Below, piece after piece: positions 1 through 64,000 of a DNA stretch of 64,000 nt. The stretch is taken from positions 4,643 to 68,642 of the forward strand of contig JACOZV010000001.1 in the NCBI GenBank assembly GCA_016181175.1. Direction: 5' to 3'. This DNA comes from Candidatus Yanofskybacteria bacterium. GTDB lineage: Bacteria; Patescibacteriota; Minisyncoccia; 2-02-FULL-40-12; IGHO2-01-FULL-4-A. The position numbers were made by a program, and so were the translations under genes. The notes beneath the pieces were generated by a model that was not told the origin of the DNA, searched no databases, and was given only the letters and a program-made list of their open reading frames with translations. Every line of letters starts with the position of its first letter. Within the stretch, counting starts at the first letter, position 1.

Positions 1-44
1 ATGTCCCAAGCCCCGAAGGGTAAAAGGAAAAAGCTACAAGTGTA

Positions 45-635
45 CTACGAAACTACCTCGCGGGCACGCAGAGCGCCGCTGGCATCGCCCGGATCGTACC
101 AGTCCACGCCGACCCCGCCGCTGAACTTGCTGAAGCTGACGCGAGGCACACCGCCGCCGCGATAGCGTGAACCCGAACAAAGCGTCGCCTTCTTGACATC
201 CAGATGCCGCCCCGTCTCCTTGAAGAACTTGAGTCCATACAAGAACCTCTCAAGGAGAGTAATGCCGAGAATGCCGCGCTCGCAAATCTGGTCTGCCGAT
301 TTGTTCTTCCATTCCTCATCGGCCTCCACACGTTCGCGCAACCAGATGGCATAATTACCATCGGCCGGATTGCGATCATTTTCAGTCACGACCGAATCGA
401 GGTCTTCGTTCGTCCATTTCCAGCAGGGAAATGCTCCGATGCAGACATTGTACACCTGCTGAATCTTGATGCCTTGCGGCACCGCGATCAAGCGGTCAAA
501 ACCCCGCCGCTTGGCCGGAATCTTGAGACCGGTGAAATCAACTGCGATACCAAGTTCGCGGTAAAGTGCCGACCACTGGGCAAGTACTTCCCCGCGACTC
601 TCGAACGGGTTGCGCCGGTTGACGAACAAATCCAA
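45..635 (-). CDS. GC-rich hypothetical protein; starts with TTG in the ORF track and has no in-frame ATG. It is preceded in the same frame by a 32-codon ATG ORF (to 734) and separated from it by a single TAG
   Basis: ORF track gives 196 aa. My own translation of 636-734 on the minus strand gives MAENIIGNVSGDVLGMIGDLCSKLKHGSITP, then TAG, then ELDLF.... AAGGAG lies 8 nt upstream of the ATG at 734. GC is roughly 58%, against about 40% for the window. Confidence 0.35.
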   Translation of the reverse strand: MDLFVNRRNPFESRGEVLAQWSALYRELGIAVDFTGLKIPAKRRGFDRLIAVPQGIKIQQVYNVCIGAFPCWKWTNEDLDSVVTENDRNPADGNYAIWLRERVEADEEWKNKSADQICERGILGITLLERFLYGLKFFKETGRHLDVKKATLCSGSRYRGGGVPRVSFSKFSGGVGVDWYDPGDASGALRAREVVS

Positions 636-855
636 CTCCTACGGCGTAATTGATCCATGCTTTAGCTTACTGCACAGGTCGCCTATCATGCCAAGCACAT
701 CGCCCGACACGTTTCCGATTATGTTTTCTGCCATAACCAGTTCTCCTTGGTTTTTAAGGTAACCAACCTTATTTTACTACATTTTAATTATAACAAATTA
801 TAGAATAAAATGCAAGGGGTTTACATGGTTAGGTAAATTCACATAAAATTAAGTA

Positions 856-1860
856 ATGATTCGTATCGCAATCAACGGTTTTGGTAGAATAGGTCGGATA
901 TTTTTCAGGCAAGCATTCGGCAATGCCGATTTGAATGTTGTCGCAATTAATGATTTGGGAACACCGGAAAATTTAGCTTACTTACTTAAATACGATACTG
1001 TTTATGGCCGTTATGAAAAAGAGGTAACACATAAAGACGGTGCACTAATTATTGACGACAAAGAAATCAAAATTCTTAACGAGAAAGACCCGGCAAAACT
1101 TCCATGGAAAGATCTCGACATAGATATAGTTATAGAATCAACAGGGATATTTGATTCGCGAGAACTTGCTATGCCACATCTGGATGCCGGCGCTAAGCGG
1201 GTAATTATTACCGCTCCGGCCAAAGATGAAATAACTCCAACAGCCACGCCGGGCCTTCTTGAAAATACAAAGTTAGACAAAATTACCTCAAACGCTTCCT
1301 GCACGACAAATGCCGTTAATCCGGTAATGGCTATAATGATGGCGAATCCGGGCGTGCAAAAAGCAATACTTACAACCGTCCATGGTTATACCGCGACACA
1401 GGGCCTTGTAGATGGCCCGGACAAGAAGGGCGATTTCCGCCGCGCCCGTGCGGCGGCGCAAAATATAGTGCCCTCAACGACTGGAGCGGCGGCGGCCACA
1501 GCGCGAGTTTTACCCGGCCTTACCGGCAAATTTGACGGCTTATCGCTTCGAGTCCCGATAATTTCCGGCTCGCTTATCGATATCACCTTTTTGTCAGCCA
1601 GACCAACTTCGGCTGAAGAAATAAATAATATCTTCCGCGAGGCAGCATCTCAAGTGCAATGGAAGGGGATAATGACCATTACCGAAGATCCGATTGTGTC
1701 ATCTGATATTTTGCGCAACCCTCACGGTTCAATTATTGATTTGGCTCTGACCCGCGTAGTTGACGGCGATTTAGTAAAGATATTTTCCTGGTATGATAAT
1801 GAGTGGGGATATGGGGCAATGCTCTTGAAACACGTTCTTACGGTAGCGCAAATTTTGTAA
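856..1860 (+). CDS. gap: glyceraldehyde-3-phosphate dehydrogenase
   Basis: INGFGRIGR NAD-binding motif, SNASCTTN active-site Cys motif, WYDNEWGY C-terminal motif. Confidence 0.92.
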   Translation: MIRIAINGFGRIGRIFFRQAFGNADLNVVAINDLGTPENLAYLLKYDTVYGRYEKEVTHKDGALIIDDKEIKILNEKDPAKLPWKDLDIDIVIESTGIFDSRELAMPHLDAGAKRVIITAPAKDEITPTATPGLLENTKLDKITSNASCTTNAVNPVMAIMMANPGVQKAILTTVHGYTATQGLVDGPDKKGDFRRARAAAQNIVPSTTGAAAATARVLPGLTGKFDGLSLRVPIISGSLIDITFLSARPTSAEEINNIFREAASQVQWKGIMTITEDPIVSSDILRNPHGSIIDLALTRVVDGDLVKIFSWYDNEWGYGAMLLKHVLTVAQIL

Positions 1861-2720
1861 TGCCGCATCTTCATGAAGAAAAAATAAAAGAACTTGAAGA
1901 ACTTGCAAATAAAGCTCGGCAACTTTTGATTGAAGAACTTGTTGAAGCAGGCTCTGGTCACACTGCAGGACCACTTGGTATGACTGACGTTTTTACAGCT
2001 TTTTATTTCCACATTCTCAACCACAATCCAAAAAATCCTGAATGGGAAGACCGTGATCGCTTAATACTTTCAAATGGACACATATGCCCGATTCGTTATG
2101 CGCTTATGGCCATGTCCGGGTATTTTCCGATAGAAGAATTAAAAACATTACGTAAATTCGGCTCACGCCTACAAGGTCATCCTGAACGCGAAAAATTGCC
2201 CGGCGTGGAAACAACTTCAGGCCCGCTCGGTTCCGGCTTGGGACAATCTTGCGGTATCGCCTACGGCGCACGCATGGACGGAAAGAAATTCCGCACTTAT
2301 TGCTTTATGTCGGATGGCGAACATGATGCAGGCAATTTGTGGGAGTCAGCTCTTTTTGCCGGAAAAAACAAATTGTCAAATCTTACCGGGCTGGTTGACC
2401 GCAACAACATACAAATAGACGGCATGACTGAAAATATAATGCCGCTTGAACCGCTTAAAGATAAATATGAGGCATTTGGCTGGCATGTGCTTGAAATCAA
2501 CGGACACAACTTTGAAGAGATAGTGGACGCCGCTGAGCAAGCCAAAGCCATATACGAAAAACCAACTGTAATAATTTCACATAATATACCTGGAAAAGGC
2601 ATTTCAGAAATTGAATTTGATTATCTCTGGCACGGCAAACCGCCCAAACCGGAAGAGGGCAAAAAATTTCTTGAAGAATTAAGAACGCTTGGCGGGAAAA
2701 TACAATCGGAACATCAATAA
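1860..2720 (+). CDS. transketolase, N-terminal (thiamine-diphosphate-binding) subunit; start moved to the ATG at 1860, which overlaps the gap stop as TAATG
   Basis: GSGHTAGPLGMTDV and SNGH motifs typical of the transketolase N-terminal domain; the gene ends after the pyrophosphate-binding half. Confidence 0.85.
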   Translation: MPHLHEEKIKELEELANKARQLLIEELVEAGSGHTAGPLGMTDVFTAFYFHILNHNPKNPEWEDRDRLILSNGHICPIRYALMAMSGYFPIEELKTLRKFGSRLQGHPEREKLPGVETTSGPLGSGLGQSCGIAYGARMDGKKFRTYCFMSDGEHDAGNLWESALFAGKNKLSNLTGLVDRNNIQIDGMTENIMPLEPLKDKYEAFGWHVLEINGHNFEEIVDAAEQAKAIYEKPTVIISHNIPGKGISEIEFDYLWHGKPPKPEEGKKFLEELRTLGGKIQSEHQ

Positions 2721-2756
2721 TTAATTTATAAGTTTTAAATCGAAAGGAGGTGTCAT

Positions 2757-3035
2757 ATGATGCACGGAAATTGTAAATGTTTTCACCATATTGTTGCTAA
2801 GATTTTAATGGCTTTGGCTTGGGTAGCCGCGGTTTTGTTTTTTGTCAGCGGATCGGACGGAATGGTTTGGGGCATGGATGCCGACCAGTATTTCCAACTG
2901 GTTGTTTTGTTCAGCTTGCTTTTGTTCGGGACGGTATTTTGCGACTGCTGCAAAAAGTCCATGATGATACATGGCGGTATGTCCTGCCCGGCTTGCGAGG
3001 GCAAGGGCGGAGAACACACGCATGGTCATATGTAA
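2757..3035 (+). CDS. small membrane protein with a Cys/His-rich C-terminus (possible metal-binding)
   Basis: Strong SD AAAGGAGG 6-8 nt upstream of the ATG; two hydrophobic segments; C-terminal CDCC...CPACEGKGGEHTHGHM. Confidence 0.5.
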   Translation: MMHGNCKCFHHIVAKILMALAWVAAVLFFVSGSDGMVWGMDADQYFQLVVLFSLLLFGTVFCDCCKKSMMIHGGMSCPACEGKGGEHTHGHM

Positions 3036-3090
3036 AAGTGGTAATCGGTTTTCGGCTATCTTTTTGGGTAGCCGAAGGCGGGTAACCAAC

Positions 3091-4077
3091 ATGAACACTA
3101 AATTAGTCGAGAATTTGTCAGACAAATCAAAGTTAGAAATGAAACCAACCCGGGACGGTTACGGTTTAGGTTTGGTTGAGGCGGGAGAAAAAGACGAGCG
3201 AATCGTCATCTTGTCTGCTGACCTGACCGAATCAACGCGTTCTCTTGGTTTTGCTGAAAAATTTCCAGAAAGATTTATAGAACTTGGAGTCGCTGAACAA
3301 AATATGGCAACCGTCGCGGCTGGACTGGCAAATTACGGCAAGATTCCATTTATATCTTCTTATGCTGTTTTTTCTCCCGGACGCAATAACGAACAAATTA
3401 GAACTACGATATCACTAAATAACCTGCCGGTTAAAATCGGCGGCGCTCATGCTGGAATCTCTGTTGGTCCTGACGGCGCTACACATCAGGCGCTTGAAGA
3501 TATCGCCTTGATGCGCGTCCAACCCAACATGGTAGTACTGGTACCCTGTGACGCGATTGAGGCTCAAAAAGCAACTTTTGCCGCAGCATTTAATAACAAA
3601 CCGACATACATAAGATTCGGCAGGGAAAAGTCAGCGGTTTTTACTACCGAGGACACATCATTTGAAATTGGCAAAGCACTTATGTTTCGTGACGGTAAAG
3701 ATGTTGCAATTATCGGCTGCGGCATGTTACTTTATAACGCGCTTGTCGCCGCAGAAGAATTATCCAAAGACGGTATTGAATGCACGGTCATCAACTCGCA
3801 TACGATCAAACCGCTTGATGAATCAACCATAATTACGGCCGCCAAGAAGTGCGGCGCGGTAGTCAGCGTAGAAGAACATCAGATAACCGGTGGCCTGGGT
3901 TCTGCGGTTGCTGAATGTTTGGCACGCAATTATCCGGTACCCCAAGAATTCATCGGTGTCCATGATCGCTTCGGAGAATCCGGCAAGCCAGACGAACTGA
4001 TTGAACATTTTGGCATGGGAATTGACTCAATTAAAAAAGCCGTGAAAAAAGCAATCTCAAGAAAAACAGCCCGCTAG
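3091..4077 (+). CDS. transketolase, C-terminal (pyrimidine-binding) subunit; start moved to MNTKLVENL
   Basis: ELGVAEQNM, GGAHAGISVGPDGATHQALEDIALMR and VEEHQITGGLGS motifs of the transketolase central and C-terminal domains. Confidence 0.85.
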   Translation: MNTKLVENLSDKSKLEMKPTRDGYGLGLVEAGEKDERIVILSADLTESTRSLGFAEKFPERFIELGVAEQNMATVAAGLANYGKIPFISSYAVFSPGRNNEQIRTTISLNNLPVKIGGAHAGISVGPDGATHQALEDIALMRVQPNMVVLVPCDAIEAQKATFAAAFNNKPTYIRFGREKSAVFTTEDTSFEIGKALMFRDGKDVAIIGCGMLLYNALVAAEELSKDGIECTVINSHTIKPLDESTIITAAKKCGAVVSVEEHQITGGLGSAVAECLARNYPVPQEFIGVHDRFGESGKPDELIEHFGMGIDSIKKAVKKAISRKTAR

Positions 4078-4088
4078 CGGACTTTTTT

Positions 4089-4676
4089 CTATATTAGCTC
4101 TCGGATTTTTGCCAAATCCTCTCTGAATACCGGCTCCCAATTTATGTTGCGCAAAATTGCTGCCGGATGATAAACAATGAGGATTTTACGATCGGTTCCG
4201 TTTATCTTTTTGTTTATGATTTTTCCGTGATTCATGGACATGCTACCCTCAATACCTAAGCCGGTCATTGAAATGCGCCCGAGCAGAACTATCAACTTAG
4301 GACTTACGATATCAATCTCTTTTTCAAGAGCTGGACGAAACCTTTCTATCTCCTCCGGGGTTGGAGTGAGCGTCCCGCCTGATCCATCTTGCGGTCGATA
4401 CTTCACAATATTGCTTACGTAAAAATCTGATCTTTTCCAGCCGAGTTTTTCAAGTGTGGCATTAAGTAACTTGCCGGCACGTCCGACAAATGGCTTGCCC
4501 TGCACCTCTTCATCTTTACCAGGCGCCTCGCCGATTATCATCACCTCTTTATCCGGTGACCCGTCGTTAAAAACAAGCTTTTTTTCCGGATAAGCTTTTT
4601 TGATTGCATTAAAAATATATTGTAATTTTTGCTCTTTTGTCATTGATTTCGTGCTATTTTTCTGATATTCTATCAT
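4089..4676 (-). CDS. uracil-DNA glycosylase superfamily protein (family 4/5-like)
   Basis: GEAPG motif [14 protein letters not shown], and HPAA motif B. The ORF-track start at 4703 would overlap tRNA-Ile, so the internal ATG at 4676 is preferred. No N-terminal Fe-S cysteines seen. Confidence 0.7.
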
Positions 4677-4695
4677 GGAATCAATAATATTAAGA

Positions 4696-4766
4696 GGGCG
4701 CATAGTTTAGTGGTAAAACAGGGATCTGATAAGTCCCAGTCCCAGATTCGATTTCTGGTGCGCCCA
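4696..4766 (+). tRNA. tRNA-Ile (anticodon GAT)
   Basis: Hand-folded cloverleaf: acceptor GGGCGCA/TGCGCCC, D-stem GTTT/AAAC, anticodon loop CTGATAA, T-arm CCAGA-TTCGATT-TCTGG. Confidence 0.85.
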
Positions 4767-4900
4767 CAATGGTCATAATCCTGCTCCGCAGGATAAGTCC
4801 TACCGAATTTTTATACGTCCTCAACAGAGCTCGGACTAAAATTCGGGGTTGAAATGAAGCAGATTCATTTCAACCGCCTAGTGCGCGCACAAAAGTACTC

Positions 4901-4972
4901 GGGCTGGTAGTTCAGCGGTAGAACGCTGCTTTTGCAAAGCAGAGGTCGGGGGTCCGACTCCCCCCCAGTCCA
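4901..4972 (+). tRNA. tRNA-Ala (anticodon TGC)
   Basis: Acceptor GGGCTGG/CCAGTCC (one G-U pair), anticodon stem CTGCT/AGCAG with loop TTTGCAA, T-arm GGGGG-TCCGACT-CCCCC. Confidence 0.85.
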
Positions 4973-4996
4973 CAGGAAAAATATAAAAAATTTTCT

Positions 4997-6970
4997 GTGG
5001 AAAATATTCTCAAAGATCTTAATGATAAACAAATTGAGGCAGTACGGGCCATAGAAGGCCCGGTTTTAATATTGGCCGGAGCTGGTAGCGGAAAGACTCG
5101 CGCGCTAACACATCGCATGGCCCACATGATTGAACAAAGCATACCAGCGCACAATATCCTCGCCATCACATTCACCAACAAAGCCGCCGGGGAAATCAAA
5201 GACAGAATTTACTCACTTTTAGGACCGGCAGAACGGCAACCGGCAGCTAGCCCATGGATGGGGACATTCCATTCAATTTGTTTGAGAATTTTACGTCATG
5301 AAATTAAAAATCTCGGCTATACGGCTAACTTTGTCATCTATGACGAGGATGATCAACTATCTTTAATCAAAAATGTGATGCAAGAGTTAGAAGTTGAGAC
5401 CAAAAAGTTTAACCCCAAAAATATACTTGGCCGCATTTCGGCGTTTAAAAGCGAACTGGTCAACTATGAAGAGTTCGAGGGTAAAGCGCGCGAGTATTTT
5501 GAAAAAATCGTTGCCCCTATTTATGCCGGCTACCAAATAGCTCTCAAAAAAAACAACGCTTTGGATTTTGATGATCTGATCATGCTCTGTGTTAGGCTCT
5601 TCCAAGAAAACCCGCAAATACTTGAAAAATATCAAAATATTTTCCGATATATACTCGTTGACGAATATCAAGACACCAACCACAGCCAATATATTTGGAT
5701 TAATCTTCTTGCTCAAAGGCACAGAAATCTTTTCGTAATAGGTGATGATTACCAGAGTATCTACTCATTTCGTCTAGCCAACATCCGCAATATTTTAGAC
5801 TTTGAAAAAGACTACCCGGAAGCCAAGGTTATAATGCTTGAACAAAACTATCGCTCTACTCAAAACATATTGGCCGCCGCTAACAACATCATCATTCAAA
5901 ACAAAAATCAAAAACATAAAAAACTTTGGACTGAAAATAACGCTGGTGAGGAAATAATACTCAAGGAAACGGCTAACGAGCGGCGGGAAGGTGACTATGT
6001 GATTGAAATGATAAAAAGCAACCTGAAACAGGGTCGTGACTTGCAGGACTTCACAGTCCTGTATCGTACTCACGCACAATCACGCGCCGTTGAAGAAGCG
6101 ATGATCAAACACGGCTTGCCTTATCGCGTTGTAGGCGGGGTTAAGTTTTATCAAAGACGGGAAATAAAAGATATTCTGGCTTATCTGCGGCTGGCAATCA
6201 ATCCGAATGATCTTGTAAGCTGGGACAGAATTTATAACGTGCCTGGCCGTGGCATAGGCCAAACAACCTGGCAAAAAATAAAAGAGGCGACAAAACAAAA
6301 CACGTTAAAAACAGTAAAAGATATTACTTCTGAATCCGGCATCGGTCAAAAACAAACAACCGCCCTAAAATCGCTTGGCAAACTCATCGAAGAATTGTCA
6401 CAAAAATCTTCTGAATTCTCCCCGTCCCAACTGATTAAATATGTTCTGCAAAAAACCAGCTATGAATCTTACATCAATGACAAAACAACCGACGGAGAAG
6501 AACGCTGGGAAAACGTCAAGGAAATCTTTACCGCTACTCATAAGTATGATGGTGAAAAACCGCTAGAAGGTCTCGGCAAATTCTTAGAAGAAGTAGCATT
6601 AATTCAGGAAACCGACAAAATTGAAAAAGGGAAAAATCTGATTAGTTTGATGACTGTCCATTCGGCCAAAGGTTTGGAATTCCCCGTTGTTTTCATGATA
6701 GGTATGGAAGATGGTATTTTCCCGCACTCACGCGCGTTATTTGAACCGACTGAATTAGAAGAAGAAAGACGGCTTTGCTATGTCGGGGTAACGCGCGCCA
6801 AAGAAAGGCTGTATTTAACTTACTGCCGAGAACGCGCCTTATACGGCTCCACCCAATTCAATCCGCCATCAAGATTTTTGTTTGAAATACCGGAACATCT
6901 GGTAAGTTTCTCGCCGCTTAAACAAATTGAATATGCGAGGGATTGGGATGATAAAATTGATTATTACTAA
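4997..6970 (+). CDS. pcrA: ATP-dependent DNA helicase, UvrD/PcrA/Rep family
   Basis: GAGSGKT Walker A, TFTNKAAGE, VDEYQDTN, and a C-terminal helicase domain (GLEFPVVF, YVGVTRAK). Confidence 0.88.
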   Translation: MENILKDLNDKQIEAVRAIEGPVLILAGAGSGKTRALTHRMAHMIEQSIPAHNILAITFTNKAAGEIKDRIYSLLGPAERQPAASPWMGTFHSICLRILRHEIKNLGYTANFVIYDEDDQLSLIKNVMQELEVETKKFNPKNILGRISAFKSELVNYEEFEGKAREYFEKIVAPIYAGYQIALKKNNALDFDDLIMLCVRLFQENPQILEKYQNIFRYILVDEYQDTNHSQYIWINLLAQRHRNLFVIGDDYQSIYSFRLANIRNILDFEKDYPEAKVIMLEQNYRSTQNILAAANNIIIQNKNQKHKKLWTENNAGEEIILKETANERREGDYVIEMIKSNLKQGRDLQDFTVLYRTHAQSRAVEEAMIKHGLPYRVVGGVKFYQRREIKDILAYLRLAINPNDLVSWDRIYNVPGRGIGQTTWQKIKEATKQNTLKTVKDITSESGIGQKQTTALKSLGKLIEELSQKSSEFSPSQLIKYVLQKTSYESYINDKTTDGEERWENVKEIFTATHKYDGEKPLEGLGKFLEEVALIQETDKIEKGKNLISLMTVHSAKGLEFPVVFMIGMEDGIFPHSRALFEPTELEEERRLCYVGVTRAKERLYLTYCRERALYGSTQFNPPSRFLFEIPEHLVSFSPLKQIEYARDWDDKIDYY

Positions 6971-6980
6971 TAATCCCCAA

Positions 6981-7811
6981 ATGAGTTTAGTCACTGAAAT
7001 TAAAAATGAACTTAATCAGCTCGGATTAAAACCCAAAAAATCGCTTGGGCAGAATTTTTTAATAAACGAGGGGATTTACAAAAAAATTATAGATATTGCT
7101 GAAATCAAACCAAGTGAAACTATTGTTGAAATCGGACCGGGGCTGGGAACATTGACTGAATATATAGCTGGTTCAAACGCTCGCCTTTTAGGCATAGAAA
7201 AAGATGAAAATTTGGCAATTTATCTCAAAAAAAAATTTGAAAACCGTATTAACATCAAAATTCTCCAAGAAGACATATTAAAATTTGACCCCGTAAAAAA
7301 CGGGTTAGAAACTCGCGGCTATAAACTTTTAGGGAATATTCCATACTATTTAACTTCGCATCTGATCAGATTAGTACTTGGGGAATGGCCGTTGCCCAAG
7401 TTGATGGTTTTGATGGTACAAAAGGAAGTCGCCCAACGAATCATTGCGAAACCGCCGAATACGAATTTGCTCGCGGTATCAATCCAATATTATGCCAGAG
7501 TGGAGATCGCTGGCATGGTCTCGAAGGGAAGCTTTTGGCCGCAACCCGAGGTTGATTCTGCTATAATAAAGCTAACGCCAAAAACCGAAATACCAGAGGC
7601 CGAAGAAACAGAAAGGTTTTTTAAAGTATCAAAGGCGGGATTTTCCGGCACAAGAAAACAACTTATAAATACTTTGTCGGGCGGATTAAAATTATCTAGG
7701 GGAATAGTAAGCTCAAAGCTCCTTTCGCTAGGTATCGCCACTCAAAGACGTGCCGAAACATTAACTCTAGACGAATGGCAAAATATCGCTACCTCGCTCT
7801 TGCCCCGTTAG
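6981..7811 (+). CDS. rsmA: 16S rRNA (adenine1518/1519-N6)-dimethyltransferase
   Basis: LGQNFL signature, EIGPGLGTLT SAM-binding motif, NIPY motif. Start moved from 6927 to the ATG at 6981 to avoid overlap with the helicase. Confidence 0.85.
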   Translation: MSLVTEIKNELNQLGLKPKKSLGQNFLINEGIYKKIIDIAEIKPSETIVEIGPGLGTLTEYIAGSNARLLGIEKDENLAIYLKKKFENRINIKILQEDILKFDPVKNGLETRGYKLLGNIPYYLTSHLIRLVLGEWPLPKLMVLMVQKEVAQRIIAKPPNTNLLAVSIQYYARVEIAGMVSKGSFWPQPEVDSAIIKLTPKTEIPEAEETERFFKVSKAGFSGTRKQLINTLSGGLKLSRGIVSSKLLSLGIATQRRAETLTLDEWQNIATSLLPR

Positions 7812-7852
7812 AATTTTAGGATCAATTGTAAGATAATCGTGGCTGTCTTTGT

Positions 7853-9601
7853 TTGAAGTTACTAAATGGGAAAATGACAAAACAAAAACTAATTCTAACG
7901 GGGCTTGCCGCGTTAAGCGGCTTGCTCTTGGCCCTTGCCTATCCGGGTTGGAGCTTTGGTTCGACTTGGCTCACCACAAGTGATTTGGGCTGGTTGGCCT
8001 GGATTGGATTTGTTCCACTTTTTTGGTCGTTGTTCCACATCGTTTCCGAATACGAACATACTCGGAAACGATGTGGATTTTTGGTAGGGTTTGCCGCAGG
8101 ACTGATTTACTTTTTAATTGTCTTCCGCTGGTTCTGGTCTATTTATCCGTTAGACACTCTTGGCATTGAGAGCCGCGCTATTTCTTTTTTCATCATCTTG
8201 CTTGTTTATTTAGTAAGTTCGACCGGAATGGCAATGTTTTGGGGACTCTTTGGATTAGTTACTGGTAACTGCCTGCCCCGTAGCTCGCCGAAAGCGATGG
8301 TTCGGGGGTTACTGGTAACTGGTAAATCAAAACCTTACCGATTACTAATAACTTTACCGGCTCTTTTTGTCCTACTTGAATACGCCCTCTCTTGGGGCTT
8401 TGGATTTCTTTGGGCGGGTTCCGGATCGTTTTTCGGACCGCACTGGACATTGGGCAATCTGGCTTATTCACTAGCAAATAACCCCTTGGCTCTAAAATTC
8501 GCATCTATCATTGGCATTTATGGAGTAACTTTTGCAATTATTTTTGTAAATTACCTGATTTTTACAATTTTAAAAAATAAGTTAGCAGAAACAAGGTCTA
8601 CAAGGGCCATCCTTGTTACAAGGATGGCCCTTGTAGTTCTGATTCTTATAGCGCTTATTTCTGGTCCGAAACTAATTAAACAACAAACCACGAAACAAGA
8701 AAACGCCGGAATAAACTTTGCTGTCATTCAAACGGCACAACCCACCAGATCATTTCCTAATTCGCAAGAAACATTGGCAAGTTTTGAGGAACAACTGAAA
8801 CTGCTTAATCGCGTCGCCAAAGAATATCCTGAAAGCCAACTTATTATTTTCCCGGAAACAAGTGAGCTGTTTAAAAATATCGCCCTATTTCTTACTCCGG
8901 CACAAGTCCAAGAATATTTCAACAACCTTTTTACAAAACCGAAACTAATAATCGCCGGTGGCAAAATTATTGATGATAGTCAAGTTTATTCACGAGTCTT
9001 TGATCTTGATACTCAAAACGACATTATCAACCATTATGACAAGCGTCTATTAACGCCGGGCGGTGAATTTTTGCCTTATCCATTGAAGTTTCTGGTTTGG
9101 TTATTTTCTAAAAACACAAATAGTCAATTTGAAAACCTGCGCGAGCTCAACATCGGCGGCAAAGACGTATCTACTGTAGATTTCCGCGGTCAATTTAAAA
9201 CGGCGCCGATGATATGCTCCGAACTTTTGTCTCCGAATTTAGTCAAGCAAACTTCTCAAAACTCGGATGTAATAGCAAGTATGGCAAGCTATGGTATTTT
9301 CCACGGAAAACAAGTCATTGCAAGGCAAATGCTGGCCGCCACGAGATTTAGGGCAGCAGAAACGGCTAAACCTATCATAACGGCTGCTAATTTGGGCAAA
9401 TCTTATGCGATAGACAGCCGTGGAAATATCATTTATTTGGCCCCCGACTCAACTTCCCAGATATTAACAGGCTTTGTTGCATTTGGTACCGATAAAACGT
9501 GGTATAATAAGGTAGGCGATTTGCCAATAATTTTGGCATCTTTGCTAATAGTGATAAGTTTAAACTTTTTAATATGGTTTAGGGAATTTAGGAGACCCTA
9601 G
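7853..9601 (+). CDS. lnt: apolipoprotein N-acyltransferase-like membrane protein (polytopic N-terminus plus carbon-nitrogen hydrolase domain)
   Basis: About 7 N-terminal hydrophobic segments, then a CN-hydrolase catalytic E/K/C pattern (IFPETS, YDKRLLTPGGEF, APMICSEL) and a C-terminal TM segment. Confidence 0.6.
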   Translation: MKLLNGKMTKQKLILTGLAALSGLLLALAYPGWSFGSTWLTTSDLGWLAWIGFVPLFWSLFHIVSEYEHTRKRCGFLVGFAAGLIYFLIVFRWFWSIYPLDTLGIESRAISFFIILLVYLVSSTGMAMFWGLFGLVTGNCLPRSSPKAMVRGLLVTGKSKPYRLLITLPALFVLLEYALSWGFGFLWAGSGSFFGPHWTLGNLAYSLANNPLALKFASIIGIYGVTFAIIFVNYLIFTILKNKLAETRSTRAILVTRMALVVLILIALISGPKLIKQQTTKQENAGINFAVIQTAQPTRSFPNSQETLASFEEQLKLLNRVAKEYPESQLIIFPETSELFKNIALFLTPAQVQEYFNNLFTKPKLIIAGGKIIDDSQVYSRVFDLDTQNDIINHYDKRLLTPGGEFLPYPLKFLVWLFSKNTNSQFENLRELNIGGKDVSTVDFRGQFKTAPMICSELLSPNLVKQTSQNSDVIASMASYGIFHGKQVIARQMLAATRFRAAETAKPIITAANLGKSYAIDSRGNIIYLAPDSTSQILTGFVAFGTDKTWYNKVGDLPIILASLLIVISLNFLIWFREFRRP

Positions 9602-9611
9602 GTCATCCTGT

Positions 9612-10595
9612 TTGATGTCGTTAAAATTAAAAATTTCTTTGGGAATTCTTCTGCTAATCGCCGGATTTTTGCTTGTTCGCATAGGTTTGTTTTTTAAGCA
9701 TAGCGTTCAAACAGCGACAACAGCAAATATAAACCGGCAAGTCGCTGGAGTTAATATTTTTGACCCTTCAAACATAGATTCTGACAACGACGGTATTCCT
9801 GACAATCTTGAAGCCTATTATCGAACCGACCCATTTAACCCCGACACTGACGGCGATGGTTACTTGGATGGCGAAGAAATAGTTTCAGGTTTTAGTCCGA
9901 TTAAACAAGAAATTGCCAGCGAACGTAATAAAAATACCAATATCACCGTTTCCTTTACCAACCATGTTATGGAAGGTTTGTACGTCGGGGATTTGAGCCC
10001 GAAGAAATTGGGAGAAGAAAAATTCGCAAAAAACATAGACAACCTTACTTTGGCAACAATAGATGACGCCGCCAGATCGTTAAACCCGCCAATTGTGACA
10101 GAATACGGGTTGGCCGTAATTTCAGAGTCCAAGCAAAACCAAAACGAATACATAAACAATGTTGATTCTTTATTGGAGGGTCCGTTCCTCAATTCATTTA
10201 TGCAACAACCCTACATATTAAGCCGGGCTGCAAATTTCATGACTACAAGCAACAACTCCGAAGCCGCAGAAATCTTCAAAAATCTTTCGCTTTCTTACTC
10301 AAGCGCCTACAATCGGCTTTTGGCGGTATCGGTACCCAAAAATTGGGTTCCATTCCATTCCCGTCTTCTCCAACTTTTCCAAAAATTTTCGCTTAACTAT
10401 CTGGCTTTAACAAAGGCACCAGAAGATCCGCTTCTAGCTATGACCGCCTTACAAGATTTACAAAATAACTTTATAGAAATTGATTCGTCGTTAATTCAAG
10501 AGCTTAAAATTTTAATACAAACACAGGATTTACAGATACCCAACACTCCCTTGTTTAGCATTTTAGACCTTTTGAGTACACAGAAAAACCAATAA
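9612..10595 (+). CDS. membrane-anchored secreted protein with Asp-rich calcium-binding-type repeats
   Basis: N-terminal TM helix; DSDNDGIPD and DTDGDGYLDGEE repeats of thrombospondin type 3 / EF-hand-like D-x-D-x-D-G form. Confidence 0.4.
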   Translation: MMSLKLKISLGILLLIAGFLLVRIGLFFKHSVQTATTANINRQVAGVNIFDPSNIDSDNDGIPDNLEAYYRTDPFNPDTDGDGYLDGEEIVSGFSPIKQEIASERNKNTNITVSFTNHVMEGLYVGDLSPKKLGEEKFAKNIDNLTLATIDDAARSLNPPIVTEYGLAVISESKQNQNEYINNVDSLLEGPFLNSFMQQPYILSRAANFMTTSNNSEAAEIFKNLSLSYSSAYNRLLAVSVPKNWVPFHSRLLQLFQKFSLNYLALTKAPEDPLLAMTALQDLQNNFIEIDSSLIQELKILIQTQDLQIPNTPLFSILDLLSTQKNQ

Positions 10596-11746
10596 TGGTC
10601 AACCGTCACACAAAAGCAATACTTAGCATAATACTAATCGGTTTCTTGGTTTTATACCCGGCACAAATAGCACGCTCAGCCGGCGCCATCGTTTACGTCC
10701 TCAAGGAATTCACCTTGGACGTTGTTGCCAGAGTGCTTGCCAGAACATTTTTGGGAAGGATGGATAATGCAATTACCGAATTCATAAGCAAGAATGGCCG
10801 AGACGACGCCCCCAATTTTATACAAAACTGGCGTGATTTTCTTGCCAACGCACAATACAGAGGGGAGGACGCAACAAGGGCAATAATCGGAGATGCTATA
10901 GACGCCGGCTCGGGCACTATTTGCCAATATTTGAGAAATCCTCTCGGCGCCGCTTTCGGGGCAAGCAAAATAGATGGTTTCAATCCTTCTTTATACAGAA
11001 TTGACTCTCTTCAATACTACAAACTGCGCAACAGATGCACTCTGCCAGCCGGTTTCAATATTGACGCTTTCAGAAACGACTTCGCCGGCGGAGGCGGCTG
11101 GACAGCTTGGAACCAGTTGATTCAACCGCAAAATAACGTATGGGGAGTGGTCAGTGACACACTAAACGAACTGACGAGCCAAAGAGTTTTTGAAGAAAAA
11201 ACCGATCAGGGTGAAGCTAATTCCGGAGGTGGCTTCACATCAAAAAGAAGCGGTGACAAGGGCTGTGTTTTGAGAGGCCTTAATACGACCTGCTTAATAC
11301 TTGGCGAGGTATTGACTCCGGCTGACATGTTTAAAGAAACTGCCGGCAAAATGAATTCGGCTGAATTTAATTGGCTGACAAGTTCCGATGAATTAAGCGA
11401 GGTCATCGCTTTCGCGGCATCGTGGGTTACGGACAGGTTGTCCAATCTTGCCGGAGCATCCACGCCTGATAATTTTACCCCGGACACGGCGAGAGGCACC
11501 GCGCTCCAAGAAAAAGCCAGACAGGACTGTATCAAAGCAGGAGAAAATACTTGCACGCAAAAAGCTAAAAAACTGGATTGTGACGCATCGGCCAGCGGGG
11601 GAGACGGCGGAAGCGGCGGAAGTGAAGATTCTGCGGGCAGTGGCGGCAGTGGCGGTTCAGCAAATGTAAATTGCGTAGAGGTAATTGATCAGGGAATTTA
11701 CAACTCATGCATGGCGGAGGTTAACAATAACTGCACTATCCAATAA
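10595..11746 (+). CDS. secreted Cys-containing hypothetical protein with a Gly/Ser-rich linker
   Basis: N-terminal hydrophobic signal or anchor; several Cys pairs; GGDGGSGGSEDSAGSGGSGGS low-complexity linker. Confidence 0.4.
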   Translation: MVNRHTKAILSIILIGFLVLYPAQIARSAGAIVYVLKEFTLDVVARVLARTFLGRMDNAITEFISKNGRDDAPNFIQNWRDFLANAQYRGEDATRAIIGDAIDAGSGTICQYLRNPLGAAFGASKIDGFNPSLYRIDSLQYYKLRNRCTLPAGFNIDAFRNDFAGGGGWTAWNQLIQPQNNVWGVVSDTLNELTSQRVFEEKTDQGEANSGGGFTSKRSGDKGCVLRGLNTTCLILGEVLTPADMFKETAGKMNSAEFNWLTSSDELSEVIAFAASWVTDRLSNLAGASTPDNFTPDTARGTALQEKARQDCIKAGENTCTQKAKKLDCDASASGGDGGSGGSEDSAGSGGSGGSANVNCVEVIDQGIYNSCMAEVNNNCTIQ

Positions 11747-11750
11747 TTAA

Positions 11751-13970
11751 ATGCTTAACAAGAAGTATAAAAAGCTTTACGTAATACTGGCGGTAATCAT
11801 AATACTTGCGGTTTTTGTTCCACAACATGAAGTAAAAGCAGTTTCTCTCTGTCCTGCCGTTTTTAGGGATTGTGTTATCGGTGTGCAGGAATGGATGATG
11901 GAGTTGGTAGGTAAAGCGATCGGTTGGGCTGCCAACTTACTGGATGTTTTTTTACAAAATCAGCCAATAAGCGGAGTTTTTGTTGTTGATCAAGGCTGGA
12001 CTACTGTCAGAAACTTTGTAAATTTGTTTTTTATTCTTGCTTTGATTATCATGGCTTTCGGCACGATTTTTGATATTAAAAAATATACCTGGCGAGATAT
12101 GCTTCCCGGATTTATAATCGCCGCTCTGCTTGTAAATTTTAGTCTTGCTATCGGCCAATATATTGCTGGGGTTGCCAATGGACTAAGTGGTGTTTTTTTG
12201 AGGGAAATTGGCCAAACTTCGGTTAACGCCGCCCAGGGTTCGGGTATACAAAAACTAGCAACAACTATTCCTACCGGGGTTAATTTGCTCGGCGGCACGG
12301 CCAGTGTAGCAATTAGCGGCATTTTTGCTCTAATTTTTTTAATTATTGTTTTTCTTGCATTTTTATCTGTCGCAATTTTTTCGATAGTTAGACTTGTTGC
12401 AATTTGGTTTCTTCTTATTATCTCCCCGATTGCTTGGCTGGGTTATGCCTTGCCTAATCTTAGAAGTCAAACGGCCAATTGGTGGAAACATTTTTTGTGT
12501 TGGTGTTTTTTTCTTCCTTATTACCTGTTTTTTATGACATTCGCGGTAATATTCGTCAGGAATAAAAACCAAATAGGTGCGTTACTTCCTACTACTTCTG
12601 GTGGTCCTATTCGTGAAATTTTCGGAAGTCCCGGTGCTATCAATGATTTTCTTTTTTATATTTTAAGCCTTATTTTTCTAGTGGGTGGATTAGCTTTAGC
12701 AATGAAACTGGCTTGCGCAAGCGGGACTTATGTAAGATCGGCTTTCGGGGTAATAGAATCAAGGGTGCGTAAATACGCCCCCGGGGCGGCATATGTCAGG
12801 GGAGCTAAAGAGGGACTGAAGGAACGTGTGGCAGAAATCCAAGAAAAAGGAATGCTTGGTATCGGTGGCGCCCAGCGTGCTCGCATACAGGAAGCTACGG
12901 CAAAAGGCTGGATCGCCGGCATACCAGGTAAGGTACCGGGCGCAACAGAAGAAGCTTCTAGAGCCAAGGTGGCAGAAGTAGATAAGGAAATAAAACGCTT
13001 GCAATTGCTTAATCTCACCCTAGACCAATTAAATATCCGCCTTAAAAAAGCCGGTGGCCCAGAAAAAATAGCTGCGCTAAAACTCAAAGCAGAAAATGGC
13101 TGGCTAGAAGCAGGTGACTTGGGTGAAATAAATAAAACAATAAGAGAAGCTGGTGGTGGCAGAAACGCTTTGGGCGCTTCGATTATCCAGTCCTTGAAAA
13201 AAGGCAAGTTCCATGAAATGGCGCAAACTACGGCTCAAAAAGAATTCATATTTAACAACCTGGAAGATGTTGGCGTAAAGAAGGAATTTGGCCTAAACAT
13301 GGCAGAAAGTAGAGAAATCATGAATGAAACTATTGCCAGACAACTACTGGAACTCTACTCTGGAGATATGAAAGAAGTCCAAGATAAAGTTGCAGAAACT
13401 GTCAAGAAAAATATTGACAACTTTGCCAAAGATAAGTCAGCCAGAGAAGCTATGGTAACCAGGGTAATAACGCCCACCACCACAAGGGCTGAAAAGAAAA
13501 TTATGGAATTGGCGGCAAAAACTATGGTTGAAAAGAAAGAGGTTAACAGCTGGAGCACCAGAAGGTCTATTTTGCAATTAACTGGCGGCATAGACCCAAC
13601 TACCGGCGATGCACTGACAGTAGAAGGCAGGACCCTGGCAAAAGAAATCAAAGACAACAACACCCTCTTCAAGGAAGAAATGGATTACAGAGCTTCACAT
13701 GGCATCTTGCCAGCCGTTGACCTAACACCGGCTCAACGAACTGATGTACAACGTCAGATAGAAACAAATATATCAAACGGCTTGATCCGCGGGTTAAGCG
13801 CCGAAGAAATGAAGACCCCAGAAATTTTCAACTCCATCAATTCTATAATGCCTAATATTCCAACCGCTAAACAAGCCAAATTCAAGCAAGAATTGTTGGG
13901 CAAAGGCGCTGACAGAAGGAAAAGAGAAGCATTTGATAAAGCCGCATTGGGTCCACCCATACCTTATTAA
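11751..13970 (+). CDS. VirB6/TrbL-like polytopic membrane protein with a long hydrophilic C-terminal tail
   Basis: Signal-like N-terminus, about 6 TM segments across residues 90-320, then roughly 400 aa of charged coiled-coil-like tail. Assignment rests on topology and position upstream of VirB3/VirB4-like genes only. Confidence 0.4.
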   Translation: MLNKKYKKLYVILAVIIILAVFVPQHEVKAVSLCPAVFRDCVIGVQEWMMELVGKAIGWAANLLDVFLQNQPISGVFVVDQGWTTVRNFVNLFFILALIIMAFGTIFDIKKYTWRDMLPGFIIAALLVNFSLAIGQYIAGVANGLSGVFLREIGQTSVNAAQGSGIQKLATTIPTGVNLLGGTASVAISGIFALIFLIIVFLAFLSVAIFSIVRLVAIWFLLIISPIAWLGYALPNLRSQTANWWKHFLCWCFFLPYYLFFMTFAVIFVRNKNQIGALLPTTSGGPIREIFGSPGAINDFLFYILSLIFLVGGLALAMKLACASGTYVRSAFGVIESRVRKYAPGAAYVRGAKEGLKERVAEIQEKGMLGIGGAQRARIQEATAKGWIAGIPGKVPGATEEASRAKVAEVDKEIKRLQLLNLTLDQLNIRLKKAGGPEKIAALKLKAENGWLEAGDLGEINKTIREAGGGRNALGASIIQSLKKGKFHEMAQTTAQKEFIFNNLEDVGVKKEFGLNMAESREIMNETIARQLLELYSGDMKEVQDKVAETVKKNIDNFAKDKSAREAMVTRVITPTTTRAEKKIMELAAKTMVEKKEVNSWSTRRSILQLTGGIDPTTGDALTVEGRTLAKEIKDNNTLFKEEMDYRASHGILPAVDLTPAQRTDVQRQIETNISNGLIRGLSAEEMKTPEIFNSINSIMPNIPTAKQAKFKQELLGKGADRRKREAFDKAALGPPIPY

Positions 13971-14476
13971 TGGAGTACAATTCGTTAAAACTTAGTCCTT
14001 ATTCAGTTGATGGTATGCAAACTCCTGGTTTTAATTATGGCTTATTCCAAGACAAACTGGATAACTTACCGACTAATTTAGTTGATTTTCTGCTGGATTC
14101 TTCTGTACCGGATTTCATTATGAATTTGACCCAAAAACATGTTCAATTAAGTATACGTGGTCCTGACATTGCTAGACTGATACGTGATATAGTAATAGGA
14201 GATGTCTTTGTGGGAGATATGCCACAGGAATTATCCAGGCGGTTAGGAACTGATCTGGCAACTTCCAGAGAAATAGCTAATCAAATTGCCTCTCAACTTT
14301 TTACACCGATTCTTGAAGATATTAAAAAAGTACAAATGGTAAAATTTCCGGGTAAATTGCCGGCAAAACCCGTTTCGCAACCAGCTCCCCAAGTTAAACC
14401 TACGGAGACACACTATCAAGGCGAAGAATTACCAGAATCAGGTGGTAATATTATAGATTTGCGAAGCAAGTCATAG
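13970..14476 (+). CDS. hypothetical protein
   Basis: ORF shares ATGA start/stop overlap with the upstream gene; no recognisable motif. Confidence 0.35.
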   Translation: MEYNSLKLSPYSVDGMQTPGFNYGLFQDKLDNLPTNLVDFLLDSSVPDFIMNLTQKHVQLSIRGPDIARLIRDIVIGDVFVGDMPQELSRRLGTDLATSREIANQIASQLFTPILEDIKKVQMVKFPGKLPAKPVSQPAPQVKPTETHYQGEELPESGGNIIDLRSKS

Positions 14477-14508
14477 GTTATAGGTTATAGCTGATAGGTA
14501 ATAGCTTA
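14474..14508. repeat. left inverted-repeat block flanking the four-helix-bundle gene
   Basis: GGTTATAGG...AGGTAATAGCTTA; its reverse-complement blocks recur at 14919-14948. Confidence 0.6.
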
Positions 14509-14552
14509 AAAAATGAGTTCTAGAAATAGGAGGCTAGGACGCAAAATAAAAA

Positions 14553-14918
14553 GTGGATAAAATTCATTCGTATAGAGACTTAGTGGTATGGCAAAAGTCC
14601 ATTGAACTAGTGATAGAAATATATGAACTAACGGATAAATTTCCAAAAGAAGAAATATACGGGCTAATTTCGCAATTAAGGAGAGCTGCCGTTTCAATTC
14701 CTTCTAATATCGCCGAGGGCAGGTATCGTGGGACAAGAAAAGATTTTAGGCAATTTCTTCTTAACGCTTACGGCTCTGGCGCTGAAGTTGAAACACAATT
14801 GGTTATTGCAAATAAATTGCCAAAAACAAAAAATTTAAATTATGCCAGAGCAAATAAAATTCTAAATGAAGTAATGCGAATGTTAAATTCACTAATCAAA
14901 AAATTGGAAAATTCATAA
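14553..14918 (+). CDS. four-helix-bundle protein of the 23S rRNA intervening-sequence (IVS) type
   Basis: WQKS..L....Y..T..FPKEE..GL.SQLRRAA.SI..NIAEG, typical of the TIGR02436 / S23-ribosomal-like family. Confidence 0.7.
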   Translation: MDKIHSYRDLVVWQKSIELVIEIYELTDKFPKEEIYGLISQLRRAAVSIPSNIAEGRYRGTRKDFRQFLLNAYGSGAEVETQLVIANKLPKTKNLNYARANKILNEVMRMLNSLIKKLENS

Positions 14919-14948
14919 CTATAACCTATTACCTATAAGCTATTACCT
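14919..14948. repeat. right inverted-repeat block (CTATAACC...TAAGCTATTACCT)
   Basis: Reverse complement of the blocks at 14474-14508. Confidence 0.6.
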
Positions 14949-14953
14949 GCATC

Positions 14954-15241
14954 ATGAGATTCCAAGTTCCACAATTCATAGAAACAGAAACCAAGATTGT
15001 CGGGCCTTTTACATTTAAGCAGTTTTTGTTTCTAGCAGTCGGGGCAGTAATAATTTTTATACTTCAATACATTATTAGTAATTTTACTTTTTTAATAGTT
15101 GCAAGTTTACCAATCGCCATGTTGTTTATTGCCTTGGCATTTTATCAGATAGACGGTATGCCATTACCGCAATATCTACTGACGGCATTATCATATTTGA
15201 CTGGACCCAAAAGGTACCAATTCCGCAAAAATAACGATTAG
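14954..15241 (+). CDS. VirB3-like small two-TM membrane protein
   Basis: 95 aa with two hydrophobic helices, directly upstream of VirB4; conserved arrangement in T4SS loci. Confidence 0.4.
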   Translation: MRFQVPQFIETETKIVGPFTFKQFLFLAVGAVIIFILQYIISNFTFLIVASLPIAMLFIALAFYQIDGMPLPQYLLTALSYLTGPKRYQFRKNND

Positions 15242-15252
15242 AAACCGAGATT

Positions 15253-15894
15253 ATGGCCACACCCCAAAAAAACCAATCTACTAGAGATTTTGTAGAAATC
15301 GCCGACGTTCGCGATAACATTGTTATTTTAAAAAATGGCTCTCTACGATCGGTAATTGAGGTCAACTCAATGAATTTTGAACTAAAATCCACCGACGAAC
15401 AAACGGCTATCATACAAGCTTTTCAAAATTTCTTAAATTCCATAGACTTTCCGCTTCAAATAGCAATAAATTCACGTAAACTAGATATAGGGCCTTATCT
15501 GAAATCACTTGATACCTTAACCCAAAGTATTTCCAGTGAATTATTAAAAATACAAGGCATAGAATATACACGATTCATCAAAGGACTGACCGAGCTTGCC
15601 AACATTATGTCCAAAAAATTTTATATTTCCGTCCCGCTTTATGTAACAGAAACAATAGGCAAGGGGGGGCAAAAAACTGGCATATTTGATGCTTTCAAAA
15701 GCATTGTCAGTCCTTCTAAATTTGTTAAAACACTAACGGACGAAGAATTGGCAAACTATAAAATACAGCTTGAACAAAGAATCCAATTTATAATGGGCGG
15801 CATCGGAGGCTTGGGCATAGAGGCGCGAGTGCTGAACAAAGAGGAACTAATGGGCCTTTATTACTCGTATTATAACCCCGGACATCACTTATAA
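15253..15894 (+). CDS. VirB4-like protein, N-terminal fragment (separated from the ATPase ORF by a -1 frame change and a stop)
   Basis: 213 aa ends at TAA 15892-15894; the next ORF's ATG is at 15897 in a different frame. Combined length of about 807 aa matches full-length VirB4. Confidence 0.45.
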   Translation: MATPQKNQSTRDFVEIADVRDNIVILKNGSLRSVIEVNSMNFELKSTDEQTAIIQAFQNFLNSIDFPLQIAINSRKLDIGPYLKSLDTLTQSISSELLKIQGIEYTRFIKGLTELANIMSKKFYISVPLYVTETIGKGGQKTGIFDAFKSIVSPSKFVKTLTDEELANYKIQLEQRIQFIMGGIGGLGIEARVLNKEELMGLYYSYYNPGHHL

Positions 15895-15896
15895 AT

Positions 15897-17681
15897 ATGG
15901 CCTTATTCGGTAAAAAACCACAACCAACCGTTCAGCCAATGGAACCGCCAGTAAAAACACTGGACGATTTACTAGCTCCGTCGGCCATAGATATTTCTTC
16001 TAATTATCTGCAAATAGGCGACACTTTTGCCCGCACGCTTTTCGTCGCAACTTACCCAAGATATCTAAATACCAATTGGTTCTCGCCGGTAGTTAATATG
16101 GACCGTCCTTTTGATGTTTCTGTTTTTGTGCATCCAGAAGATACTGCCCAGATGTTAAAACAACTGCGCGACCGTTTGGGACGGCTTCAGGCACAGGAAA
16201 TAGAGGAACAATCGTCCGGTAAAGTAAGGGACCCAGTGCTAGAAACGGCTATCGGCGATATTGAAACTCTGCGAGACAAACTTCAGCAAGGAACAGACAG
16301 GTTTTTTAAGTTGGGGGTATACATAACAATTTATGGCAACTCGCTGAAGGATCTCGATGACACAGAAAATAAAATCAAGTCAATTCTTGACGGCCAATTG
16401 GTTTATTCCAAACAGGCAACATTCAGAATGAAGGAGGGATTCTTTTCCACACTACCGCTTGATGACGACCAACTTCAAATACACAATTCACTGAATACCG
16501 AACCGATCTCCTCGCTTTTTCCTTTTGTATCCTACGATTTAACCACGGACAAAGGAATACTTTATGGAATAAATACCCACAATAATTCCCTTATTTTATT
16601 TGACAGGTTCAGCATGGAAAACGCCAACATGGTTATATTCGGCAAATCCGGCGGCGGTAAAAGCTATACGGTAAAACTGGAGATTTTAAGAAGTCTGATG
16701 TTTGGGACGCAAGTTTTTGTAATTGACCCGGAAAATGAATATAAATTTCTCGCCGATACTGTAGGCGGTACTTCAATTAAAATATCCATAGCTTCACCGC
16801 ACCATATCAATCCGTTTGATTTGCCCAAGCCATTGCCAGATGAAAGCCCCGCCGATGTCCTGCGCTCTCATGTAATAAATCTCATGGGACTTTTCAAGTT
16901 AATGCTTGGGGCGCTTTCTGCGGAGGAAGAGGCGATTTTGGACGAGGCCATCAACCAAACTTATGCGATTAAGGACATTACGCCGCAAACTGCTGATTTC
17001 AAAAATATAGTGCCTCCTTTGATGTCAGACTTCCAAAATATCCTTGAAAGTATGGCAGGCACTGAATCTTTGGCTATTAGGATCAAAAAATATACGGAAG
17101 GGACGTTCGCCGGTTTTCTGAACAATCCGACCAACGTTGAACTGGGCAATCAGCTGATAGTTTTTAGCATCCGCGACATGGAGGAGGAGCTACGCCCGAT
17201 AGCAATGTACCTCGTGCTCAATTTTATCTGGACGCAGGTTAGAACTGAATTAAAAAAGCGTATTTTGGCCGTAGACGAGGCGTGGGTACTGATGAAATAC
17301 GAGGCCGGAGCGGCATTCTTGTTCAACATAGCCAAACGTGCCCGCAAATATTATCTGGGTCTAACTACAATTTCCCAAGATATACCGGACTTTATGGCCT
17401 CTTCTTATGGCAAACCAATCGTGACTAATTCTTCACTGCAATTACTGTTAAAACAATCCCCGGCAGCAATTGACCTGGTAAAACAAACGTTCAACCTTAC
17501 TGACGCAGAAAAGTTTTATCTTTTGGAGTCACGAGTAGGTCACGGGCTGTTTTTTGCCGGAATTAATCATGTCGCGTTGCGAGTAGTGGCTTCTTACGCT
17601 GAAGATCAGATAATTACTTCCGACCCTAGACAGATATTGGAAATAGAAGAAGCCAAGAAAGAATTAGCTCAACAGAGTTGA
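15897..17681 (+). CDS. virB4: type IV secretion system ATPase VirB4/TrbE/CagE family (C-terminal ATPase portion)
   Basis: Walker A FGKSGGGKSYTV, IDPENEY, Walker B ILAVDEAW. Confidence 0.8.
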   Translation: MALFGKKPQPTVQPMEPPVKTLDDLLAPSAIDISSNYLQIGDTFARTLFVATYPRYLNTNWFSPVVNMDRPFDVSVFVHPEDTAQMLKQLRDRLGRLQAQEIEEQSSGKVRDPVLETAIGDIETLRDKLQQGTDRFFKLGVYITIYGNSLKDLDDTENKIKSILDGQLVYSKQATFRMKEGFFSTLPLDDDQLQIHNSLNTEPISSLFPFVSYDLTTDKGILYGINTHNNSLILFDRFSMENANMVIFGKSGGGKSYTVKLEILRSLMFGTQVFVIDPENEYKFLADTVGGTSIKISIASPHHINPFDLPKPLPDESPADVLRSHVINLMGLFKLMLGALSAEEEAILDEAINQTYAIKDITPQTADFKNIVPPLMSDFQNILESMAGTESLAIRIKKYTEGTFAGFLNNPTNVELGNQLIVFSIRDMEEELRPIAMYLVLNFIWTQVRTELKKRILAVDEAWVLMKYEAGAAFLFNIAKRARKYYLGLTTISQDIPDFMASSYGKPIVTNSSLQLLLKQSPAAIDLVKQTFNLTDAEKFYLLESRVGHGLFFAGINHVALRVVASYAEDQIITSDPRQILEIEEAKKELAQQS

Positions 17682-17775
17682 GCTAATTCTTTCAATTCCT
17701 AATTACTAATTACTAATTTTTAAATAAATCCCAATCCTTTAAATTCCAGTAACTAAATTGTTTAGAAATTAGAAA

Positions 17776-18204
17776 TTGCGTATGCCCGCTGACAACCAAT
17801 ACTATTACGACCTTGCAACAGACCGAGCCAGCTATCAAAAACTGCGCGAAGAAGATTTGGCGCGCCAACAAGCAGAAGAAGAACAGAATCAAGAACGGAT
17901 GGGTTGGGGAACATTTCTGGTTGCATTGGTTTTAAGCTTAATTGCCGATGCAGTTGAGCTTATTACGATAGGAACGCTTGGTTGGTTCGTCGGATTCGTC
18001 GTTGACCTTATATTGATGACAATGTTAGGATTTTCAAGAGCAGGACGAAAACAATGGAAAAAGTGGATATGGGGACCTATAATAGAGAAGGTGCCGATAC
18101 TTGCCGCAATTCCGTTTTTCCGCGCCACATTTCTGACATGGGCATTTATTTCCTCACGTAGTCCCATACTGCAACAACTAAGCAAAGCAGCTTCGCCTAA
18201 GTAA
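17776..18204 (+). CDS. small membrane protein, hypothetical
   Basis: Acidic N-terminus, then 3 hydrophobic segments. Confidence 0.35.
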   Translation: MRMPADNQYYYDLATDRASYQKLREEDLARQQAEEEQNQERMGWGTFLVALVLSLIADAVELITIGTLGWFVGFVVDLILMTMLGFSRAGRKQWKKWIWGPIIEKVPILAAIPFFRATFLTWAFISSRSPILQQLSKAASPK

Positions 18205-18217
18205 GCTAAAATAAAAA

Positions 18218-19294
18218 ATGCTAAAAAAACTTGCGATTTCTTTTATCTTTATCCTCATCATCACAGCCACTTTCCTGGCCGGTTATTTGTTCAGCCGTAA
18301 ATCAGACTTGCCAGATCAACAAGCCTTGATAAATAATTCGCTAGTTGAACGCTTTAATCAAACTGAAGAAAAATACGTTGAGCCGACTGGCCTTTTTGAG
18401 CTTACATCTGGCGAAGCAAGTTTTCCAACGATTCGAGCGAACGGCGAAATATGGTACTACACGCCCAAAAATGGAGAGATACGCTCTGCTTCATTTAAAA
18501 ACCTTCTTGCCGGTTCTGCCCTTGTCGCAAAAATTCAACCCAACGCAATCAATATCAGCTGGGGATCAGATAAGACATTGCTGGCAAATTATTCAACAGG
18601 CGCGATTTACTACGATCTCGGTTCAAATTTTTCCAAAAAATATGAGATTAACATAAAAAACCCCGTTCTATCCAAAACAGGAAACAAAACCGCCTACATT
18701 TATTTTAACCAAGAATCGGGAGAAGGTAATATCAGCATCGCCAACCCCAAATTAGAGTCATTCAAAAATGTTCTTCCGACTCGTTTTACAAACTGGCAAA
18801 TCAAATGGTTGGGAGAAAACAAACTAGCGCTTACTAAACCGCCGACTCTGGAAAGTTCTCAAGCGTCACTTTTTACTTTGGACACGGAAAATGGAAAAAC
18901 ATTACAAAATATAATCAACTTAAAAAATAATCTTGAAGTCGCGTGGTCGCCTGACGAACAAAAAATAGTTTATTCTTATGTTGACTCTTCAACCGGGCAA
19001 AACGGTTTGTATCTTATGAATTTGGGCGCCAAAGAAGAAATGCCCCTCAATCTGAACTATACTGCTTCTAAATGTGTTTGGAGTTTTGATAATAAAACCG
19101 TTTACTGCGCCGGGGTAGATTCATTCGTGTCCTTAGACGCGACAGCGGCAAATGCGGGCACCCAGACAATCGCTAACTCCCAAAGCATTGACGCCTCTTC
19201 CGCCACAAATCTTTTTCTAACCAGCACTGGCGACTATATTATCTTCAAAAATATCAAAGACGGTAAGTTGTACGGGCTACATTTGGCACAGTGA
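18218..19294 (+). CDS. membrane-anchored secreted protein, β-propeller-like (TolB-like repeats)
   Basis: N-terminal TM anchor; repeated motifs LSKTGNKTAYIYFN and WSPDEQKIVYSY. Confidence 0.4.
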   Translation: MLKKLAISFIFILIITATFLAGYLFSRKSDLPDQQALINNSLVERFNQTEEKYVEPTGLFELTSGEASFPTIRANGEIWYYTPKNGEIRSASFKNLLAGSALVAKIQPNAINISWGSDKTLLANYSTGAIYYDLGSNFSKKYEINIKNPVLSKTGNKTAYIYFNQESGEGNISIANPKLESFKNVLPTRFTNWQIKWLGENKLALTKPPTLESSQASLFTLDTENGKTLQNIINLKNNLEVAWSPDEQKIVYSYVDSSTGQNGLYLMNLGAKEEMPLNLNYTASKCVWSFDNKTVYCAGVDSFVSLDATAANAGTQTIANSQSIDASSATNLFLTSTGDYIIFKNIKDGKLYGLHLAQ

Positions 19295-19310
19295 TAAACA
19301 AAACGGGTTT

Positions 19311-20756
19311 CTACCAATTCTCAATTTCCTCGGGTAGCTCCGGGGATTTTTTTATGGAGATAATCTCACGAAGGTCAGCTCTTGTAAAAACTCTCAATGC
19401 CAACAATAGAGGAAAATACAACAACGAAATAAGCGATGCTTTAGTAAAACTGTCCGTAAGAGGATACATCAACACTGCTATGATGGTCATGGCCAAAATA
19501 GTTTTGGCAAATAAGGTCTTGTTGACTGTAATTTTAATACTGCGATGAATCAACCAAAACATAGCAAGGGTTATAAAAATCTCGGTTACTACCGTCGTTG
19601 AGGCGGCGGCAAAGTAGCTGTACTCGGGAATCAATAAAAAATTAAGTCCGACGTTGATTACCGCTCCGGTAAAATAAATCCACATAGCTTTTCTTTGCAA
19701 GTTTAGCGCGATAATCGTGTTGCCACCCAAATTGCCGAAAAATATCAAGAGTATGGCAAAACTCAAAATCTTAAGAACCGGGCTGGCTTCAAGGAACGCA
19801 CCTCCACCAATTGCTCTTACTATCCAATCAGACATCAAAAAAATATAGACGGAAAAATAAAGGGCGAAAATTGTGACTACATTAAATGCGCTCTTGAAAG
19901 TTTTGATGAACTCCGGCCTGTTTTTAACCGCAAATCGGGAAAGGAGAGGCATTACCAGACCAATATAAATTGCCGGCAGGAATATAACCGCCTCCAAAAC
20001 TTTGTAAGCAGCAGAGTAAATGCCGACGTCTTGGGCCGGCTTCATTACTGAAAGCATAACTGTATCCAGTTTGAAATAGATAAGAACTAGCACTAAAGAA
20101 ACCGCGATAGGGAAAGCAGTCTTGAGGGCATGGCGGAAATAAACAAAGTCAATCATCGGCTTTACCTTGACCATGCGTCTGGAAAATCCATAGATAAGGA
20201 CAAGGTGAACCGTTTCCGAAAAAACCACAACGGCTACGAACCACAAAAGGCCAGTTTCAAATTTGATTAAAATTGCCAACGAGCCCAGTTGGACAAATCG
20301 CGCTAAAATATCGGCAAATGAAACAAAATAAATACGCACATATTTCTGGAATATACCGGTTAAAACTTGCGCCAAAGAAGAACCGATGGAAAAAAGAGAA
20401 GCAATTAGAACACCGAGTTTAACTTTAAGAGGGTAGGGAAAGGCAAAAACTAACAGATCAGCCAAAATTATTATTGAAACTACCGTCAGAAGACGCAGAG
20501 TAAAAATTTTACTGGCTATCTTCCTTTCTTCACCAGGCTCACTGATACGCGAAATTTCTCGGACCATAAAAGTATGAAGTCCGAGATCGGCAACAGCGGT
20601 AAAAATATAAAGGTAAGCGAAAATCGCGCTGTATTGGCCGAATCCCTCCGGCCCCAAAAAACGCGTCAAAATTCCAACAACAACCAAACTCAATCCGCCG
20701 ATTATCCCGCGGGATAATGTCGCGATACCCAAATTATATGAAATCTTTTGCAACAT
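19311..20756 (-). CDS. MOP-superfamily lipid-linked oligosaccharide flippase (Wzx/MurJ-like polysaccharide biosynthesis protein)
   Basis: 481 aa with about 12-14 TM segments; N-terminal LSRGIIGGLSL...LTRFLGPEGFG pattern. Confidence 0.65.
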   Translation of the reverse strand: MLQKISYNLGIATLSRGIIGGLSLVVVGILTRFLGPEGFGQYSAIFAYLYIFTAVADLGLHTFMVREISRISEPGEERKIASKIFTLRLLTVVSIIILADLLVFAFPYPLKVKLGVLIASLFSIGSSLAQVLTGIFQKYVRIYFVSFADILARFVQLGSLAILIKFETGLLWFVAVVVFSETVHLVLIYGFSRRMVKVKPMIDFVYFRHALKTAFPIAVSLVLVLIYFKLDTVMLSVMKPAQDVGIYSAAYKVLEAVIFLPAIYIGLVMPLLSRFAVKNRPEFIKTFKSAFNVVTIFALYFSVYIFLMSDWIVRAIGGGAFLEASPVLKILSFAILLIFFGNLGGNTIIALNLQRKAMWIYFTGAVINVGLNFLLIPEYSYFAAASTTVVTEIFITLAMFWLIHRSIKITVNKTLFAKTILAMTIIAVLMYPLTDSFTKASLISLLYFPLLLALRVFTRADLREIISIKKSPELPEEIENW

Positions 20757-20877
20757 CGCTGTTTGTTTTATCTAACAAAATATTACCAGCATTACTTCGT
20801 AGCGACAACTCATCGCGCTAAACAAATCTGCGTACGAAAATGTGTGTTTACAATCTGCCTTGTGAAAGTAAAAGACA

Positions 20878-20905
20878 AAACCCGCCTTATCGGCGGGTTT
20901 TGGTT
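20878..20905. terminator. bidirectional rho-independent terminator downstream of jag
   Basis: AAAACCCGCC-ttatc-GGCGGGTTTTGGTTT. Confidence 0.6.
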
Positions 20906-20948
20906 TCTAAAAAATACCCTGGTGTAAATAATACTTGTCAGATTTTAA

Positions 20949-21467
20949 TTAAAGGGTTAGGGGCTTAACGACAATGCGGCGGCGAGGTTCTTGGCCGATG
21001 CTTTCGGTTTGAACTTCTTTAAACGCAGCCAATTCGGTATGCACCAAACGCCGCTCGTAAGAACTCATGGGCGGTAAGGCTTCGGCCTTTTGTGTTTGAA
21101 CTACACGCTTGGCAATGTTACGAGCTGTCTCAATAAGATAATTTGTTTTGGACTTTCTGTAATCATTTATATCAACAATAAAATTAATCGGCGGCTGACC
21201 AGTAGAAACAGCAAAAGCACGATTTACGAGCAGGCGAACAACATGATCAAAAGCGCTAAGGTTCTGGCCGTTTTTGCCAATTAGTATGCTTAAGTCTTTA
21301 TCCGACTCAATTGAAACCACCGAAAAGTTTCCTCTTTTTTCTTCTGTCAACATTCCTGGTTCCGACTCCGTCAAACTTTCAGTCAACTTAACTTCTCCTT
21401 CAAAACCAACCTTATCCAACAGGTCTTTAACAATTTCTATTATTTTATTTTTTACATCTTCGTTCAT
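20949..21467 (-). CDS. jag: RNA-binding protein Jag/KhpB (KH and R3H domains)
   Basis: KH-like ILIGKNGQNLSAFDHVVRL, R3H-like SSYERRLVHTELA; canonical position after yidC. Confidence 0.8.
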   Translation of the reverse strand: MNEDVKNKIIEIVKDLLDKVGFEGEVKLTESLTESEPGMLTEEKRGNFSVVSIESDKDLSILIGKNGQNLSAFDHVVRLLVNRAFAVSTGQPPINFIVDINDYRKSKTNYLIETARNIAKRVVQTQKAEALPPMSSYERRLVHTELAAFKEVQTESIGQEPRRRIVVKPLTL

Positions 21468-21479
21468 GTTTGCTTGTAA

Positions 21480-22196
21480 TTATTGCAGACTTGCCGTTTT
21501 ATATTTTCTATTTATATACAACTGTTCAAATATAGAAAATACGGTAGCCGCAACCCAATAAATAACCAGTCCAGTTGGTAAATTCCAAGCGATAATTATA
21601 ACCATAACAGGGAAAAAATACAACATTTGTTTATTCATCTGAAAAGCGGCTGTCGGACTACTTTTGTCCACCGGCCCCTGCAGTTTTGCCGCTTGCTTGG
21701 ACTGAAACCATTGCATAACTCCAGCCAAAATTGCAAGGTACGGGCTCTTATGCGTTAAATCAATAAAGCCAAATGCGATTTGTTTTATAGCTCCAGGATT
21801 ATCAATAAAAGAATAGAGCGCGCTAAAACTTTCTGGTTTCAATCCTGACCCCAGGGCGCTATAAAGCGCTATCAACACCGGTAATTGGACAAGAATTGGC
21901 AAACAGCCGCCGAACGGATTAACTTTGTGCTCTTTGTATAATTCCATTGTTGCTCGGCCTAACGCCTGTTTGTCGTTTTTATACTTATCTTGAAGCTCCT
22001 TTATTTTTGGTTGTAATCTGCCCAATTCTTTTTGTGAAACCAGAGCTTTTATTGAAAGCGGAAAAAAAACAAACCTTACGATTAATGTCAGTAAGATGAT
22101 GGCCAAGCCGAAATCGCCTCCGGGAATAATGTTGTAAATAAAAATCAGGAGGTTAAATAAGGGACGGAACAGAAGTTGGTTATAAAGTTCTGTCAT
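21480..22196 (-). CDS. yidC: membrane protein insertase YidC (short form)
   Basis: 238 aa; 5 TM segments; conserved LPILVQLPVLIALY and PTGLVIYW motifs. Confidence 0.85.
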   Translation of the reverse strand: MTELYNQLLFRPLFNLLIFIYNIIPGGDFGLAIILLTLIVRFVFFPLSIKALVSQKELGRLQPKIKELQDKYKNDKQALGRATMELYKEHKVNPFGGCLPILVQLPVLIALYSALGSGLKPESFSALYSFIDNPGAIKQIAFGFIDLTHKSPYLAILAGVMQWFQSKQAAKLQGPVDKSSPTAAFQMNKQMLYFFPVMVIIIAWNLPTGLVIYWVAATVFSIFEQLYINRKYKTASLQ

Positions 22197-22199
22197 GTG

Positions 22200-22436
22200 T
22201 TAATTGTTAGAAACTAAGTCAATACCGCCTTTTGAAAGTGGATTGCATTTTAATATTCTAGCCAAGCCTTTTAATAAGCCCCTGCCTAAACCAAATTTTT
22301 CTATTGCTTCGCGGGTATATTGCGAGCAACTTGGATAAAAACGGCAACGCATGTTATTTCCGGTAAATATAAGACCGTGATCAGGTGATAAAGTTTTTTG
22401 ATAAAGACTGATGAGTTTTAAAAATATTTTTTTCAT
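22200..22436 (-). CDS. yidD: membrane protein insertion efficiency factor YidD
   Basis: CRFYPSCSQY signature. Confidence 0.8.
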   Translation of the reverse strand: MKKIFLKLISLYQKTLSPDHGLIFTGNNMRCRFYPSCSQYTREAIEKFGLGRGLLKGLARILKCNPLSKGGIDLVSNN

Positions 22437-22556
22437 CCCGTTAGAGACAGGCTGCGACTATGTCGCAACCGTGCCCAGTTAGCTTGTTATTTATTCCCGT
22501 TGAGATATTTTAGCCATCACCTTTTTAAAAAAGTGTTTGCTGTGTCTCTAACGGGA
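22436..22556. repeat. inverted-repeat-bounded element filling the rnpA-yidD intergenic region
   Basis: TCCCGTTAGAGACAG (22436-22450) against CTGTGTCTCTAACGGGA (22540-22556), 14/16 complementary; internal hairpin GCGAC-tat-GTCGC; partial third copy at 22494-22509. Confidence 0.5.
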
Positions 22557-22565
22557 TTCATAATT

Positions 22566-22901
22566 CTATTGACTAAAAATCTTTTTGATTGTTTCTTCTA
22601 AATCCTTCTTGATTTCTTTTGATGTCTTATCTACGATACTTAATGTAGCAGTAATCACGAGGTCGTACGATTTTTCTAAAAAATGTCCAGAGCGAATGAT
22701 TTCTGTACAAATTCTTTTTAGACGATTCCTTAATATTGCTCTTTTTAAAATCTTGGCAGATACAATTACTGCTATCCGCAGAAATCCTGTCTCATTTTTT
22801 AAGAACCGGATAAAGAAAAAACTGTTTCTTACAGTTTTCCCTTGCCTTAAAACATAATTCAGATCTTTTCTGTTTAATCGATACTTACGAGCTAGCGCCA
22901 A
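22566..22901 (-). CDS. rnpA: ribonuclease P protein component
   Basis: 111 aa basic protein, KR.LNRKDL...NRLKR pattern; sits between rpmH and yidD. Confidence 0.8.
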   Translation of the reverse strand: MALARKYRLNRKDLNYVLRQGKTVRNSFFFIRFLKNETGFLRIAVIVSAKILKRAILRNRLKRICTEIIRSGHFLEKSYDLVITATLSIVDKTSKEIKKDLEETIKKIFSQ

Positions 22902-22956
22902 TTTTACTAAAATCTACTGACTGCTGACTAAAGTTATTAACTTTAGAGCTTAGTCT

Positions 22957-23094
22957 TTAGACTGTTAATTTGTACCTATTTTTCTGCCGACGTCGAGCCA
23001 ACACTTTTCTTCCATTCTTAGATCTGGCGCGCTTTAAAAATCCGTGTGTCTTCTTTCTTTTTTTCTTTTTTGGACGATATAGTGTTATTTTCAT
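22957..23094 (-). CDS. rpmH: 50S ribosomal protein L34
   Basis: Own translation: [45 protein letters not shown], 45 aa. Below the ORF-track size cutoff. Confidence 0.85.
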
Positions 23095-23215
23095 ATTCCT
23101 ATACTATAGCAAAGCATATTAATTTTGCAATTAATACTGGTTGTTCACTTTTCATCAACAAATTGTCAACGAAATTATATTTTTAATGTTTTTTTATTAA
23201 TCTATACTTAATTTA

Positions 23216-24586
23216 ATGATCAACGAAGAGCTCTGGAAAGCAGTGTTAACAGAGATGGAGTTGTCCCTTTCTAGGGCTAATTTTACTACCTGGTTTAAAG
23301 GTACTTCTTTACTGGCTTACAATAACGGGTCTGTTTTAGTTAGTGTCCCTAATGGTTTTGTTAAAGAATGGCTAGAAAATAAATTTGGCAAACAGATTCT
23401 CCAAGTGATAAGGAACTTGCAGCCGGATGTTAGGGAAGTTAAGTACGCCGTGGGTGGTATTCGCATAGGCTTGGCAATCCAAAAAAGAGATTTTGCTCAA
23501 TTACTTCCTGAAAAAAATACTGATGAAAAATCAGATGCTGATATAGACAAGACTACCAACTTGAATAAACGCTATACTTTCGGTTCTTTTGTGGTTGGCA
23601 GTAACAATGAATTGGCGCATGCCGCCAGCTTAGCAATTACAAAAAACTTAGGTAAAACCTATAACCCGCTTTTTATCTATGGCGGGGTGGGCTTGGGCAA
23701 AACTCATTTACTTCAAGCAACTGGCAATCAAATAGGTTTAAGTTATCCAGATAAAAAAGTATGCTATATTTCTTCAGAAAGGCTGACAGCTGACATAATA
23801 GAATCATTAAAAAACAAAACAATTGAAGAAATGAAACAACGCTATGCCAAGCTTGATCTTCTAATTATAGATGATATCCAATTTATTGCCGGCAAAGAAA
23901 GAACCCAAGATATTTTCTTTTCTACTTTTAATGAACTTTACGGCAAGAATAAACAAATCGTTTTATCTTCTGATAGACCCCCAAGCGCAATACCGGCACT
24001 AGAAGAACGTCTTCGCTCTAGGTTTGAAGGGGGTATGATAGCTGATATTGGAATTCCTGATTACGAGACACGACTTGCGATTCTTAATATGAAATGCAAG
24101 GATAAAAATTTTGAAGTTGATCAAAACTCCCTTGCTTATATTGCTTCGAACATCCAAAAAAATATCCGTGAGCTTGAAGGTGCGCTAAATAGGATAAGAG
24201 CTTTTAGCCAGATATATAATAAGGTTCCTGACTTTAAAGAAGTTAAGAAACTTTTAGCAGCCTACCTTAACACTCCTTATCGCAAAACAACTCATCAATC
24301 AATTTTAAAATCAGTCGCTGATTTCTACAGCATACCAATTACTGACCTAATCAAAAGGAGCCGAAAAAAAGAAATTGTAAGGCCAAGACAAATTGCTATG
24401 TTTTTATTACGAGAAGAAACAAAATCATCTTTCCCTGAAATAGGTTCAAAACTAGGCGGCCGTGATCATTCGACAGTAATACATGCTTATGAGAAAATAA
24501 AAAAAGAAGAAGAAAATGAAGAAGTAACTAAACAAGAATTAACTTTAATAAAAGAAAGAATTTACCAAACTTTTGAAAATTCTTAA
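23216..24586 (+). CDS. dnaA: chromosomal replication initiator protein DnaA
   Basis: AAA+ Walker A GGVGLGKTHLL, Walker B LLIIDDIQF, sensor motifs, and C-terminal DNA-binding domain RDHSTVIHAYEKI. Confidence 0.92.
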   Translation: MINEELWKAVLTEMELSLSRANFTTWFKGTSLLAYNNGSVLVSVPNGFVKEWLENKFGKQILQVIRNLQPDVREVKYAVGGIRIGLAIQKRDFAQLLPEKNTDEKSDADIDKTTNLNKRYTFGSFVVGSNNELAHAASLAITKNLGKTYNPLFIYGGVGLGKTHLLQATGNQIGLSYPDKKVCYISSERLTADIIESLKNKTIEEMKQRYAKLDLLIIDDIQFIAGKERTQDIFFSTFNELYGKNKQIVLSSDRPPSAIPALEERLRSRFEGGMIADIGIPDYETRLAILNMKCKDKNFEVDQNSLAYIASNIQKNIRELEGALNRIRAFSQIYNKVPDFKEVKKLLAAYLNTPYRKTTHQSILKSVADFYSIPITDLIKRSRKKEIVRPRQIAMFLLREETKSSFPEIGSKLGGRDHSTVIHAYEKIKKEEENEEVTKQELTLIKERIYQTFENS

Positions 24587-24743
24587 CTATTTACTAGATA
24601 AAAAATTATTATATTTTTAGTGACTAACATGTTGATATGCGTGTTAATTACCTATTAATAATTCATTGATAATATTCTACTTTTAAATGCTCAAAAAATA
24701 AAATTAAAAATTATACGCTATTTATAAATAAAATATCCCTAAA

Positions 24744-24752
24744 TTATTCACA
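24744..24752 (+). promoter_or_regulatory. DnaA-box-like nonamer TTATTCACA (one mismatch from TTATCCACA) in the AT-rich dnaA-dnaN spacer
   Basis: Read directly; the 24587-24868 spacer looks under 25% GC. Confidence 0.35.
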
Positions 24753-24868
24753 GGTTTTACAATAAAGATTACTATTATAATTACTGGTTAAATTATTAAT
24801 TCTACTACTTATAAACATCTATTATAATTATTATTTATTTTAAAATCTAAATAATTATAATCAAAATT

Positions 24869-25966
24869 ATGGATCTAGTGGTTAATCAAAAAAGACTTAT
24901 TTCAGCAGTAAGGACAGTAGAAAAAATAGTTTCTAAAAATATTTCGTTACCAATATTGAATACAATATTACTTAAAACTGACAACGGAAGATTAAAATTA
25001 TCAGCAACTAATTTAGAAATAGGAATTAATTATTGGTTAGGAGTAAAAATAAACGAAAATGGAGAAATTGCTGTTCCTGCAAGAGTTTTTTCAGATTTTA
25101 TCAATAATGTAACTGATGAAAAGTTATCTTTAATAACTAAAAAAAATACAATTTTTATTAATTCTGAAAATTATAAAACACAAATACTTGGTATAGAAAC
25201 CAAAGATTTTCCTATAATTCCACAAATTAAAAAAGAAGCGTCTTTTAAAATAAATAGTCAAAAAGTAAAAACAGCATTAACGAGTGTTATTGATTCCGCT
25301 TCATTATCAGAAACTAGGCCAGAAATTAGCGGAGTATATGTGAGTATTTCTTCTAAAAAAGCAGAATTTGCAGCTACAGACAGTTTTCGTCTTTCTGAAA
25401 AAATAATTGATTTACTAGATAGTTCAGCAAAAACTTTTATTTTACCTCGCAATACGGTTGTAGAAATAATTAGAGTTGCTGAAAATATTGAAGGAGATTT
25501 ATCTTTTGTTGTTTCCGATAACCAAATTCTTATTTATGGTGATGATTTTGAAATTATTTCTCGTCTTATTGACGGACACTACCCGGAGTATAAAAGAGTA
25601 ATACCAGAAAAATTTGTTGCACTTGCTAAGGTGCAAAAAAGCGAATTTGAAAAATCAATTAGAATGGCAAGCATTTTTTCGTCTTCAATTTCTGATATTA
25701 AAATTAAAGCAGATAAAGATTTAATGGAAATTTCCGCTAAAAATAGTGATCGTGGTGAAATAGCTGCTAATCTTGCATGTGAGATTAAAAATAAGCCATT
25801 TGAAATTTCCGTTAACTACCATTACTTACTAGATGGTTTAAAATCAGTGTCTACTGATCACGTTATTTTGGAGTTTACAGGCGATGGAGGTCCGCTTGTA
25901 ATAAAAGGTGAAAACCAAAAAGATCATACTTATGTGATTATGCCATTGAGAAATTTAAGAAACTAG
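24869..25966 (+). CDS. dnaN: DNA polymerase III β sliding clamp
   Basis: 365 aa directly after dnaA; three-domain β-clamp length; PLLI..G motif near the C-terminus. Confidence 0.85.
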   Translation: MDLVVNQKRLISAVRTVEKIVSKNISLPILNTILLKTDNGRLKLSATNLEIGINYWLGVKINENGEIAVPARVFSDFINNVTDEKLSLITKKNTIFINSENYKTQILGIETKDFPIIPQIKKEASFKINSQKVKTALTSVIDSASLSETRPEISGVYVSISSKKAEFAATDSFRLSEKIIDLLDSSAKTFILPRNTVVEIIRVAENIEGDLSFVVSDNQILIYGDDFEIISRLIDGHYPEYKRVIPEKFVALAKVQKSEFEKSIRMASIFSSSISDIKIKADKDLMEISAKNSDRGEIAANLACEIKNKPFEISVNYHYLLDGLKSVSTDHVILEFTGDGGPLVIKGENQKDHTYVIMPLRNLRN

Positions 25967-25974
25967 ATATAAAA

Positions 25975-28155
25975 TTAGGGATTTATGGCCGGAGTTGTGG
26001 AGGCTTGTGGAGTGAGGTTGGTGAGCCATTTTTGAACAGCATCCTCCCAATTTGAAAATTGCGAATCAGAATATAGATTTAATGGATATGGCCCAGTTGG
26101 GTCATTTTTATTTATATAGTAAAGAATAGAATGTATACCATCGGGACCATTATAGTTGCCATTAAGCATAATTTTATCAGTAGTAATAGGGTCTGGTTTA
26201 ATGAATTGTTCTGGTGTGGTACCAACTAAAGCACGTGCCATAAATTCGTGCCACATAGGGGCAGCTGCAGATAAACCGGCACCCTCTCTGGTCATCGAGG
26301 TATTGTCGTTATTGCCAGTCCAAACGCCTACAACAAGTGAAGGTGTGTATCCGAGTAGCCAACCATCGCGATTCTCTTGTGTGGTGCCGGTTTTAGCGGC
26401 CACAGGACGTTCCGGGAAGTGCAAGGGACTGTTGTAGCCAAATACCGGTCCACGGGCGTTATTATCAGATAAAACGTCAGTGATAAGCCGTGCAACTTGG
26501 GGGTCGAGCACACGCTCTTCCTCTCTCTTGTATTCTTCCAGGATTGTGCCATCACTTGCGACAACCTTAAGCAAGAAAGACGGGAAAACCCTAATTCCGT
26601 CATTTGCAAAAACTCCGTAAGAATTAACCATATCAACTAATTTGACTTCGCCTCCGCCAAGTACCAGAGAAAGACCGTAGCGGGAGCGATCATTTAAAGT
26701 GGTAATTCCCATTTGGTGGGCGAAATCAATCGTATCATCAGTGCCAGCAAGATAAAGTGTTTTTACAGAAGGCAAGTTAAGCGATTGACCCAAAGCTTGA
26801 CGCATAGTTACTGGTCCGCGAAATCGGCCATCGTAGTTTTGAGGATTGTAACAATCCTCGCCGTTGGCGTTCTTTTTTTGAAAAGTGGATGGATTACAGT
26901 TAGGATTAAATTCGGTGGGTAAATCAAATAGAATTGTTGAATCGGTAAAACCTTTGAGAAAAGCCACAGAGTAAGCAAATGGTTTAAACGAAGAACCTGG
27001 TTGGCGATAAGCCAAGGCTACATTGAAATTACCTTCAAACTTGCAGTTATCGCCAGGAATGCAACCTTCCGGTTCGGGTTTGCCAAAATAATCTTTGGAG
27101 CCGACCATAGCAAGAATCTGTCCAGTTTTTGGATCTGCGGCGACAAGCGCGGCATTGTTTGCTTTATACCTCTCGGTATTTATTTTAGCGTATTTTTCTA
27201 CAGTTTCTTCGGCTACTGTTTGTAAATTGGTATCCAAGGTTGTGATTACGCGTAGACCGCCATTTTGGACAGTGTCTTCACCGTATTTTTTTACCAAATA
27301 TTCACGTAACATAATAACGAAATGCGGAGCAATAATGCTTTCTTGAAATGGTTTAATTTGGGGAGTTTCTTTAACTGCTTTATCGTATTCGTTTTGGGTA
27401 ATAATTTGGCTGTTTTTCAGTCGTTCCAAAAGGTAATTTCTTCTAGTGATAAGTTCTGAAAAATGGTTACCATAGGGCGAGTAATAACTTGGGGCCTTAG
27501 GGAGTGATGCAAGAAGAGACGCTTCCGACCAGCTTAATTCTTTGGCTGATTTGTCAAAAAAGGTCTGACTGGCTGCTTCAATACCATAAGCGTTAGAGCC
27601 ATAAGGTATTTGGTTTAGATACATCCAAAATATTTCATCTTTGTTGAATTTACGTTCAACTTGGATTGATAGTACTGCTTCTTTGATCTTGCGCGGCAAG
27701 GTTTTTTCTTTGCCAAGGAGAGAGAGCTTAATGAGTTGTTGAGTAATAGTAGAACCGCCTTGCGAGGCGCTTAAACTAATTACATCTTTGTAAAAAGCCC
27801 GCAAAATACCTCGAAAGTCCACACCCTTATGTTTGTAAAAATCAGCGTCCTCGGATAGCAGAGTGGCTTTTTTGATGGTCTCGGGCATTTGATTCCAGGC
27901 GATAATAGTGCGTTTTTCTTCGCCGTGAATGTCGTATAAAAGCGTTTCGCCGGCGCGGTCATAGATTTTGGTGGACTCGCTTACGCGGCGGGCGGAAATT
28001 GCCGAAGGATCGGGAACCTGGCCAGCGTAATAAAGGAACACGGCCACAGAAAAAACCAAGCCGATCACGGCCAGGGTTATTATTCCAACCAAAATATTTT
28101 TGATAGTTGCTGACTTGTGCTTATGTACAACAGCCATTAATCTTAATTTTGCCAT
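25975..28155 (-). CDS. mrcA: class A penicillin-binding protein (glycosyltransferase plus transpeptidase)
   Basis: N-terminal TM; GT51 motifs EDADFYKHKGVD and GGSTITQQ; transpeptidase SSFKP, SLN, KTGTT. Confidence 0.88.
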   Translation of the reverse strand: MAKLRLMAVVHKHKSATIKNILVGIITLAVIGLVFSVAVFLYYAGQVPDPSAISARRVSESTKIYDRAGETLLYDIHGEEKRTIIAWNQMPETIKKATLLSEDADFYKHKGVDFRGILRAFYKDVISLSASQGGSTITQQLIKLSLLGKEKTLPRKIKEAVLSIQVERKFNKDEIFWMYLNQIPYGSNAYGIEAASQTFFDKSAKELSWSEASLLASLPKAPSYYSPYGNHFSELITRRNYLLERLKNSQIITQNEYDKAVKETPQIKPFQESIIAPHFVIMLREYLVKKYGEDTVQNGGLRVITTLDTNLQTVAEETVEKYAKINTERYKANNAALVAADPKTGQILAMVGSKDYFGKPEPEGCIPGDNCKFEGNFNVALAYRQPGSSFKPFAYSVAFLKGFTDSTILFDLPTEFNPNCNPSTFQKKNANGEDCYNPQNYDGRFRGPVTMRQALGQSLNLPSVKTLYLAGTDDTIDFAHQMGITTLNDRSRYGLSLVLGGGEVKLVDMVNSYGVFANDGIRVFPSFLLKVVASDGTILEEYKREEERVLDPQVARLITDVLSDNNARGPVFGYNSPLHFPERPVAAKTGTTQENRDGWLLGYTPSLVVGVWTGNNDNTSMTREGAGLSAAAPMWHEFMARALVGTTPEQFIKPDPITTDKIMLNGNYNGPDGIHSILYYINKNDPTGPYPLNLYSDSQFSNWEDAVQKWLTNLTPQASTTPAINP

Positions 28156-28204
28156 AATTTAGCTAAATTTACAAGATTCCGGTATGAGTATATAATTTGA
28201 TTAA

Positions 28205-29398
28205 ATGACAAAAACGGTTACCGACGAAAACAAAATAAATGAGTTTTTGAACTCAAGATACATTGAGGCGGTTTTTCCGTCTAAGGAGAGGGTGGCAGAA
28301 ATGATGACGGCAGGAAAGCGATTGGTTTTTTATTGGGGGATAGACCCGACCGGGCCGGATGTGCATTTGGGGCACACAACAAATGCATTTATTATGAAAA
28401 AGTTATCTGAATTTGGACACAAAATAATTATTCTAATCGGAGATTTTACGGCAACCATTGGTGATCCCACAGACAAGGAAGCTGTACGAAAATCGTTAAC
28501 AGAAAAAGAAGTCAAAGAAAATATGAAAACCTATTTAGGGCAGATATATAAAATTTTATCCAAAGGATCATTTAAAGTTAGATATAACTCGAAATGGTAT
28601 AGTAAAATGTTTTATAAAGATTGGTTGAAAGTAGCAATGAAGTTTACCCAACAACAAATGATTGCAAGAGACATGTTTCAGGAACGGCTTAAAAAAAACA
28701 AGCCAATCGGGATGCACGAGTTTGATTATCCAATGATGCAGGGCTACGACTCGGTAGTGATGAACGTAGACGGTGAGGTAGGGGGGAATGACCAGACATT
28801 TAATATGTTGGTAGGACGAGATTTGGTAAAAGATTTTTTGGGCAAAGAAAAGATTGTAATAACGACGCGGTTATTGGAGGACTCTATAACCAGAAAGAAA
28901 ATTATGAATAAAAGCGAGGGACAATATATTTCTTTGAACGATTCAGCGGAAAATATGTTCGGCAAAATTATGGCTATGCCAGATTCAGCGATATTGCCCT
29001 TATTCAGTTATGCTACCGAAATTACAGATGGTAAAATCGGTGAAATAAAATCGCGTCTTAAAGGCGGAGAAAATCCGATGGTTACCAAAAAAGAGTTAGC
29101 TTTTGAGGTGGTCAAAATGTATCATGGAGAAAAGACTGCAAAAAAAGAGGAAGAAAGTTTTGAGAAAGTATATTCGAACGGGCAACTTCCGGAAGATATC
29201 AAAGAAGTCGAGAATGGCGGTACGATTCTCCAAACGATGGTGGCAGCTGGCGTAGTAATTTCAAGTTCGGAGGGTAAAAGATTGATAGACCAGGGCGCCG
29301 TAAAAATTAGTGATCAAACTGTGAGTCGGTGGGATCAAGAAGTAAAATCGGGCGATGTTGTAAAAGTTGGACCCCATAAGTTTTTTAAACTAAAATAA
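28205..29398 (+). CDS. tyrS: tyrosine--tRNA ligase
   Basis: HLGH class I motif in the context YWGIDPTGPDVHLGH...IGDFTATIGDPT; KIMNKS (KMSKS-like); C-terminal S4-like domain. Confidence 0.85.
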   Translation: MTKTVTDENKINEFLNSRYIEAVFPSKERVAEMMTAGKRLVFYWGIDPTGPDVHLGHTTNAFIMKKLSEFGHKIIILIGDFTATIGDPTDKEAVRKSLTEKEVKENMKTYLGQIYKILSKGSFKVRYNSKWYSKMFYKDWLKVAMKFTQQQMIARDMFQERLKKNKPIGMHEFDYPMMQGYDSVVMNVDGEVGGNDQTFNMLVGRDLVKDFLGKEKIVITTRLLEDSITRKKIMNKSEGQYISLNDSAENMFGKIMAMPDSAILPLFSYATEITDGKIGEIKSRLKGGENPMVTKKELAFEVVKMYHGEKTAKKEEESFEKVYSNGQLPEDIKEVENGGTILQTMVAAGVVISSSEGKRLIDQGAVKISDQTVSRWDQEVKSGDVVKVGPHKFFKLK

Positions 29399-29430
29399 AA
29401 AACCACCGAGCATAGCTCGGTGGTTTTTCT
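29399..29430. terminator. bidirectional rho-independent terminator
   Basis: ACCACCGAGC-ata-GCTCGGTGGT followed by TTTTT. Confidence 0.8.
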
Positions 29431-29432
29431 AA

Positions 29433-29564
29433 TTACAGCGTTATCTCCTCTTTTTCTTCTTCTTCTGCGTCCGCTGTTTCACCCTCGGCGGTTACGCCGG
29501 TGGTTTCGTCTTTCTCTACGCCTAATTCGTCGGCGTCGATAAGACTGTATTTGATATCATTCAT
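29433..29564 (-). CDS. small acidic ORF of uncertain reality (about 43 aa from the internal ATG)
   Basis: MNDIKYSLIDADELGVEKDETTGVTAEGETADAEEEEKEEITL; the upstream part of the track ORF overlaps ruvC. Confidence 0.2.
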   Translation of the reverse strand: MNDIKYSLIDADELGVEKDETTGVTAEGETADAEEEEKEEITL

Positions 29565-29671
29565 AACGACCTCCCGAATTTTGCTTCTGTCCGCTGATTT
29601 CCCAAAATGGGTAACCCCCGAAATAATAGGCAAAATTGGGCTAAAGTTAACTAGGAGTATAGGTTCGAAAC

Positions 29672-30154
29672 CTACACTTCCGTGTATACTACCGTATTCG
29701 CGCAACAAATTGCAATAGCCAAAGCATCGGCAACATCATCTGGCCTTGGGATAGTCTTTAGTTCAAGTATCAGCTTTACCATATTTTGCACCTGCGTTTT
29801 TTCAGCTCGTCCGTAGCTGGCAACCGCTTGTTTAACCTGTAGCGGGGTGAATTCTGCAATTTCAATGCCGTTTTTAGCGGCGGTATACATTAACACGCCT
29901 CTAATTTCACTTACCTTGATTACCGTCTTGGCGTTTTTAAAGAAAAACAAACTTTCAAGCGCGATTTTATCAGGTTTATATTTTTTAACTAATTTGTCAA
30001 AAAAATTATAGACATCAACGACGCGGTCGCTATTTTTTATGTTTACCCCCGTTTTAAAATCGCCGAAATTAACGGCCTTATAATTTTTGCCGCTTACGTC
30101 TACAATGCCGTAGCCAATAAGTGAAGTACCGGGATCGATGCCTAATATGCGCAT
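29672..30154 (-). CDS. ruvC: crossover junction endodeoxyribonuclease RuvC
   Basis: ILGIDPGTS...GYG N-terminus; catalytic acidic residues; DVADALAIAIC. Confidence 0.85.
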   Translation of the reverse strand: MRILGIDPGTSLIGYGIVDVSGKNYKAVNFGDFKTGVNIKNSDRVVDVYNFFDKLVKKYKPDKIALESLFFFKNAKTVIKVSEIRGVLMYTAAKNGIEIAEFTPLQVKQAVASYGRAEKTQVQNMVKLILELKTIPRPDDVADALAIAICCANTVVYTEV

Positions 30155-30164
30155 AACTAAAATT

Positions 30165-30275
30165 TCTAATTAATCTAATTACTAATTGATCTAAATAAAC
30201 CTCCAGTATCTAATCCCCAATTAGTTATTAGTCATTTGTTATTATTCGGTAATTAGAGCAATTAGAAATTAGAAA
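30165..30275. repeat. intergenic repeat, copy B (CTAATTACTAATT ... TAAATAAAC ... TTAGAAATTAGAAATT)
   Basis: Shares ordered motifs with 17693-17781. Confidence 0.45.
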
Positions 30276-30276
30276 T

Positions 30277-30810
30277 TTACAAATTTGGCTCAGCCAAATT
30301 TGTGTACACATTTTCCACATCCTCATTATTGTCTAGCGCTTCAAAAAGTTTATCCAGTTTTTGATGGATTTCGGGGGCAGTTTCAATCGGAGCGTGAGGG
30401 TTCCAGTTTTTATCAAACATCCAGTTAAGTGAATTTTCTGGCACCATTTTAATTTCATGTTCCGCAAGAATGTGTTTGATTTCATTTACGGTCCGATTTT
30501 TATTATCAGTTATAGCTATAATTATAAGAGCAATACCGGCTGGTCCCATGGTTTGTATTACTAACTCATTCAGCGCAGTAGTGTCTTTATCGCCGGCTTT
30601 TTTTATTGCCCGTTCAATATTATCCTTTGGCATATTGAGAACTCGCGCTTCGTCAATAACAGATTGAAGTTTGTAATTAGTGGAAGGATCCATACCTTCA
30701 CGTGCGGCAACTGATATTTTCTTTGCCAACTTACTAAAAAGTTGACCCTTTTTCTGGTCGCTGATTCCTTTTTTGTGTTTTATCTGACTCCATTTAGAAT
30801 GCCCGGACAT
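30277..30810 (-). CDS. yebC: YebC/PmpR family DNA-binding regulator
   Basis: MSGHSKWSQIKHKKG N-terminus characteristic of the TACO1/YebC family. Confidence 0.8.
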   Translation of the reverse strand: MSGHSKWSQIKHKKGISDQKKGQLFSKLAKKISVAAREGMDPSTNYKLQSVIDEARVLNMPKDNIERAIKKAGDKDTTALNELVIQTMGPAGIALIIIAITDNKNRTVNEIKHILAEHEIKMVPENSLNWMFDKNWNPHAPIETAPEIHQKLDKLFEALDNNEDVENVYTNLAEPNL

Positions 30811-30819
30811 ATTGCTAAG

Positions 30820-31494
30820 TTATCGCTCTATAATAACCATTTGCAGTGATTTTGAGAAGCTTTGTTCGTTTTTGGAACAATTTATATCTATGTTTGCCGT
30901 TCCCGGTGTTGTGTTCCAGTTAATTTTCCACGACCAAGTTATGGTCCCGGAATTATCGGCTAGCTTATCTTCAAGTCCTTTAGCGTTTGATTGATTGCCG
31001 CTTGGCAGGGTAACCGTAATATCACATTTGGCTTCTGGCGCAGTTTTTATATCAAGTTGAGCGGTGTCATTTTGTTTAACCGGAGAAGTTATAGAAACGA
31101 CGATTATTTCATTAGTTTGTTGTGTAGGTTGTGGAGTTAGTGTCAGGGTAGGTGTCGGTGTAGGGGATGAGACTTGCCCTGATAGGGGCAGGCCACTGTT
31201 AGTAGCCGCCGGTTCTAATGGGGTTGGCGTAGGAGTTGACGAAACAACTGGTGAAGGAGTAGGTATAGGCGTAGTCGCAAAGGATGAAATTGGCGATGGA
31301 GTGTACGTTTTAGTAGCAGTTTTATTGGGTTTGGTTGCGAGTTTAGGCGTCGGAGTTTTAGTTGAATATTGATTTTGGATATTTTGAATAATTTGAGCGT
31401 AATTTTCTTCCTTCGGTCCGGCTTTATAATTTTCAAACAAAAACAATCCGCCAATTGTAACCCCAAAAGTTATAGCCGCTAGTAATAATCGCAT
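30820..31494 (-). CDS. membrane-anchored Pro/Thr-rich low-complexity secreted protein
   Basis: N-terminal TM; long PTPTP/TPSP tracts; C-terminal globular region with 2 Cys. Confidence 0.4.
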   Translation of the reverse strand: MRLLLAAITFGVTIGGLFLFENYKAGPKEENYAQIIQNIQNQYSTKTPTPKLATKPNKTATKTYTPSPISSFATTPIPTPSPVVSSTPTPTPLEPAATNSGLPLSGQVSSPTPTPTLTLTPQPTQQTNEIIVVSITSPVKQNDTAQLDIKTAPEAKCDITVTLPSGNQSNAKGLEDKLADNSGTITWSWKINWNTTPGTANIDINCSKNEQSFSKSLQMVIIER

Positions 31495-31528
31495 GCCGGC
31501 AATATAGCAATTAATCTAATTTTTGCAA

Positions 31529-32557
31529 CTAAATCAAAGATCCTTGCGAGTCCTTTTTTTGAGCAAGCCCCAAATGTTTGGCGGCGAGGTCGGTGAGCAT
31601 GCGGCCGCGGGAGGTGCGGGCGAGGAAACCAATTTGCATAAGATATGGTTCGTAGACGTCTTCAATTGTATCTTCTTCTTCAGCAATAGCGGCGGCGATT
31701 GATTTGAGTCCAACCGGACCACCAGCGAAGTTTTTGTGTATCAAGGTTAATATCTTGCGGTCTGTAGCATCAAGCCCCAACTCATCAATGCCGAGTAGTT
31801 CCAAAGCCTTGTTTGCAAACGCACTAGTCAAGACAGGTGAGTCCTGTACCTGCGCATAGTCACGTACGCGTTTAAGCAATCTGTTGGCAATGCGTGGCGT
31901 AAATCGTGAGGCGGCGGCAATTTTATCTATCGCATCCTTGTCTACCTCAATTTTTAGTAATTTGGCGGAACGTCGCAGTATTTTTTGCACTTCTTCTTTA
32001 TTGTAAAAATCTAATTTGTAGTGAGCTCCGAATCGGGAACGAAAAGGGTTGGACAGAAGCGAGATGCGCGTGGTGGCTGCAATCAAAGTGAAACGTGGGA
32101 GCTTAACCTGTAATGTTTTGGCCGAAGTTCCTTTGCCGATAATTATATCAAGGCAGTAGTTTTCCATTGCCGGATACAAGGTCTCTTCAACTGTTTTATT
32201 TAGCCTGTGTACTTCGTCAATAAACAGAAAGTCGCCGTCAGATAGTCCTGTGAGAATAGATCCGATGTCTCCAGCTTTTTCCAGTGCTGCACCGGAAGTT
32301 ATACGGATGCCGGCGCCAGATTCCTTGGCAATCAAATAAGCAAGAGTGGTTTTTCCAAGACCGGAGGGTCCATGTATCAGAATATGTTCAAGCGGTTCTT
32401 TGCGCTTTTTGGCCGCGCCGATTAATATAGCTAGATTTTCTTTAACATTTTCTTGACCTACGTATTCGTCAAATCGTGTTGGTCTCAAAGCCAAATCCAA
32501 AACCTGATCGTCCTGATCATGTGAAGTTGTTAGGTTAGGTTTTGGAGGGATTGACAT
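31529..32557 (-). CDS. ruvB: Holliday junction branch-migration ATPase RuvB
   Basis: GPSGLGKTTLA Walker A; DEVHRL; C-terminal winged helix. Confidence 0.9.
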   Translation of the reverse strand: MSIPPKPNLTTSHDQDDQVLDLALRPTRFDEYVGQENVKENLAILIGAAKKRKEPLEHILIHGPSGLGKTTLAYLIAKESGAGIRITSGAALEKAGDIGSILTGLSDGDFLFIDEVHRLNKTVEETLYPAMENYCLDIIIGKGTSAKTLQVKLPRFTLIAATTRISLLSNPFRSRFGAHYKLDFYNKEEVQKILRRSAKLLKIEVDKDAIDKIAAASRFTPRIANRLLKRVRDYAQVQDSPVLTSAFANKALELLGIDELGLDATDRKILTLIHKNFAGGPVGLKSIAAAIAEEEDTIEDVYEPYLMQIGFLARTSRGRMLTDLAAKHLGLAQKKDSQGSLI

Positions 32558-32588
32558 TAAATGTTTTTATCTATAGAATACTAATATA

Positions 32589-32613
32589 ATCCCTATAGGG
32601 TTCATAGGGATTT
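32589..32613. other. hairpin ATCCCTAT-agggttc-ATAGGGAT followed by TTTTT
   Basis: Read directly; 8-bp perfect stem. Confidence 0.45.
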
Positions 32614-32637
32614 TTGATGGCTATTGACCCCTATAAT

Positions 32638-32774
32638 CTGTAGGCAATTGAGCTGTTTGGGTAACCTTCTGGCTCAATCGGAGCATTTTCGCAGATGGTT
32701 AATTTGGCTCCGGCTGGTTTATACCTCGGTACTGCTCTACCCCGGGTTTCCTTAAGTCTGGGTTTTGCCTACAG
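32638..32774. ncRNA. candidate structured RNA of unknown class, closed by a 10-bp long-range stem
   Basis: CTGTAGGCAA (32638-32647) pairs with TTGCCTACAG (32765-32774). Internal hairpins TTGAGC...GCTCAA, CGGAGC...GCTCCG, GGTA...TACC. Lies between ruvB and pilB. Confidence 0.3.
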
Positions 32775-32808
32775 GTTATAAGGGTTTAGAAGCTATTCTA
32801 AAACTGTC

Positions 32809-34476
32809 TTATTCTCCTATAACCCGCATAACTTCTTCTATAGATGTGGTCCCGTCTAGTACTTTTAATAGTCCATCTTGTAATAATGTAATCATTCCTT
32901 TTTTCACAGCTAAGCCGTGGACTTCTGATATCGCCGGTGATGTTAGAATTAGTTTTTCCATTTCGTCGTCAATCTCAAATAATTCATAAATGCCAACCCT
33001 GCCTTGATAGCCGGTATTATTGCATTCTTGACATTGTTGAGGATAAAATATTTCCAGTGATTCATTCAATTTCGGTATTTCCATATTTTTTGGTAAAACA
33101 GCAAGATATTTTTTAAGCAACTCCAAATCTTCTTTGCTGATTTTCTCTTTTTTCTTACATTTTTGGCAAAGCCGTCTGACTAATCTTTGAGCCATTGCGG
33201 CATTAATTGCTGGGGCAATCGTTATCGGTCTTACACCCAAATCTATTAGCCGTGGAATTGTTCCAGAGGCGTTGTTAGTGTGCAACGTTGAAAAAACCAA
33301 ATGTCCCGTGAGTGCCGCCTGCATGGCAATTTCCGCAGTCTCCACGTCGCGTATTTCGCCTACCAGTATCACGTCGGGATCTTGTCGGACGATTGAACGC
33401 AGGCCGCCAGCAAAAGTATAGCCGGCTTTTGGATCAACTTGCGTTTGTGAAACGCCTTCAACATGGTACTCAATTGGATCTTCTATGGTAATTATTTTTA
33501 CATCAGACTTGTTAACATGTTTTATGAAAGCGTAAAGAGTTGTCGTTTTGCCGGAACCAGTCGGGCCGGTTGTAAGTATCGCACCGCTGGTTTTTTCAAG
33601 GAGTTTTTTAATCTGTTCCAATATGTCTTCCCTCATGCCCAAATCCTCAAGTTTTTGCTTGATAGTCGTGGGATCCAATATGCGCATGACGATATTTTCA
33701 CCGTAATTTCCCGGCAAAATTGAAACCCTGACTTCTATGTCTTGACCCTCTCTTCTTACGGTGAAGCGTCCATCTTGCGGTGAGTCGTGAATGTTTATTT
33801 TTAAGCCAGACAGCAACTTAATACGCGAAAGGATATTCGGGTAGCCCTCCGTGGAGAAATCAACAACATCGCTTAACACGCCGTCGAGCCTATAGCGCAG
33901 GCGTATTACTTTTTCTTCTGGTTCAAAATGTATATCCGAAGCCTTTATCTTAAGCGCGCCGGCTATTAATATATCAAGAACCTTAGTTATCGGCAGGGCA
34001 GTAAGCCGCTCTTTCAGATCAGCTATGTCTTTTATTTGTTTTTCTATATCTGATAGTTCATTTTCTTTGAGAGTGACCACTCCGTGTGTTTCTTCTGTCC
34101 GTTCTTTTTTCTCGCGGTATCTTTGCCAAGCCGTTTCTAAACTTAGCGGAGATGTTATCACCAGTCCATAAGCATATCCCTGTGTTTTCAGTTTATTTAA
34201 GATAAGTTGTGTTTGTTGGTTTTGCGGGTCAGAAACGGCAATTTTAAGATTTTGTCCAGTTTTTGACAGCACTACCAACTGGCCGCTGCGAGCATCTTTT
34301 TCATCCACGATTAAAACAGCATTAGTATCAATGGGAAATATTTTAAGGTCAGCATAAGGCAAACTTGATTTTTGAGCGGTTGCTTTTGTTTCTTCCTCAA
34401 TTTTTTGTACCTGAATAGAGGAAAGTTTTTCTTCCAGTTCCTTTTCCAAGTCTTGTTTTGTGGATATTTGTGCCAC
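32809..34476 (-). CDS. pilB: type IV pilus assembly / type II secretion ATPase of the PilB/GspE family
   Basis: Walker A GPTGSGKTTT; VGEIRD; His box; C-terminal tetracysteine CQKC...CQEC. Confidence 0.85.
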   Translation of the reverse strand: MAQISTKQDLEKELEEKLSSIQVQKIEEETKATAQKSSLPYADLKIFPIDTNAVLIVDEKDARSGQLVVLSKTGQNLKIAVSDPQNQQTQLILNKLKTQGYAYGLVITSPLSLETAWQRYREKKERTEETHGVVTLKENELSDIEKQIKDIADLKERLTALPITKVLDILIAGALKIKASDIHFEPEEKVIRLRYRLDGVLSDVVDFSTEGYPNILSRIKLLSGLKINIHDSPQDGRFTVRREGQDIEVRVSILPGNYGENIVMRILDPTTIKQKLEDLGMREDILEQIKKLLEKTSGAILTTGPTGSGKTTTLYAFIKHVNKSDVKIITIEDPIEYHVEGVSQTQVDPKAGYTFAGGLRSIVRQDPDVILVGEIRDVETAEIAMQAALTGHLVFSTLHTNNASGTIPRLIDLGVRPITIAPAINAAMAQRLVRRLCQKCKKKEKISKEDLELLKKYLAVLPKNMEIPKLNESLEIFYPQQCQECNNTGYQGRVGIYELFEIDDEMEKLILTSPAISEVHGLAVKKGMITLLQDGLLKVLDGTTSIEEVMRVIGE

Positions 34477-34771
34477 GTATTAATTTTAACACTTTTAAAT
34501 TATTTTGTTTTCAACATACGAGATATGTAACCCTTTGGTTTAGCAATAACGGGAATCATGGTCAATTGTTGATAATGTGATAAGCTGTTGATAATAATTT
34601 AATTAAATAAAAAAACGGCCGGGGCGAGCGGGGGATTAAAAATTAACCGTCAAAATCTATAAGCTGTTGACTTGTGACCGATGCCTTGCTATAATGAAAT
34701 TTAAGGTTGATATTGACTGATGTTGTCCGCAAGAAAGGCGGGCATTTTCATTAGCCATTACCATTTTTAAA

Positions 34772-36139
34772 ATGCTAGATACAAAACAATTTATATCAGC
34801 GATTAAACAAATTGCTGAGGAAAAAGGTATACCAGAAGATAAGGTCGTAGAAACCATTGAGGCCGCAATTGCCGCAGCCTATAAAAGAGACTATGGCGAG
34901 AAAGGTCAGATTATCAGGGCAAAATTAAACCAGGAAACTGGCGATGTTAAGATTACCCAGATTAAATATGTGGTTGAAGGGGCGGATGAGGAGGGTAATG
35001 TAATAGGTGAAGTTCCAGACCGACCCGAAGCAGTGGAGCTTCAAAGGATACAAAAAGATGCTGAGTTTTCTCAAAGAAGAACCGATGTCAAAAAGGGTGA
35101 GCCTGTTGAGGGTGGCGAAGCTGAAGAAGACGGTAAAATAAAATTTAATCCCGAAAAATATCTTACCCTTGAAGAAGCTAAGAAGATAAACAAGAAGCTG
35201 AAGGTGGGTGATGAGGTGGTAATCGAACGTGAATCCAAAACTGATTTTGGAAGGATTGCGGCCCAAACTGCTAAGCAAGTTATAATCCAGAGGCTACGAG
35301 AGGTAGAAAGGGAAGCAATTTTTGCAGAATTTAAGAAAAAAGAAAACGAAGTTGTTTCCGGCGTCGTTCAGAGGGTGGAAGGTAGTATGGTTTACATTGA
35401 TTTGGGCAGGACTAACGGTTTGCTTATTCCGGCTGAGCAACTCTATCAGGAAAATTATCGGATAGGGCAGCGTTTAAGGTTTTTAATACTAAGAGTAGAG
35501 GAAACCAACCGTGGACCGGTTGTGCTATTATCTCGCTCTCATCCAACATTGGTATTAAAGTTATTTGAGTTCGAAGTTCCCGAAATTGATGCTGGAAGCG
35601 TGGAAATCAAAGCTATCGCCAGAGAAGCAGGCTCAAGATCAAAAATTGCAGTTATATCAAACGAGGAAGGTGTCGATCCTATTGGTTCCCTGGTTGGTCA
35701 AAAGGGAGTGCGTGTTCAGACAGTAATCAACGAATTGGGCGGTGAGAAAGTTGATATTATTGAATGGAACGATGATTCAGCAAAATTTATTTCGAATGCT
35801 TTGTCACCAGCTAAAATTATTGACGTAAAAATATTGGACGAACAAAAACGTCATGCTTTGGTAGAGGTAGCTGATGACCAATTTTCTTTGGCAATTGGTA
35901 AAAAGGGTCAGAATGTCCGTTTGGCAGCCAAGCTTACAGGCTGGAAAATTGACGTCCGTGCGCCACAGGCCAAGATGACTCTTGAAGTTGCTGAAGCTGA
36001 AAAAGAGGGAGAGGTGCAGAAAACCGAAGTTCTAAGTGCCGAACCCGTAGAAGTTAAGGACGAACAAGAAAAAAGTGAAGAACCTAAAAAAGAGTCAGAA
36101 AAACCCAAAAAAGCCAAGAAAAAGAAAAAAGAGGAATAA
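34772..36139 (+). CDS. nusA: transcription termination/antitermination factor NusA
   Basis: N-terminal domain, S1 and two KH-like regions (GSRSKIAVIS, LAIGKKGQNVRLA); Lys/Glu-rich C-terminal tail. Confidence 0.85.
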   Translation: MLDTKQFISAIKQIAEEKGIPEDKVVETIEAAIAAAYKRDYGEKGQIIRAKLNQETGDVKITQIKYVVEGADEEGNVIGEVPDRPEAVELQRIQKDAEFSQRRTDVKKGEPVEGGEAEEDGKIKFNPEKYLTLEEAKKINKKLKVGDEVVIERESKTDFGRIAAQTAKQVIIQRLREVEREAIFAEFKKKENEVVSGVVQRVEGSMVYIDLGRTNGLLIPAEQLYQENYRIGQRLRFLILRVEETNRGPVVLLSRSHPTLVLKLFEFEVPEIDAGSVEIKAIAREAGSRSKIAVISNEEGVDPIGSLVGQKGVRVQTVINELGGEKVDIIEWNDDSAKFISNALSPAKIIDVKILDEQKRHALVEVADDQFSLAIGKKGQNVRLAAKLTGWKIDVRAPQAKMTLEVAEAEKEGEVQKTEVLSAEPVEVKDEQEKSEEPKKESEKPKKAKKKKKEE

Positions 36140-36143
36140 TTAA

Positions 36144-37451
36144 ATGACTTTTGCCGCTAATAAATTAAAAGATTCGCAAGTCCAATTAATCGTAAATCTT
36201 AATAAGGAAGACTTGCTTTTGTATGCGTTAGAAGCAGAAAAAGGGCTAGCCAAAGAAGTAAAAGTTGAAGGGTTTCGGCTGGGTAAGGCGTCAAAGGAAG
36301 CAATACGAAAAAAAGTAGGCGAACAAACAATTCGCGAAGAGGCGCTCAACCTGGCCATCCAGTCCACTATGGCTAAAATATTATCCGAAGAGAAATTTGA
36401 CGTGATGGAACAGTCAGATTTTATGATAAAAGAAAATTCAGCCGATAAATTGATATATCAGATTAGATTGACAGTTTTCCCTGAGGTCAAATTGGGGGAT
36501 TACAAAGGTTTGACAGTAAAAAGAAACTTAATTTCGGTGAATGAAGTCGAAGTTAAAAAGATATTGCAAGAAATTGTCAGCTCCCGGGCTATATTAAAAG
36601 AGGTAAAAAAGCCGGCCAAGACGGGCGATCGCGTGGAGGTGGATTTTTTAGTTAAAGATGCCGGCGCATTAATAGATGGCGGCAAAAGTGAAAATCATCC
36701 TTTAGTAATTGGCGAGGATAAGTTTATTCCTGGTTTTGAAGCCCAAATTATCGGGTTAAAAACCGGTGAAAAAAAGAGTTTTTCACTCAAAATTCCGGAT
36801 GATTTTTATCAGAAATCAATTGCCGGAAAGAATTTAGATTTTGAGATAGTGCTTAAGCGTGTAGAGGAGAGAACCGTGCCGAAGCTGGATGATTCTTTTG
36901 CCAGGAGCCTAGGGCAGTTTCAAATGCTTGCAGAACTTGAGGCTAGCATAAAACAAGGACTGACCCTGGAAAAAGAAGCGAAAGAAAAAGACCGGATGAG
37001 GTTGACCATTTTGAACGAAATAGCCGATAAAACAAAAGTTGACGTTCCGTCGATGCTGGTTGAAAAACACCTGGATTCCATGGTACAGGGGCTAGACAAC
37101 GAATTGCATGAAAAAGGCATGGAACTCGGGTTGTATTTAGCGCACATCAAAAAGACCCAGGAAGATCTTCGCCGTGATTGGCGCAACAAGGCGGAGGAGC
37201 AGGTAAAAATAAGTTTGATAGTTAGGGCAGTTGGCAAAGAGGAACGTTTTGAGGTTAGCGAAAGCGAAATTAACAGAGAGCTGGAACTTGTGCTCCAGCA
37301 ATATATGGCAAGAGGGGGCGCCGACGGTGGACCAGGCGGGCAGGAAATTTTACAAAATATTGATCCGGAGCAGATGAAAAGCAAAATTCATAATGCGTTA
37401 CTCAATGAAAAAGTGTTTGAGTTTTTGGAAAAACACACAAAATTTATTTAA
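36144..37451 (+). CDS. tig: trigger factor
   Basis: N-terminal ribosome-binding domain, central FKBP-type PPIase segment (DRVEVDF..GFE), C-terminal arm; 435 aa. Confidence 0.85.
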   Translation: MTFAANKLKDSQVQLIVNLNKEDLLLYALEAEKGLAKEVKVEGFRLGKASKEAIRKKVGEQTIREEALNLAIQSTMAKILSEEKFDVMEQSDFMIKENSADKLIYQIRLTVFPEVKLGDYKGLTVKRNLISVNEVEVKKILQEIVSSRAILKEVKKPAKTGDRVEVDFLVKDAGALIDGGKSENHPLVIGEDKFIPGFEAQIIGLKTGEKKSFSLKIPDDFYQKSIAGKNLDFEIVLKRVEERTVPKLDDSFARSLGQFQMLAELEASIKQGLTLEKEAKEKDRMRLTILNEIADKTKVDVPSMLVEKHLDSMVQGLDNELHEKGMELGLYLAHIKKTQEDLRRDWRNKAEEQVKISLIVRAVGKEERFEVSESEINRELELVLQQYMARGGADGGPGGQEILQNIDPEQMKSKIHNALLNEKVFEFLEKHTKFI

Positions 37452-37454
37452 ACT

Positions 37455-37485
37455 AAAATCCCGCATAAATGCGGGATTTTAGTTT
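37455..37485. terminator. rho-independent terminator after tig
   Basis: AAAATCCCGCA-taaa-TGCGGGATTTTAGTTT. Confidence 0.8.
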
Positions 37486-37715
37486 ACTAAAACTTCGTGG
37501 GAACCAAGATGGCGATTTTCTATCGGGTTTACCAACAGTTTTCCCTTGCAGTAGAGATAAGGCCGTTTTATTATATAATAGGTCTTATAAGGGTCCCGCT
37601 AGGCGGGACCTGAAGTTACTGCAAAGCCACGCTATCCCAGTAGCCACTATCTGTATTATACACTTATAATTTATTAATGTCAATAGTAAGAAGTTAAAGA
37701 TTGATTTAGGCCGCT

Positions 37716-38093
37716 ATGTTTACCTCTTCTCGTTATTCATATCTAGCTTTGAGACTTGGCTTAGCTGTGGTTTTTTTGTGGTTCGGTATAGACAAGATGT
37801 TTCGTCCAGCCTATTGGCTTAATGCTTGGGTGCCGCAGAATATTCAGACACTTATAGCGCAGTTTAGCGTTACCGGTTTGCAATTTATTTATCTTAATGG
37901 TATTTTTGAAATTCTTGTTGGATTGAGTTTGATTACCGGAGTGTTTGCCAAATTTTTTTCAGTCTTGGCTATCCTGTTTTTGTTAAGCGTTTTAATTTTT
38001 GTTGGAATAAGCGAGGTGACTGTCCGCGATTTCGCAATGATAGGAGGATTTATAGCAATCGTGTTTTGGCCAAATGGAAATAGAAGATTTTAA
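37716..38093 (+). CDS. DoxX-family membrane protein
   Basis: 125 aa; 4 TM helices; LRLGLAVVFLWFGIDK N-terminus typical of DoxX. Confidence 0.65.
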   Translation: MFTSSRYSYLALRLGLAVVFLWFGIDKMFRPAYWLNAWVPQNIQTLIAQFSVTGLQFIYLNGIFEILVGLSLITGVFAKFFSVLAILFLLSVLIFVGISEVTVRDFAMIGGFIAIVFWPNGNRRF

Positions 38094-38099
38094 CTTTTG

Positions 38100-38130
38100 G
38101 ATATCGAATGTCCAAAGGACATTCGATATC
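38100..38130. other. perfect 14-bp palindrome (GATATCGAATGTCC-aaa-GGACATTCGATATC) between the doxX-like and dsbA-like genes
   Basis: Read directly; no T-run follows, so it could be an operator site rather than a terminator. Confidence 0.5.
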
Positions 38131-38181
38131 GGTAATTAAGATTTGACCCCCGTTACAGTTTATTGTTAGCATTAACTCATC

Positions 38182-38952
38182 ATGGATTCAGAAACAAAGC
38201 CGGAAATTACAGAGGACTCTCGCGAGGCGGTTGCCGAGATTACAGCCGCAGATGCGCTAAAGCCAAACGAAACCAAACTGAACTATACCCAGTTTATTTT
38301 GCCCGGAGCGATTTTGCTTGCTGCTTTAATTATTTCAGGAACATTATTTTATACTCGTGGCGGCATGGGTACGGCACAAATTGGAGACTCTGGCACAAAA
38401 ACAGAAAGGGTGGATGTTAAAATTGGATCCGGCGATCACGTATTGGGGAATAAGGATGCAAAAGTTACCATCGTGGAATTCAGCGATTTTCAGTGTCCGT
38501 TTTGCAGGTCGTTTTGGAGTGGTACCTTGCCCCAGATTAAAAGGGATTACGTTGATACCGGCAAGGCCAAGTTCGTTTATAAGCATTATCCATTGGATTT
38601 TCATTCCGGAGCGCGTCCGGCGGCGGAAGCGTCCGAATGTGCCAACGACCAAGGCAAGTTTTGGGAATTTCATGATAAGGTTTTTGAAGAGCAAGCGAAG
38701 CTTGGGCAAGGAACAATACAATTCGGCAAACCCGAAATTGTTAAATGGGCGGGGGTGATTGAGCTCAATATGTCCCAGTTCAACGAATGTTTTAATTCCG
38801 GCAAATATGCCCAGCATGTAAGTGATGATATGGCCCAGGGAAGCAAGGCTGGCGTGGGGGGTACACCGACCACCTTCATTAACGGCCAAAAAATCGTTGG
38901 CGCCCAGCCGTTTGCTAATTTTCAGGCAGTCATCGAGGGGTTATTAAAATAA
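38182..38952 (+). CDS. DsbA-family thiol:disulfide oxidoreductase, membrane anchored
   Basis: N-terminal TM; FSDFQCPFCRSF CxxC thioredoxin-fold motif; GTPTTFINGQ cis-Pro region. Confidence 0.75.
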   Translation: MDSETKPEITEDSREAVAEITAADALKPNETKLNYTQFILPGAILLAALIISGTLFYTRGGMGTAQIGDSGTKTERVDVKIGSGDHVLGNKDAKVTIVEFSDFQCPFCRSFWSGTLPQIKRDYVDTGKAKFVYKHYPLDFHSGARPAAEASECANDQGKFWEFHDKVFEEQAKLGQGTIQFGKPEIVKWAGVIELNMSQFNECFNSGKYAQHVSDDMAQGSKAGVGGTPTTFINGQKIVGAQPFANFQAVIEGLLK

Positions 38953-38957
38953 AAATT

Positions 38958-39260
38958 ATGGAAAATATTGAGAGAGATAAAAAAACACATGCCAAATTGG
39001 AGGAAAAATCTGACTCTGACAAATACAGAGAGGGTCTTGAAACATACAAAAAAGTGTTATTAGCTTACAGGGATTGGTTGCAAGAACAAGAAGACAAAGG
39101 GAATACGGATACACCTGAAATGGCTCGGGAAAGTTTGCGTAGGCATTTTTTTATTAATGGAATGGTGGTCGCCCTTGGTCTTACCGAACAAGAGGAAATT
39201 GCTATCATGAAAGAGATTGGGTTCACCGGTAGTATCGTTAAAAAGCATTCTGAAAATTAA
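38958..39260 (+). CDS. hypothetical protein
   Basis: ORF only; charged 100 aa. Confidence 0.3.
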   Translation: MENIERDKKTHAKLEEKSDSDKYREGLETYKKVLLAYRDWLQEQEDKGNTDTPEMARESLRRHFFINGMVVALGLTEQEEIAIMKEIGFTGSIVKKHSEN

Positions 39261-39332
39261 ATTATGAATATAGGATTAGCTTTTTAGTTTTTTATTTGTA
39301 TAATAAGGGGTCAGCAAAAGCTGGCTTTTATT

Positions 39333-40523
39333 ATGGCTAAAAGAAAAACAATCTATTTAGATTATGCTGGGACGACACCGATAGATCCGCGGGTGGAACG
39401 GGTGGTTTTGAAGCATTTGCGGGAGAGCTGGGGTAACGCTTCGTCGGTACATGAGATTGGACGACAGGCGAGAGAGGTTATTGAAGATTCACGCAAAGCA
39501 ACGGCAAGGGTGCTTGGAGTAAAATCAGAAGAAATAATTTTTACCGGTTCAGGCACGGAGTCGGCGAATTTAGCGATATTCGGAGTAGCGAGGGCTTATA
39601 AAAAATACGGCAAGCATATTATAACTTCCAAAATCGAACATCCTGCCGTATTGCGTGCCTGTGAATATTTGGATAAGAACGAAGGGTTTAAGGTAACTTA
39701 TCTAGATGTAGACAAAAACGGATTAATTGACCCAGAAGTTTTACGCAGTGCATTGCGATCAGATACAATACTAGTTTCGATTATGTATGCCAATAATGAA
39801 ATCGGCACAATACAACCCATTACGGAGATTTCCAAAATTATTAGAAATTTTCGCCAAAACCTAAAACCTATAACCTATAACCTAAAACCTTTTTTCCATA
39901 CCGATGCCTGCCAAGCGGCCGGAGCGTTAAACTTGAATGTTAACCAGCTTGGAATTGATCTATTAACCCTAAACGGATCTAAAATATATGGTCCCAAGGG
40001 AACTGGTTGTCTTTTTATCAGACGGGGTACCGAACTTGTGCCGCAGATAGTTGGTGGCTCTCAAGAAAGGGGACTTCGTGCCGGCACTGAAAACCCGGCG
40101 TTAATTGCGGGTTTTGCCAAAGCGTTGGAGTTGGCTGACAAAAGCAAGGTTGGGGAGAGAAAGCGGTTGGTTAAACTTCGCGATTATATGATACGCCAAG
40201 TCTTAAAAACAATTCCCGATAGCCGTCTCAATGGCGACCCAATCAAACGTTTGCCTAATAATATAAATATTTCATTTAAAAACGTAGACGGCGAGATGCT
40301 CATGCTCGCGCTTGATCAAAAAGGCATCCAGGTCTCAACAGGATCTGCTTGCACTTCAACTTCAACAGAGCCGTCACACGTGCTTAAAGCGCTAGATTTA
40401 TCTAACGAGCTTGCGAAGGGAAATATCCGCATTACTCTTGGCCGGCAAACAACAAAAAAGGACATTGATAGTGTCCTGAAAATACTCGCGTCGCTTATCC
40501 AAAAAACTTTGTCAAAACATTAA
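39333..40523 (+). CDS. iscS: cysteine desulfurase (IscS/NifS class)
   Basis: SGTESANLAI; HTDACQAAG; PLP-Lys region LTLNGSKIYGPKGTG; SGSACTS active-site Cys loop. Confidence 0.85.
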   Translation: MAKRKTIYLDYAGTTPIDPRVERVVLKHLRESWGNASSVHEIGRQAREVIEDSRKATARVLGVKSEEIIFTGSGTESANLAIFGVARAYKKYGKHIITSKIEHPAVLRACEYLDKNEGFKVTYLDVDKNGLIDPEVLRSALRSDTILVSIMYANNEIGTIQPITEISKIIRNFRQNLKPITYNLKPFFHTDACQAAGALNLNVNQLGIDLLTLNGSKIYGPKGTGCLFIRRGTELVPQIVGGSQERGLRAGTENPALIAGFAKALELADKSKVGERKRLVKLRDYMIRQVLKTIPDSRLNGDPIKRLPNNINISFKNVDGEMLMLALDQKGIQVSTGSACTSTSTEPSHVLKALDLSNELAKGNIRITLGRQTTKKDIDSVLKILASLIQKTLSKH

Positions 40524-40528
40524 CATTG

Positions 40529-40601
40529 TCCGCCCTGTAGGATTCGAACCTACGACCTTCTCCTTAAGAGGGAGCAGCTCTACCAACTGAGCTAAGGGCG
40601 G
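40529..40601 (-). tRNA. tRNA-Lys (anticodon CTT)
   Basis: Hand fold: acceptor CCGCCCT/AGGGCGG, D-arm GCTC-AGTTGGTA-GAGC, loop CTCTTAA, T-arm GTAGG-TTCGAAT-CCTAC. One G-A mismatch at the top of the anticodon stem. Confidence 0.75.
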
Positions 40602-40703
40602 CTAAATTAATTTGTAAACAAATTAATCGCCCGATCAATTTGCGAAGCAAAATGGTTTGGGTTATTTGTTGAGGATAACAAAAAAATATATTTTTTTCAA
40701 TAT

Positions 40704-40730
40704 AAAACTCCGCCAGTTGGCGGAGTTTTA
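40704..40730. terminator. bidirectional terminator downstream of the sortase gene
   Basis: AAAACTCCGCC-agtt-GGCGGAGTTTTA. Confidence 0.7.
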
Positions 40731-40733
40731 TAT

Positions 40734-41342
40734 CTATTTAACTAGTTCTGCCTGTACCGCAATGCGCTTATAGTTAGTGCCTATCGGCCAGCAGCTGATA
40801 AGAACCAAAGACGAACCGGGATATTTTTCTATTTGTTTTAGTTGCAAGTCGTCAGAAAAAGGGGAGAAGATGAGCGATTGTTTAACGTTAAAATTGAACG
40901 TCCGGCCATCGCTATATTTAACTGAAAATTTATCTCCCGGTTCCAATTTGCCCAAAAGTGCAAACACAGAACCATACTTACCTCTATACCACGGATAAGC
41001 GGAACTATGGCCCAATATCACTGAAACACCATCAAGACCGGGTTTTGGGGTATTCGAGTAATGGACTACGCCGTTTTCCAGATTTTTTAATATTTTATCG
41101 TTGTCACTGGCGACATTAAAAACTATTGGTGCAGTAATGCCTATTTTACCAACAGTTAATGTTGTCATATTTGGCAGTGGTACGGGGGATTTATCTTTAG
41201 CTGGTGGTAATTGGACTAAGTCTGGTAATTCGGTATTTATTTTTAGCCAGTAATTTACGTTAGCAGATAAAAATCTGCCGTTTAATATGGTAAAAGTTAG
41301 CACGAATAAAATTACAAAAACTTTTAGAAAGCGTAATTTCAT
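40734..41342 (-). CDS. sortase family transpeptidase
   Basis: N-terminal TM; LVLISCWP (TLxTC-like active-site Cys); ILGHSS His region. Confidence 0.55.
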   Translation of the reverse strand: MKLRFLKVFVILFVLTFTILNGRFLSANVNYWLKINTELPDLVQLPPAKDKSPVPLPNMTTLTVGKIGITAPIVFNVASDNDKILKNLENGVVHYSNTPKPGLDGVSVILGHSSAYPWYRGKYGSVFALLGKLEPGDKFSVKYSDGRTFNFNVKQSLIFSPFSDDLQLKQIEKYPGSSLVLISCWPIGTNYKRIAVQAELVK

Positions 41343-41358
41343 AGTTTAAAATAATGAA

Positions 41359-42228
41359 TTATATTATTAGAGCAGTATGTGTCGTTTGTAACACGGGGAT
41401 AGCCACGGCCAAAATTAATATCGCGAAACTTGTCGCAGTTCTTATGGCAGATGCCCTTTTTAAGCCGTAAAGCGATAACAATACAATTGAGAATAAGAAA
41501 GCAGCCAGAGCGTAAAGTATGAAAGTAGCATTGAAAATTTGAGTTATTTTATTAAATCGTGAACTGATATTGTCGATCTTGGAAATAACAGGTTCTTTTG
41601 GTGATAATGAAATAGCTATTGGAGTAGCATCCGGGGTTTTAATAGGAGGTCTTGTTTGAGCGATAGTTTTTGAGGGTACTGTTGGTTTTGGTGTTCCAAA
41701 AAGCTGTACCACCAGAAAACCTTGGCTATTTGCAATTTTTGCAGGAGCTATAGCTATGCCTATTTCTTTATAATTTGAGTTGAGCAGATTTTCCCTGTGT
41801 GATGGCGAGTTAGCCCACGCATCTACAGTATCTTTGGCTGTCAGGAATCCTATGGCTAGATTTTCTCCCGCGTAGTTATATTTGTATTGATTAGTATCCA
41901 TCCAGTACCAGGGTGAAACACCAGCCGGGCTGGAATGGGCGAAGTATTGGTTCTGTATCATGTCCTGCAATTTTTGCAGTGCAGCAACATCGAGGACGGG
42001 GTTTTCTTTTAGTATGCCCAATCCTAAATTCTGGCGTAGCGTATTTGTTTGGCTGATTACCTCTTCTTTGGAGAATGTTGCTAGACTATCAACCAAACTC
42101 GCGAATTGTAGACCCGAGTAAGAAAAAAATACCTTAATGAAAATTAGGGCCGCCAAATTCCAAACTAAGAATTTGTTTTTCCAAAGTATCCTCATGGCTT
42201 TGGATTTGAGCCGCCCGGTTCTTATCAT
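41359..42228 (-). CDS. CAP/SCP/PR1-like domain protein with N- and C-terminal TM segments
   Basis: HSSPAG....GEN..........W..S..HRENLL pattern of the CAP domain. Confidence 0.55.
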   Translation of the reverse strand: MIRTGRLKSKAMRILWKNKFLVWNLAALIFIKVFFSYSGLQFASLVDSLATFSKEEVISQTNTLRQNLGLGILKENPVLDVAALQKLQDMIQNQYFAHSSPAGVSPWYWMDTNQYKYNYAGENLAIGFLTAKDTVDAWANSPSHRENLLNSNYKEIGIAIAPAKIANSQGFLVVQLFGTPKPTVPSKTIAQTRPPIKTPDATPIAISLSPKEPVISKIDNISSRFNKITQIFNATFILYALAAFLFSIVLLSLYGLKRASAIRTATSFAILILAVAIPVLQTTHTALII

Positions 42229-43088
42229 AAGAAATTAAACCGGTTTTTGTCAGAGCGATGTTTTTTGACCACTGCCAATGCTTCACGGTTTTTGAATAAG
42301 TCGGTTTGGGTGTAGGTCATATATATAATTGTAGCAAAAGTACTAATCAATAGCGACAATACCAAACTGGAAGTAGTTCCAGTGGCAACCCCAGAAACTT
42401 TATTTATAGAAGCACCGGCTACCTGGGTGTTATTGTTGGCATTGCTTGTATTATTTTGGACTACTGTAGTATTTAGGATTGAATTTGTTGCTAAAAAACC
42501 GCTGCGTGTAAAAACTTGTCTGCCAAGGACGCTATTTAGTTCGTTATCTGGAACTACATTTTGCTTGAAAGCAAAATTTCCAAAGTCTGTTGTAGCCGAG
42601 GTACCATAGTAATAACTTGAAACCACAGACCCGGATTCACGCACGGTAAGTTTAATTGAATGTATTTCTGGGCTAGCTGAATTGATGTTTGCGCGTCCTA
42701 TTGTCGCCATCCAGCGTGCGCTGTTACCTAGACTAGAAAAATTTACAAAAACATTTTTAGTAGTTTCAGTCCAAGTGTTGCCGTTATTGTTGCTGATAAA
42801 ATATACGATTCTTCCACCAGCGGGGGAATAATCAGAAACCTCCAGTCGGGCGGAGCCAATATTGTAGTAGGTATTTATTAACGGTACCGAAACTATATTT
42901 GTAGAAATAACATTGTCGGGAGCACTTATCATGCCATTAGCAAATTTGTAATTGCTACGGCTGGTATCTATATTGTAATTTTCTGAAAAATTATCTGAAA
43001 AAGAAAACTCAGCAGCGTTAGCTAGGGGAACATAAACGCCGAGCAATATGGAGATAATTAATAGGAAAGTAAAAGTTATTTTTTTCAT
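42225..43088 (-). CDS. secreted hypothetical protein with a C-terminal TM anchor and positively charged tail
   Basis: Signal peptide ending ANA; Asn/Ser/Thr-rich; C-terminal hydrophobic segment followed by KNREALAVVKKHRSDKNR. Confidence 0.35.
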   Translation of the reverse strand: MKKITFTFLLIISILLGVYVPLANAAEFSFSDNFSENYNIDTSRSNYKFANGMISAPDNVISTNIVSVPLINTYYNIGSARLEVSDYSPAGGRIVYFISNNNGNTWTETTKNVFVNFSSLGNSARWMATIGRANINSASPEIHSIKLTVRESGSVVSSYYYGTSATTDFGNFAFKQNVVPDNELNSVLGRQVFTRSGFLATNSILNTTVVQNNTSNANNNTQVAGASINKVSGVATGTTSSLVLSLLISTFATIIYMTYTQTDLFKNREALAVVKKHRSDKNRFNFL

Positions 43089-43198
43089 ATAAATAATAAG
43101 TAAATAGTAATAAATTAGTAGATAGTAGTTAAATATAAATAGGGTTTGGAACCCTATTTATATAATAATAGCATGTTTTATTTATGAAGTCAAGCATG

Positions 43199-43271
43199 TG
43201 CGCCTGCCAGGGCTCGAACCCGGAACCTACTCCTTCGAAGGGAGCCGCTCTTCCAATTGAGCTACAGGCGC
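43199..43271 (-). tRNA. tRNA-Arg (anticodon TCG)
   Basis: Acceptor GCGCCTG/CAGGCGC, D-arm GCTC-AATTGGAA-GAGC, loop CTTCGAA, T-arm CCGGG-TTCGAGC-CCTGG. Confidence 0.8.
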
Positions 43272-43324
43272 CTGCCTTTATTAAAACAAAAATCTTACCT
43301 TTCGGCAAGATTTTGTTTCATAGA

Positions 43325-43927
43325 TTAGGATTCCAGAACGTGAATTTTTACTTGCTTCAACCCGAAGTCCAAGGCGCTTGTGCGATCTGGAAACCAAATA
43401 TCTATTCTGTACCAATATCTGCGATTCATTCTGTCTTCAACTGTGAAAATTTTATCGCCGTAAATATCCGGAATTTTTATTTTTGTGCCAAATGGTAAAA
43501 AGTTGGCAGCAATAATACCGTCACGAACCGTAGTGTTCCAAGCCGTTATAAATGGTGTGTCATCTGTTTGGTCAGGGGTTGAAGAGTAAGCCGTTGCATG
43601 AACTACCATTTCTCTTATCAGTTGGTTAGTGTTTTTTGTCTGAACTGATTTTATCACTTTTTGTATTACTGGAGAGCCAATAGAAACCAGAGAGTTGTTT
43701 TGAACCAGCGGCAAATTTTCCGGTTCTTTCTGGCTGTTGGGTAACTCGCTATTAACGTTTAAGTAAGAGGTCACAAAATTGAATATCTGAATTGTTGAAT
43801 CTTTTGAGTCTTCAGAAGTCCAGTTAAAAAGGGCCGCATTGGCCACAGGGAAACCAACCGAAAACACTAAAGTTAAAAGCGTCACTAATACCATCGTTTG
43901 TTTAATTTTTGTTATATTTTTGTTCAT
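43325..43927 (-). CDS. secreted 3D-domain protein (MltA/YocH-like cell-wall-associated)
   Basis: Signal peptide; VHATAYSS...DDTPFITAWNTTVRDGIIAAN...IDIWF matches the 3D domain pattern. Confidence 0.55.
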   Translation of the reverse strand: MNKNITKIKQTMVLVTLLTLVFSVGFPVANAALFNWTSEDSKDSTIQIFNFVTSYLNVNSELPNSQKEPENLPLVQNNSLVSIGSPVIQKVIKSVQTKNTNQLIREMVVHATAYSSTPDQTDDTPFITAWNTTVRDGIIAANFLPFGTKIKIPDIYGDKIFTVEDRMNRRYWYRIDIWFPDRTSALDFGLKQVKIHVLES

Positions 43928-44038
43928 TTTTGTAATAAAAAACAGCCTTTTTGGCTATTTTTCAACTAAAAAACCCGCCATAGCGGATTTATTACTTCAT
44001 TTTGTAAGTATAGCAAATTACCTACCCCAAAGTCAAGT

Positions 44039-44545
44039 CTAGTCCAAGGAGGTTGATTTTCTAAAAGGCCACATCGGCCAAAGTTTTTTTAGCATTAAAA
44101 GGCCAGGTTTTACTGTTAGAATGAATAAAAACAAACCAATTATGATATTGAAACCATCATAACTCCAGCGTGAAATGTCGTCATCCCTCAATTTGAGCCA
44201 CATGCCGAATTCGTCCATGGCTAAACCAAGTCCAAAACCATGCAGGAGAGCAACATAAAATTTTCCTCTAGCCGAATGCCTAGTTATTAAAGCGAGGTAC
44301 CCGGCCAAAAAAAGAATAAAAACGCCGTAAGTATAGTGGTGGACTTGAAGGCCCGGCTCAAGTTCTAAATAGAGATGGGGGATTACATTGTAAGTTATGA
44401 GATAACCAATTATGCGAGAACCAATAAAAGTAAGAATAAAAGCGACCAATATGGGAAATAGCAAAGCAACGTAAAGACCCGGTTCGTCGGTTTCGACTTT
44501 TCTGCGGATACCATCTCTCATTTTTTGAAAAATTGAGAAAAGCAT
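44039..44545 (-). CDS. membrane protein, hypothetical
   Basis: 4 hydrophobic helices. Confidence 0.35.
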   Translation of the reverse strand: MLFSIFQKMRDGIRRKVETDEPGLYVALLFPILVAFILTFIGSRIIGYLITYNVIPHLYLELEPGLQVHHYTYGVFILFLAGYLALITRHSARGKFYVALLHGFGLGLAMDEFGMWLKLRDDDISRWSYDGFNIIIGLFLFILTVKPGLLMLKKLWPMWPFRKSTSLD

Positions 44546-44551
44546 ATTTTT

Positions 44552-44650
44552 GGAGCGGGATAGTGAATGATGTTAGAACCTATTTCCAGTCATCAACTGA
44601 CTTATTTTATATACCTAGTTTATCAGCAGAAGCGGTTAAAATCAATTAAA
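44552..44650. repeat. 99-bp direct repeat, copy 1
   Basis: Identical to 45519-45617 (GGAGCGGGATAGTGAATGATGTTAGAACC...ATCAATTAAA). Confidence 0.9.
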
Positions 44651-44661
44651 CTTGTTAAAAC

Positions 44662-45039
44662 TTATTCTACGTAATATCCTGTGCCCTTTTCCCACTTTAT
44701 CTTGCCACGTAATGTCATAATAAGTACAAACACTATGGGAAAAAGCATTAACGGAAACAAAAAATATGGAACCCAGTCAAATCCGTTACCAGTTAGCTTC
44801 GACAGTTCTGGCCAAATCCAGAAAAATGTAAATGAAGTTCCTGTCAGCAATCCAGAAATTAACCACATAATTAGAAAACCTTTCAAGTCAGATTTATGTT
44901 CGGGCCTGCTTAAATAGTCCCAGTTATGGGCAATTCCTAAAGTTGGAATGCAAATAAAAAAGATTCCGCCAATGAAACCAATGGCTGTAAGAAAGTTTGC
45001 CAAAATTGTCATATTTTTCTCCTTTTTCAATGTACGCAA
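44662..45039 (-). CDS. small membrane protein, hypothetical
   Basis: 125 aa; 3 TM helices. Confidence 0.35.
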   Translation of the reverse strand: MRTLKKEKNMTILANFLTAIGFIGGIFFICIPTLGIAHNWDYLSRPEHKSDLKGFLIMWLISGLLTGTSFTFFWIWPELSKLTGNGFDWVPYFLFPLMLFPIVFVLIMTLRGKIKWEKGTGYYVE

Positions 45040-45140
45040 GCATATACTATCAAACGATTTGAATATGTCAAGGCCTGCCCAAAAAAGCGCGGGTTCTAAC
45101 CATCTTTATGAGTAACAAAAATAACCCAGCATTTAGTGGA

Positions 45141-45401
45141 TTATTTCAGAAGGGTTCTTTTCAAGGCTTGTTTGAGCTGATTCCTTCCAAAACCACTTTT
45201 TAGAAATACTTCTCTGGCTTTAGCATCTTGTTCGTTGATAAAGTACTCGTAATGAATAAGTTTTAATGGCCTACGATCTCTTGTTGATTTAACTTCACCG
45301 CGAGCGTGTTGCTGTAATCTGTTTTTAAGATTTGTAGTAAAACCAGCATAGAGTTTATTGTCTTTCAAGGATAGCAGGGTGTAAACGTAAAATCGTTCCA
45401 T
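45141..45401 (-). CDS. GIY-YIG nuclease-domain protein (stand-alone, 86 aa)
   Basis: FYVYTL...KLYAGFTTNLKNRLQQH...EYF matches the GIY-YIG core. Confidence 0.7.
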   Translation of the reverse strand: MERFYVYTLLSLKDNKLYAGFTTNLKNRLQQHARGEVKSTRDRRPLKLIHYEYFINEQDAKAREVFLKSGFGRNQLKQALKRTLLK

Positions 45402-45518
45402 AATTAAACACTGCGAAGTCTGACTTCGTAGCCAAAATCATATATAACTTATATAGAGAAGACGATGGCCAAGTCAAACTTGGTTCTCGTCATCCTCGGG
45501 CGCAACCGAGTATGACTC

Positions 45519-45617
45519 GGAGCGGGATAGTGAATGATGTTAGAACCTATTTCCAGTCATCAACTGACTTATTTTATATACCTAGTTTATCAGCAGAAGC
45601 GGTTAAAATCAATTAAA
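45519..45617. repeat. 99-bp direct repeat, copy 2 (overlaps the last 9 codons of the deaminase gene)
   Basis: Identical to 44552-44650. Confidence 0.9.
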
Positions 45618-46012
45618 TTGAACAGCGTTTGAGCCAATTTGAAATCTTCTATCCAGCGCGAGTTATCTGAAACTGGAGCAACAACTTCAGCAATTCCAGC
45701 TTGTATTACCATTGCGGTGCAAGGAGCACAAGACATAAACGGCCACGTATATAATCGGTACCCAACTACTGGCTCTCGTGCGAATAGCAGCGCATTCCGC
45801 TCGCAATGTACTATAATTTTGTATTTAATTTCTCGATTTTCCAGCCGTTCTGGTAAATCATTTACACCACGCGGGAAACCATTATACCCAATAGACACGA
45901 CTCTATTGTTGGGATCAACAATAACTGCTCCAGTTTTTGTTGACGGATCTTTACTCCATTGAGCAATATGTTCAGCAAGAGCTAAAAAACGTCTGTCCCA
46001 TTTTTCGGACAC
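45590..46012 (-). CDS. dCMP / cytidine deaminase (ComEB-like)
   Basis: HCERNAL and SCAPCTAMV zinc-binding motifs (H-x-E ... PCxxC). Confidence 0.75.
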   Translation of the reverse strand: MSEKWDRRFLALAEHIAQWSKDPSTKTGAVIVDPNNRVVSIGYNGFPRGVNDLPERLENREIKYKIIVHCERNALLFAREPVVGYRLYTWPFMSCAPCTAMVIQAGIAEVVAPVSDNSRWIEDFKLAQTLFNLIDFNRFC

Positions 46013-46147
46013 GACAACCTCCTTAATTAAAGAACGTATATGACAAGAGTAGTTTTTTTAGCAAACAGTGTCAAATTAACAAATAGGTTCTAACCCGCTA
46101 TTACCTGTATAAAAAATAGATAAGTAAAAATTAGGTTTTCCGTCTTG

Positions 46148-46218
46148 AGCGGGTAAGGGGAATTGAACCCCTCTCTCGTCCTTGGCAAGGACGCGTAATG
46201 CCGATATACCATACCCGC
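46148..46218 (-). tRNA. tRNA-Gly (anticodon GCC)
   Basis: Acceptor GCGGGTA/TACCCGC, anticodon stem CGTCC/GGACG with loop TTGCCAA, T-arm AGGGG-TTCAATT-CCCCT. Confidence 0.8.
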
Positions 46219-46229
46219 GATTTCTTTAG

Positions 46230-46300
46230 TGCCGGAGGGCAGAATCGAACTGCCTTCAGACGCTCTTCAGGCGCCTGCTTTACCATTAAGCTACTCCGGC
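46230..46300 (-). tRNA. tRNA-Phe (anticodon GAA)
   Basis: Acceptor GCCGGAG/CTCCGGC, D-arm GCTT-AATGGTA-AAGC, loop CTGAAGA, T-arm GGCAG-TTCGATT-CTGCC. Confidence 0.8.
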
Positions 46301-46974
46301 CTTCTTGGTTTTTGTAGATAGGGAAGTCCTAGATATTTATCCTGTTCAATCGCGTCTTTTATTTTACGATACTTTCTATTAAGACGCAAACGATGAGAGG
46401 GATAATACATTGTAGAAAAAAGTTTCTTAGTGTCTCCCTTTACATATTCTAAATTCCATACCCCAGAGCCTTTATGTAGATAACCCATAACGCTATAATA
46501 TTGCGTTAATTTATTTTTAAGCCAAGTCAGGAAATCTAAACTTGCCGAAGCTATGGATAATTTAAAAGAGAAACTACTAGGCCACCTTTTGTCCCTAAAA
46601 GTATAAAAAGTGCCATCTCCATCAAAGAGACCTCTCAAAAAATCAGGAAAATAAAGTCGGGGTACTTTAACACGTTTTATAGTTTTAGATTTAGCCGGAG
46701 TTAGGTCAATATCATTTAAGAATCTGTAGATATATATGTCACCAAAAGTAATACAATAGTATCTTTTTTCCGTTTCACCACCTCTGGCATATTTACCGAT
46801 TTTGTTACTTAGATGTAGGGATTTTTTAAATGTTTCAATGAGTTGTAAATCTTTAGAAGAGAACCATATATGCCTTCTGTCTTTATTCAAACACCCATCG
46901 GCCGTAATAAGCCCGATCGCATATGCTAAATCATTACACCACATAGTGCTAACTTTTCTTTGAACTCGACCCAT
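46291..46974 (-). CDS. LAGLIDADG homing endonuclease, two-motif monomeric type, free-standing
   Basis: Motif 1 LAYAIGLITADGCL; motif 2 LRGLFDGDGTF. The 3' end overlaps the 5' end of tRNA-Phe by about 7 nt. Confidence 0.8.
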   Translation of the reverse strand: MGRVQRKVSTMWCNDLAYAIGLITADGCLNKDRRHIWFSSKDLQLIETFKKSLHLSNKIGKYARGGETEKRYYCITFGDIYIYRFLNDIDLTPAKSKTIKRVKVPRLYFPDFLRGLFDGDGTFYTFRDKRWPSSFSFKLSIASASLDFLTWLKNKLTQYYSVMGYLHKGSGVWNLEYVKGDTKKLFSTMYYPSHRLRLNRKYRKIKDAIEQDKYLGLPYLQKPRRPE

Positions 46975-47059
46975 AAAAATATTATATCAAAAATTTTAAA
47001 TAACTGCCACCGAGCTAAAAAATAAATCCAGATCGTTTAAGTTGTGATATAGTCCAAAT

Positions 47060-47108
47060 TGCTTCGGAAGAGGCAGGCGTTGTCAGTTCGATTCTGACCC
47101 GCGGCACA
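47060..47108 (+). other. tRNA 3'-half-like fragment (T-arm GTCAG-TTCGATT-CTGAC plus acceptor CCGCGGC-A); no matching 5' half found
   Basis: Read directly; the terminal 16 nt CTGACCCGCGGCACAG are repeated at 47286-47301. Confidence 0.45.
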
Positions 47109-47121
47109 GGCCATATTAATT

Positions 47122-47146
47122 AAAAAACCCACCGTGGGTTTTTTAA
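47122..47146. terminator. bidirectional terminator hairpin
   Basis: AAAAAACCCA-ccg-TGGGTTTTTT. Confidence 0.7.
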
Positions 47147-47285
47147 TTAATAAACCTCTGCGAGGTTGAATCGAACAAGTCGAGCCAAGCTCGACAAGTT
47201 CTACTGAATTTTTTAACGACTTGCCGTACTTTTGTACAAGGCAAGTCTAAAATTCTGGATTGAGCTGAAGCAGTTCAGCTCAATC

Positions 47286-47301
47286 GCTGACCCGCGGCAC
47301 A
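47286..47301 (+). repeat. second copy of CTGACCCGCGGCACAG
   Basis: Exact 16-nt match to 47086-47101. Confidence 0.8.
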
Positions 47302-47304
47302 GAC

Positions 47305-47340
47305 ATAACAAAAACCACCGAATCGGTGGTTTTTGTTATG
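47305..47340. terminator. bidirectional terminator with a 17-bp stem
   Basis: CATAACAAAAACCACCG-aat-CGGTGGTTTTTGTTATG. Confidence 0.8.
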
Positions 47341-47413
47341 GTGGGCGGTATAGGATTCGGACCTATGACCCTCTCAACGTCAATGAGATGCTCTACCACT
47401 GAGCTAACCGCCC
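47339..47413 (-). tRNA. tRNA-Val (anticodon GAC), with an encoded CCA
   Basis: Acceptor GGGCGGT/ACCGCCC, loop TTGACGT, T-arm ATAGG-TCCGAAT-CCTAT. Confidence 0.85.
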
Positions 47414-47460
47414 TCACAGTAGATCTTAAAAATAAGGATTTGTTTGAGGTTTTTCTACTG

Positions 47461-47544
47461 TGCGCGGGAGAGGATTCGAACCTCCATGCCCTTGCGAGCG
47501 CTACCACCTCAAGGTAGTGCGTCTACCAGTTTCGCCACCCGCGC
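47461..47544 (-). tRNA. tRNA-Leu (anticodon GAG), type II with a long variable arm
   Basis: Acceptor GCGCGGG/CCCGCGC, loop TTGAGGT, 15-nt variable arm, T-arm GGAGG-TTCGAAT-CCTCT. Confidence 0.85.
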
Positions 47545-47553
47545 ATAATTTTC

Positions 47554-47970
47554 TTAAGATTCTTGGATTGAGCTGGTTTCTCGGGTTTTGTTTTGGGATT
47601 TAGAGCCAGAAACTTTTGGTTCGATAAGCTTTGTTTTTTTACGGGTTTCGCGTGCAGTTTTGTGGCGAAGATAATAAAGCTTGGCTCGGCGAACTTTTGC
47701 GGTTTTAATAATTTCAAATTTTTCAACGGCAGGGGAATGCAATGGAAAAATACGCTCCACGCCAACGCCGTTTGATATTTTACGAACAGTAATTGTCGCA
47801 CTAGATCCTGAGCCGTGTTTTTGAGCAATAACAATACCCTCAAAGATTTGAGTCCTTGTTTTCGCGCCCTCCTTTATCTTTTGGTAAACCTTAACCGTTT
47901 GACCGGAGCGAATATCCGGTAGCGTTTTATTAGTCGATAAAGTTGAATTAAAATGATGCAGTATATTCAT
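47554..47970 (-). CDS. rplS: 50S ribosomal protein L19 with a basic C-terminal extension
   Basis: RSGQTVKV...IFEGIVIA...RKIS.G.GVER.F..HSP motifs of L19. Confidence 0.85.
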
Positions 47971-48240
47971 ATGTAAACACTATATATTAACCTACTTTTT
48001 ATTGCAAGAAAAAAGTCAGCTTCCAGCAGTCAAATTAACCAAGAATTACATTGTATTATAAGTTATATTATAAACCAAAATACTTCAAAAACAATTTTTA
48101 AAGTAAATTTAATTTTATTAGTCTAAACGCCTTGTTATATATAGCAAGAATTTATGTATAAGTCTAGAAAATCAAACGGGGGATAACTAATTTGGGTGTT
48201 ACGATGGACTATGCTAGTATATTAGTAATAAATAATCACC

Positions 48241-48942
48241 GTGGTTCAGTTTAGTAAAAACTTACAAAAAAACGCGGCAATCGACCTCCGTAAGAAGGGA
48301 CTTTCGTATGCTGAAATTAAAAGAGAGATTTTAGTACCCAAATCTACCCTTTCCACGTGGCTTAAGAAGATAAAATTAAGCGAATCCCAGATCCAAAAAC
48401 TAAAAAATAGACGGCTTAAAATTGCCAGAGATAATTCCCAGAAAAAAATTTTAATAACCTCTCAAAAAATCGAAGAAATAAAAAATTCTTCAGCTAAAGA
48501 TTTAAAGAAAATTTCTAAAAGAGAACTTTGGTTGATGGGGGTTGTGCTTTATTGGAGAGAAAGACTTTTGCACAACAACGAAAGTGATTTGCGTAAAGGC
48601 GTCCGTTTCACAAGTTCCGATCCCAGTATTATAAAATTCTTTTTGAAGTGGTTACAAGATATTGGTCAGTTGGAAAAAGAAGAAATTGGATTTGACATCT
48701 TTCTTATTAATGGAAAAGTAGCAGCGGAAGCAATTGATTACTGGTCGCAAATTACTGACTTACCCAAGGACTATTTTCCCCGTGTTTATTTTCAAAAGAA
48801 CAGAAGAAAAAGAACCAAGAAAAAAAGTTCAAAAAGGGCGCATCACGGTTTATTAAGGGTGAGAATAAAAGCGAGTTCTATGCTGGCCAGACAAATTTCT
48901 GGCTGGGTAAAATCTATAGTTGATGAGATTGATAAACATTAA
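48241..48942 (+). CDS. hypothetical protein with an N-terminal helix-turn-helix (possibly mobile-element related); GTG start
   Basis: LSYAEIKREILVPKSTLSTWLKK HTH-like segment; basic KKRTKKK tract; no in-frame ATG near the ORF start; preceded by 270 bp of very AT-rich DNA. Confidence 0.3.
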   Translation: MVQFSKNLQKNAAIDLRKKGLSYAEIKREILVPKSTLSTWLKKIKLSESQIQKLKNRRLKIARDNSQKKILITSQKIEEIKNSSAKDLKKISKRELWLMGVVLYWRERLLHNNESDLRKGVRFTSSDPSIIKFFLKWLQDIGQLEKEEIGFDIFLINGKVAAEAIDYWSQITDLPKDYFPRVYFQKNRRKRTKKKSSKRAHHGLLRVRIKASSMLARQISGWVKSIVDEIDKH

Positions 48943-48957
48943 TAAAAGTATGACAGT

Positions 48958-49866
48958 TTAGTAATCTTTTGTAGCCACTTCTAGAGTAGATAAAAATTCA
49001 TTTAATTCTTGTGGAAGGTCGGTTTCAGCCGTTAACGCTTCACCAGCCGGAGATACAAAAGACAGCTTTTGCGCATGTAGAAATAACCGTCCCAGCCCCG
49101 GGGGGCAGGTGTTGTTTTTGCCGGCATAAAGCGCATCACAAACAACTGGATGGCCAACTGATTTTAGATGAACGCGGATTTGGTGAGTGCGCCCAGTTTG
49201 CGGGGAAACTTCCAAGAGAGAATAACTCGCGGTGTGTAGCAAGTGGTAACTTAAAACTTTGTATTGGGTAATAGCTGATTTTTCTTTAAGTTCGTGTTTT
49301 CCGTGGACTTTGGTGGTTTGTCGGGTACTGCCTGTCCGGCCTGGAAGTTTAGCAAGCGGTGTTTCTATCACGCCGCTTTTGTTTTTGAGGTGGCCGTAGA
49401 CTAAGGCTAGATATGTTTTTTTAATTTTGTGTTCTTGAAAAAGTTTTTTAAAATAGTCAAAAGCTGATTGTGTTTTTGCAGCTAATAATAACCCAGAGGT
49501 TTCTCGGTCTAGACGGTGAACGATACCTGGCCTCAAATCCGTCCATTTATCCAGCACCAGTTTGGGCTCTTCCAAACTGGTGCTGGACGAGCCGACTCCT
49601 GTGCCATAGGGGTCGCATACACTGGCTACTTCCGGATATTTTTCCAAGAGCCAGCCGACCACGCTTTCACTTTTGTCCTGGCGATTAACGGGATGCGTCC
49701 CGTTAGAAGTAGCCTCGCCGAGGTCCTCCGGACTCGCGCCTTTGGCGCGAGCGAGACTTCTAACGGGATGCGTTAAAAGCCCAGCGGGTTTATCAATAAT
49801 TAAGAAATCGCGGTTTTCGTAAATAATTTTGATTCGAGCCATTAGGCTCGGTGTTGACTTTTCCAT
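48958..49866 (-). CDS. rluD: RluA-family 23S rRNA pseudouridine synthase, carrying an in-frame 25-aa insertion
   Basis: HRLDRETSGLLLAAKT catalytic Asp motif; FLIIDKPAGLLTHP; start set at MEKSTPSL (49866). Confidence 0.8.
   Translation of the reverse strand: MEKSTPSLMARIKIIYENRDFLIIDKPAGLLTHPVRSLARAKGASPEDLGEATSNGTHPVNRQDKSESVVGWLLEKYPEVASVCDPYGTGVGSSSTSLEEPKLVLDKWTDLRPGIVHRLDRETSGLLLAAKTQSAFDYFKKLFQEHKIKKTYLALVYGHLKNKSGVIETPLAKLPGRTGSTRQTTKVHGKHELKEKSAITQYKVLSYHLLHTASYSLLEVSPQTGRTHQIRVHLKSVGHPVVCDALYAGKNNTCPPGLGRLFLHAQKLSFVSPAGEALTAETDLPQELNEFLSTLEVATKDY
49686..49773. mobile_element. MITE-like GC-rich palindromic insertion inside rluA, flanked by a 13-bp direct repeat TAACGGGATGCGT
   Basis: Direct repeats at 49686-49698 and 49761-49773, 75 bp apart. 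Internal inverted repeats CGTTAGAAGT / ACTTCTAACG and a hairpin CTCGCGCC-ttt-GGCGCGAG. Confidence 0.5.
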
Positions 49867-49898
49867 AGTAAAGAATATTATGCGGCAATAATTGTGCT

Positions 49899-50915
49899 TT
49901 GACAAGTAAAAGAGGAATAATGATGCACAAAGGAAAAGCCAAGAGTTCCCAACTGATTCTTTATCCAGACGGGACACTTTATCATATAGACCTCAAACGT
50001 TCGGATAATATCCCGTTGAATATTTTCTTGGTTGGAGCGGCTGGACGTGTTGATGAAATTGCCAAATATTTTAACCAAGTAACTTTTTCACATCGCAACA
50101 AAGAGCGCCCCGAATTTTATATTGTATCAGGCATATATAAAGGCGTGTCAATGGCGGCTATGTCTATTGGTATAGGCGTGGCCAATGTTGAGATTGCACT
50201 CAATGAATTACATGCCCTTTTCGAATATGATCATGTGAAAGATTGCTGGAGCGGCGCGCCCGCTAAGGTAAATATCATCAGGGTAGGTACTGCCGGAACT
50301 ACATTGAAAGAAATTCCCATAGGGACGCTAGCAATTTCTTTTTACGGTTTAGGTTTGGATAATTTAGATAATTTTTATTGCTGTTACCGGTATTGTGATA
50401 GGCAATATCAGCTTTTAAAAAATATGGCAATAAGTTTGGAAAATGAATTTCAAAAAACTCAACTTGGAAAGCTCATCAAGTCCTCTTATGTTTCTCCTGC
50501 TGACCGTGAAATCGCTTGGGTGTTGAAAAATAAAGCCTGCGAGATTGATGAACTGGCAATGATTGCAGGCGGCATTACCCTTGCCTCACCCGGATTTTTT
50601 GGCCCTGAAGGCAGAGCAATCGGTCGTATACAGACCTTATTTACCCAGCATGATTTTGTTGAGACAATTTCAAATTTTGAAAGCCACGGTTTGAAGATTG
50701 TTAATATGGAAATGGAAACAAGCATTCTTTTCCGTCTTGCCAATGAAATACTCGGCTGGCGGGCGGGGGCGATTTGCGCGGTTTTGGATAATTTGCAAAC
50801 CGACGAGATGATCGATTCGGATTTTGCCAAAGAGCGGGTCCATGTTTGCATTAAGGTAGCGCTAGAAGCGATGGTTGCTTTGGTGAATAAACCAGTATTA
50901 ATACTAAAAAGTTAA
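49899..50915 (+). CDS. nucleoside phosphorylase family protein (PNP/UDP/MTAP fold)
   Basis: IIRVGTAGT and ME.E motifs typical of PNP_UDP_1; the start could be the MMHKG codons downstream. Confidence 0.5.
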   Translation: MTSKRGIMMHKGKAKSSQLILYPDGTLYHIDLKRSDNIPLNIFLVGAAGRVDEIAKYFNQVTFSHRNKERPEFYIVSGIYKGVSMAAMSIGIGVANVEIALNELHALFEYDHVKDCWSGAPAKVNIIRVGTAGTTLKEIPIGTLAISFYGLGLDNLDNFYCCYRYCDRQYQLLKNMAISLENEFQKTQLGKLIKSSYVSPADREIAWVLKNKACEIDELAMIAGGITLASPGFFGPEGRAIGRIQTLFTQHDFVETISNFESHGLKIVNMEMETSILFRLANEILGWRAGAICAVLDNLQTDEMIDSDFAKERVHVCIKVALEAMVALVNKPVLILKS

Positions 50916-50950
50916 TAAAAATCGGCAATAATGCCGTTTTTTTTGTTTGT

Positions 50951-51631
50951 TTAAGGATTTTTCCAGAATGGCGTAGAAGCGCCAACAATTAATTTTTCAG
51001 GTGGCAAAAAGTCCCAGAGTGGTTCTACTTGACTTAACTTTCTTACACCGCCAGACAGTTTTTTAATCAAATTGGGTGCGGCTTCGTGCATCCATTTGAT
51101 ATGTTGAATTTTTACTTCTGGTGGCACGTTATCAACCATCGTTGTGGAAGTTTTTACACAAAAAGCCTTACTGGTTGCAACCAACTCGGTCGCTAATTTT
51201 ATCTTATTTTCATCATACCAGGGATGTCCGCTTTCTATGATAACTTTAGTGGCGTCCGGAAATATTTCTACTAAACAAGTGAGCTCGTCAATAATTTCAG
51301 CAAATTTGCCCTCACGGAGAAAGGCGGTGTTTAGTACAGTATCAATTTCATTGGCTCCGGCATCACTTGCAATAATTGCCGCGCAATGTTTTAAAGATAT
51401 TCCACCTCTTCCTAGAGGAAAATCATTTACAACGGATACCAAGATTCCGCTTCCTTCGAGAATCACCTTACACAGTTTTATTACGTTTGGATCTGGCAAA
51501 ACGCAAACAGATCTAATAACAGTTCGATTTTCTTCCTGCAGAGCTTCTTCGCAGAAACGTTTAAAATCTGCCAATGTCGTATCCGGATATACAAGAGTAT
51601 AGTCGACATAAGCTTTTTTTGTAGGATTCAT
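50951..51631 (-). CDS. deoC: deoxyribose-phosphate aldolase
   Basis: VCVLPDPNVIKL...DFPLGRGG and Schiff-base lysine region FCVKTSTT. Confidence 0.7.
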   Translation of the reverse strand: MNPTKKAYVDYTLVYPDTTLADFKRFCEEALQEENRTVIRSVCVLPDPNVIKLCKVILEGSGILVSVVNDFPLGRGGISLKHCAAIIASDAGANEIDTVLNTAFLREGKFAEIIDELTCLVEIFPDATKVIIESGHPWYDENKIKLATELVATSKAFCVKTSTTMVDNVPPEVKIQHIKWMHEAAPNLIKKLSGGVRKLSQVEPLWDFLPPEKLIVGASTPFWKNP

Positions 51632-51710
51632 TTGTGCCCCCTGATTTAAAAGTTCGAATCTAAAAGAGTAGTAGCATGCTTAAAAAAAATAAGCAATAAA
51701 CAAAATTAAG

Positions 51711-51729
51711 TGTGGGCGCTGAGAGATTT
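51711..51729 (-). repeat. duplicate of the 3' end of tRNA-Val(TAC), 18/19 identity
   Basis: GTGGGCGCTGAGAGATTTG against GTGGGCGCTGAGGGATTTG at 51861-51879. Confidence 0.7.
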
Positions 51730-51861
51730 GCCTACGAATCAAATTTTCTTCCGAAAATTTGTTCACAGGCTGTCCCTCGCGGTTTTGCCTCCCAATTGTC
51801 GGCAAAACATCGCTGCGGTCTTCAAATCCTCACGCAAGCAAATAAATTTGCTTGCTAGCGG

Positions 51862-51934
51862 TGGGCGCTGAGGGATTTGAACCCCCGACTTCTTCCGTGT
51901 AAAGGAAGCACTCTGGCCACTGAGTTAAGCGCCC
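51862..51934 (-). tRNA. tRNA-Val (anticodon TAC)
   Basis: Acceptor GGGCGCT/AGCGCCC, loop TTTACAC, T-arm GGGGG-TTCAAAT-CCCTC. Confidence 0.85.
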
Positions 51935-52133
51935 TTTTTATTTGATAACCATGAAATGCAAACTCCTGCGAAGTTAATCAAAAAGCCAATAAATATGATT
52001 ATGTGGAACGGAGTGATAAGACCTTCGGGAGATTTTATCCCTATATCAAAGTGATGCAAAATATCTAGAAGCATGCCAACCGCTTCAACACCTGTCCCTA
52101 CGAAGCTAATTTTAATTCCTGTTTTGAATTGCA

Positions 52134-52208
52134 TGGTGCGGCCGGTTGGATTCGAACCAACAGCCTCGGTCTTATAAGGACCTTGCTCCGCCATTGAGCT
52201 ACGGCCGC
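52134..52208 (-). tRNA. tRNA with anticodon TAT (would decode AUA, i.e. Ile, if functional); CCA encoded
   Basis: Acceptor GCGGCCG/CGGCCGC, D-arm GCTC-AATGGCG-GAGC, anticodon loop CTTATAA on a 4-bp stem with an A-G mismatch, T-arm GTTGG-TTCGAAT-CCAAC, short variable arm. Confidence 0.6.
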
Positions 52209-52288
52209 GCTGATTTCATTCTCAAATCTAACAAAAAAGACAGTTGCGGACAATTGTAAAAAAGACAAGACCATGAATTTTGATACGT

Positions 52289-54109
52289 TTAACTGACTAG
52301 CGCGTAGAACTCTTTTTGTTCAAGAGTTTCTTTTTCTATGAGTTTTCTGGCTATTTTTTCAAGAGTAGCCATTTTTTTGTTTATTATTTCCTGGGCTTTC
52401 TTAAGTCCTTTTGTAATAAAACTCTTAACCTCACCGTCTATTTGGAAGGCAATTTCGTTAGAATAATTTTTTTCGGTGCCGAGTTCTTTGCCGAGAAATA
52501 CCAGTTCTTCTTTTTCGCCAAAAGTTATTGGCCCCAATTTGTCAGACATGCCATATTGCGTGACCATTTTGCGTGCAAGTTCCGAAGCAACTTTTAAATC
52601 ATTTGAGGCACCAGTTGTTAGTTCATTAAATATTAATTTTTCTGCGGCGTAACCACCCAAAAGCACTGCCAATTCCGATTCAAATTCTGAACGCGATCGC
52701 AAGTGTTTGTCTTCGAGGGGTAATTTAAGTGTATATCCGCCGGCTCGTCCACGCGATACGATGGAAACTTTATGTATCGGATCGGTGTGCGGCAAGGCGG
52801 TGGCAACTAAAGCGTGGCCGGCTTCATGATAAGCGGCTATCTCTTTTTCTTTTTTGGTAAACACATGCGATCTTCGCTCCGGACCGAGCATGACTTTTTC
52901 GATTGATTGCAAAAGATTTTCTTGCGTGATCTCTTTTTGGTTTTTACGAGCGGCTAAAATTGCAGCTTCATTGAGCAAATTGGCCAAGTCTGCGCCTGAA
53001 AATCCCGGTGTGCGTTCAGAGACGACTTTTAGGTCGGTATTTTTGGCGAGTGGCTTATCCAGAGCATGTATGTGGAGTATTGCTTCACGGTCTTTCATGG
53101 ACGGCTCATCAAGTATTATGCGTCGGTCAAATCGTCCCGGACGTAACAATGCCGGGTCTAATATATCCGGTCGGTTAGTTGCTGCCATTACTATGACGGC
53201 ATCGTTTGTATCAAATCCATCCATTTCAACAAGTATTTGGTTGAGGGTTTGTTCGCGTTCATCGTGGCCGCCGCCAAGCCCTGCTCCGCGGTGTCGGCCA
53301 ACGGCGTCAATCTCATCAATGAAAACAATCGACGGCGCGGTTTTTTTAGCCACTTCAAAAGTATCGCGTACGCGGTTAGCGCCAACTCCCACAAACATTT
53401 CTACAAATTCAGAACCGGACACATAATAAAAAGGAACCCCAGCTTCATTAGCCACTGCCTTGGCAAGTAAAGTTTTGCCTGTACCTGGTGATCCTACAAG
53501 TAGTACTCCTCTAGGAATGCGAGCGCCTAGTTTTTGGAATTTCTTGGGATCACGCAAAAACTCCACAACTTCAGTAATTTCTTCTTTAGCTTCTGTAAGT
53601 CCAGCCACGTCACCAAAAGTAACTTTCTTTTTGCCGTTGCCGTCGTTGCCAGCTAGACGCGCCTTAGTTTTTCCGAAAGTAAAAGCAGACATTGATCCCC
53701 GTTGAGCTTGGCGGAACATGAACCAAAACAAAAAGACAACCAAAAGGAACGGAAGAACTATTGGCAAAAAGTTCACAATATAGAATCCGAATCCCGATTC
53801 ATTTTTTACATCCAGACTAACTTTGGTTAACTTATCTTTTTCAGTACCCAGGTTTATCAGGGTATCGCTAACTGATGAGCCGGCTTCTTTTTTGGATGTT
53901 TCCTTTTTGCTGTCATTAAGCACTATATCTAGTTTTTCTCCGCGCACAGTAACTTCCTTAACTTGGCCTTGGTTTATTTGGTTAACCAGGGTAGTCAGTG
54001 AAATTTCGTTATTTTCTTGAGAAAGAGGTGAGCGTATAATCGCGACAAAACCTGATATAACCAAAAATATCAGGAAAACGATAAGGACATATTTAATTAA
54101 TGATTTCAT
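52289..54109 (-). CDS. ftsH: ATP-dependent zinc metalloprotease FtsH
   Basis: AAA Walker A GSPGTGKT, Walker [10 protein letters not shown], second region of homology, HEAGHAL zinc motif; start set at MKSLIKYVL. Confidence 0.92.
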
Positions 54110-54165
54110 AATTAAAAGTACTTTAACATTAAAATTTAAAAGATTCAAGCTGCCATTGACTTTTA

Positions 54166-54174
54166 TGGTATAAT
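54166..54174 (+). promoter_or_regulatory. extended -10 promoter element TGGTATAAT upstream of the island's first gene
   Basis: Read directly; about 45 nt upstream of the ATG at 54221, and divergent from ftsH. Confidence 0.4.
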
Positions 54175-54220
54175 TTGATAACATTAAGAAAGTAAGTTCG
54201 TTCACAACTAAGGAGTTAAT

Positions 54221-55255
54221 ATGAATTCACAGATGGGCTTGCAGGTAGCCCAAACGACTTGCGATCAGGAAGCGGTGGTGTCGCGCAAACGGCAACGCGT
54301 GCGCGGCACCACCAAAACGAGAAAACAAGTTCCACAAACCCACTCCCGCCGTCGTTACCTAAGGATGGCCATTGGTTTCACTCACGAGATAGTTGAAGGC
54401 TATCTTGAGCGTTGGCGAAAGGAAGTCCAAGTCTGGGTTGGTCGGGAGAAGAAGTGGGTTTCTGCTGAGCAGGCCGATCCTGATCAGCAGGTAACGGATC
54501 GGAATACCGGACAGTCGTGCTATCGTCAGGTTCGGTTAACTGACGAAGACGGTTTTCCGACGGAACGGTGGGTAGAAACTGGCCGATACCCGTCTATCCC
54601 AACAGTGATTAGGTTTGAGAAGGGTGCGCCCCTTCCAAACATAATCAAAACAGCAACACCGCGAGAGCAACGACACCATTCTGATCAGTGTGCCGGCGGA
54701 TTCCGGTTCTTTTATGTCGAGCCGCCAAAACCGTCTCGGCCGTCGATTCAGTGGATTCCGGCCAGTGATACAGAAAAGCGGCGAGAGTTTTTGAAAAGTT
54801 TGCCGCAAGCTTCGCCGGAAATCCAAGCCATCCTCAACAATCCGCCCGAACCAGAACCTGTCCCAGAGCAGTGGTTCCGGGTAGATCTTCCGGAGGTTGC
54901 CATGCAGGACAACCAATGGGAAGAAGGCGGATATGAGGAAGACCCTCCGCCGGATGCGAGGGTAAACTTTCCCCAGGGCTGGTGCTGCAAGCTCGTCCAA
55001 CAGCCGAAGTTTAACTTCGGCGTGATCGCTGACCCCAACTGGATATACGTCCAGTTGCCTTTCCATTATTGGTCCTGGGATTACGAGCGTAAAACCGGTC
55101 GTCCGAAACAAGTTTTCAGGACTGATAGTGCCGGTGGGCGGAACGGAAGTGTGGAATGTGGCATCTGGATTCCACGCTGGTTGCTGGTACCCATCAATAC
55201 CAGAGAAGCCCGTGAAATCTTTGACCTGCTTGAACAGCAGGTCAAAGAGCAATAA
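54221..55255 (+). CDS. hypothetical protein (GC-rich, Trp/Pro/Glu-rich)
   Basis: SD AAGGAG 7 nt upstream; local GC about 55-58%. Confidence 0.4.
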
Positions 55256-55403
55256 CTTACGAAAGGCAAGACCGGCAAATTGCCCAACGTTTTTCACCCC
55301 CCGCTTGCGGTCAGCGGGGTTTTTATTGCTTGACGCAATGTTTATTAAATGATACAATATAACTTCGTTGTTGTTTTACAATTGTATTACAAGGAGAGAG
55401 AAA

Positions 55404-56798
55404 ATGCCCAGTTTAAGAATCAAAGGTCTTGGAGGTATTAATGAAATTGGAGCCTCATCTGCCCAAATTGAATTTCCGGATATTAACCGGAATATTCTTA
55501 TTGATTCCGGTGTCCGCATGGTTAATAACCGTGGTTATAACGGTGGTCTAGTAAGACGAACCGAGGGCCACGCTTTACCAGACGTGAGAATTGACAGTGT
55601 CCTGATTACTCACGGACACAGTGATCATCATGGTAATTTGCCTCGCCTTTGGCCGGGAATTATTGCGGCCAATCCCGAGGCTAAGGTCTTTATGACCAGA
55701 CCTACTTTTTATATCGCTGGTAATCTCTGGTTCAACACCTCTTTCTTAATGGCCAATGGAAAGATCAGCGTTGATTTGGATTATGAGGCCAATTTTACCG
55801 AAGGTATGAGGATGATTCTCGAACAGGCGGGGAAGAACCTGGTTACAAAACCCGGCTGGACGGAAATTTTCCCCGGCGTTGAAGCGTATTTCGGTCCCAA
55901 TGGGCATATCAGGGGATCGGCGTTCATTGTTGTGCGAGCCAATGGTAAGCTAGTGATGTTTTCGGGCGACATATCGGTTTACGATAGCCCGACAGTTAAA
56001 GGCATGAAGGTGCCGGAAGAATTTATCGGCAAACTTGATGCAATTTTTGTTGAAGCAACATATGGTGATCGCGTGTTGATACCGCGATCGGAAGAAGAAG
56101 ACAGAATGGCATATCTGGCGAAGGAAACCATTGGTCGGGGAGGAATATGCCTGGCTCCGGCATTTGGAGTCGGCCGTAGTCCTGATGCCGTTCTAGCGCA
56201 AGAGATAAGAGGAGTTGCACCCCTATATGTTGATGGCATGGGGAGGGACTCACTCGATATTTGCGCAGATCCAAAAAAAGGATTCTGGTGTGAGCTGGAT
56301 CATCTGTCTGATGTTGATTTGTCCGCATCAGGAATAAAGTACGTAGGAAATAGCGGTGAGCGCAAAGATTTAATTTACGAGGGGAGCGGATTTAGTGTGG
56401 TAACAACCGCCGGAATGATAGTTGAGGGCAGTTGTGCCTATCAATACGCTACCCGAAACGGTTTTCTACGAGATAGTTTTAACCGGTTGCTTTTAACCGG
56501 CTACCAGGCCGAGAATACTGAGGGGCGAGAGATAGAAGAGGGCGTCTCGGTGGGAAGGCCGATTCATTTAGGGGGTCGGTTGATACAAGTTCAGGCCGAT
56601 GTGCCGCCGCGATTACAGCTTTCTTCACACGCCGACGGTCTGCAAATAGCTGATATTGTTAAAACCCTTCAGCCCAAAAAAGTTTTTATCAATCACGGTA
56701 AAGATAGCGGCCGTGAGGGGCTGAAGCACAATCTTGAGTCTCTTGGTTTTGGTGGAGACGTATACTTACCCCGAAATGGGGACGTGATTGAAATTTAA
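55404..56798 (+). CDS. metallo-β-lactamase-fold nuclease with β-CASP-like motifs (RNase J/CPSF-like)
   Basis: HGHSDHHG (HxHxDH) at LITHGHSDHHGNL; later SSHAD and NHG motifs resembling β-CASP motifs B and C; SD GGAGAGAG upstream of the ATG at 55404. Confidence 0.55.
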   Translation: MPSLRIKGLGGINEIGASSAQIEFPDINRNILIDSGVRMVNNRGYNGGLVRRTEGHALPDVRIDSVLITHGHSDHHGNLPRLWPGIIAANPEAKVFMTRPTFYIAGNLWFNTSFLMANGKISVDLDYEANFTEGMRMILEQAGKNLVTKPGWTEIFPGVEAYFGPNGHIRGSAFIVVRANGKLVMFSGDISVYDSPTVKGMKVPEEFIGKLDAIFVEATYGDRVLIPRSEEEDRMAYLAKETIGRGGICLAPAFGVGRSPDAVLAQEIRGVAPLYVDGMGRDSLDICADPKKGFWCELDHLSDVDLSASGIKYVGNSGERKDLIYEGSGFSVVTTAGMIVEGSCAYQYATRNGFLRDSFNRLLLTGYQAENTEGREIEEGVSVGRPIHLGGRLIQVQADVPPRLQLSSHADGLQIADIVKTLQPKKVFINHGKDSGREGLKHNLESLGFGGDVYLPRNGDVIEI

Positions 56799-56867
56799 AT
56801 TAAAACCGGCTTAATATAGCCAAAGCCCTTGTTTAATCTCACTGTTTGCCGCCAAGGCATAGTGGGA

Positions 56868-56896
56868 TTGACAAGGGTTTTTTAATTTGCTATAAT
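56868..56896 (+). promoter_or_regulatory. consensus σ70 promoter (TTGACA, 17 nt, TATAAT)
   Basis: TTGACA 56868-56873, 17-nt spacer, TATAAT 56891-56896; about 210 nt upstream of the ATG at 57113. Confidence 0.7.
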
Positions 56897-57112
56897 TAAG
56901 CAATAAGATAGAAAACAGGTAGGAACCTTTAAAACACACTTTTTAAAACTATTTTTAAGAGGGTTGCGGGAGTAAGCAAAGCGAATACAAAAATGGTGAG
57001 TAAATTTGCGTTCGGTTTGCTTATTCTCGTACCTTACCGGGAACCGGTGTGCGGGGGTTTGCGATCCAGTTCTTAATTTTGTTGAAGAACTGGGTCTCCT
57101 CGAGGAGATACC

Positions 57113-58243
57113 ATGTATAACAAGTACAATTCTCGTAGGCGCGATCCGCGCCAGACGCTTCCGACCGTTTTTCCCGCGAACTTAGAGTTTCGCGGGATGA
57201 ATGGAACGATCAACCTACAGTCGGCAGATGAGGCTGCTCACAAGGCCTTCTTCGCAAACTTGAAAAAGATTGATGAGGGAACGTTACGTGAGTCCGTAAG
57301 TCAGGCCGGCGAAGTGTTCGATGTCGAACGGCTCAAGACCGTTCTCAAGACCGGAGAAACCTTGTTCGCCGGCTACGAGCTGGACGGGCCACAGCGTGAC
57401 TGTGGTATTTGCGGAACGACGTTCCAGCCTGTCCGGATCCAGTTCCTTCACAAGGATCAGACGCCAGGGGTCGGGGGGAACTTTGCCACCCTGAAAGTCG
57501 AAACTCTCAAAGAGCTAATCAGCAAGGGTGGAGAGTTGGCGGAGCTTGTGAAGTCGTTGTCCGATGCGATGACGACGGAGGTAATGGGCAACGAGCCCGT
57601 ACCTTCCCACGCGAAGCTACTTCCGGTATGCAAGGAGTGTCGGGGCATGCTTCAAGACCGGTTCGGAGTTCCAACTTTCGCGCTGGAAACAGCGCGAGAG
57701 GGATTGCTTGGCGCCAACAAGAGGATTGGTGTGGTGGCGAACAGATCTGCTGTAGCCGAAATCCTGGAGCGTTATCAACGACCCACCAATCGCCCGGTCG
57801 GATCCGGCCCCAGTAATGGCCGCCGGTATGATCGGGATCCCCGCGATTACGGTCGCAATGGTCGTGATCAAAGGGAACAGAGGCCGAGAGTCAACTGGTT
57901 CGGAGCTTCTTTGGAAGAGCCGACGGCCAAGGCTCTGACGGCAGCCGGTTACTCCAACCTGGCCGACGCGCTTGCCGATGCCGAATCTGGCAAGCTTGTT
58001 GACAAGGGGATCGCTCACCCCGGCTCGATCGGGCCGATCACATTCGTCCTCAAGCGGGCGAGTGAGGGTCGGCAAGTTGTCGGCCAAGCGGCGGCAGTCG
58101 TTTCCTCTCGGCAGGGGATCGTGCAGGAAGCTCCGGGAGCTAAGCCTGCCAGGAAGACGACCCGGAAGAAGACGCTCACTGCTCCCAAGCCGTCGGCGCG
58201 TTCCAGAGGCAACGGGATTGAGATCTCTAGCCTCCGTGACTAG
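57113..58243 (+). CDS. hypothetical protein with CxxC...CxxC zinc-ribbon-like pairs and an HhH-like segment; Arg/Gly/Pro-rich middle
   Basis: DCGICGTTF ... CKECRG; LTAAGYSNLADALAD HhH-like; GC about 58%; SD GAGGAG. Confidence 0.4.
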   Translation: MYNKYNSRRRDPRQTLPTVFPANLEFRGMNGTINLQSADEAAHKAFFANLKKIDEGTLRESVSQAGEVFDVERLKTVLKTGETLFAGYELDGPQRDCGICGTTFQPVRIQFLHKDQTPGVGGNFATLKVETLKELISKGGELAELVKSLSDAMTTEVMGNEPVPSHAKLLPVCKECRGMLQDRFGVPTFALETAREGLLGANKRIGVVANRSAVAEILERYQRPTNRPVGSGPSNGRRYDRDPRDYGRNGRDQREQRPRVNWFGASLEEPTAKALTAAGYSNLADALADAESGKLVDKGIAHPGSIGPITFVLKRASEGRQVVGQAAAVVSSRQGIVQEAPGAKPARKTTRKKTLTAPKPSARSRGNGIEISSLRD

Positions 58244-58272
58244 GAATAGCTAGAACTTCCTAGTCACATAAT

Positions 58273-58330
58273 CCGTCCCGAGAGCGTCAGCAAAATATTG
58301 CTGACGCTCTCGGGCGGTTTTTTTATTTAT
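58273..58330 (+). terminator. strong rho-independent terminator (18-bp stem, T-run of 9)
   Basis: CCGTCCCGAGAGCGTCAGC-aaaatatt-GCTGACGCTCTCGGGCGG TTTTTTTATTTAT. Confidence 0.85.
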
Positions 58331-58360
58331 AAATCCCAGAAAGTGAATAAGCAATTTAGA

Positions 58361-58390
58361 TTGACACGATAACAATTTTAATGGTATTAT
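58361..58390 (+). promoter_or_regulatory. σ70-like promoter (TTGACA, 18 nt, TATTAT)
   Basis: Read directly upstream of the NUDIX gene. Confidence 0.55.
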
Positions 58391-58436
58391 TAATCTAGCG
58401 GATTGCCTCCGCCAGTTCCTTAACAGGAGGTGGCTC

Positions 58437-59192
58437 ATGCCAACACAAGAGTCATTACAAAGGTCAAGAAAAAAAGGATTTTTACTAAGACGAGCCGCTG
58501 AAAAAGAAGCGCGTCTAGATGGAAAATCTGGGGCCATAAATAAAGAATTAATTTTGAGTACAGCCCAAGACTTCAATTGTTCCCTTAAACCAGAAAGTGC
58601 CAGTGATATGGCTAAGGTTCTGAAGCTGGAACAAGAATATTTTGAAAATGCTATGACTTCGGCGGAATTGGAATGTTTTTCACGCCAAACCGTTGTGGGT
58701 ATTGGCCAGTATTTTTCGAGAGGTAAGAGGAAGGGTTATGTCCTCGTTTTGAACGAGTTCAAGAGGATGTTCCCGGACAACGAAGAATTTGGTTTGGGCT
58801 TTCCTGGCGGTAGAGTTAGGATAGGCGAATCACCGCATGCCAGACTTCAAAAAGAGAGTCCCGAAGAAACTGGACTGATTTGTGAAGTTTTAAATTCCGA
58901 TCGGCCTCCGGTGGCGGAACACAAAGTTGGCGAAGAAGAACATCTTTTTTCTGCCTACGAAGTGAAGTATGTAGGTGGTAGGCCAAGACCTGCTCCAACC
59001 AAGGATGAGCCAATTACGGCAATCGTTTTTGTTGATGAGGAAACCCTGCAGAATGTTTGTAAGACCAACGGGCGACTCAGGATAAAAATCGAAAAAAAAG
59101 AGCTAATCGTAGGTATTTTACCAAACCACAGACGGGTTTTCTTGAAGTATTTGCATATGAAAGAAGCGTGTGGGGGAGGGAAAAATGTATAA
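58437..59192 (+). CDS. NUDIX hydrolase with an N-terminal extension
   Basis: NUDIX box GGRVRIGESPHARLQKESPEETGL (G-x5-E-x7-[RK]E-x2-EE-x-G-hydrophobic); SD AGGAGG. Confidence 0.6.
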   Translation: MPTQESLQRSRKKGFLLRRAAEKEARLDGKSGAINKELILSTAQDFNCSLKPESASDMAKVLKLEQEYFENAMTSAELECFSRQTVVGIGQYFSRGKRKGYVLVLNEFKRMFPDNEEFGLGFPGGRVRIGESPHARLQKESPEETGLICEVLNSDRPPVAEHKVGEEEHLFSAYEVKYVGGRPRPAPTKDEPITAIVFVDEETLQNVCKTNGRLRIKIEKKELIVGILPNHRRVFLKYLHMKEACGGGKNV

Positions 59193-60060
59193 CTTTCCGG
59201 AGCAATTAGCCCTCTTACAAAAATTGGGTGTAAATTGGATAAGGGTTTACAAAATTTCCAATGAAAAAACTTTTCCCGGCGATAAACTGGTTGGAGGTGT
59301 CGAACTGCCAGTGCAGAACGATCAAGGGCTTATCGTTAGCTACGATGCTAAACTGAAAACAACCTTCGTTTTGGCTGTTGAAGTTAAGCATAATGTTGAT
59401 CTTCTTATGGTTTGGACCGAGGGTAGTGACCGAAGAATTAGAATTCTTCGGGGTGAGACGCCAGATGATACCAGGACGGCATTTTATGCCAAGCGTATTC
59501 CTACTGACAAGACATTATGCGGGGAATATGTTACCAAGAGTAACGACAGACAGGGAAACAGTGTTTGGGCAATATCTACTGCTGACAGCCGACTTCGTAT
59601 GTGGGAAATAGCCATTGTAACAGTTGTGGTTGGCGGCCGCTCTCAATATTTTATATCGTTGCAGGAAGTTTATACGGCAGCAATGTTTACGGCCAATGGC
59701 GACATCTACGTTCCCGAAGAGGAATTTCCGGGCTACAAAGACTGGGAGAGTTTGCAGGTATTGCTTAATACAAGAACCGACCCTTTTTTTCTTAGACCGC
59801 TTTCTGAATACCAAAAACAGGCTGAGAAAATTAATGAAGCGGAAGTCGTGAACGGTAACCAGGCAAGAATTCTATGGTTTAATCAGGCCAGGGGTTTCGG
59901 TTTTGCAGAGATTCCCGGTGAAGAACAGAACCCGATTTTTCATAGGACATCGGTTGAAGATCAAATATTTCCCGCATTCAAACCAGGTCAAATTATAAAA
60001 TATGCTCGTATTGAGCGTACGCCCAAAGGAGTACAGTTGAGAGGCGTATCAGAGGTTTAG
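59185..60060 (+). CDS. protein with a C-terminal cold-shock domain
   Basis: ARILWFNQARGFGFAEI, the RNP1-like CSD core, followed by FHRTSV...F..G..I.Y; SD GGGAGGG before the ATG at 59185. Confidence 0.5.
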   Translation: MYNFPEQLALLQKLGVNWIRVYKISNEKTFPGDKLVGGVELPVQNDQGLIVSYDAKLKTTFVLAVEVKHNVDLLMVWTEGSDRRIRILRGETPDDTRTAFYAKRIPTDKTLCGEYVTKSNDRQGNSVWAISTADSRLRMWEIAIVTVVVGGRSQYFISLQEVYTAAMFTANGDIYVPEEEFPGYKDWESLQVLLNTRTDPFFLRPLSEYQKQAEKINEAEVVNGNQARILWFNQARGFGFAEIPGEEQNPIFHRTSVEDQIFPAFKPGQIIKYARIERTPKGVQLRGVSEV

Positions 60061-60085
60061 CCGGTTTAGTCAATTTTTAATTATT

Positions 60086-60158
60086 TCCCGTTGCTCGCGT
60101 ATCGCGCGAGCAACGGGATTTTTATTACTAAAACTCCCGCGTTACGCGGGAGTTTTAG
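60086..60158 (+). terminator. tandem pair of rho-independent terminators
   Basis: CCCGTTGCTCGCG-tatcg-CGCGAGCAACGGG TTTTTATT, then AACTCCCGCG-tta-CGCGGGAGTT TTAG. Confidence 0.8.
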
Positions 60159-60283
60159 TAAGAGATTTTAATTCGATTTTAGTTTGTTTTCTGTTGTATG
60201 TTTTTTTAGTTTTATGTATTTGCACCGGTTTTAATTTAATCGGTCCCCGCGAGATTTTAATACTTGGGGGTCGGGTGATTTTT

Positions 60284-61507
60284 TTACTGGACATTTTTTT
60301 GTATCCCGTACGAGACAGAGGCACGCTGTGTGCCCTCGCGGTCTCGTTTGGGATGTATCGTAAGCAAGATTTTGTGATCTGAAATATCAATTGAGATTAT
60401 AGCTACGTAAATTTCATCGCCGATCTTAAACATTTCTGTGGGCTTGGTTTCGCCAAATTCGGAATTTGGTAGGAGGCCGGCAATTTCATCATCAAGCTTA
60501 ACCCAAACTCCGTAAGGTGTCATTTTTACAATATGGCCGGAGACTGTTTGGCCAACTTGGTATTTTTCTTCAATTTTTTCCCAGGGATTTGTTTTAAGCG
60601 CCTTGAGAGACAGGGAAACTTTGTTGCCATCAATGCCGATTATTTTTGCTTTTATTTTTTGTCCAGTTTGTAAAAAATCTCGCGGATTCTCTACTAGCTT
60701 CCAATCGATTTCGGATATGTGTATTAAACCCTCAACTTCACTTATCGGTTTACTATTTTCTTCTTGCAAGAGTTCTGGTTGTTGTGATGCCTCAATTTTT
60801 GAACTATCTTCCGACGGTAGTGTGATCAACGCGAAAGCTCCGAAATCAGTTACATCGGTAATTTTGGCATCTACTATGTCGCCAATTTTAAATTTGCTTA
60901 ACTCTTCTTTAAGTTGGGCGTCGTTAATTGCTTTTTCTGAAACAATCAGCTTGTTCTCATCTTCTGAAAAATCTATAATTTTAACTTGTATTTCTTGATT
61001 GCGTAATTTTTGCAGTGCCTGGACGATTTTGGTTGTGTCGCCACCTTCAACCTTAGGATAGTGTTCGGACGACAGTTGTGATAAGGGCAAGAAACCCTGA
61101 ATGCCGTCAATTTCTACAATTAGGCCGCCTTTGTTAATGTTCGCAATTTTAGTGGTGATAATTTCTCCATCATCTCTTTTTTTCTTGATATCTTCCCAGG
61201 CAGTTGTCATCTGTGCACGCTTGAGTGACAATTCACGGTAGCCGTCCTCATTTTCAAGATCCAACAAAATAGTTGAAACCGTCTGGCCGGGCTTAAGTGT
61301 TTTTTGTAAATTCGGATTGTCATAAAATTCTCCCGGGTAAACAACGCCAGTGCCTAGTGGACCCAAATCAATCATCACTGCATTTTTGCTTGCACTTAAA
61401 ACTTCCCCGGTCATTACCGCGCCCATTTTGGGCAAATCAAAACCAGACTTTGCAAGCAAGTCCTTCATGGAGAACCCCTCACCGTTAATTTGAGCACCAA
61501 TTTCCAT
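60284..61507 (-). CDS. rpsA: 30S ribosomal protein S1 (four S1 domains)
   Basis: Repeated S1 motifs (G.V.G.V......G..V.L..G..G..H.SE). Confidence 0.8.
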   Translation of the reverse strand: MEIGAQINGEGFSMKDLLAKSGFDLPKMGAVMTGEVLSASKNAVMIDLGPLGTGVVYPGEFYDNPNLQKTLKPGQTVSTILLDLENEDGYRELSLKRAQMTTAWEDIKKKRDDGEIITTKIANINKGGLIVEIDGIQGFLPLSQLSSEHYPKVEGGDTTKIVQALQKLRNQEIQVKIIDFSEDENKLIVSEKAINDAQLKEELSKFKIGDIVDAKITDVTDFGAFALITLPSEDSSKIEASQQPELLQEENSKPISEVEGLIHISEIDWKLVENPRDFLQTGQKIKAKIIGIDGNKVSLSLKALKTNPWEKIEEKYQVGQTVSGHIVKMTPYGVWVKLDDEIAGLLPNSEFGETKPTEMFKIGDEIYVAIISIDISDHKILLTIHPKRDREGTQRASVSYGIQKNVQ

Positions 61508-61578
61508 ATTTAAATGAGCCTAGCATTTTTATTTGTTTTTGGCAACGTTTTTTGATATAATTATAAATATAAATAGAT

Positions 61579-62214
61579 ATGACTATTACTTGGTACGGAC
61601 AATCATGTTTTAGACTTGAATCCAAAGGAACGAGCATCCTAATTGACCCGTTTTCTAAAGAAATCGGTCTTCGGCCGCCACGTTTGAATGACCCAATTTT
61701 TTTAGTTACTCATGAGCATTATGACCACAACAACACAAAAGAAGTGCCTGGAGAATCCTTTATAATCCGTGGCCCCGGAGAATATGAGAAATCCGGCATC
61801 CATTTCGAGGGTATTATGTCGTATCATGATAATGTTCAAGGGACACAGCGTGGTTTGAATACTTTATATGTTATCAGAATAGAAGATATGCGACTGTGCC
61901 ATTTAGGAGATCTTGGACAAGCCAAGCTAACAGATGAGCAAATTGAGCAAATCGGTGATGTTGACATTCTCTTCATTCCTGTTGGTGGAAAGTATACAAT
62001 TGATGGTAAGGAAGCCGCGGAAATAGTTAAGCAAGTTGAGCCCAAAATTATTATCCCAATGCATTACAAAGTTCCCGGCTTGAGTATTGATATAGAAAGT
62101 TCGCAGAAGTTTTTAAAAGAGATAGGCATACAACCAGAAGAAGTCGAAGAATATAGGATAACTGTTAAGAATTTACCTACGGAGGAAATTAAATTAGTAA
62201 CTTTCAAGTTATAA
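61579..62214 (+). CDS. MBL-fold metal-dependent hydrolase (small, Lactamase_B_3-like)
   Basis: LIDP; VTHEHYDHNN (HxHxDH variant); downstream His/Asp. Confidence 0.6.
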   Translation: MTITWYGQSCFRLESKGTSILIDPFSKEIGLRPPRLNDPIFLVTHEHYDHNNTKEVPGESFIIRGPGEYEKSGIHFEGIMSYHDNVQGTQRGLNTLYVIRIEDMRLCHLGDLGQAKLTDEQIEQIGDVDILFIPVGGKYTIDGKEAAEIVKQVEPKIIIPMHYKVPGLSIDIESSQKFLKEIGIQPEEVEEYRITVKNLPTEEIKLVTFKL

Positions 62215-62218
62215 ATTT

Positions 62219-62617
62219 ATGAGAAGCGTTTTAGAAGAAATCCGCCAACAGCCAGAACACATAAGGCATATGTTTATGTGGCTTTGTGTAATTATCGCTT
62301 TTTCTACGGTTGGTTTTGTTTGGTTCCGTTCAACAAGCAAACAGTTTGTGGCTTTGATGCATCCCGAGGAAGCGCAAGAACGAGCGTTGGCTGAAAAGGA
62401 AAAAACCCTTCAACAAGGGCTTCGACTGAGCACAGCCGAACGTCCTCAGGGCAAGCAGCCGTCACCGTTTGCGACCATTTTTGACTCCTGGCGTAACCTT
62501 CAGGCAAACATTTCAGAGTTGTTTGTGGGATCGGAATCAAACTTGGAGATAAATAATAATGAGACGGGAAGCGTAAAAATAGAATTACCGCCACAAAAAC
62601 TGCCAATTTCACAATAA
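62219..62617 (+). CDS. membrane-anchored hypothetical protein
   Basis: One N-terminal TM; no recognisable motif. Confidence 0.3.
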
Positions 62618-62672
62618 ACAATTTTCAATTTTTAGTTTTCAATTTTCATTTAAAATTGAAAATTTTATTTTT

Positions 62673-64000
62673 ATGGCTATCCTAGTGGGTACAATTAAAC
62701 CTCGGGAGATAGTAACCGAGATGCAGGAATCTTATCTGGATTACGCGATGAGCGTAATTGTTTCGCGCGCTTTGCCCGATGTCAGGGATGGTCTCAAACC
62801 GGTGCACCGCAGGATTCTGTATACTATGCACGAAATGGGTTTGCGGCCGAATACTAAATTTCAGAAATCAGTTAAAGTTGTGGGTCAGGTTTTGGGGCGA
62901 TTTCATCCTCACGGCGATACCGCTGTTTATGATTCTATGGTTCGCATGGCTCAAGATTTTTCTTTGCGATATCCCCTGGTTCATGGCCAGGGAAATTTTG
63001 GCAGTATAGATGGCGACTCCGCTGCAGCCTATAGATATACTGAAGCAAAAATGGCAGGTATTTCCGAAGAGATTCTTGCAGATATTGATAAGGAAACCGT
63101 AAATTTCAGAGATAACTTTGATAGTACGGCTCAGGAGCCGATTGTTTTACCAACACGTATTCCTAATCTTCTAATCAACGGCTCTATGGGTATTGCTGTG
63201 GGTATGGCAACCAATATACCGCCGCATAATCTTGGCGAAGTGCTGGATGGTCTGACCCATTTAATTGATAACCCAGATGCCGATGTTAATGACCTGATGC
63301 AGTTTATCAAAGGACCGGACTTCCCCACGGGAGGTACGATTTACAATGAGAAGGATATTCTCAGCGCTTATGCTACTGGTAAGGGGCCGATTATTATGCG
63401 AGCCAAGACGGAAATAGTTGAATCGGATAAAAAGAATCTATCTACCAGTAAGCAAGGTTTCCAAATTATAGTTAACGAGATTCCATATCAGGTGAACAAA
63501 TCGGAGCTTATTATTAAAATTGCCGAATTAGTAAAAGAAAAAAAGGTTGATGGTATTAAGGATGTAAGGGATGAGTCTGACAAAGACGGCTTGCGGATTG
63601 CAATTGATCTCAAGCAAGACGCTTTTCCACGTAAGGTAATGAACCAACTTTTCAAATACACAGAACTACAGAAATCTTTTCATTTTAATGTTTTAGCTTT
63701 AGTTGATGGAATACAGCCGCAGATCCTAGACCTCAAGGGATTATTAGAAAATTTTTTGGGACATCGCCGCGAAGTAGTACGCAGGCGTACCCAATTTGAT
63801 CTTCGCAAAGCACAAGACCGGGCGCACATACTAGAAGGTCTCAAAAAAGCCCTGGACCACATTGATGAGATAATACAACTTATCAAGAAGTCGGCATCTA
63901 AGGAAGAAGCGTTCGATAATTTAATTAAAAAATTTAAATTTAGCGATCGGCAAGCTACGGCCATATTGGAAATGAGATTGCAGACTTTAGCTGGACTTGA
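62673..64000 (+). CDS. gyrA: DNA gyrase subunit A, N-terminal part (runs off the 3' edge of the window)
   Basis: Own translation from the ATG at 62673: [50 protein letters not shown]...[10 protein letters not shown], with the active-site Tyr region. Confidence 0.9.

Follow-up and report, generated by a model that had tools for sequence, protein, structure and literature searches.

Most ultra-small CPR/Patescibacteria carry a chromosomal T4SS-like machine next to the replication origin, and a gene cluster of Candidatus Yanofskybacteria (class Paceibacteria) raises the question of whether it encodes such a machine and, if so, what that machine moves. The cluster lies at 9612-19294 of the window, the whole 64,000-nucleotide stretch of DNA that was analysed. 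A reading made from the DNA letters alone (hereafter the sequence-only reading) had described it as type IV secretion-like and linked it to minimal systems of CPR/Saccharibacteria. The six ORFs that it named were all found at the coordinates and on the strand it gave, while four more inside the interval (168, 121, 213 and 142 aa) had been missed. The CPR part of that link stands (PMC12102498, PMC10633639, PMC7427843), but the host belongs to Yanofskybacteria, not Saccharibacteria. The cluster is genuine and encodes, in intact form, the Patescibacteria-type chromosomal type IV secretion-like machine; the locus was thus rightly recognised, yet it is not new, as the system was already described in 2023-2025. 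We demonstrate here its component identities, operon layout, synteny and conservation, and the absence of conjugation genes from the window. The ORF listing places all named genes on the plus strand, and the features are as follows:

9612..10595, plus strand: TSP3 repeat protein, 327 aa, with an N-terminal membrane anchor (Pfam TSP3_bac)
10595..11746, plus strand: Cys-rich secreted or anchored protein, 383 aa (hydrophobic N-terminus, 10 Cys)
11751..13970, plus strand: predicted 'extended' VirB6/TrbL-like polytopic membrane protein, 739 aa (AF2, Foldseek, Pfam matches of the family)
13970..14476, plus strand: soluble protein, 168 aa (ORF without TM segment)
14482..14948, plus strand: inserted cassette with the gene for a 121-aa '23S rRNA intervening-sequence protein' (Pfam, inverted repeats)
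14954..15241, plus strand: PrgI-family protein, the VirB3 equivalent, 95 aa, two TM (Pfam PF12666)
15253..15894, plus strand: TrsD-like protein, 213 aa, a detached VirB4 N-terminal domain (N-terminal matches to VirB4 models, fused homologue)
15897..17681, plus strand: VirB4 ATPase, 594 aa, the C-terminal two-thirds of a canonical VirB4 (NCBIfam, Pfam, PDB, motifs)
17776..18204, plus strand: membrane protein, 142 aa, 2-3 TM, in the '+1' slot after virB4 (TM segments)
18218..19294, plus strand: membrane-anchored TolB-like beta-propeller protein, 358 aa, in the '+2' slot (NCBIfam TolB)
19327..19346, plus strand: terminator-like hairpin and T-run closing the gene string (consensus match only)

The operon layout is supported because the intergenic gaps within the cluster range from -1 to 94 nt and the terminator-like site (an 8-bp stem with 5 GC pairs, then TTTTTTT) follows 33 nt past the last stop codon. 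On one side the cluster is flanked by ksgA-lnt, and on the other by a flippase gene, jag, yidC, yidD, rnpA, rpmH, dnaA and dnaN, with about 4 kb between the cluster and the rpmH-rnpA-yidD-yidC-jag and dnaA-dnaN genes.

The earlier assignment of the 594-aa protein to the VirB4 family holds, and within that family the ATPase is of the Gram-positive CD1110 type. It scored 356.8 bits (2.4e-106) against NCBIfam conju_CD1110, above the curated cut-off of 325 bits, and matched Pfam P-loop_TraG (4.8e-26) and CagE_TrbE_VirB (7.6e-06), the PDB entries 4AG5 (3e-42) and TrwK (2e-07), and PrgJ of pCF10 (3.7e-42). The motifs reported previously are all present, namely Walker A FGKSGGGKSYTV from residue 248, IDPENEY from 276 and Walker B ILAVDEAW from 456, and both Walker motifs are intact. 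The Pfam DUF87/HerA central domain also matched (1.3e-08), which would suit a HerA/FtsK-type ATPase surrounded by membrane proteins unrelated to secretion; the VirB4-specific models score far higher, however, PrgI and a TrsD-like VirB4 N-domain are adjacent, and the neighbouring 739-aa protein has a predicted VirB6-like fold, so that this reading is extremely improbable, and a HerA/FtsK identity was rejected on the CD1110, 4AG5 and PrgJ matches. Membership in the archaeal Ced system was likewise rejected (CedB 40 bits against a cut-off of 700; CedD 16.7 bits).

VirB4 is encoded in two pieces. The CD1110 model aligned to the ATPase ORF only from model position 184 onward, and the virB4 ATG lies 2 nt after the stop of the 213-aa ORF, which had been overlooked in the earlier inventory. 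That ORF matched NF045975 at model positions 99-230 (3.2e-09), TIGR00929 at positions 5-71 (8.6e-04) and, weakly, TrsD/TraD NF041427 (1.6e-06; 28 bits against a cut-off of 200). Moreover, it shares 51% identity with residues 4-202 of the homologue P0110, a fused protein of 786 aa.

The 95-aa ORF, previously called a two-TM VirB3-like protein, indeed has two TM segments and belongs to the PrgI family (Pfam PF12666, 1e-13; protein residues 5-87, model 2-88/91). For the 739-aa protein, fold and transitive Pfam evidence is weaker but convergent, and it supports the VirB6/TrbL-like topology with a long tail suggested before. Its AF2 model (pLDDT 86.7) comprises a TM domain at about 35-342 and an all-helical tail of about 340 residues (398-735), which probably faces the cytoplasm. 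The highest-probability Foldseek PDB matches were to R388 TrwI/VirB6 (probability 0.97-0.99, E 0.13-0.3, none significant), the best being 8rt9_F (0.99, TMt 0.40, E 0.13). The window protein itself had no Pfam TrbL match at E<=1; among 60 family members, six matched TrbL (best 1.8e-05) and two TrbL_4 (3.3e-06), and hhalign with pCF10 PrgH gave E 0.0017 at a probability of only 15%. Its tail domain has only 24 relatives among 1.84 billion representatives.

The Ca-binding D-x-D-x-D-G repeats noted earlier in the 327-aa protein correspond to two stretches of Pfam TSP3_bac (2.2e-08); the protein has one N-terminal TM segment, locally matches the NCBIfam models of CglD and MtsD, both adhesion proteins, but nothing in a PDB sequence search, has syntenic homologues upstream of virB4 in 9 of 80 loci and is likely a surface or adhesion accessory. 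The 383-aa protein, correctly described as Cys-rich, is a lineage-restricted accessory: it has only 24 homologues, mostly from Yanofskybacteria and all without Pfam domains, the invariant motifs of the family include PQNN, GGW and four Cys, and a homologue stands immediately 5' of the VirB6-like gene in 8/80 loci. AF2 produced only a poor model of it (pLDDT 66), with which a Foldseek search returned no match. The 168-aa ORF, whose start overlaps the stop of the 739-aa ORF, is translationally coupled to the VirB6-like gene; it matched nothing in Pfam or the PDB and has homologues in four of the 80 loci only. Downstream of virB4, most of the 80 loci have an ORF of 120-220 aa in the '+1' slot, although sequence homologues of the 142-aa protein, itself without a Pfam match, occur in only three. 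The 358-aa ORF is present as reported, while its beta-propeller is weakly supported (NCBIfam TolB 2.2e-04, PDB TolB 6e-03, weak Pfam propeller matches); its homologues are found downstream of virB4 in 15/80 loci. We propose that the four anchored or secreted proteins (TSP3, Cys-rich, small TM and TolB-like) are fast-evolving envelope or host-contact accessories.

Between the 168-aa and PrgI genes lies a gene, unremarked before, for a 121-aa four-helix-bundle IVS protein (14553-14918; Pfam PF05635 7.5e-37, TIGR02436 3.8e-36). The cassette is bounded by imperfect inverted repeats of 27 nt with 89% complementarity (14482-14508 and 14922-14948), whose score of 18 compares with 7.9+-1.1 for shuffles (0/200 reach 18) and at most 11 for real-sequence controls. 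It is absent from the closest relatives (L001-L003) and is probably not a T4SS part.

Several familiar T4SS components are missing. In agreement with the sequence-only reading, no relaxase, VirD4/T4CP or VirB11 was detected among Pfam matches of all window ORFs of at least 110 aa and selected small ORFs, and the lone PilB it had reported at 32809-34476, between ruvB and nusA, is the sole T2SSE-family ATPase in the window. Neither a VirB2-like pilin, a VirB1-like hydrolase nor a VirB8-like protein was found within the 64 kb. Because VirB4 is the only ATPase of the cluster and is accompanied by neither a relaxase nor a coupling protein nor VirB11, we conclude that the machine does not serve conjugation. 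The lack of canonical VirB1, VirB8, T4CP and relaxase, the split VirB4 and the foreign cassette within the operon might instead point to a decaying, non-functional remnant of an integrated conjugative element. This is very unlikely, since the split is a conserved state (a separate TrsD ORF of 205-319 aa occurs in 77/78 loci), every ORF is intact and tightly spaced with unbroken Walker motifs, and VirB4 is very strongly conserved over a set of more than 8000 homologues, the best 120 of which are 69-100% identical, every taxon named for them being of Patescibacteria type. Furthermore, Southlakia cannot grow as an epibiont without its T4SS, for which no coupling protein or relaxase was recognised (Wang et al. 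2023, PMC10633639).

The synteny comparison proposed earlier showed PrgI and TrsD directly 5' of virB4 in 78/80 related genomes, about 30 of which have jag-yidC-dnaA downstream, and a VirB6-like homologue upstream of virB4 in 49/80 loci; in ABY1-type loci, radA and comF adjoin virB4. Mean identity is 59% for VirB4, 53% for DnaA, 41.5% for YidC and 38% for DnaN, and no integrase or compositional break was found at the cluster. Synteny, core-gene flanks and a VirB4 more conserved than DnaA indicate a chromosomal, vertically inherited system. These features also make it improbable that the cluster serves genuine conjugation or mobilisation with a coupling protein and a relaxase supplied from another part of the genome: the setting at the origin is one of conserved core genes, and a VirB4 more conserved than DnaA is unlike the genes of mobile elements. 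Only 64 kb were examined here, and a gene for a VirD4-like protein may be present in the rest of the 374-kb contig or of the genome, as the 2025 survey found VirD4-like T4CP genes in 2,918 Patescibacteria genomes, mostly far from virB4; relaxases, however, were found in only 103/3,035 Patescibacteria genomes, and Southlakia needs its T4SS but not its T4CP homologue (PMC12102498). We thus favour, with a probability of roughly 85%, a non-conjugative, chromosomal and vertically inherited Patescibacteria (CPR) T4SS in the Paceibacteria arrangement, derived from monoderm conjugation machinery of the MPF_FATA class.

Quinonero-Coronel et al. 2025 (PMC12102498) reported the same system in the same context. 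As in that clade (Southlakia epibionticum SEML1_0006-0019, PMC10633639), the core consists of VirB4, TrsD, PrgI/VirB3 and VirB6 without relaxase, and as reported for Paceibacteria it is chromosomal and adjoins dnaA, dnaN, rnpA, rpmH and ksgA. The window differs in that no genes for peptidases or lysozymes follow virB4 and no VirB2-like pilin gene or array (prominent in Saccharimonadia and Microgenomatia) is present, standard HMMs do not recognise its VirB6-like protein, which carries the lineage-restricted tail, and the IVS cassette interrupts its operon. The prgH(VirB6)-prgI(VirB3)-prgJ(VirB4) order of Enterococcus faecalis pCF10 Prg/Pcf, the MPF_FATA prototype, is mirrored here, and PrgJ is also of the CD1110 family; pCF10, however, has a one-piece VirB4 of 796 aa and a PrgH of 266 aa without tail, and its PrgK hydrolase, VirB8-like PrgL/PrgD, PcfC (VirD4), PcfG relaxase and PrgB adhesin have no detectable counterparts in the window. 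Staphylococcal pGO1/pSK41 Trs (TrsC-TrsD-TrsE) likewise places a separate TrsD resembling the VirB4 N-terminus just 5' of the ATPase (PMC12102498), but sits on plasmids and is conjugative, having both a relaxase and a T4CP. The predicted TM domain of the 739-aa protein superposes on TrwI/VirB6 of R388 Trw (7O3V, 8RT9, 8RTD; TMt about 0.4, E not significant) at only 12-15% identity, and that system is diderm, with VirB2, 5, 7-11 and VirD4.

Helicobacter ComB and archaeal Ced (CedA/A1/A2/CedB), both T4SS-related importers, combine a polytopic membrane protein and small TM proteins with a single VirB4-type ATPase, on which alone they run, and lack relaxase and coupling protein. The minimal component set in the window resembles theirs and offers a functional analogy for uptake, although ComB has outer-membrane core parts that the cluster lacks. 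Conversely, Ptl and Brucella VirB, two T4CP-less systems, both export proteins, and the absence of a T4CP alone is therefore no argument for import.

Export is the usual T4SS direction, and three or four cluster proteins have N-terminal signal or anchor segments. The same machine could act as an exporter that brings protein cargo (effectors, toxins or adhesins), perhaps including the cluster's own signal-peptide proteins, to the surface or into the host cell, and Wang et al. suggest of Southlakia that its system 'may instead export proteins' (PMC10633639). We regard this as possible but rather unlikely: neither a gene resembling an effector nor a secretion signal can be recognised, a two-step Ptl-type route needs a periplasm and an outer-membrane core, both lacking in monoderms (PMC12102498), and nucleotide acquisition independent of comEC, which, unlike the essential T4SS, is dispensable (PMC12857230), still requires a route. 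A cultivated relative was reported to have tubular T4SS-like structures and to acquire host RNA (bioRxiv 10.64898/2026.06.21.733656).

From the genes we infer that the organism assembles this T4SS as a membrane motor of three parts: PrgI/VirB3, the two-piece VirB4 and the extended VirB6-like channel protein. VirB4 would hydrolyse ATP to power assembly and the passage of macromolecules through VirB6 at the site of host-cell contact. Ahead of export, the import of host-derived macromolecules, namely nucleic acids, is tentatively the most likely direction of this transport.

The interval 9612-19294 contains ten ORFs, all on the forward strand and spaced by -1 to 94 nt, in a span of 9.7 kb that is followed by a terminator-like hairpin with a T-run 33 nt past the last stop codon. 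All six ORFs named in a sequence-only reading of this DNA were recovered at their stated coordinates, and four more lie in the interval. The reading of the interval as a type IV secretion system (T4SS)-like cluster is confirmed as an observation and supported as an interpretation, with corrections to the taxon, to the VirB4 protein, which is split, and to the set of ORFs. The VirB3, split VirB4, and VirB6 set is intact, the genes are co-oriented, tightly packed, and strongly conserved, and conjugation-specific genes are absent nearby. Two features of the cluster are:

14482-14948, forward strand: IVS cassette, with its gene at 14553-14918 encoding a 121-aa four-helix-bundle "23S rRNA intervening sequence protein" (7.5e-37)
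15253-15894, forward strand: TrsD-like N-domain, 213 aa, matching VirB4 N-terminal positions of NCBIfam models and a TrsD/TraD model

The 594-aa ATPase (15897-17681) carries all of the motifs previously quoted for it: Walker A from about residue 248, with K254 as the lysine of GKSGGGKS, then IDPENEY (276) and Walker B (456). It matches NCBIfam NF045971, the VirB4-like conjugal transfer ATPase of the CD1110 family, at 2.4e-106; the alignment spans model positions 184-732 of 752 and scores 356.8 bits, above the curated cut-off of 325. It also matches Pfam P-loop_TraG (4.8e-26) and CagE_TrbE_VirB (7.6e-06). Its matches in the PDB include the Thermoanaerobacter VirB4 domain 4AG5 (3e-42) and R388 TrwK (2e-07), and it is ~26% identical to PrgJ, the VirB4 of the Enterococcus faecalis plasmid pCF10 (3.7e-42). 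It is thus a monoderm-type (CD1110/MPF_FATA) VirB4 with intact NTPase motifs. More than 8000 homologues were found, the best 120 of which are 69-100% identical to the window protein; all taxa named for these are of the Patescibacteria type (e.g., Yanofskybacteria, Paceibacterota, and Parcubacteria). A reading outside the T4SS, with a HerA/FtsK-type ATPase, could appeal to a match to the DUF87/HerA central domain (1.3e-08), and membership in the archaeal Ced system to matches to CedB (NF041017) and CedD. These scores are far weaker than those of the VirB4 models: the Ced matches reach 40.1 bits against a cut-off of 700 for CedB and 16.7 against 600 for CedD. The Ced system has a CedB-type ATPase, whereas the window VirB4 lies far below the CedB cut-off. 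Both assignments were therefore rejected, and a non-T4SS identity of the cluster is unlikely.

The identification of a VirB4 ATPase stood, but its N-domain, which had gone unmentioned, lies on the separate TrsD-like ORF, whose stop codon is 2 nt from the virB4 start codon. Its product aligns with the very N-terminal end of VirB4 models and shares 51% identity with residues 4-202 of P0110, a rare fused homologue of 786 aa; VirB4 is therefore encoded in two pieces. A profile of 77 TrsD sequences did not match PrgJ significantly (hhalign, E 0.23), and the assignment of TrsD as the VirB4 N-domain is accordingly based on the NCBIfam models and the fused homologue. The split could also be taken for a frameshifted pseudogene, a reading that was rejected because it is kept in 77 of 78 loci.

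The 95-aa ORF, earlier described as VirB3-like with two transmembrane (TM) helices, belongs to the PrgI/VirB3 family (Pfam PF12666, 1e-13). The 739-aa polytopic protein, for which a VirB6/TrbL-like topology had been proposed, has no significant Pfam or NCBIfam match (no TrbL at E<=1 in Pfam). Its relatives are more informative: P0174, which matches the window protein at 8.9e-60, reaches the gathering score of Pfam TrbL_4 (27.1 vs 27 bits), and six of 60 members checked in its family of 89 homologues match Pfam TrbL (best 1.8e-05), with no other family recurring. An AlphaFold2 model built from 60 sequences (mean pLDDT 86.7) consists of a helical membrane domain at residues ~35-342 and an all-helical tail at ~398-735, with a tail pLDDT above 90. 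In a Foldseek search of the PDB, this model gave R388 TrwI/VirB6 chains as the top matches by probability (0.97-0.99; TMt ~0.4, E 0.13-0.3), and the remaining matches were low-probability helical-repeat proteins aligned to the tail. The family aligns co-linearly and weakly with the single sequence of PrgH, the pCF10 VirB6 (hhalign, E 0.0017, probability 15%), an alignment taken only in support. Its profile against PDB sequences gave coiled-coil or Vipp1-type noise from the tail and no VirB6. Indirect but convergent Pfam-family and Foldseek evidence points to a VirB6/TrbL-family protein near virB4, and we accept it as a putative "extended VirB6", a category taken from PMC12857230; no other core assignment is as tentative. 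The helical tail has 24 relatives in 1.84 billion representative proteins, each of them the tail of a protein with the same architecture. A run of Arg and Lys just past the last TM helix suggests, by the positive-inside rule, that the tail is cytoplasmic. The 739-aa protein is identical to HYT61_00100 and the 383-aa protein to HYT61_00095, both of Candidatus Yanofskybacteria.

Synteny was compared across 80 related loci, one genome per species. In 78 of the 80, PrgI and TrsD immediately precede virB4, in the order PrgI-TrsD-VirB4, and the VirB6-like protein is encoded upstream in 49. The series jag-yidC-(rnpA)-dnaA-dnaN follows virB4 in ~23-31 loci and ksgA precedes it in 22. Loci with the propeller, TSP3, and Cys-rich proteins number 15, 9, and 8, respectively, and the relative positions are constant. 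No gene of the neighborhood is better conserved than virB4, whose product has a mean identity of 59%, compared with 53% for both DnaA and UvrD, 42% for KsgA, 41.5% for YidC, and 38% for DnaN. Divergence is rapid, by contrast, in the VirB6-like protein (29%) and in the TSP3, Cys-rich, and propeller proteins, all within 29-36%. Conservation of this kind suggests a core function that is inherited vertically and strongly constrained, unlike a mobile element. A decayed remnant of an integrated conjugative element, a reading that the lack of conjugation genes nearby might invite, is unlikely beside a VirB4 conserved to this degree. An integrative or otherwise mobile element was likewise rejected, as there is neither an integrase nor a GC break (0.37-0.44 in the cluster, not standing out from the window) and the synteny with core genes is conserved.

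Beyond the cluster, Pfam revealed only housekeeping genes among the scanned ORFs. Upstream are GAPDH, transketolase, UDG, UvrD, KsgA, and Lnt; downstream are a flippase, Jag, YidC, YidD, RnpA, L34, DnaA, DnaN, PBP1, TyrRS, RuvC, YebC, RuvB, PilB, NusA, trigger factor, and further housekeeping genes, with dnaA (23216-24586) 3.9 kb from the cluster end. Several other features of the window were recorded. The Lnt-like ORF contains a perfect palindrome at 8598-8636 (18-bp stem, 3-nt loop), which is unique in the window, with none expected by chance, and encodes a linker segment without counterpart in the relatives (gaps of 5-8 residues in the three closest loci). A block at ~54000-60100 has a GC content of 0.45-0.51, compared with ~0.40 elsewhere in the window, and may be foreign DNA; it holds two large ORFs without a Pfam match (54221-55255 and 57113-58243) and MBL/beta-CASP nuclease-like, NUDIX, and cold-shock-domain ORFs. 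Near tRNA genes at 46147-47544 are three small genes of selfish-element type (45141-45401, 46291-46974, and 48241-48942): a GIY-YIG nuclease ORF (5.5e-14), a LAGLIDADG_3 ORF (4e-10), and one ORF that weakly matches transposase-type HTH domains. The tRNA-Ile(GAT) and tRNA-Ala(TGC) genes at 4696-4973 form the usual rRNA-operon spacer pair; Rfam found tRNAs only, and no rRNA genes, in the window.

Pfam scans of every window ORF of at least 110 aa and of ten further, mostly small intergenic ORFs bore out the sequence-only reading in that no relaxase, VirD4/TcpA-type coupling protein, or VirB11 family was matched in the 64 kb; VirB1, VirB2, and VirB8 families were not matched either. By tblastn, PcfC, PcfG, and PrgL of pCF10 found nothing in the window or the 80 related loci. 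When all cluster proteins were compared by phmmer with 22 pCF10 transfer proteins, VirB4-PrgJ was the sole match; at this sequence level, PrgK, PrgL, and PrgD were unmatched in the cluster and no hydrolase or NTF2 Pfam family was found for a VirB1-like or VirB8-like part. Membership in the conjugative, pCF10-like MPF_FATA systems was rejected, as no relaxase or VirD4-type coupling protein was found in 64 kb by Pfam, NCBIfam, or tblastn. Conjugation with partner genes located far away is unlikely for a cluster in a chromosomal, origin-proximal context (dnaA, dnaN, rnpA, and ksgA), with no relaxase found in the 64 kb. VirB2-like pilins (PF04956/PF18895) were not matched in cluster, other, or small intergenic ORFs of the window, and the VirB2 family was not among the top 25 families of the first and second genes after virB4 in the related loci; such pilins near virB4, present in 1,135 assemblies, are frequent but not universal in the Patescibacteria T4SS. 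The 142-aa TM protein was rejected as a VirB2 pilin because no Pfam match backs this and because such a long hydrophilic N-terminus would be unusual for one. Genes in the two positions after virB4 encode RadA in 8-9 loci, DsbA-like proteins in 7, NTF2_YvbJ-like proteins in 5, and ComF-like proteins in 3; the VirB8-like parts, so far elusive, might be represented by these NTF2_YvbJ-like proteins. The PilB at 32809-34476, earlier singled out as a lone secretion ATPase, is indeed the only T2SSE-family ATPase of the window. It has an MshEN domain and is flanked by ruvB and nusA; no further pilus gene occurs in the 64 kb.

Among the accessory proteins, the 327-aa protein with D-x-D-x-D-G repeats has an N-terminal anchor followed by Ca-binding TSP3 repeats (Pfam 2.2e-08), and it aligns locally with CglD and MtsD, adhesion proteins of Myxococcus. 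The Cys-rich 383-aa protein, with 10 Cys, is hydrophobic at its N-terminus, and no known domain was found in it or its 24 homologues; a model built from these (pLDDT 66) shows no interpretable fold, and its best Foldseek match in the PDB (E 1.8, probability 0.07) is meaningless. The 358-aa protein is anchored, and the β-propeller noted earlier holds in the form of a weak TolB-propeller similarity. Neither the soluble 168-aa nor the 142-aa protein has a Pfam match, and PDB sequence searches with the 327-, 168-, and 213-aa proteins gave nothing useful.

The IVS gene is flanked by 27-nt imperfect inverted repeats that score far above chance (18 vs 7.9+-1.1 in shuffles), and we regard it as an inserted cassette, separate from the T4SS parts. 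Homologues occur in 10 of the 80 virB4 loci (L006, L010, L014, L043, L050, L054, L058, L063, L067, and L068), each with its own 15-28-nt inverted repeat of short tandem-like units. At least five of the 10 have the gene immediately before prgI, yet the closest relatives lack it. Together, the gene and its repeats resemble a small mobile cassette that inserts preferentially at one site.

[quoted passage not shown] VirB4, VirB6, and VirB2 homologues were reported across Saccharibacteria and other CPR lineages (McLean et al. 2020), and Tn-seq showed that T4SS genes of Southlakia epibionticum, in which no coupling protein or relaxase is recognizable, are essential for epibiotic growth (Wang et al. 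2023, PMC10633639). A survey of 3,035 Patescibacteria genomes, including Yanofskybacteria under Paceibacteria, found VirB4 in 2,417, nearly all within a monophyletic clade nested in MPF_FATA (Quinonero-Coronel et al. 2025, PMC12102498). In that survey, TrsD accompanies VirB4 more often than any other component, with PrgI/VirB3 and VirB6 also common; VirB2 arrays are largely a feature of Saccharimonadia and Microgenomatia, only 103 genomes have a relaxase, and the Paceibacteria cluster lies near dnaA, dnaN, rnpA, rpmH, and ksgA. The window matches these published features point by point.

Drawing on the literature on R388 and Gram-positive T4SS, PrgI and the TrsD-like N-domain would tether a VirB4 hexamer to the membrane at the VirB6 channel, and ATP hydrolysis by VirB4 would power assembly and substrate passage. 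By analogy, import of host macromolecules is the favored direction, with a probability of roughly 0.4, because the T4SS-derived importers ComB and Ced also run on a VirB4-type ATPase alone. Import is also favored because Southlakia can do without comEC but not without the T4SS (PMC12857230), because radA and comF adjoin virB4 in ABY1-type loci (PMC12102498; also in the related loci), and because acquisition of host RNA, along with T4SS-like tubes, was reported for a cultivated relative in a 2026 preprint (bioRxiv 10.64898/2026.06.21.733656). Protein export, the main rival to import, is judged somewhat less likely. A more elaborate form of the import reading, quite improbable as a whole, is that the Yanofskybacteria/Paceibacteria version is a pilin-less and coupling-protein-less machine in which the ~340-residue VirB6 tail would dock the substrate at VirB4, host nucleic acids or other macromolecules would be imported, and host specificity would depend on the Ca-binding, Cys-rich, and propeller proteins, which evolve fast.

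The system itself is already described, and the locus adds no new kind. What it adds is incremental: a VirB6 candidate with a lineage-private tail that is missed by standard HMMs and recognizable only through structure or transitive homology, the absence of a pilin nearby in the window, a propeller protein recurrent downstream of virB4, and an IVS-protein cassette that landed in the operon. The HMM-escaping VirB6 candidate, its tail, the absence of a pilin, and the conservation of VirB4 against fast-diverging envelope parts could guide the choice of constructs for structural work or AF-multimer modelling. The locus is a clean and compact Paceibacteria example, ~4 kb from dnaA, of the Patescibacteria T4SS, one of a small number of machines on which epibiotic growth of a CPR bacterium, here Southlakia epibionticum, was shown to depend.

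Follow-up and report, generated by a model that had tools for sequence, protein, structure and literature searches.

The T4SS-like operon of a CPR (Patescibacteria) bacterium carries a cassette of 477 nt (14477–14953, + strand), in which a four-helix-bundle gene lies in the loop of a hairpin built from tandem heptamers. The cassette extends from the stop codon of the upstream gene to the ATG of the downstream gene, with boundaries accurate to about ±3 nt, and is, as judged by comparison of sequences, an insertion absent from the junction of a close relative. It very probably represents a mobile and widespread class in which four-helix-bundle genes are enclosed by heptamer hairpins. The explanation that we favor, with modest confidence, is a mobile element of the intervening sequence (IVS) type residing in mRNA and acting at the transcript level in an RNase III-type manner; co-transcription, cleavage, and the effect on coupling are inferred.

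The window—the whole stretch of DNA analyzed, 64,000 nt in length—comes from a genome with a GC content of 41% that contains additional heptamer arrays. The operon gene upstream of the cassette (13970–14476, + strand) encodes a 168-aa protein without family match, whose orthologues in three related loci (L002–L004) have a C-terminal GGNIIDLR motif in common. Its stop codon TAG (14474–14476) is placed within the first heptamer, at the base of the stem. Directly 3′ of the cassette follows the PrgI-family (VirB3-like) gene (14954–15241, + strand; PF12666, E 1e-13), and the remainder of the T4SS-like core (15253–17681, + strand) consists of a 213-aa ORF, which resembles the N-terminal part of VirB4, and a VirB4-like ATPase (15897–17681, + strand) identified by profile match. 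The preliminary description, made from the letters alone, had placed the segment exactly between this TAG and the ATG at 14954 as a filling of the gap in the T4SS-like operon; this holds, and its coordinates are all correct. No promoter-like or terminator-like sites are found on the + strand of 13900–15300, and neither the ORF list nor the profile scan reveals a recombinase or transposase within or adjoining the cassette. A search of the entire window against Rfam returns 10 tRNAs only. The proposed link to group I introns remains unsupported, and this identity fails, since 13900–15400 has no Rfam match at E ≤ 1. A second copy of the four-helix-bundle gene is not detected in the window by tblastn, a search of a phage collection yields no homologue of the protein, and an exact-protein look-up finds the identical sequence on a single 941-nt contig of the same locus.

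The four-helix-bundle gene (14553–14918, + strand) starts with GTG and encodes 121 aa. Residues 8–113 match PF05635 (23S_rRNA_IVP) with an E-value of 7.5e-37 and 126.2 bits against a cut-off of 33.8, and the protein matches TIGR02436 ("four helix bundle protein") with 123.6 bits against a cut-off of 24, so that the family assignment made earlier is borne out by scores above the curated cut-offs; NF008911 is matched with 140.2 bits against 137. The solved protein XCC0516 (PDB 2gsc) is a homologue (E 3.2e-21), and the RxxxSxxxNxxE motif conserved in PF05635/TIGR02436 proteins occupies R44–E55—at the protein level, the cassette product shows no difference from these proteins. An AlphaFold model computed from the sequence alone consists of helices only, but its confidence is low (pLDDT 62.5) and insufficient for a fold search. 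Distant homology exists to Avd, the accessory protein of diversity-generating retroelements (DGRs), and a relationship between Avd and the four-helix-bundle family has been noted (PMC10053308). The cassette protein itself cannot be identified as Avd: its scores stay below the cut-offs of both Avd models (PF22296, E 2.8e-4, 21.8 against 40; NF033474, E 7.7e-6, 26.2 against 80), and no reverse transcriptase is present among the nine neighboring ORFs scanned. The spacer that separates the left arm from the start of the gene (14513–14560, + strand), as read from the sequence, holds an upstream ORF of 15 codons (ATG at 14513 to TAA at 14558–14560), which overlaps the GTG start, and an AGGAGG at 14530–14535.

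The left (5′) arm (14473–14508, + strand), delimited by TRF, inverted-repeat pairs, and the fold, features 5.1 units of the type ATAGGTT: two units ATAGGTT followed by ATAGCTG, ATAGGTA, and ATAGCTT. The right (3′) arm (14915–14948, + strand) consists, according to TRF, of 5.0 complementary heptamers of the type AACCTAT; it overlaps the stop of the four-helix-bundle gene, and its outer end lies 5 nt before the ATG of prgI. The inverted blocks described previously are indeed mutually complementary—AGGTAATAGCTTA (14496–14508) and TAAGCTATTACCT (14936–14948) pair over 13 nt at 100%—but they are not separate boxes, being parts of two period-7 arrays. Because the blocks belong to such tandem arrays, several pairing registers are possible, namely 27 nt at 89%, 30 nt at 83%, and 38 nt at 79%; the best 27-nt pairing has three mismatches, without a wobble pair among them. 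In the predicted transcript fold, a closing stem (14471–14957, + strand) is formed by 14471–14508 with 14916–14957; it is imperfect, comprises ∼32 bp, and keeps the four-helix-bundle gene in its loop. At its base, CAU (14472–14474) is predicted to pair with AUG (14954–14956), and the upstream stop thereby comes to lie opposite the downstream start. Folding supports the pairing of the flanks that the preliminary description had suggested: the minimum-free-energy fold of 14460–14960 (501 nt) has the flanks paired with a z of −3.1, and the arm duplex reaches −31.7 kcal/mol compared with −12.3 ± 3.4 for shuffled arms, as calculated with RNAcofold/duplexfold. A 4-nt direct repeat, TCAT, occurs at 14471–14474 and 14952–14955; as a target-site duplication, it is suggestive only. 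Hairpins of heptamers without a gene are present in the window and in related loci. The remark that a related motif occurs in iscS is likewise correct: five heptamers (39856–39890) add 12 residues in frame when compared with a solved IscS.

Could the arms be chance low-complexity repeats in an AT-rich genome, next to an ordinary small ORF? The GC content of 41% and the other heptamer arrays of this genome lend this some plausibility, but the controls refute it. The flank-to-flank inverted-repeat score is 39, with a z of 10.5 versus shuffles. Two sets of loci were compared, the first with 80 orthologous loci defined by VirB4 and the second with 80 loci picked only by similarity to the four-helix-bundle protein; the family scan was run with an alignment of seven sequences, and arms were considered comparable at an inverted-repeat score of at least 33. 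This score is reached by 13 of the 18 four-helix-bundle genes in the orthologous loci and by only 2 of 1047 other ORFs (p 6e-10). On independent metagenome contigs with GC contents of 0.30–0.68, 28 of 71 four-helix-bundle genes (∼40%) reach it, so that the build recurs up to a GC content of 0.68; a two-sided stem is undetectable in about 40 to 60% of the family members of this metagenome sample. The arms have a period of 7 in 38 of 45 cases compared with 8% of random segments, and 65 of 89 genes are flanked by a period-7 array on one side or both compared with 3.5% of random windows.

The class has a common layout. From the outer arm ends, the median distance is 1 nt to an upstream stop in the same orientation (37/45) and 6.5 nt to a downstream start that is likewise co-oriented (38/45). 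Neighbors are co-oriented upstream in 76 of 92 and downstream in 68 of 86 cases, which is probably only mildly above the usual bacterial background, a background that was not measured. The heptamer sequence varies from clade to clade while the complementarity of the arms is kept, and the more similar the proteins are, the more similar are their arms (Mantel p 5e-4). A comparable build is present on two cyanobacterial plasmids, lying between cas6 and cas4 in Anabaena sp. 90 and between a parA-like gene and parB on a Geminocystis plasmid, and the family is also found in the context of a gene whose predicted product resembles an ABC-type ATPase. No cassette inside rRNA is found among the 160 loci, and Rfam identifies no relevant family in the insert of L002. 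Two ideas on the role of the heptamers do not generalize. Stops in all three frames through a TAG/TAA in every heptamer are rejected because GC-rich units (AGGGGCC, AGTGGTC) carry CAG and no stops, and a left arm acting as multi-register Shine-Dalgarno sequence, masked by an anti-SD-like right arm, is rejected as a general feature because AGT units outnumber AGG units.

The status of the cassette as an insertion, put forward earlier, is confirmed by the empty junction of L004, a locus with a VirB4 82% identical, in which TAA directly abuts ATG without a cassette. None of the five loci closest by VirB4 identity (L002–L006) has a four-helix-bundle gene at this junction, and gaps of 0 to 6 nt are found at 26 of 50 orthologous junctions; in most relatives, the stop and start at this position are tightly coupled. 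L055 and L064 have flanks that are 79% identical and contain different cassettes between the same TAG and ATG, the two belonging to distant subfamilies that substitute for each other. Conversely, L127 and L138 share a cassette family in differing flanks, and the cassette of L138 fills a tRNA-Met/tRNA-Glu spacer. It had been proposed that orthologous loci with the same gene lacking repeat boundaries would speak against the element; in the comparison, which came out in favor of the element, some orthologous loci are without the gene and the others contain different family members with repeat boundaries of their own. Of the earlier alternative that the mRNA is cleaved or the element is mobile, mobility is supported by comparative data—the empty site, the swapped cassettes, and the shared family—whereas the framing as either/or does not stand. 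The two identical cassettes of L137 are no proof of transposition because both lie within a 1.16-kb tandem duplication. Judged by its repeats and the neighbors scanned, the element does not fit an integron gene cassette either, which has a single attC palindrome 3′ of the ORF and an integrase and attI nearby: here the ORF is flanked at either end by tandem heptamers, and no integrase is found among these neighbors.

The same observations admit a possible, though less probable, explanation in which the arms act mainly as DNA, forming hairpins or cruciforms at which host recombination or a trans-acting enzyme would insert, excise, or exchange cassettes, with the RNA stem as a by-product. Filled and empty sites, different cassettes at one junction in related genomes, and one cassette family in unrelated flanks all agree with it. 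So do the gene-less arrays: arm units are shared with gene-less arrays of the same locus in 35% compared with 2.5%, and gene-less heptamer hairpins are found in 9 of 15 cassette loci compared with 9 of 65 loci without a cassette. Short flanking direct repeats have no fixed length and show a weak excess (3.91 versus 3.51 ± 0.14), and the arms lack a wobble bias. What this explanation lacks is an agent, given that no recombinase or transposase is present in or beside the cassette, and the three copies in L068 have arms that are all different (AAGTATT, AGAAGTC, and CGCATAA), which makes a sequence-specific enzyme unlikely. These differences, the missing transposase, and direct repeats only weakly above the null also do not fit a transposon or MITE. 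In addition, the polarity of the arms is fixed relative to transcription: the AG-type arm is the 5′ one in 25 versus 5 cassettes and in 12 versus 2 gene-less hairpins, which a symmetric DNA structure does not predict. The homologous element in rRNA is, moreover, demonstrably processed as RNA. Action of the arms as DNA and the transcript-level explanation are compatible with each other.

IVSs are spacers that fragment bacterial 23S rRNA, with insertion in helices 9, 25, or 45, and the Leptospira IVS is an example of the ORF-bearing 23S rRNA type. With this type the cassette shares the PF05635 ORF in the loop, a terminal stem of ∼28 to 32 bp, and a size of about 430 to 480 nt. The IVS in helix 45 of Coxiella burnetii features an S23p ORF, a 28-bp terminal stem, and three to four tandem GACAGAT heptamers ahead of the S23p start; mapping placed the cut by RNase III at the first heptamer (PMC4990558). 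In Coxiella, the heptamers follow the 5′ stem and precede the ORF, whereas those of the cassette build both arms in full. The distribution of 23S IVSs is sporadic, suggesting transfer (PMC4990558), and 23S_rRNA_IVP ORFs occur in rRNA insertions of CPR bacteria (PMC11270868). The cassette thus shares three features with a 23S IVS—enclosing stem, PF05635 ORF in the loop, and heptamers upstream—and differs in its location, as 23S IVSs reside in the tip of an rRNA helix and the cassette at an mRNA junction between two protein genes. Comparable heptanucleotide repeats are the STRRs of cyanobacteria. In Xanthomonas and Nostoc, GGGAATC and GGGGA(C/T)T pairs form heptanucleotide hairpins; such repeats are mostly intergenic between co-oriented genes and often occur as convergent pairs capable of forming stem-loops (PMC4692102). 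The cassette fulfills this description by its intergenic tandem heptamers in a convergent pair, but in the literature consulted the hairpins are treated as repeats alone, without link to four-helix-bundle genes, and the cassette has a gene in its loop. REP elements with RAYT genes and MITEs likewise combine a gene inside an inverted repeat with gene-less dispersed copies; in the cassettes, by contrast, the protein is not transposase-like, the arms are not conserved within one genome, and the repeats are tandem arrays.

In the favored transcript-level explanation, the promoter-less cassette would be transcribed within the operon RNA, and pairing of the arms would loop the gene out and bring the upstream stop opposite the downstream AUG. 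RNase III may then cut the stem as in rRNA IVSs, which would release the four-helix-bundle RNA and leave the upstream mRNA and a prgI–virB4 mRNA with a very short leader; on an uncut stem, the terminating ribosome could re-expose the AUG. Such insertions would be tolerated because the host operon works either way, with the stem processed or the cassette looped out. Cleavage is inferred by analogy, and the idea gains weight from the Coxiella literature. Against it, no RNase III motif is found in the 64-kb window, and translating ribosomes would partly melt the stem, since stop and start codons lie within its base. The IVS protein of Coxiella is seemingly not made in vivo (PMC4990558), which leaves the role of the ORF uncertain. 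The wobble test for a stem selected at the RNA level is uninformative: arm mismatches are G·U in 41 and A·C in 33 cases (p 0.42), and without a G·U excess nothing points directly to sense RNA over DNA as the selected form.

A resident regulator is an improbable further explanation, for which no binding data exist: a pentameric protein would bind arrays of about five units, both its own and gene-less ones, and tune T4SS-like and other operons. The gene lies directly upstream of prgI in 10 of the 80 VirB4 loci and in 4 of the 80 loci chosen by four-helix-bundle similarity, in at least seven separate places of the protein tree. The median array length is 4.4 units for each of the two sides, and the homologue of known structure forms a homopentamer; co-occurrence with gene-less arrays and homology to the nucleic-acid-associated Avd also fit. 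A regulator of this operon is, however, hard to reconcile with the missing gene in L002–L006 and the empty junction of L004, with family members in unrelated contexts (cas, par, tRNA, ABC-type ATPase-like gene), and with distant subfamilies that replace one another at one junction.

To our knowledge, it has remained unexplained since the early 1990s where rRNA IVSs and their "S23p" proteins come from, how they move, and what they do, and heptanucleotide repeat hairpins are, as far as we know, a distinct puzzle in several groups of bacteria. A link between the family and flanking heptamer arrays outside rRNA was not found in the searchable literature, and prior mention elsewhere is not excluded. 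The cassettes indicate that the IVS build is not tied to rRNA: it occurs at coupled gene junctions of ordinary operons, between tRNA genes, and within cas and par operons, at GC contents from 30% to 68%. With the same build across many bacteria, the origin of the rRNA spacers becomes a testable question. For annotation, such genes in CRISPR-cas or T4SS operons are to be regarded as passengers and not as components. We further put forward, as a speculation that we consider rather unlikely, that cassettes and gene-less heptamer hairpins are the autonomous and non-autonomous elements of one widespread system, in which a pentameric Avd-like protein recognizes about five heptamers. If true, the protein would read one heptamer per subunit, on RNA or folded DNA, and this recognition would drive the spread and exchange of cassettes among stop/start junctions, tRNA spacers, and rRNA helices; the system would then have given rise both to rRNA IVSs and to the heptanucleotide repeats known from cyanobacteria and Xanthomonas.

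The window originates from a CPR/Patescibacteria genome with a GC content of 41%, and the genes across 9612–19294 share the + strand. The PrgI-family gene prgI (14954–15241; PF12666, E 1e-13) is followed by a 213-aa ORF (15253–15894), which matches VirB4 models in their N-terminal part, and a VirB4-like ATPase gene (15897–17681), which matches their ATPase part, all on the + strand; VirB4 is apparently split in two genes, in the window and the orthologous loci alike. A perfect 17-bp hairpin with a 3-nt loop (GAAAGAATTAGCTCAAC / GTTGAGCTAATTCTTTC; 17657–17693) lies across the stop codon of the VirB4-like gene. Between the TAG (14474–14476) of the upstream 168-aa operon gene g168 and the ATG of prgI at 14954, an intergenic + strand segment of 477 nt contains a single ORF (14553–14918, +; 121 aa, GTG start). 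This ORF matches PF05635, "23S rRNA-intervening sequence protein" (E 7.5e-37), TIGR02436, "four helix bundle protein" (123.6 bits, cut-off 24), NF008911 (140.2 bits, cut-off 137), and the solved pentameric XCC0516 (2gsc; E 3.2e-21); against the DGR Avd models, it stays below cut-off. The window holds no second copy of the gene, the + strand of 13900–15300 carries no promoter-like or terminator-like sites, and the cassette region has no match in Rfam.

The gene is enclosed by two arms of tandem heptamers. The left arm (14473–14508, +) has a period of 7 and reads ATAGGTT, ATAGGTT, ATAGCTG, ATAGGTA, ATAGCTT; the right arm (14915–14948, +) consists of five units of the complementary AACCTAT type. 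The intervening sequence (IVS)-type gene between inverted repeats noticed in the preliminary description is thus real, as judged by the PF05635 match and the complementary arms; the "inverted blocks" named there do show inverted complementarity but belong to two period-7 tandem arrays. Because both arms are tandem, several pairing registers exist: 13 nt perfect, 27 nt at 89%, and 38 nt at 79%. The calculated energy of the arm duplex is −31.7 kcal/mol versus −12.3 ± 3.4 for shuffled arms, and the minimum-free-energy fold of 14460–14960 (−117 kcal/mol, z −3.1) includes the arm stem. The predicted pairing reaches into the host flanks, with CAU 14472–14474 facing the prgI AUG 14954–14956, and would therefore place the upstream stop opposite the downstream start at the stem base. 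A TCAT direct repeat occurs at both cassette ends (14471–14474 and 14952–14955); removal of the cassette and one TCAT copy would yield an overlapping TCATGA stop/start without altering the C-terminus that the upstream protein has now. The repeat could represent a target duplication or have arisen by chance.

The four-helix-bundle gene is absent from the g168/prgI junction in the five relatives closest by VirB4 (67–86% identity), the junction having been inspected base by base in the three closest, L002, L003, and L004. In L004, the start directly follows the stop (…AAGTAA then ATGAGATTCC…). L002, the closest relative, carries a different, ORF-less insert of 170 nt (6775–6945) without an Rfam family; its predicted fold is extremely stable (−89 kcal/mol, z −9.7), with a basal stem that likewise closes beside the stop and the ATG. 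L003 carries a 1.3-kb insert (5715–7007) with a reverse-strand 357-aa ORF lacking a Pfam match. By this comparison of sequences, the cassette is inserted at the window junction and not ancestral there. The empty L004 junction and the arm pairing in the predicted fold also support the interpretation put forward in the preliminary description. The gap ahead of prgI measures 0–6 nt in 26 of 50 orthologous loci, and the junction is therefore tightly coupled; at the same time, with inserts of several kinds, it is an insertion hot spot.

The 80 loci nearest by VirB4 all stem from metagenome-assembled Patescibacteria (Paceibacterota, Yanofskybacteria, and others). When all their ORFs were searched with a profile, 20 four-helix-bundle genes emerged, each encoded on the operon strand; nearly all lie between inverted tandem arrays with a unit that varies case by case (GGAATTA, AAGTATT, TTGTATC, AGAAGTA, CGCATAA, AATTTTT, AATTTCT, and others). 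A flank-to-flank inverted-repeat score of at least 33 was reached by 13 of 18 such genes versus 2 of 1047 other ORFs (Mann–Whitney p 6e-10), and by 28 of 71 evaluable genes in an independent set of 80 metagenome loci picked solely by protein similarity (47–70% identity, GC 0.30–0.68). The top control score in this screen (101) belongs to the L014 homologue of the 213-aa gene, which has long inverted repeats around it (864–901/1957–1994; 38 nt at 82%) and a 49-nt palindrome downstream (1958–2049). With the two sets pooled, period-7 arrays flank 39 of 89 evaluable genes on both sides and 26 of 89 on a single side, while 3.5% of random windows overlap one; the best arm period is 7 in 38/45 (random segments, 8%), with a median of 4.4 units per array on each side. 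The same build is found on cyanobacterial plasmids around annotated "four helix bundle protein" genes: between cas6 and cas4 on pANA02 of Anabaena sp. 90 (L163 1998–2366; inverted arrays of CAGGTGA ×10 versus TGTCACC ×4), and between a parA-like gene and parB on a Geminocystis plasmid (L165 2001–2363; GGGAAAA versus TTTTCCC, inverted). A gene inside inverted heptamer arrays is thus, at the level of sequence, a property of the gene family. The 5′-arm unit reads AG(T/G)NNNN in 30/38 (expected 46%; samples not independent), and this arm is G-rich and C-poor (G 32% versus C 13%); the AG-type arm precedes the gene in 25 cassettes and follows it in 5. Measured from the outer ends of the arms, a co-oriented upstream stop (37/45) is a median of 1 nt away and a co-oriented downstream start (38/45) a median of 6.5 nt away. 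Arm similarity tracks protein similarity (Spearman 0.32, Mantel p 5e-4), and the nearest protein relatives of the window gene have TAGGTTN/TAGCTTN units resembling the window arms.

Comparison of loci supports exchange and dispersal of cassettes. L055 and L064 share the upstream C-terminus and, from the prgI ATG on, have a DNA identity of 79%; between the same TAG and ATG (L055 577–1022, L064 6334–6804), they carry four-helix-bundle proteins of 46% identity and unrelated arrays, a difference read from the alignment as a cassette swap. One cassette family occurs in L127 and L138 (protein 68%, arms 96% identical) within unrelated flanks and, in L138 (1306–1776), occupies the whole tRNA-Met/tRNA-Glu spacer. 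A cassette sits at the prgI junction in 10 of 80 VirB4 loci and in 4 of 80 loci picked by four-helix-bundle similarity. In a neighbor-joining protein tree, genes next to prgI are scattered over at least seven separate positions; in the clade of the window gene, they are mixed with genes found in other contexts. The junction is a recurrent cassette site; the mode of cassette movement is unknown. No recombinase is present with the cassette, direct repeats at the flanks show only a weak excess, and the arms differ among the three cassette copies of L068. The absence of the four-helix-bundle gene from the closest relatives and its very varied contexts make a role as a host regulator less likely.

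Inverted heptamer-array pairs are bimodal, with loops of 350–415 nt containing the gene or of 2–150 nt without it. The screen gave 30 gene-less hairpins, 26 of them between co-oriented genes, with the polarity of cassettes in 12 versus 2. Their units match cassette arms in 35% within a locus versus 2.5% across loci, and they are commoner in loci with a cassette (9/15) than without (9/65; Fisher p 5e-4). The window has three: 17694–17777 (CTAATTA/TTAGAAA) and 30160–30278 (TCTAATT/AATTAGA) in spacers between co-oriented genes, and 62613–62671 (CAATTTT/AAAATTG) immediately 5′ of a + strand ATG at 62675. In L002, a gene-less TAGGTAA/AACCTAT hairpin of the unit family of the window cassette lies directly 3′ of virB4 (9780–9860). 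L068 contains 14 perfect CATAACG heptamers (7651–7748), a unit identical to the arms of one of its three cassettes, pairing with CGTTACG units 65 nt downstream. The cysteine desulfurase gene of the window (39333–40523) harbors five tandem heptamers (AAAACCT/ATAACCT; 39856–39890) of the unit family of the right cassette arm, without an inverted partner nearby; relative to the solved IscS 4r5f, they add 12 residues in frame (about FRQNLKPITYNL).

The 23S IVS of Coxiella burnetii has a build identical to that of the window cassette and is experimentally processed. It measures 428–444 nt, encodes S23p of the PF05635 family, and features a 28-bp closing stem and, just 5′ of the ORF, three to four tandem GACAGAT in strain-variable number (PMC4990558); RNase III cuts it in vitro, with the 5′ cut located at the first heptamer (PMC4990558). 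Most likely, the window cassette is an IVS-type element riding on the operon transcript, a reading by analogy and without RNA data. The stem would loop the four-helix-bundle gene out of the operon transcript and, as in the rRNA elements, might be cut by RNase III; left uncut, it may hold stop and start together and so preserve coupling. This reading is favored by the build shared with a processed element, the lack of own expression signals, the arm geometry at stop and start, the polarity fixed relative to transcription, and the occurrence of cassettes in tRNA spacers. Against it count the absence of a wobble bias in the arms (G·U 41 versus A·C 33), the overlap of the stem with translated codons, and the missing two-sided stem in many family members. 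Action of the arms at the DNA level in cassette movement is a serious alternative, compatible with the transcript-riding reading.

Insertions in CPR 16S and 23S genes also contain 23S_rRNA_IVP ORFs (PMC11270868), four-helix-bundle family genes were noted within cas loci and taken as candidate associates (PMC3936711, PMC10910872), and heptamer arrays were described as paired in Xanthomonas and tandem in Nostoc with no link to this family drawn (PMC4692102). A literature search that left older work largely uncovered found no paper joining rRNA IVSs, family genes of cas loci, and heptamer arrays, and the general architecture, with the gene enclosed by inverted heptamer arrays, seems not to have been described explicitly so far. 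The window element is best classed as an IVS-type cassette located outside rRNA, and the reported CRISPR association of the four-helix-bundle family may be an effect of cassette insertion.

Follow-up and report, generated by a model that had tools for sequence, protein, structure and literature searches.

A conserved noncoding module between small gene cassettes behind tRNA-Gly in a Candidatus Yanofskybacteria genome

Results

Genes and features of the locus

The window, i.e. the whole stretch of 64,000 nt that was analyzed, belongs to a genome of Candidatus Yanofskybacteria (CPR), and all genes involved are encoded on its minus strand, as are the other features described below. A tRNA-Gly(GCC) gene (46147..46218; identified by ARAGORN, and with 58 bits by the Rfam tRNA model), which has the 3′ end CCCGCTCA (46153->46146), is the anchor of a cassette island. 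It is followed by a segment termed “solo P” (46085..46134), which contains GGTTAGAACC and is a copy of a segment found elsewhere behind the stop codon of a GIY-YIG gene; here, no GIY-YIG gene is located in front of it. Further along the strand lies a gene for a dCMP/cytidine deaminase (45590..46012; Pfam PF00383, E 4e-14).

The island contains two copies of a 99-bp sequence, R. Copy B (45519..45617) overlaps the end of the deaminase gene, and copy A (44552..44650) is located 6 nt upstream of a gene for a 168-aa protein. A preliminary description had claimed a perfect direct repeat, and the two copies are indeed exact (100% identity, zero mismatches), with a start-to-start spacing of 967 bp. 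When up to three mismatches were allowed, the 99-mer matched only these two sites in the window, and no site in 100 shuffles.

Two ORFs had been described between the copies, and both are present. One encodes a stand-alone, UPF0213-like GIY-YIG nuclease-domain protein of 86 aa (45141..45401, read 45401->45141; Pfam PF01541), the other is a cargo gene for a predicted membrane protein (44662..45012). The size of the latter had been given as 125 aa, but the start codon is probably the ATG at 45012 rather than a TTG, which results in 116 aa. This ATG is associated with a ribosome-binding site (AGGAG) and with a promoter-like site, TTGACA-16-TAGTAT, at 45071-45044, and gene callers also assigned 116 aa to the ORF on an independent contig. 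A search of 5.8 billion proteins with the 116-aa protein returned only the protein itself, and it has no Pfam or NCBIfam match.

The gene beyond copy A (44039..44545) encodes a conserved CPR membrane protein, which has 168 aa as an ORF and is annotated with 160 aa. A terminator-like hairpin behind it (43971..43990) lies approximately where the extra DNA ends distally. A conserved gene for a 200-aa protein (43325..43927), which directly follows the deaminase gene in relatives, delimits the island on its far side, and it is in turn followed by a tRNA-Arg gene (43198-43271). In five relatives, tRNA-Gly, the deaminase gene, and the 200-aa gene are arranged with nothing between them, and therefore about 1.6 kb (from 45617 to ~44000) are extra in the window. 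The limits of the cassette, which had been placed at the repeats, must thus be extended: the 168-aa gene is also missing from the deaminase-bearing relatives. The cargo at the tRNA-Gly island is variable, i.e. genes for proteins of 66 aa, 79 aa, 141 aa or 116 aa, the deaminase gene, or four other small genes (contig L034). Domains of integrases, recombinases, or transposases were not detected with Pfam and NCBIfam in the ORFs of the island or its immediate flanks.

The C-terminus of the deaminase

The deaminase gene is syntenic with its orthologs up to codon 131. Copy B shares 28 nt with its 3′ end, i.e. one base of Asn132, eight codons, and the stop codon, which confirms the overlap with the last codons that had been noted before. 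The tail encoded by the repeat consists of the residues NLIDFNRFC. Protein matches to orthologs cover residues 1-131/132 only, and the homology on the DNA level ends at 45628, about 11 nt short of the edge of the repeat. The proteins of five relatives end with ...LF(S/F)EA(R/G)V..L.., compared to ...LFNLIDFNRFC in the window, so that the C-terminus is non-native and, as had been suggested, supplied by the repeat. The last 11 codons, which are conserved in the relatives, have been replaced by R in the window. Annotators should be aware that the C-terminus of the deaminase in the window is foreign and that its function may be impaired.

R is not a duplicated 3′ end or target within the deaminase gene, because the orthologs end differently and R is found without an adjoining deaminase gene on five contigs (L009, L038, L021, L019, and L002). 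The deaminase protein was looked up by exact sequence, starting with either V or M, which yielded no record, and the junction between the deaminase gene and R is seen only in the window.

The GIY-YIG protein and the surroundings of its gene

The ORF matches Pfam PF01541 with an E value of 5.5e-14 (52.7 bits, cut-off 22.6) over residues 4-73, which places the protein in the GIY-YIG superfamily. A phmmer search of the PDB retrieved 1zg2_A (E 8.9e-7) and 1ywl_A (E 2e-6) over residues 4-82, in line with a UPF0213-type protein. The NCBIfam model for group I intron endonucleases, TIGR01453, gave 20.9 bits compared to a cut-off of 56.05, and covered only residues 6-42. The protein has a single domain and lacks a C-terminal DNA-binding module of the SegB/I-TevI type.

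The number of homologs is 897, more than 100 of which have identities of 79-95%. The identity at third codon positions is 0.47-0.58, compared to amino-acid identities of 0.80-0.95, and the protein has been diverging over a long period, during which purifying selection was strong. Because third positions are nearly saturated and the protein is conserved, the GIY-YIG gene has not freshly arrived, and only the duplication of R is recent. Such saturation is compatible both with a long-standing resident gene under strong selection and with an active selfish gene. A cluster of GIY-YIG proteins with 93-95% identity is found at tRNA-Gly-GCC, at tRNA-Gly-TCC, and at R, which would speak for horizontal spread; against recent transfers, its third-position identity is only 0.54-0.58, and the relocations are therefore old.

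The gene is preceded by a leader of about 117 nt (45402..45518), which contains three palindromes with the core AAGTyNGACTT and an A/T-rich stretch. The consensus fold of the leader includes five pairs with compensatory changes on both sides; the z-score of the leader fold is -3.95. In five independent contexts on other contigs (L009, L019, L021/L022, L029/L030, and L033), the leader and the gene start exactly after the CCCGCTCC of a tRNA-Gly gene, the anticodon of which is GCC or TCC. The leader in the window starts directly after the CCCGCTCC of copy B of R, not after that of a tRNA, which results in six CCCGCTCC contexts in all.

Behind the stop codon of the GIY-YIG gene lies a T-loop-like palindrome (GGTT[A/C]GAACC), then a promoter with a variable cargo gene behind it, and finally R. 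In the window, the respective segment, P'' (45040..45140), carries GGTTAGAACC (45100->45092) as well as the promoter-like site that precedes the next gene, and it is similar to positions 513-567 of L038. T-loop-like GGTTC(G/T)AA motifs are present on both flanks of the GIY-YIG gene. Solo P is 85-86% identical to positions 2200-2247 of L019, which begin 4 nt past the end of the GIY-YIG gene of that contig. In L034, tRNA-Gly is likewise followed by this solo P, which is missing from L004 and L008, where about 18 nt are found instead. P and P'' are only 56% identical, and therefore the two units did not arise by a simple recent tandem duplication of a whole cassette.

The occupancy of the tRNA-Gly site is variable. 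A tRNA-Gly(GCC) gene without a GIY-YIG gene occurs in L004, L008, L034, and the window, where solo P follows, i.e. a presence/absence polymorphism as expected for a homing endonuclease. L038 carries a different GIY-YIG gene (33% identical) in the same slot, and its distal end regenerates CCCGCTCC. L029 and L030 differ by an 84-nt insert with a 13-nt duplication of the tRNA end. The smallest inserts at tRNA-Gly have about 50-85 nt.

The repeat R

R opens with a T-tract and carries a promoter-like sequence (TTGATT-N14-TGATAAACT). Behind this come about 60 conserved nt, which include GGTTCTAAC and run up to the CCCGCTCC at the end of the module. These last eight bases are the octamer that closes tRNA-Gly genes; CCCGCTC[CA] has three sites in 64 kb, namely the end of tRNA-Gly and the ends of both copies of R. 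The 5′ end of R is the T-tract of the terminator of the preceding gene, and the hairpin stems differ in each genome. In an alignment of the 5′ part of R, the -35-like and the TG-n-(-10)-like boxes are conserved and the spacer between them is variable. The promoter-like site has 8/12 matches, counted by eye, and is below the threshold of the promoter scan, so that it was not called.

Several identities of R were considered and rejected. It folds no better than shuffled sequence (z +0.88), and, together with zero covariation in the alignment fold, this rules out a structured RNA. It is neither a known RNA nor a tRNA pseudogene, as no Rfam match was obtained and the tRNA alignment is significant only over the terminal ~13 nt. 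The Rfam tRNA model did not match a 151-nt stretch tested for the R core even at E<=1­0, and at E<=1 the region 40000-50000 yielded tRNAs and chance-level Rfam matches only, with nothing credible on R or the GIY-YIG leader. A small protein gene in antisense orientation (MMLEPISSHQLTYFIY...) was dismissed as well, since L009, L019, and L002 have an interrupted ORF and most substitutions, judged by eye, change the encoded amino acid. In local alignments, the similarity of R to tRNA-Gly is limited to the last ~9-13 nt (z ~3.5 at best), and about 90 nt of R lie beyond it. The octamer and the GGTTC motif are the two features that would suggest a role of R as a tRNA-like homology arm.

R was found with nhmmer in five other genomic contexts (L009-L017, L019/L020, L021, L002, and L038), with the same ends and identities of 79-88%. 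The values are 87/99 (88%) for L009, 84/99 (85%) for L021, and 87/102 (85%) for L038; R of L019 has an internal insert of 23 nt, and L002 contains only a core of ~66 nt. In L019, L021, and L038, R is located directly upstream of a homolog of the 168-aa gene, as in the window. It also occurs without this neighbor in L002 and in L009, where it lies in an unrelated context, behind a GIY-YIG gene and a 66-aa gene and in front of a convergent gene for a penicillin-binding protein. R also exists as a module in genomes in which it has a single copy. It is a discrete noncoding module, which is placed between the small gene cassettes of a variable island 3′ of tRNA-Gly; such islands occur in Yanofskybacteria and other CPR, which are tiny bacteria from groundwater.

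The identity of R between genomes (0.79-0.88) is far higher than that of the synonymous positions of the GIY-YIG genes (0.47-0.58), and therefore R is under constraint; within the window, the value is 100%. An exact 30-mer of R had zero matches in species-representative genomes and matched a single contig, L002, in JGI metagenomes. Viral contigs contained neither the R core nor a real relative of the GIY-YIG protein.

Independent assemblies

Two contigs, L001 and L003, were available from Logan assemblies (k=31) of two sequencing runs. Both begin exactly 30 nt inside the repeat, because a k=31 assembly graph branches at a repeat; L001 proceeds to the GIY-YIG leader and L003 to the 168-aa gene. 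Over 940 and 1134 nt, respectively, their identity to the window is 100%, apart from an 18-bp terminator hairpin in front of copy A, which is present in L001 and absent from the window. The assemblies thus cover the two ways out of R and one way into it. Neither an empty-site allele, in which the deaminase gene, R, and the 168-aa gene would follow each other, nor a circle junction was seen in the assembled sequences. Repeats like R break short-read assemblies at the tRNA-Gly cassette locus.

Discussion

A variable cassette island

Our preferred explanation, which we hold with moderate confidence, is that a variable cassette island lies behind tRNA-Gly and that a recent recombination at R generated the arrangement R-cassette-R; a role of the nuclease is proposed by analogy. 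A recent duplicative recombination that used R as homology is indicated because the two copies are 100% identical and have sharp ends, compared to 79-88% identity between genomes. The arrangement could have resulted from unequal exchange, or from break-induced copying of R, the GIY-YIG gene, and its cargo beside a pre-existing R. If the two copies recombined with each other, the 967-bp unit would be lost again as a circle with one R. The putative nuclease might promote such events by cuts in or close to the T-loop-like sequences or CCCGCTCC on either side of its own gene, as is known for SegB at the DNA of the tRNA TpsiC loop (see below), and from this analogy we infer that it may drive cassette events. 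The mobile GIY-YIG cassette of the preliminary description thus has to be divided: the segment between the repeats does belong to a variable, recombining GIY-YIG cassette region, but the GIY-YIG gene is not a recent arrival.

A rather doubtful alternative is the passive duplication of a spacer, in which R would be the terminator, promoter, and 5′-leader of the 168-aa family, the GIY-YIG gene an ordinary resident, and the duplication the result of unequal crossing-over or template switching, with no role of the nuclease. This would agree with the location of R directly upstream of the 168-aa homologs of the window, L019, L021, and L038, and with its conserved promoter-like boxes and their variable spacer. 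The saturated synonymous sites of a gene that encodes a conserved protein, and the single UPF0213-type domain without a DNA-binding module, are also compatible with it. However, the left flanks of the GIY-YIG genes are of three kinds (tRNA-Gly-GCC, tRNA-Gly-TCC, and R) and share only CCCGCTCC, even in the cluster with 93-95% identity. Orthologous tRNA-Gly sites may or may not carry the gene, the slot is taken by an unrelated GIY-YIG gene in L038, and R is also found away from the 168-aa gene (L009 and L002). In addition, many of the contigs with homologs are short or end soon after the GIY-YIG gene.

The other alternatives have lower probabilities. It is improbable that the genome has one R and that the assembler threaded a cassette from another strain, another locus, or a small circle sharing R into the chromosome. 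In the k=31 Logan graph, R does form a loop, which L001 enters and leaves and which L003 leaves at the same base; the junction of the deaminase gene and R is seen only in the window, and the 18-bp hairpin distinguishes L001 from the window. Yet a 99-bp repeat should be below the typical length of short reads, as we assume it here, and thus be resolvable, and apart from the hairpin, the 940 and 1134 nt of L001 and L003 match the window completely. The order cargo, hairpin, R, and 168-aa gene is kept in L019, L021, and L038, which points to a natural chromosomal place of the cassette beside copy A, and a deaminase gene that lacks its native 3′ end is necessarily connected to foreign sequence. 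Integration by a tyrosine or serine recombinase at the 3′ end of tRNA-Gly, with the CCCGCTCC-ended repeats as att sites of integrative elements, is highly improbable: the island adjoins a tRNA gene and direct repeats of 8, 13, and 99 bp copy the tRNA 3′ end, but integrase or recombinase domains are absent from the ORFs of the island and its immediate flanks, inserts can be as small as ~50-85 nt, and R runs ~90 nt past any similarity to a tRNA. We attach next to no probability to a classical transposition of the cassette, although a compact two-gene unit is located between direct repeats, which would then be a target-site duplication. The unit has no transposase, its ends show no terminal inverted repeats, the duplications have unequal lengths (8, 13, and 99 bp) instead of a short, fixed one, and the occurrence of R as an independent single-copy module in other genomes already contradicts it. 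All target-site duplications known to us are far shorter than 99 bp.

The preferred explanation, recombination at R in a cassette island, may be taken further. In a reading that we regard as unlikely, the 86-aa GIY-YIG protein of CPR would be a homing or cassette-capture nuclease specific for the 3′ end of tRNA-Gly. Its gene would insert precisely after CCCGCTCC, R would regenerate the octamer at the far end of each cassette, and new units could stack, so that an integrase-free, integron-like array could have engulfed and truncated the deaminase gene. CPR have tiny genomes, and their gain and shuffling of genes are little understood. If true, a minimal nuclease gene, a tRNA end, and a conserved spacer would together form an integrase-free hotspot at which small genes for membrane and zinc-ribbon proteins are swapped, and a biological role would be suggested for the widespread, uncharacterised GIY-YIG proteins of the UPF0213 type. 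In the literature on GIY-YIG proteins in connection with Patescibacteria, CPR, or tRNA-Gly, we found no description of the arrangement of tRNA-Gly, R, and GIY-YIG.

Comparison with known systems

Genomic islands that target tRNA genes are likewise located 3′ of a tRNA gene, and their direct repeats reproduce its 3′ end, as do CCCGCTCC and the 13 nt in L029. In contrast, the elements considered here are tiny (50 nt to 1 kb) and have no integrase, and the 99-bp repeat is mostly non-tRNA sequence. Integron arrays resemble the island in that small, promoter-poor, variable genes are collected at one anchored site with a recurring spacer, and the content differs between close relatives. They differ in that the ORFs of the island do not include an IntI-type integrase, and R has no fold and is not an imperfect palindrome like attC. 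Moreover, R carries a promoter-like element, and the anchor is the end of a tRNA gene.

Stand-alone GIY-YIG proteins of the UPF0213/COG2827 type include E. coli YhbQ. The best matches with solved structures (E ~1e-6) are two members of this group, Bacillus halodurans BH0048 (PDB 1ZG2) and Enterococcus faecalis EF2693 (PDB 1YWL), which have a single GIY-YIG domain of ~85-107 aa. The CPR group differs by its unusually high conservation (80-95% identity) and by its fixed junction with tRNA-Gly. We know of no described linkage of proteins like BH0048 and EF2693 to tRNA genes or flanking repeats.

SegB of the phages T4/T6 is a free-standing GIY-YIG homing endonuclease encoded in a tRNA gene cluster, and it recognises the DNA of the tRNA TpsiC stem-loop (PMC2330249). 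It drives a recombination-dependent tandem amplification of segB together with a tRNA gene, with a unit of ~0.7 kb (PMC13096335), and its homing carries flanking DNA along (PMC2330249; PMC13096335). The protein of the window, the activity of which is predicted only, differs in that its 86 aa comprise a UPF0213-type catalytic domain alone, without a DNA-binding extension. The host is a CPR bacterium instead of a phage, with no relative found on viral contigs, the association is specific to tRNA-Gly and its exact 3′ end, and the repeat is the conserved non-tRNA module R. Nevertheless, in both systems a GIY-YIG gene is physically tied to tRNA genes. The TpsiC-loop target of SegB has its counterpart in the T-loop-like GGTTC(G/T)AA motifs that flank the GIY-YIG gene of the window, and the amplified unit of ~0.7 kb in the 967-bp direct-repeat unit.

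Organization of the locus

The preliminary description had claimed an exact 99-bp direct repeat, and both copies of the 99-mer GGAGCGGG...CAATTAAA, at 44552-44650 (copy A) and 45519-45617 (copy B), 967 bp apart, are indeed free of mismatches. A search tolerating up to three mismatches gave no further copy in the window and no match in 100 shuffles. All relevant genes are located on the minus strand, in the order tRNA-Phe (46229-46300), tRNA-Gly(GCC) (46218 to 46147), deaminase (46012 to 45590), copy B, a leader of 117 nt, the gene for the 86-aa GIY-YIG protein (45401 to 45141), a membrane ORF, copy A, the gene for a 168-aa membrane protein (44545 to 44039), a 200-aa gene, and tRNA-Arg. The more likely start of the membrane ORF is the ATG at 45012, which is preceded by a ribosome-binding site (AGGAG) and a TTGACA-16-TAGTAT site and gives 116 aa, the length also found in independent gene calls. 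The 116-aa and 168-aa proteins are recorded as HYT61_00280 and HYT61_00275 (Candidatus Yanofskybacteria genome assembly).

The deaminase C-terminus is supplied by the repeat, as had been noted, i.e. copy B encodes its final nine residues and the stop codon. We compared orthologs from five genomes, three with 81-84% amino acid identity (L004, L005, L008) and two with 70%. All five share the C-terminus ...LF(S/F)EA(R/G)V..L.., whereas the window has ...LFNLIDFNRFC, and the DNA homology with the window's deaminase ends at 45628, 11 nt before the repeat. In L004, L005, and L008, the ortholog of the 200-aa gene directly follows the deaminase; in L004 and L008, these genes are flanked by tRNA-Gly(GCC) on the upstream side and by tRNA-Arg on the downstream side. 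A GIY-YIG gene or a 168-aa gene is absent from all five loci fetched. Gene order and C-terminus therefore indicate that the window carries about 1.6 kb of additional DNA (45617 to ~44000), and that repeat sequence has taken the place of the native deaminase 3′-end. The idea that the repeat is duplicated deaminase sequence is thus ruled out. In the protein collection, there is no record of the deaminase with the repeat-encoded C-terminus (45590-46012), while its three neighbours in the genome assembly are recorded; a different annotation, or one as a pseudogene, is a possible reason.

The repeat as a recurrent module

An HMM built from the repeat, here called R, was used to search the other loci. 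R is present in L009-L017 (87/99 matches to the window's R) in an unrelated genomic context, and upstream of homologs of the 168-aa gene in L021 (84/99), L038 (87/102), and L019/L020 (with a 23-nt internal insert). In L002, only a core of ~66 nt is found, behind a different gene, and in L034 only the 5′-third, twice, between consecutive small genes. The start of R (TTTTTAATTG) is the T-tract of a terminator hairpin in L001, L009, L019, L021, L034b, and L038, and the preceding stem is different in each genome. After the T-tract come TTGATT and TGATAAACT, both conserved and separated by a variable spacer of 14 nt; judged by eye, this promoter-like pattern is typical of a −35 and an extended −10 box, and it lies under the threshold of the promoter scanner. 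The last ~60 nt are a conserved stretch with GGTTCTAAC inside and CCCGCTCC at the end.

R did not fold better than its shuffles (z +0.88), no covariation was detected, no Rfam family was matched, and there is no significant similarity to tRNA-Gly outside the last ~13 nt. The identity of R between genomes is 0.79-0.88, versus 0.47-0.58 at synonymous positions of the GIY-YIG gene, and R is therefore constrained, as DNA or as an unstructured leader. A small antisense ORF (MMLEPISSHQLTYFIYLVYQQKRLKSIK...; 44567-44674 and 45534-45632, plus strand) is broken in L009, L019, and L002, shows mostly non-synonymous substitutions, and is probably not coding; L021 and L038 retain part of it.

Two further observations concern L002. 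The 5′-part of R resembles the 3′-end of a VUT/YhhQ-like gene (..TNFNPF..) upstream of the R core, and a short R-like sequence with an internal deletion (TTTAATTTATAAAAT...TAACATCCTCCCCGCAC; 545-600) is found behind the terminator hairpin of a 76-aa ORF, so that this cassette, too, is flanked by R-like modules on both sides.

The GIY-YIG gene and the 3′-end of tRNA-Gly

The GIY-YIG protein has 897 homologs (E ≤ 1e-5), more than 100 of which are 79-95% identical and belong to Yanofskybacteria, Harrisonbacteria, Levybacteria, and unclassified Patescibacteria, mostly on short contigs. In all independent contexts fetched, a conserved leader begins directly after the terminal CCCGCTCC of a tRNA-Gly gene, with the anticodon TCC in L009 and L029/L030 and GCC in L019, L021/L022, and L033 (Levybacteria). 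The window has the same leader start (GAGTCATACTCGG), here after the CCCGCTCC of copy B; this octamer occurs three times in the 64 kb, i.e. in tRNA-Gly and at both R ends. The leader contains three palindromes with the conserved core AAGTyNGACTT and compensatory changes at outer stem positions, and it folds far better than its shuffles (z −3.95). Soon after the GIY-YIG stop codon follows a segment P, a T-loop-like palindrome GGTT(A/C)GAACC (GGTCCGAACC in L021/L022), which was not found in L029/L030 and L033. Past P, the sequence is variable; L021 and L022 have tRNA, gene, and P in common and diverge 36 nt after the stop.

Several observations point to the tRNA-Gly end as a slot for insertions. 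Empty orthologous tRNA-Gly(GCC) sites are present in L004, L008, and L034. P without a GIY-YIG gene lies behind the window's tRNA-Gly (46085-46134), where it is 85-86% identical to the L019 sequence after the GIY-YIG stop, and likewise in L034; it is missing from L004 and L008. This solo P is either the footprint of a lost GIY-YIG copy or an empty target site. In L038 (140-510), the same slot after tRNA-Gly(GCC) holds another GIY-YIG gene, which encodes 80 aa, is 33% identical, and has an unrelated leader; the distal end of this unit (..TTCTAACATCATCCTCCCGCTCC) resembles the R 3′-end and regenerates the octamer. L029 carries an 84-nt insert at the tRNA-Gly(TCC) 3′-end (2313-2409), flanked by a 13-nt direct repeat CCTTACCCGCTCC, which the otherwise identical haplotype L030 lacks. 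Palindromic inserts of ~50 nt (..TGAGCGAGGCTCGTCC...GGCCCGCTCA) between CCCGCTCA-like copies were found in L034 (3082-3139) and L019 (2707-2765); one lies behind tRNA-Gly, the other behind R.

Between tRNA-Gly and the 168-aa gene, each genome carries its own cargo. L019 has a gene for a 79-aa zinc-ribbon protein, L021 one for a 66-aa membrane protein, L038 one of 141 aa, and L034 four small genes; in the window, the deaminase and the 116-aa gene are found here. The layout recurs in L009 behind tRNA-Gly(TCC), where the genomic surroundings are unrelated, the cargo gene encodes a 66-aa zinc-ribbon protein, and the 168-aa gene is missing.

Two observations concern tRNA-Phe. An ORF of the LAGLIDADG type (Pfam PF14528; 46291-46974, minus strand) lies between inverted copies of the tRNA-Phe 3′-end (46229-47107), i.e. 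the real tRNA-Phe (46229-46300, minus) and a partial copy (~47045-47107, plus), with 24-nt arms that are 88% complementary; it appears to be another tRNA-linked gene of the homing-endonuclease type. In L019 (1441-1739), an intron-like insert of ~225 nt apparently interrupts a tRNA-Phe(GAA) behind the anticodon; ARAGORN gave no call for this gene.

Origin of the repeat-flanked unit

The locus anatomy is well supported by these sequence comparisons between genomes. Logan assemblies of two sequencing runs yielded the contigs L001, with the cassette, and L003, with the 168-aa gene. Across all of its 1134 nt, L003 matches the window at 100% identity, and L001 is identical across 940 nt save a single 18-bp indel. 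Both start exactly 30 nt before the R end, and L001 stops 24 nt into R, as expected of a k=31 graph where R branches; the reads therefore contain both R exits as well as the entry from the 116-aa gene, and the assembly graph at R is a loop. The deaminase-to-R junction is known from the window alone, and we regard an assembly or strain artefact as unlikely. The indel is a terminator hairpin of 18 bp (TGCGATGACCTCGCACTT), which in L001 (893-910) separates the 116-aa ORF from R and which is missing from the window (44651), showing that sister populations differ at this junction; the right end of the deletion is the first base of copy A.

Orthologous R sequences are only 79-88% identical, whereas the two window copies are 100% identical with sharp ends, so that a recent event copying R is needed. 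P and its version after the window's GIY-YIG gene are only 56% identical, so that it was not a whole unit that was recently duplicated. The order cargo, hairpin, R, and 168-aa gene is conserved (L019, L021, L038); the deaminase-R junction lacks the hairpin and cuts a conserved gene short, and is therefore the derived one. For the mechanism, we infer a homology-dependent duplicative event at R, which would have proceeded by unequal exchange or break-induced copying; the 967-bp unit could be deleted again via recombination between the R copies. That a regulatory spacer was passively duplicated, and nothing more, is plausible, if less likely. Duplication of an att site by an integrase is very improbable and transposition even more so, as both lack an enzyme of their own and the respective hallmarks.

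Comparison with known systems

For CPR bacteria, our literature search retrieved no account of a stand-alone GIY-YIG gene linked to the tRNA-Gly end, nor of its leader or R. The nearest known system is SegB of T4/T6, a free-standing GIY-YIG endonuclease within a tRNA cluster that recognises TpsiC stem-loop DNA and mediates homing (PMC2330249). SegB also drives UvsX/UvsY-dependent tandem amplification of a 718-bp unit that includes segB and a tRNA gene (PMC13096335). By analogy, the GIY-YIG nuclease of the window may trigger the events at R. Two points count against membership in the SegB class: the window protein is a bare 86-aa domain of the UPF0213 type, and the synonymous sites of its gene are saturated. 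Strong selection acts on this old gene, which could be a resident of the genome.
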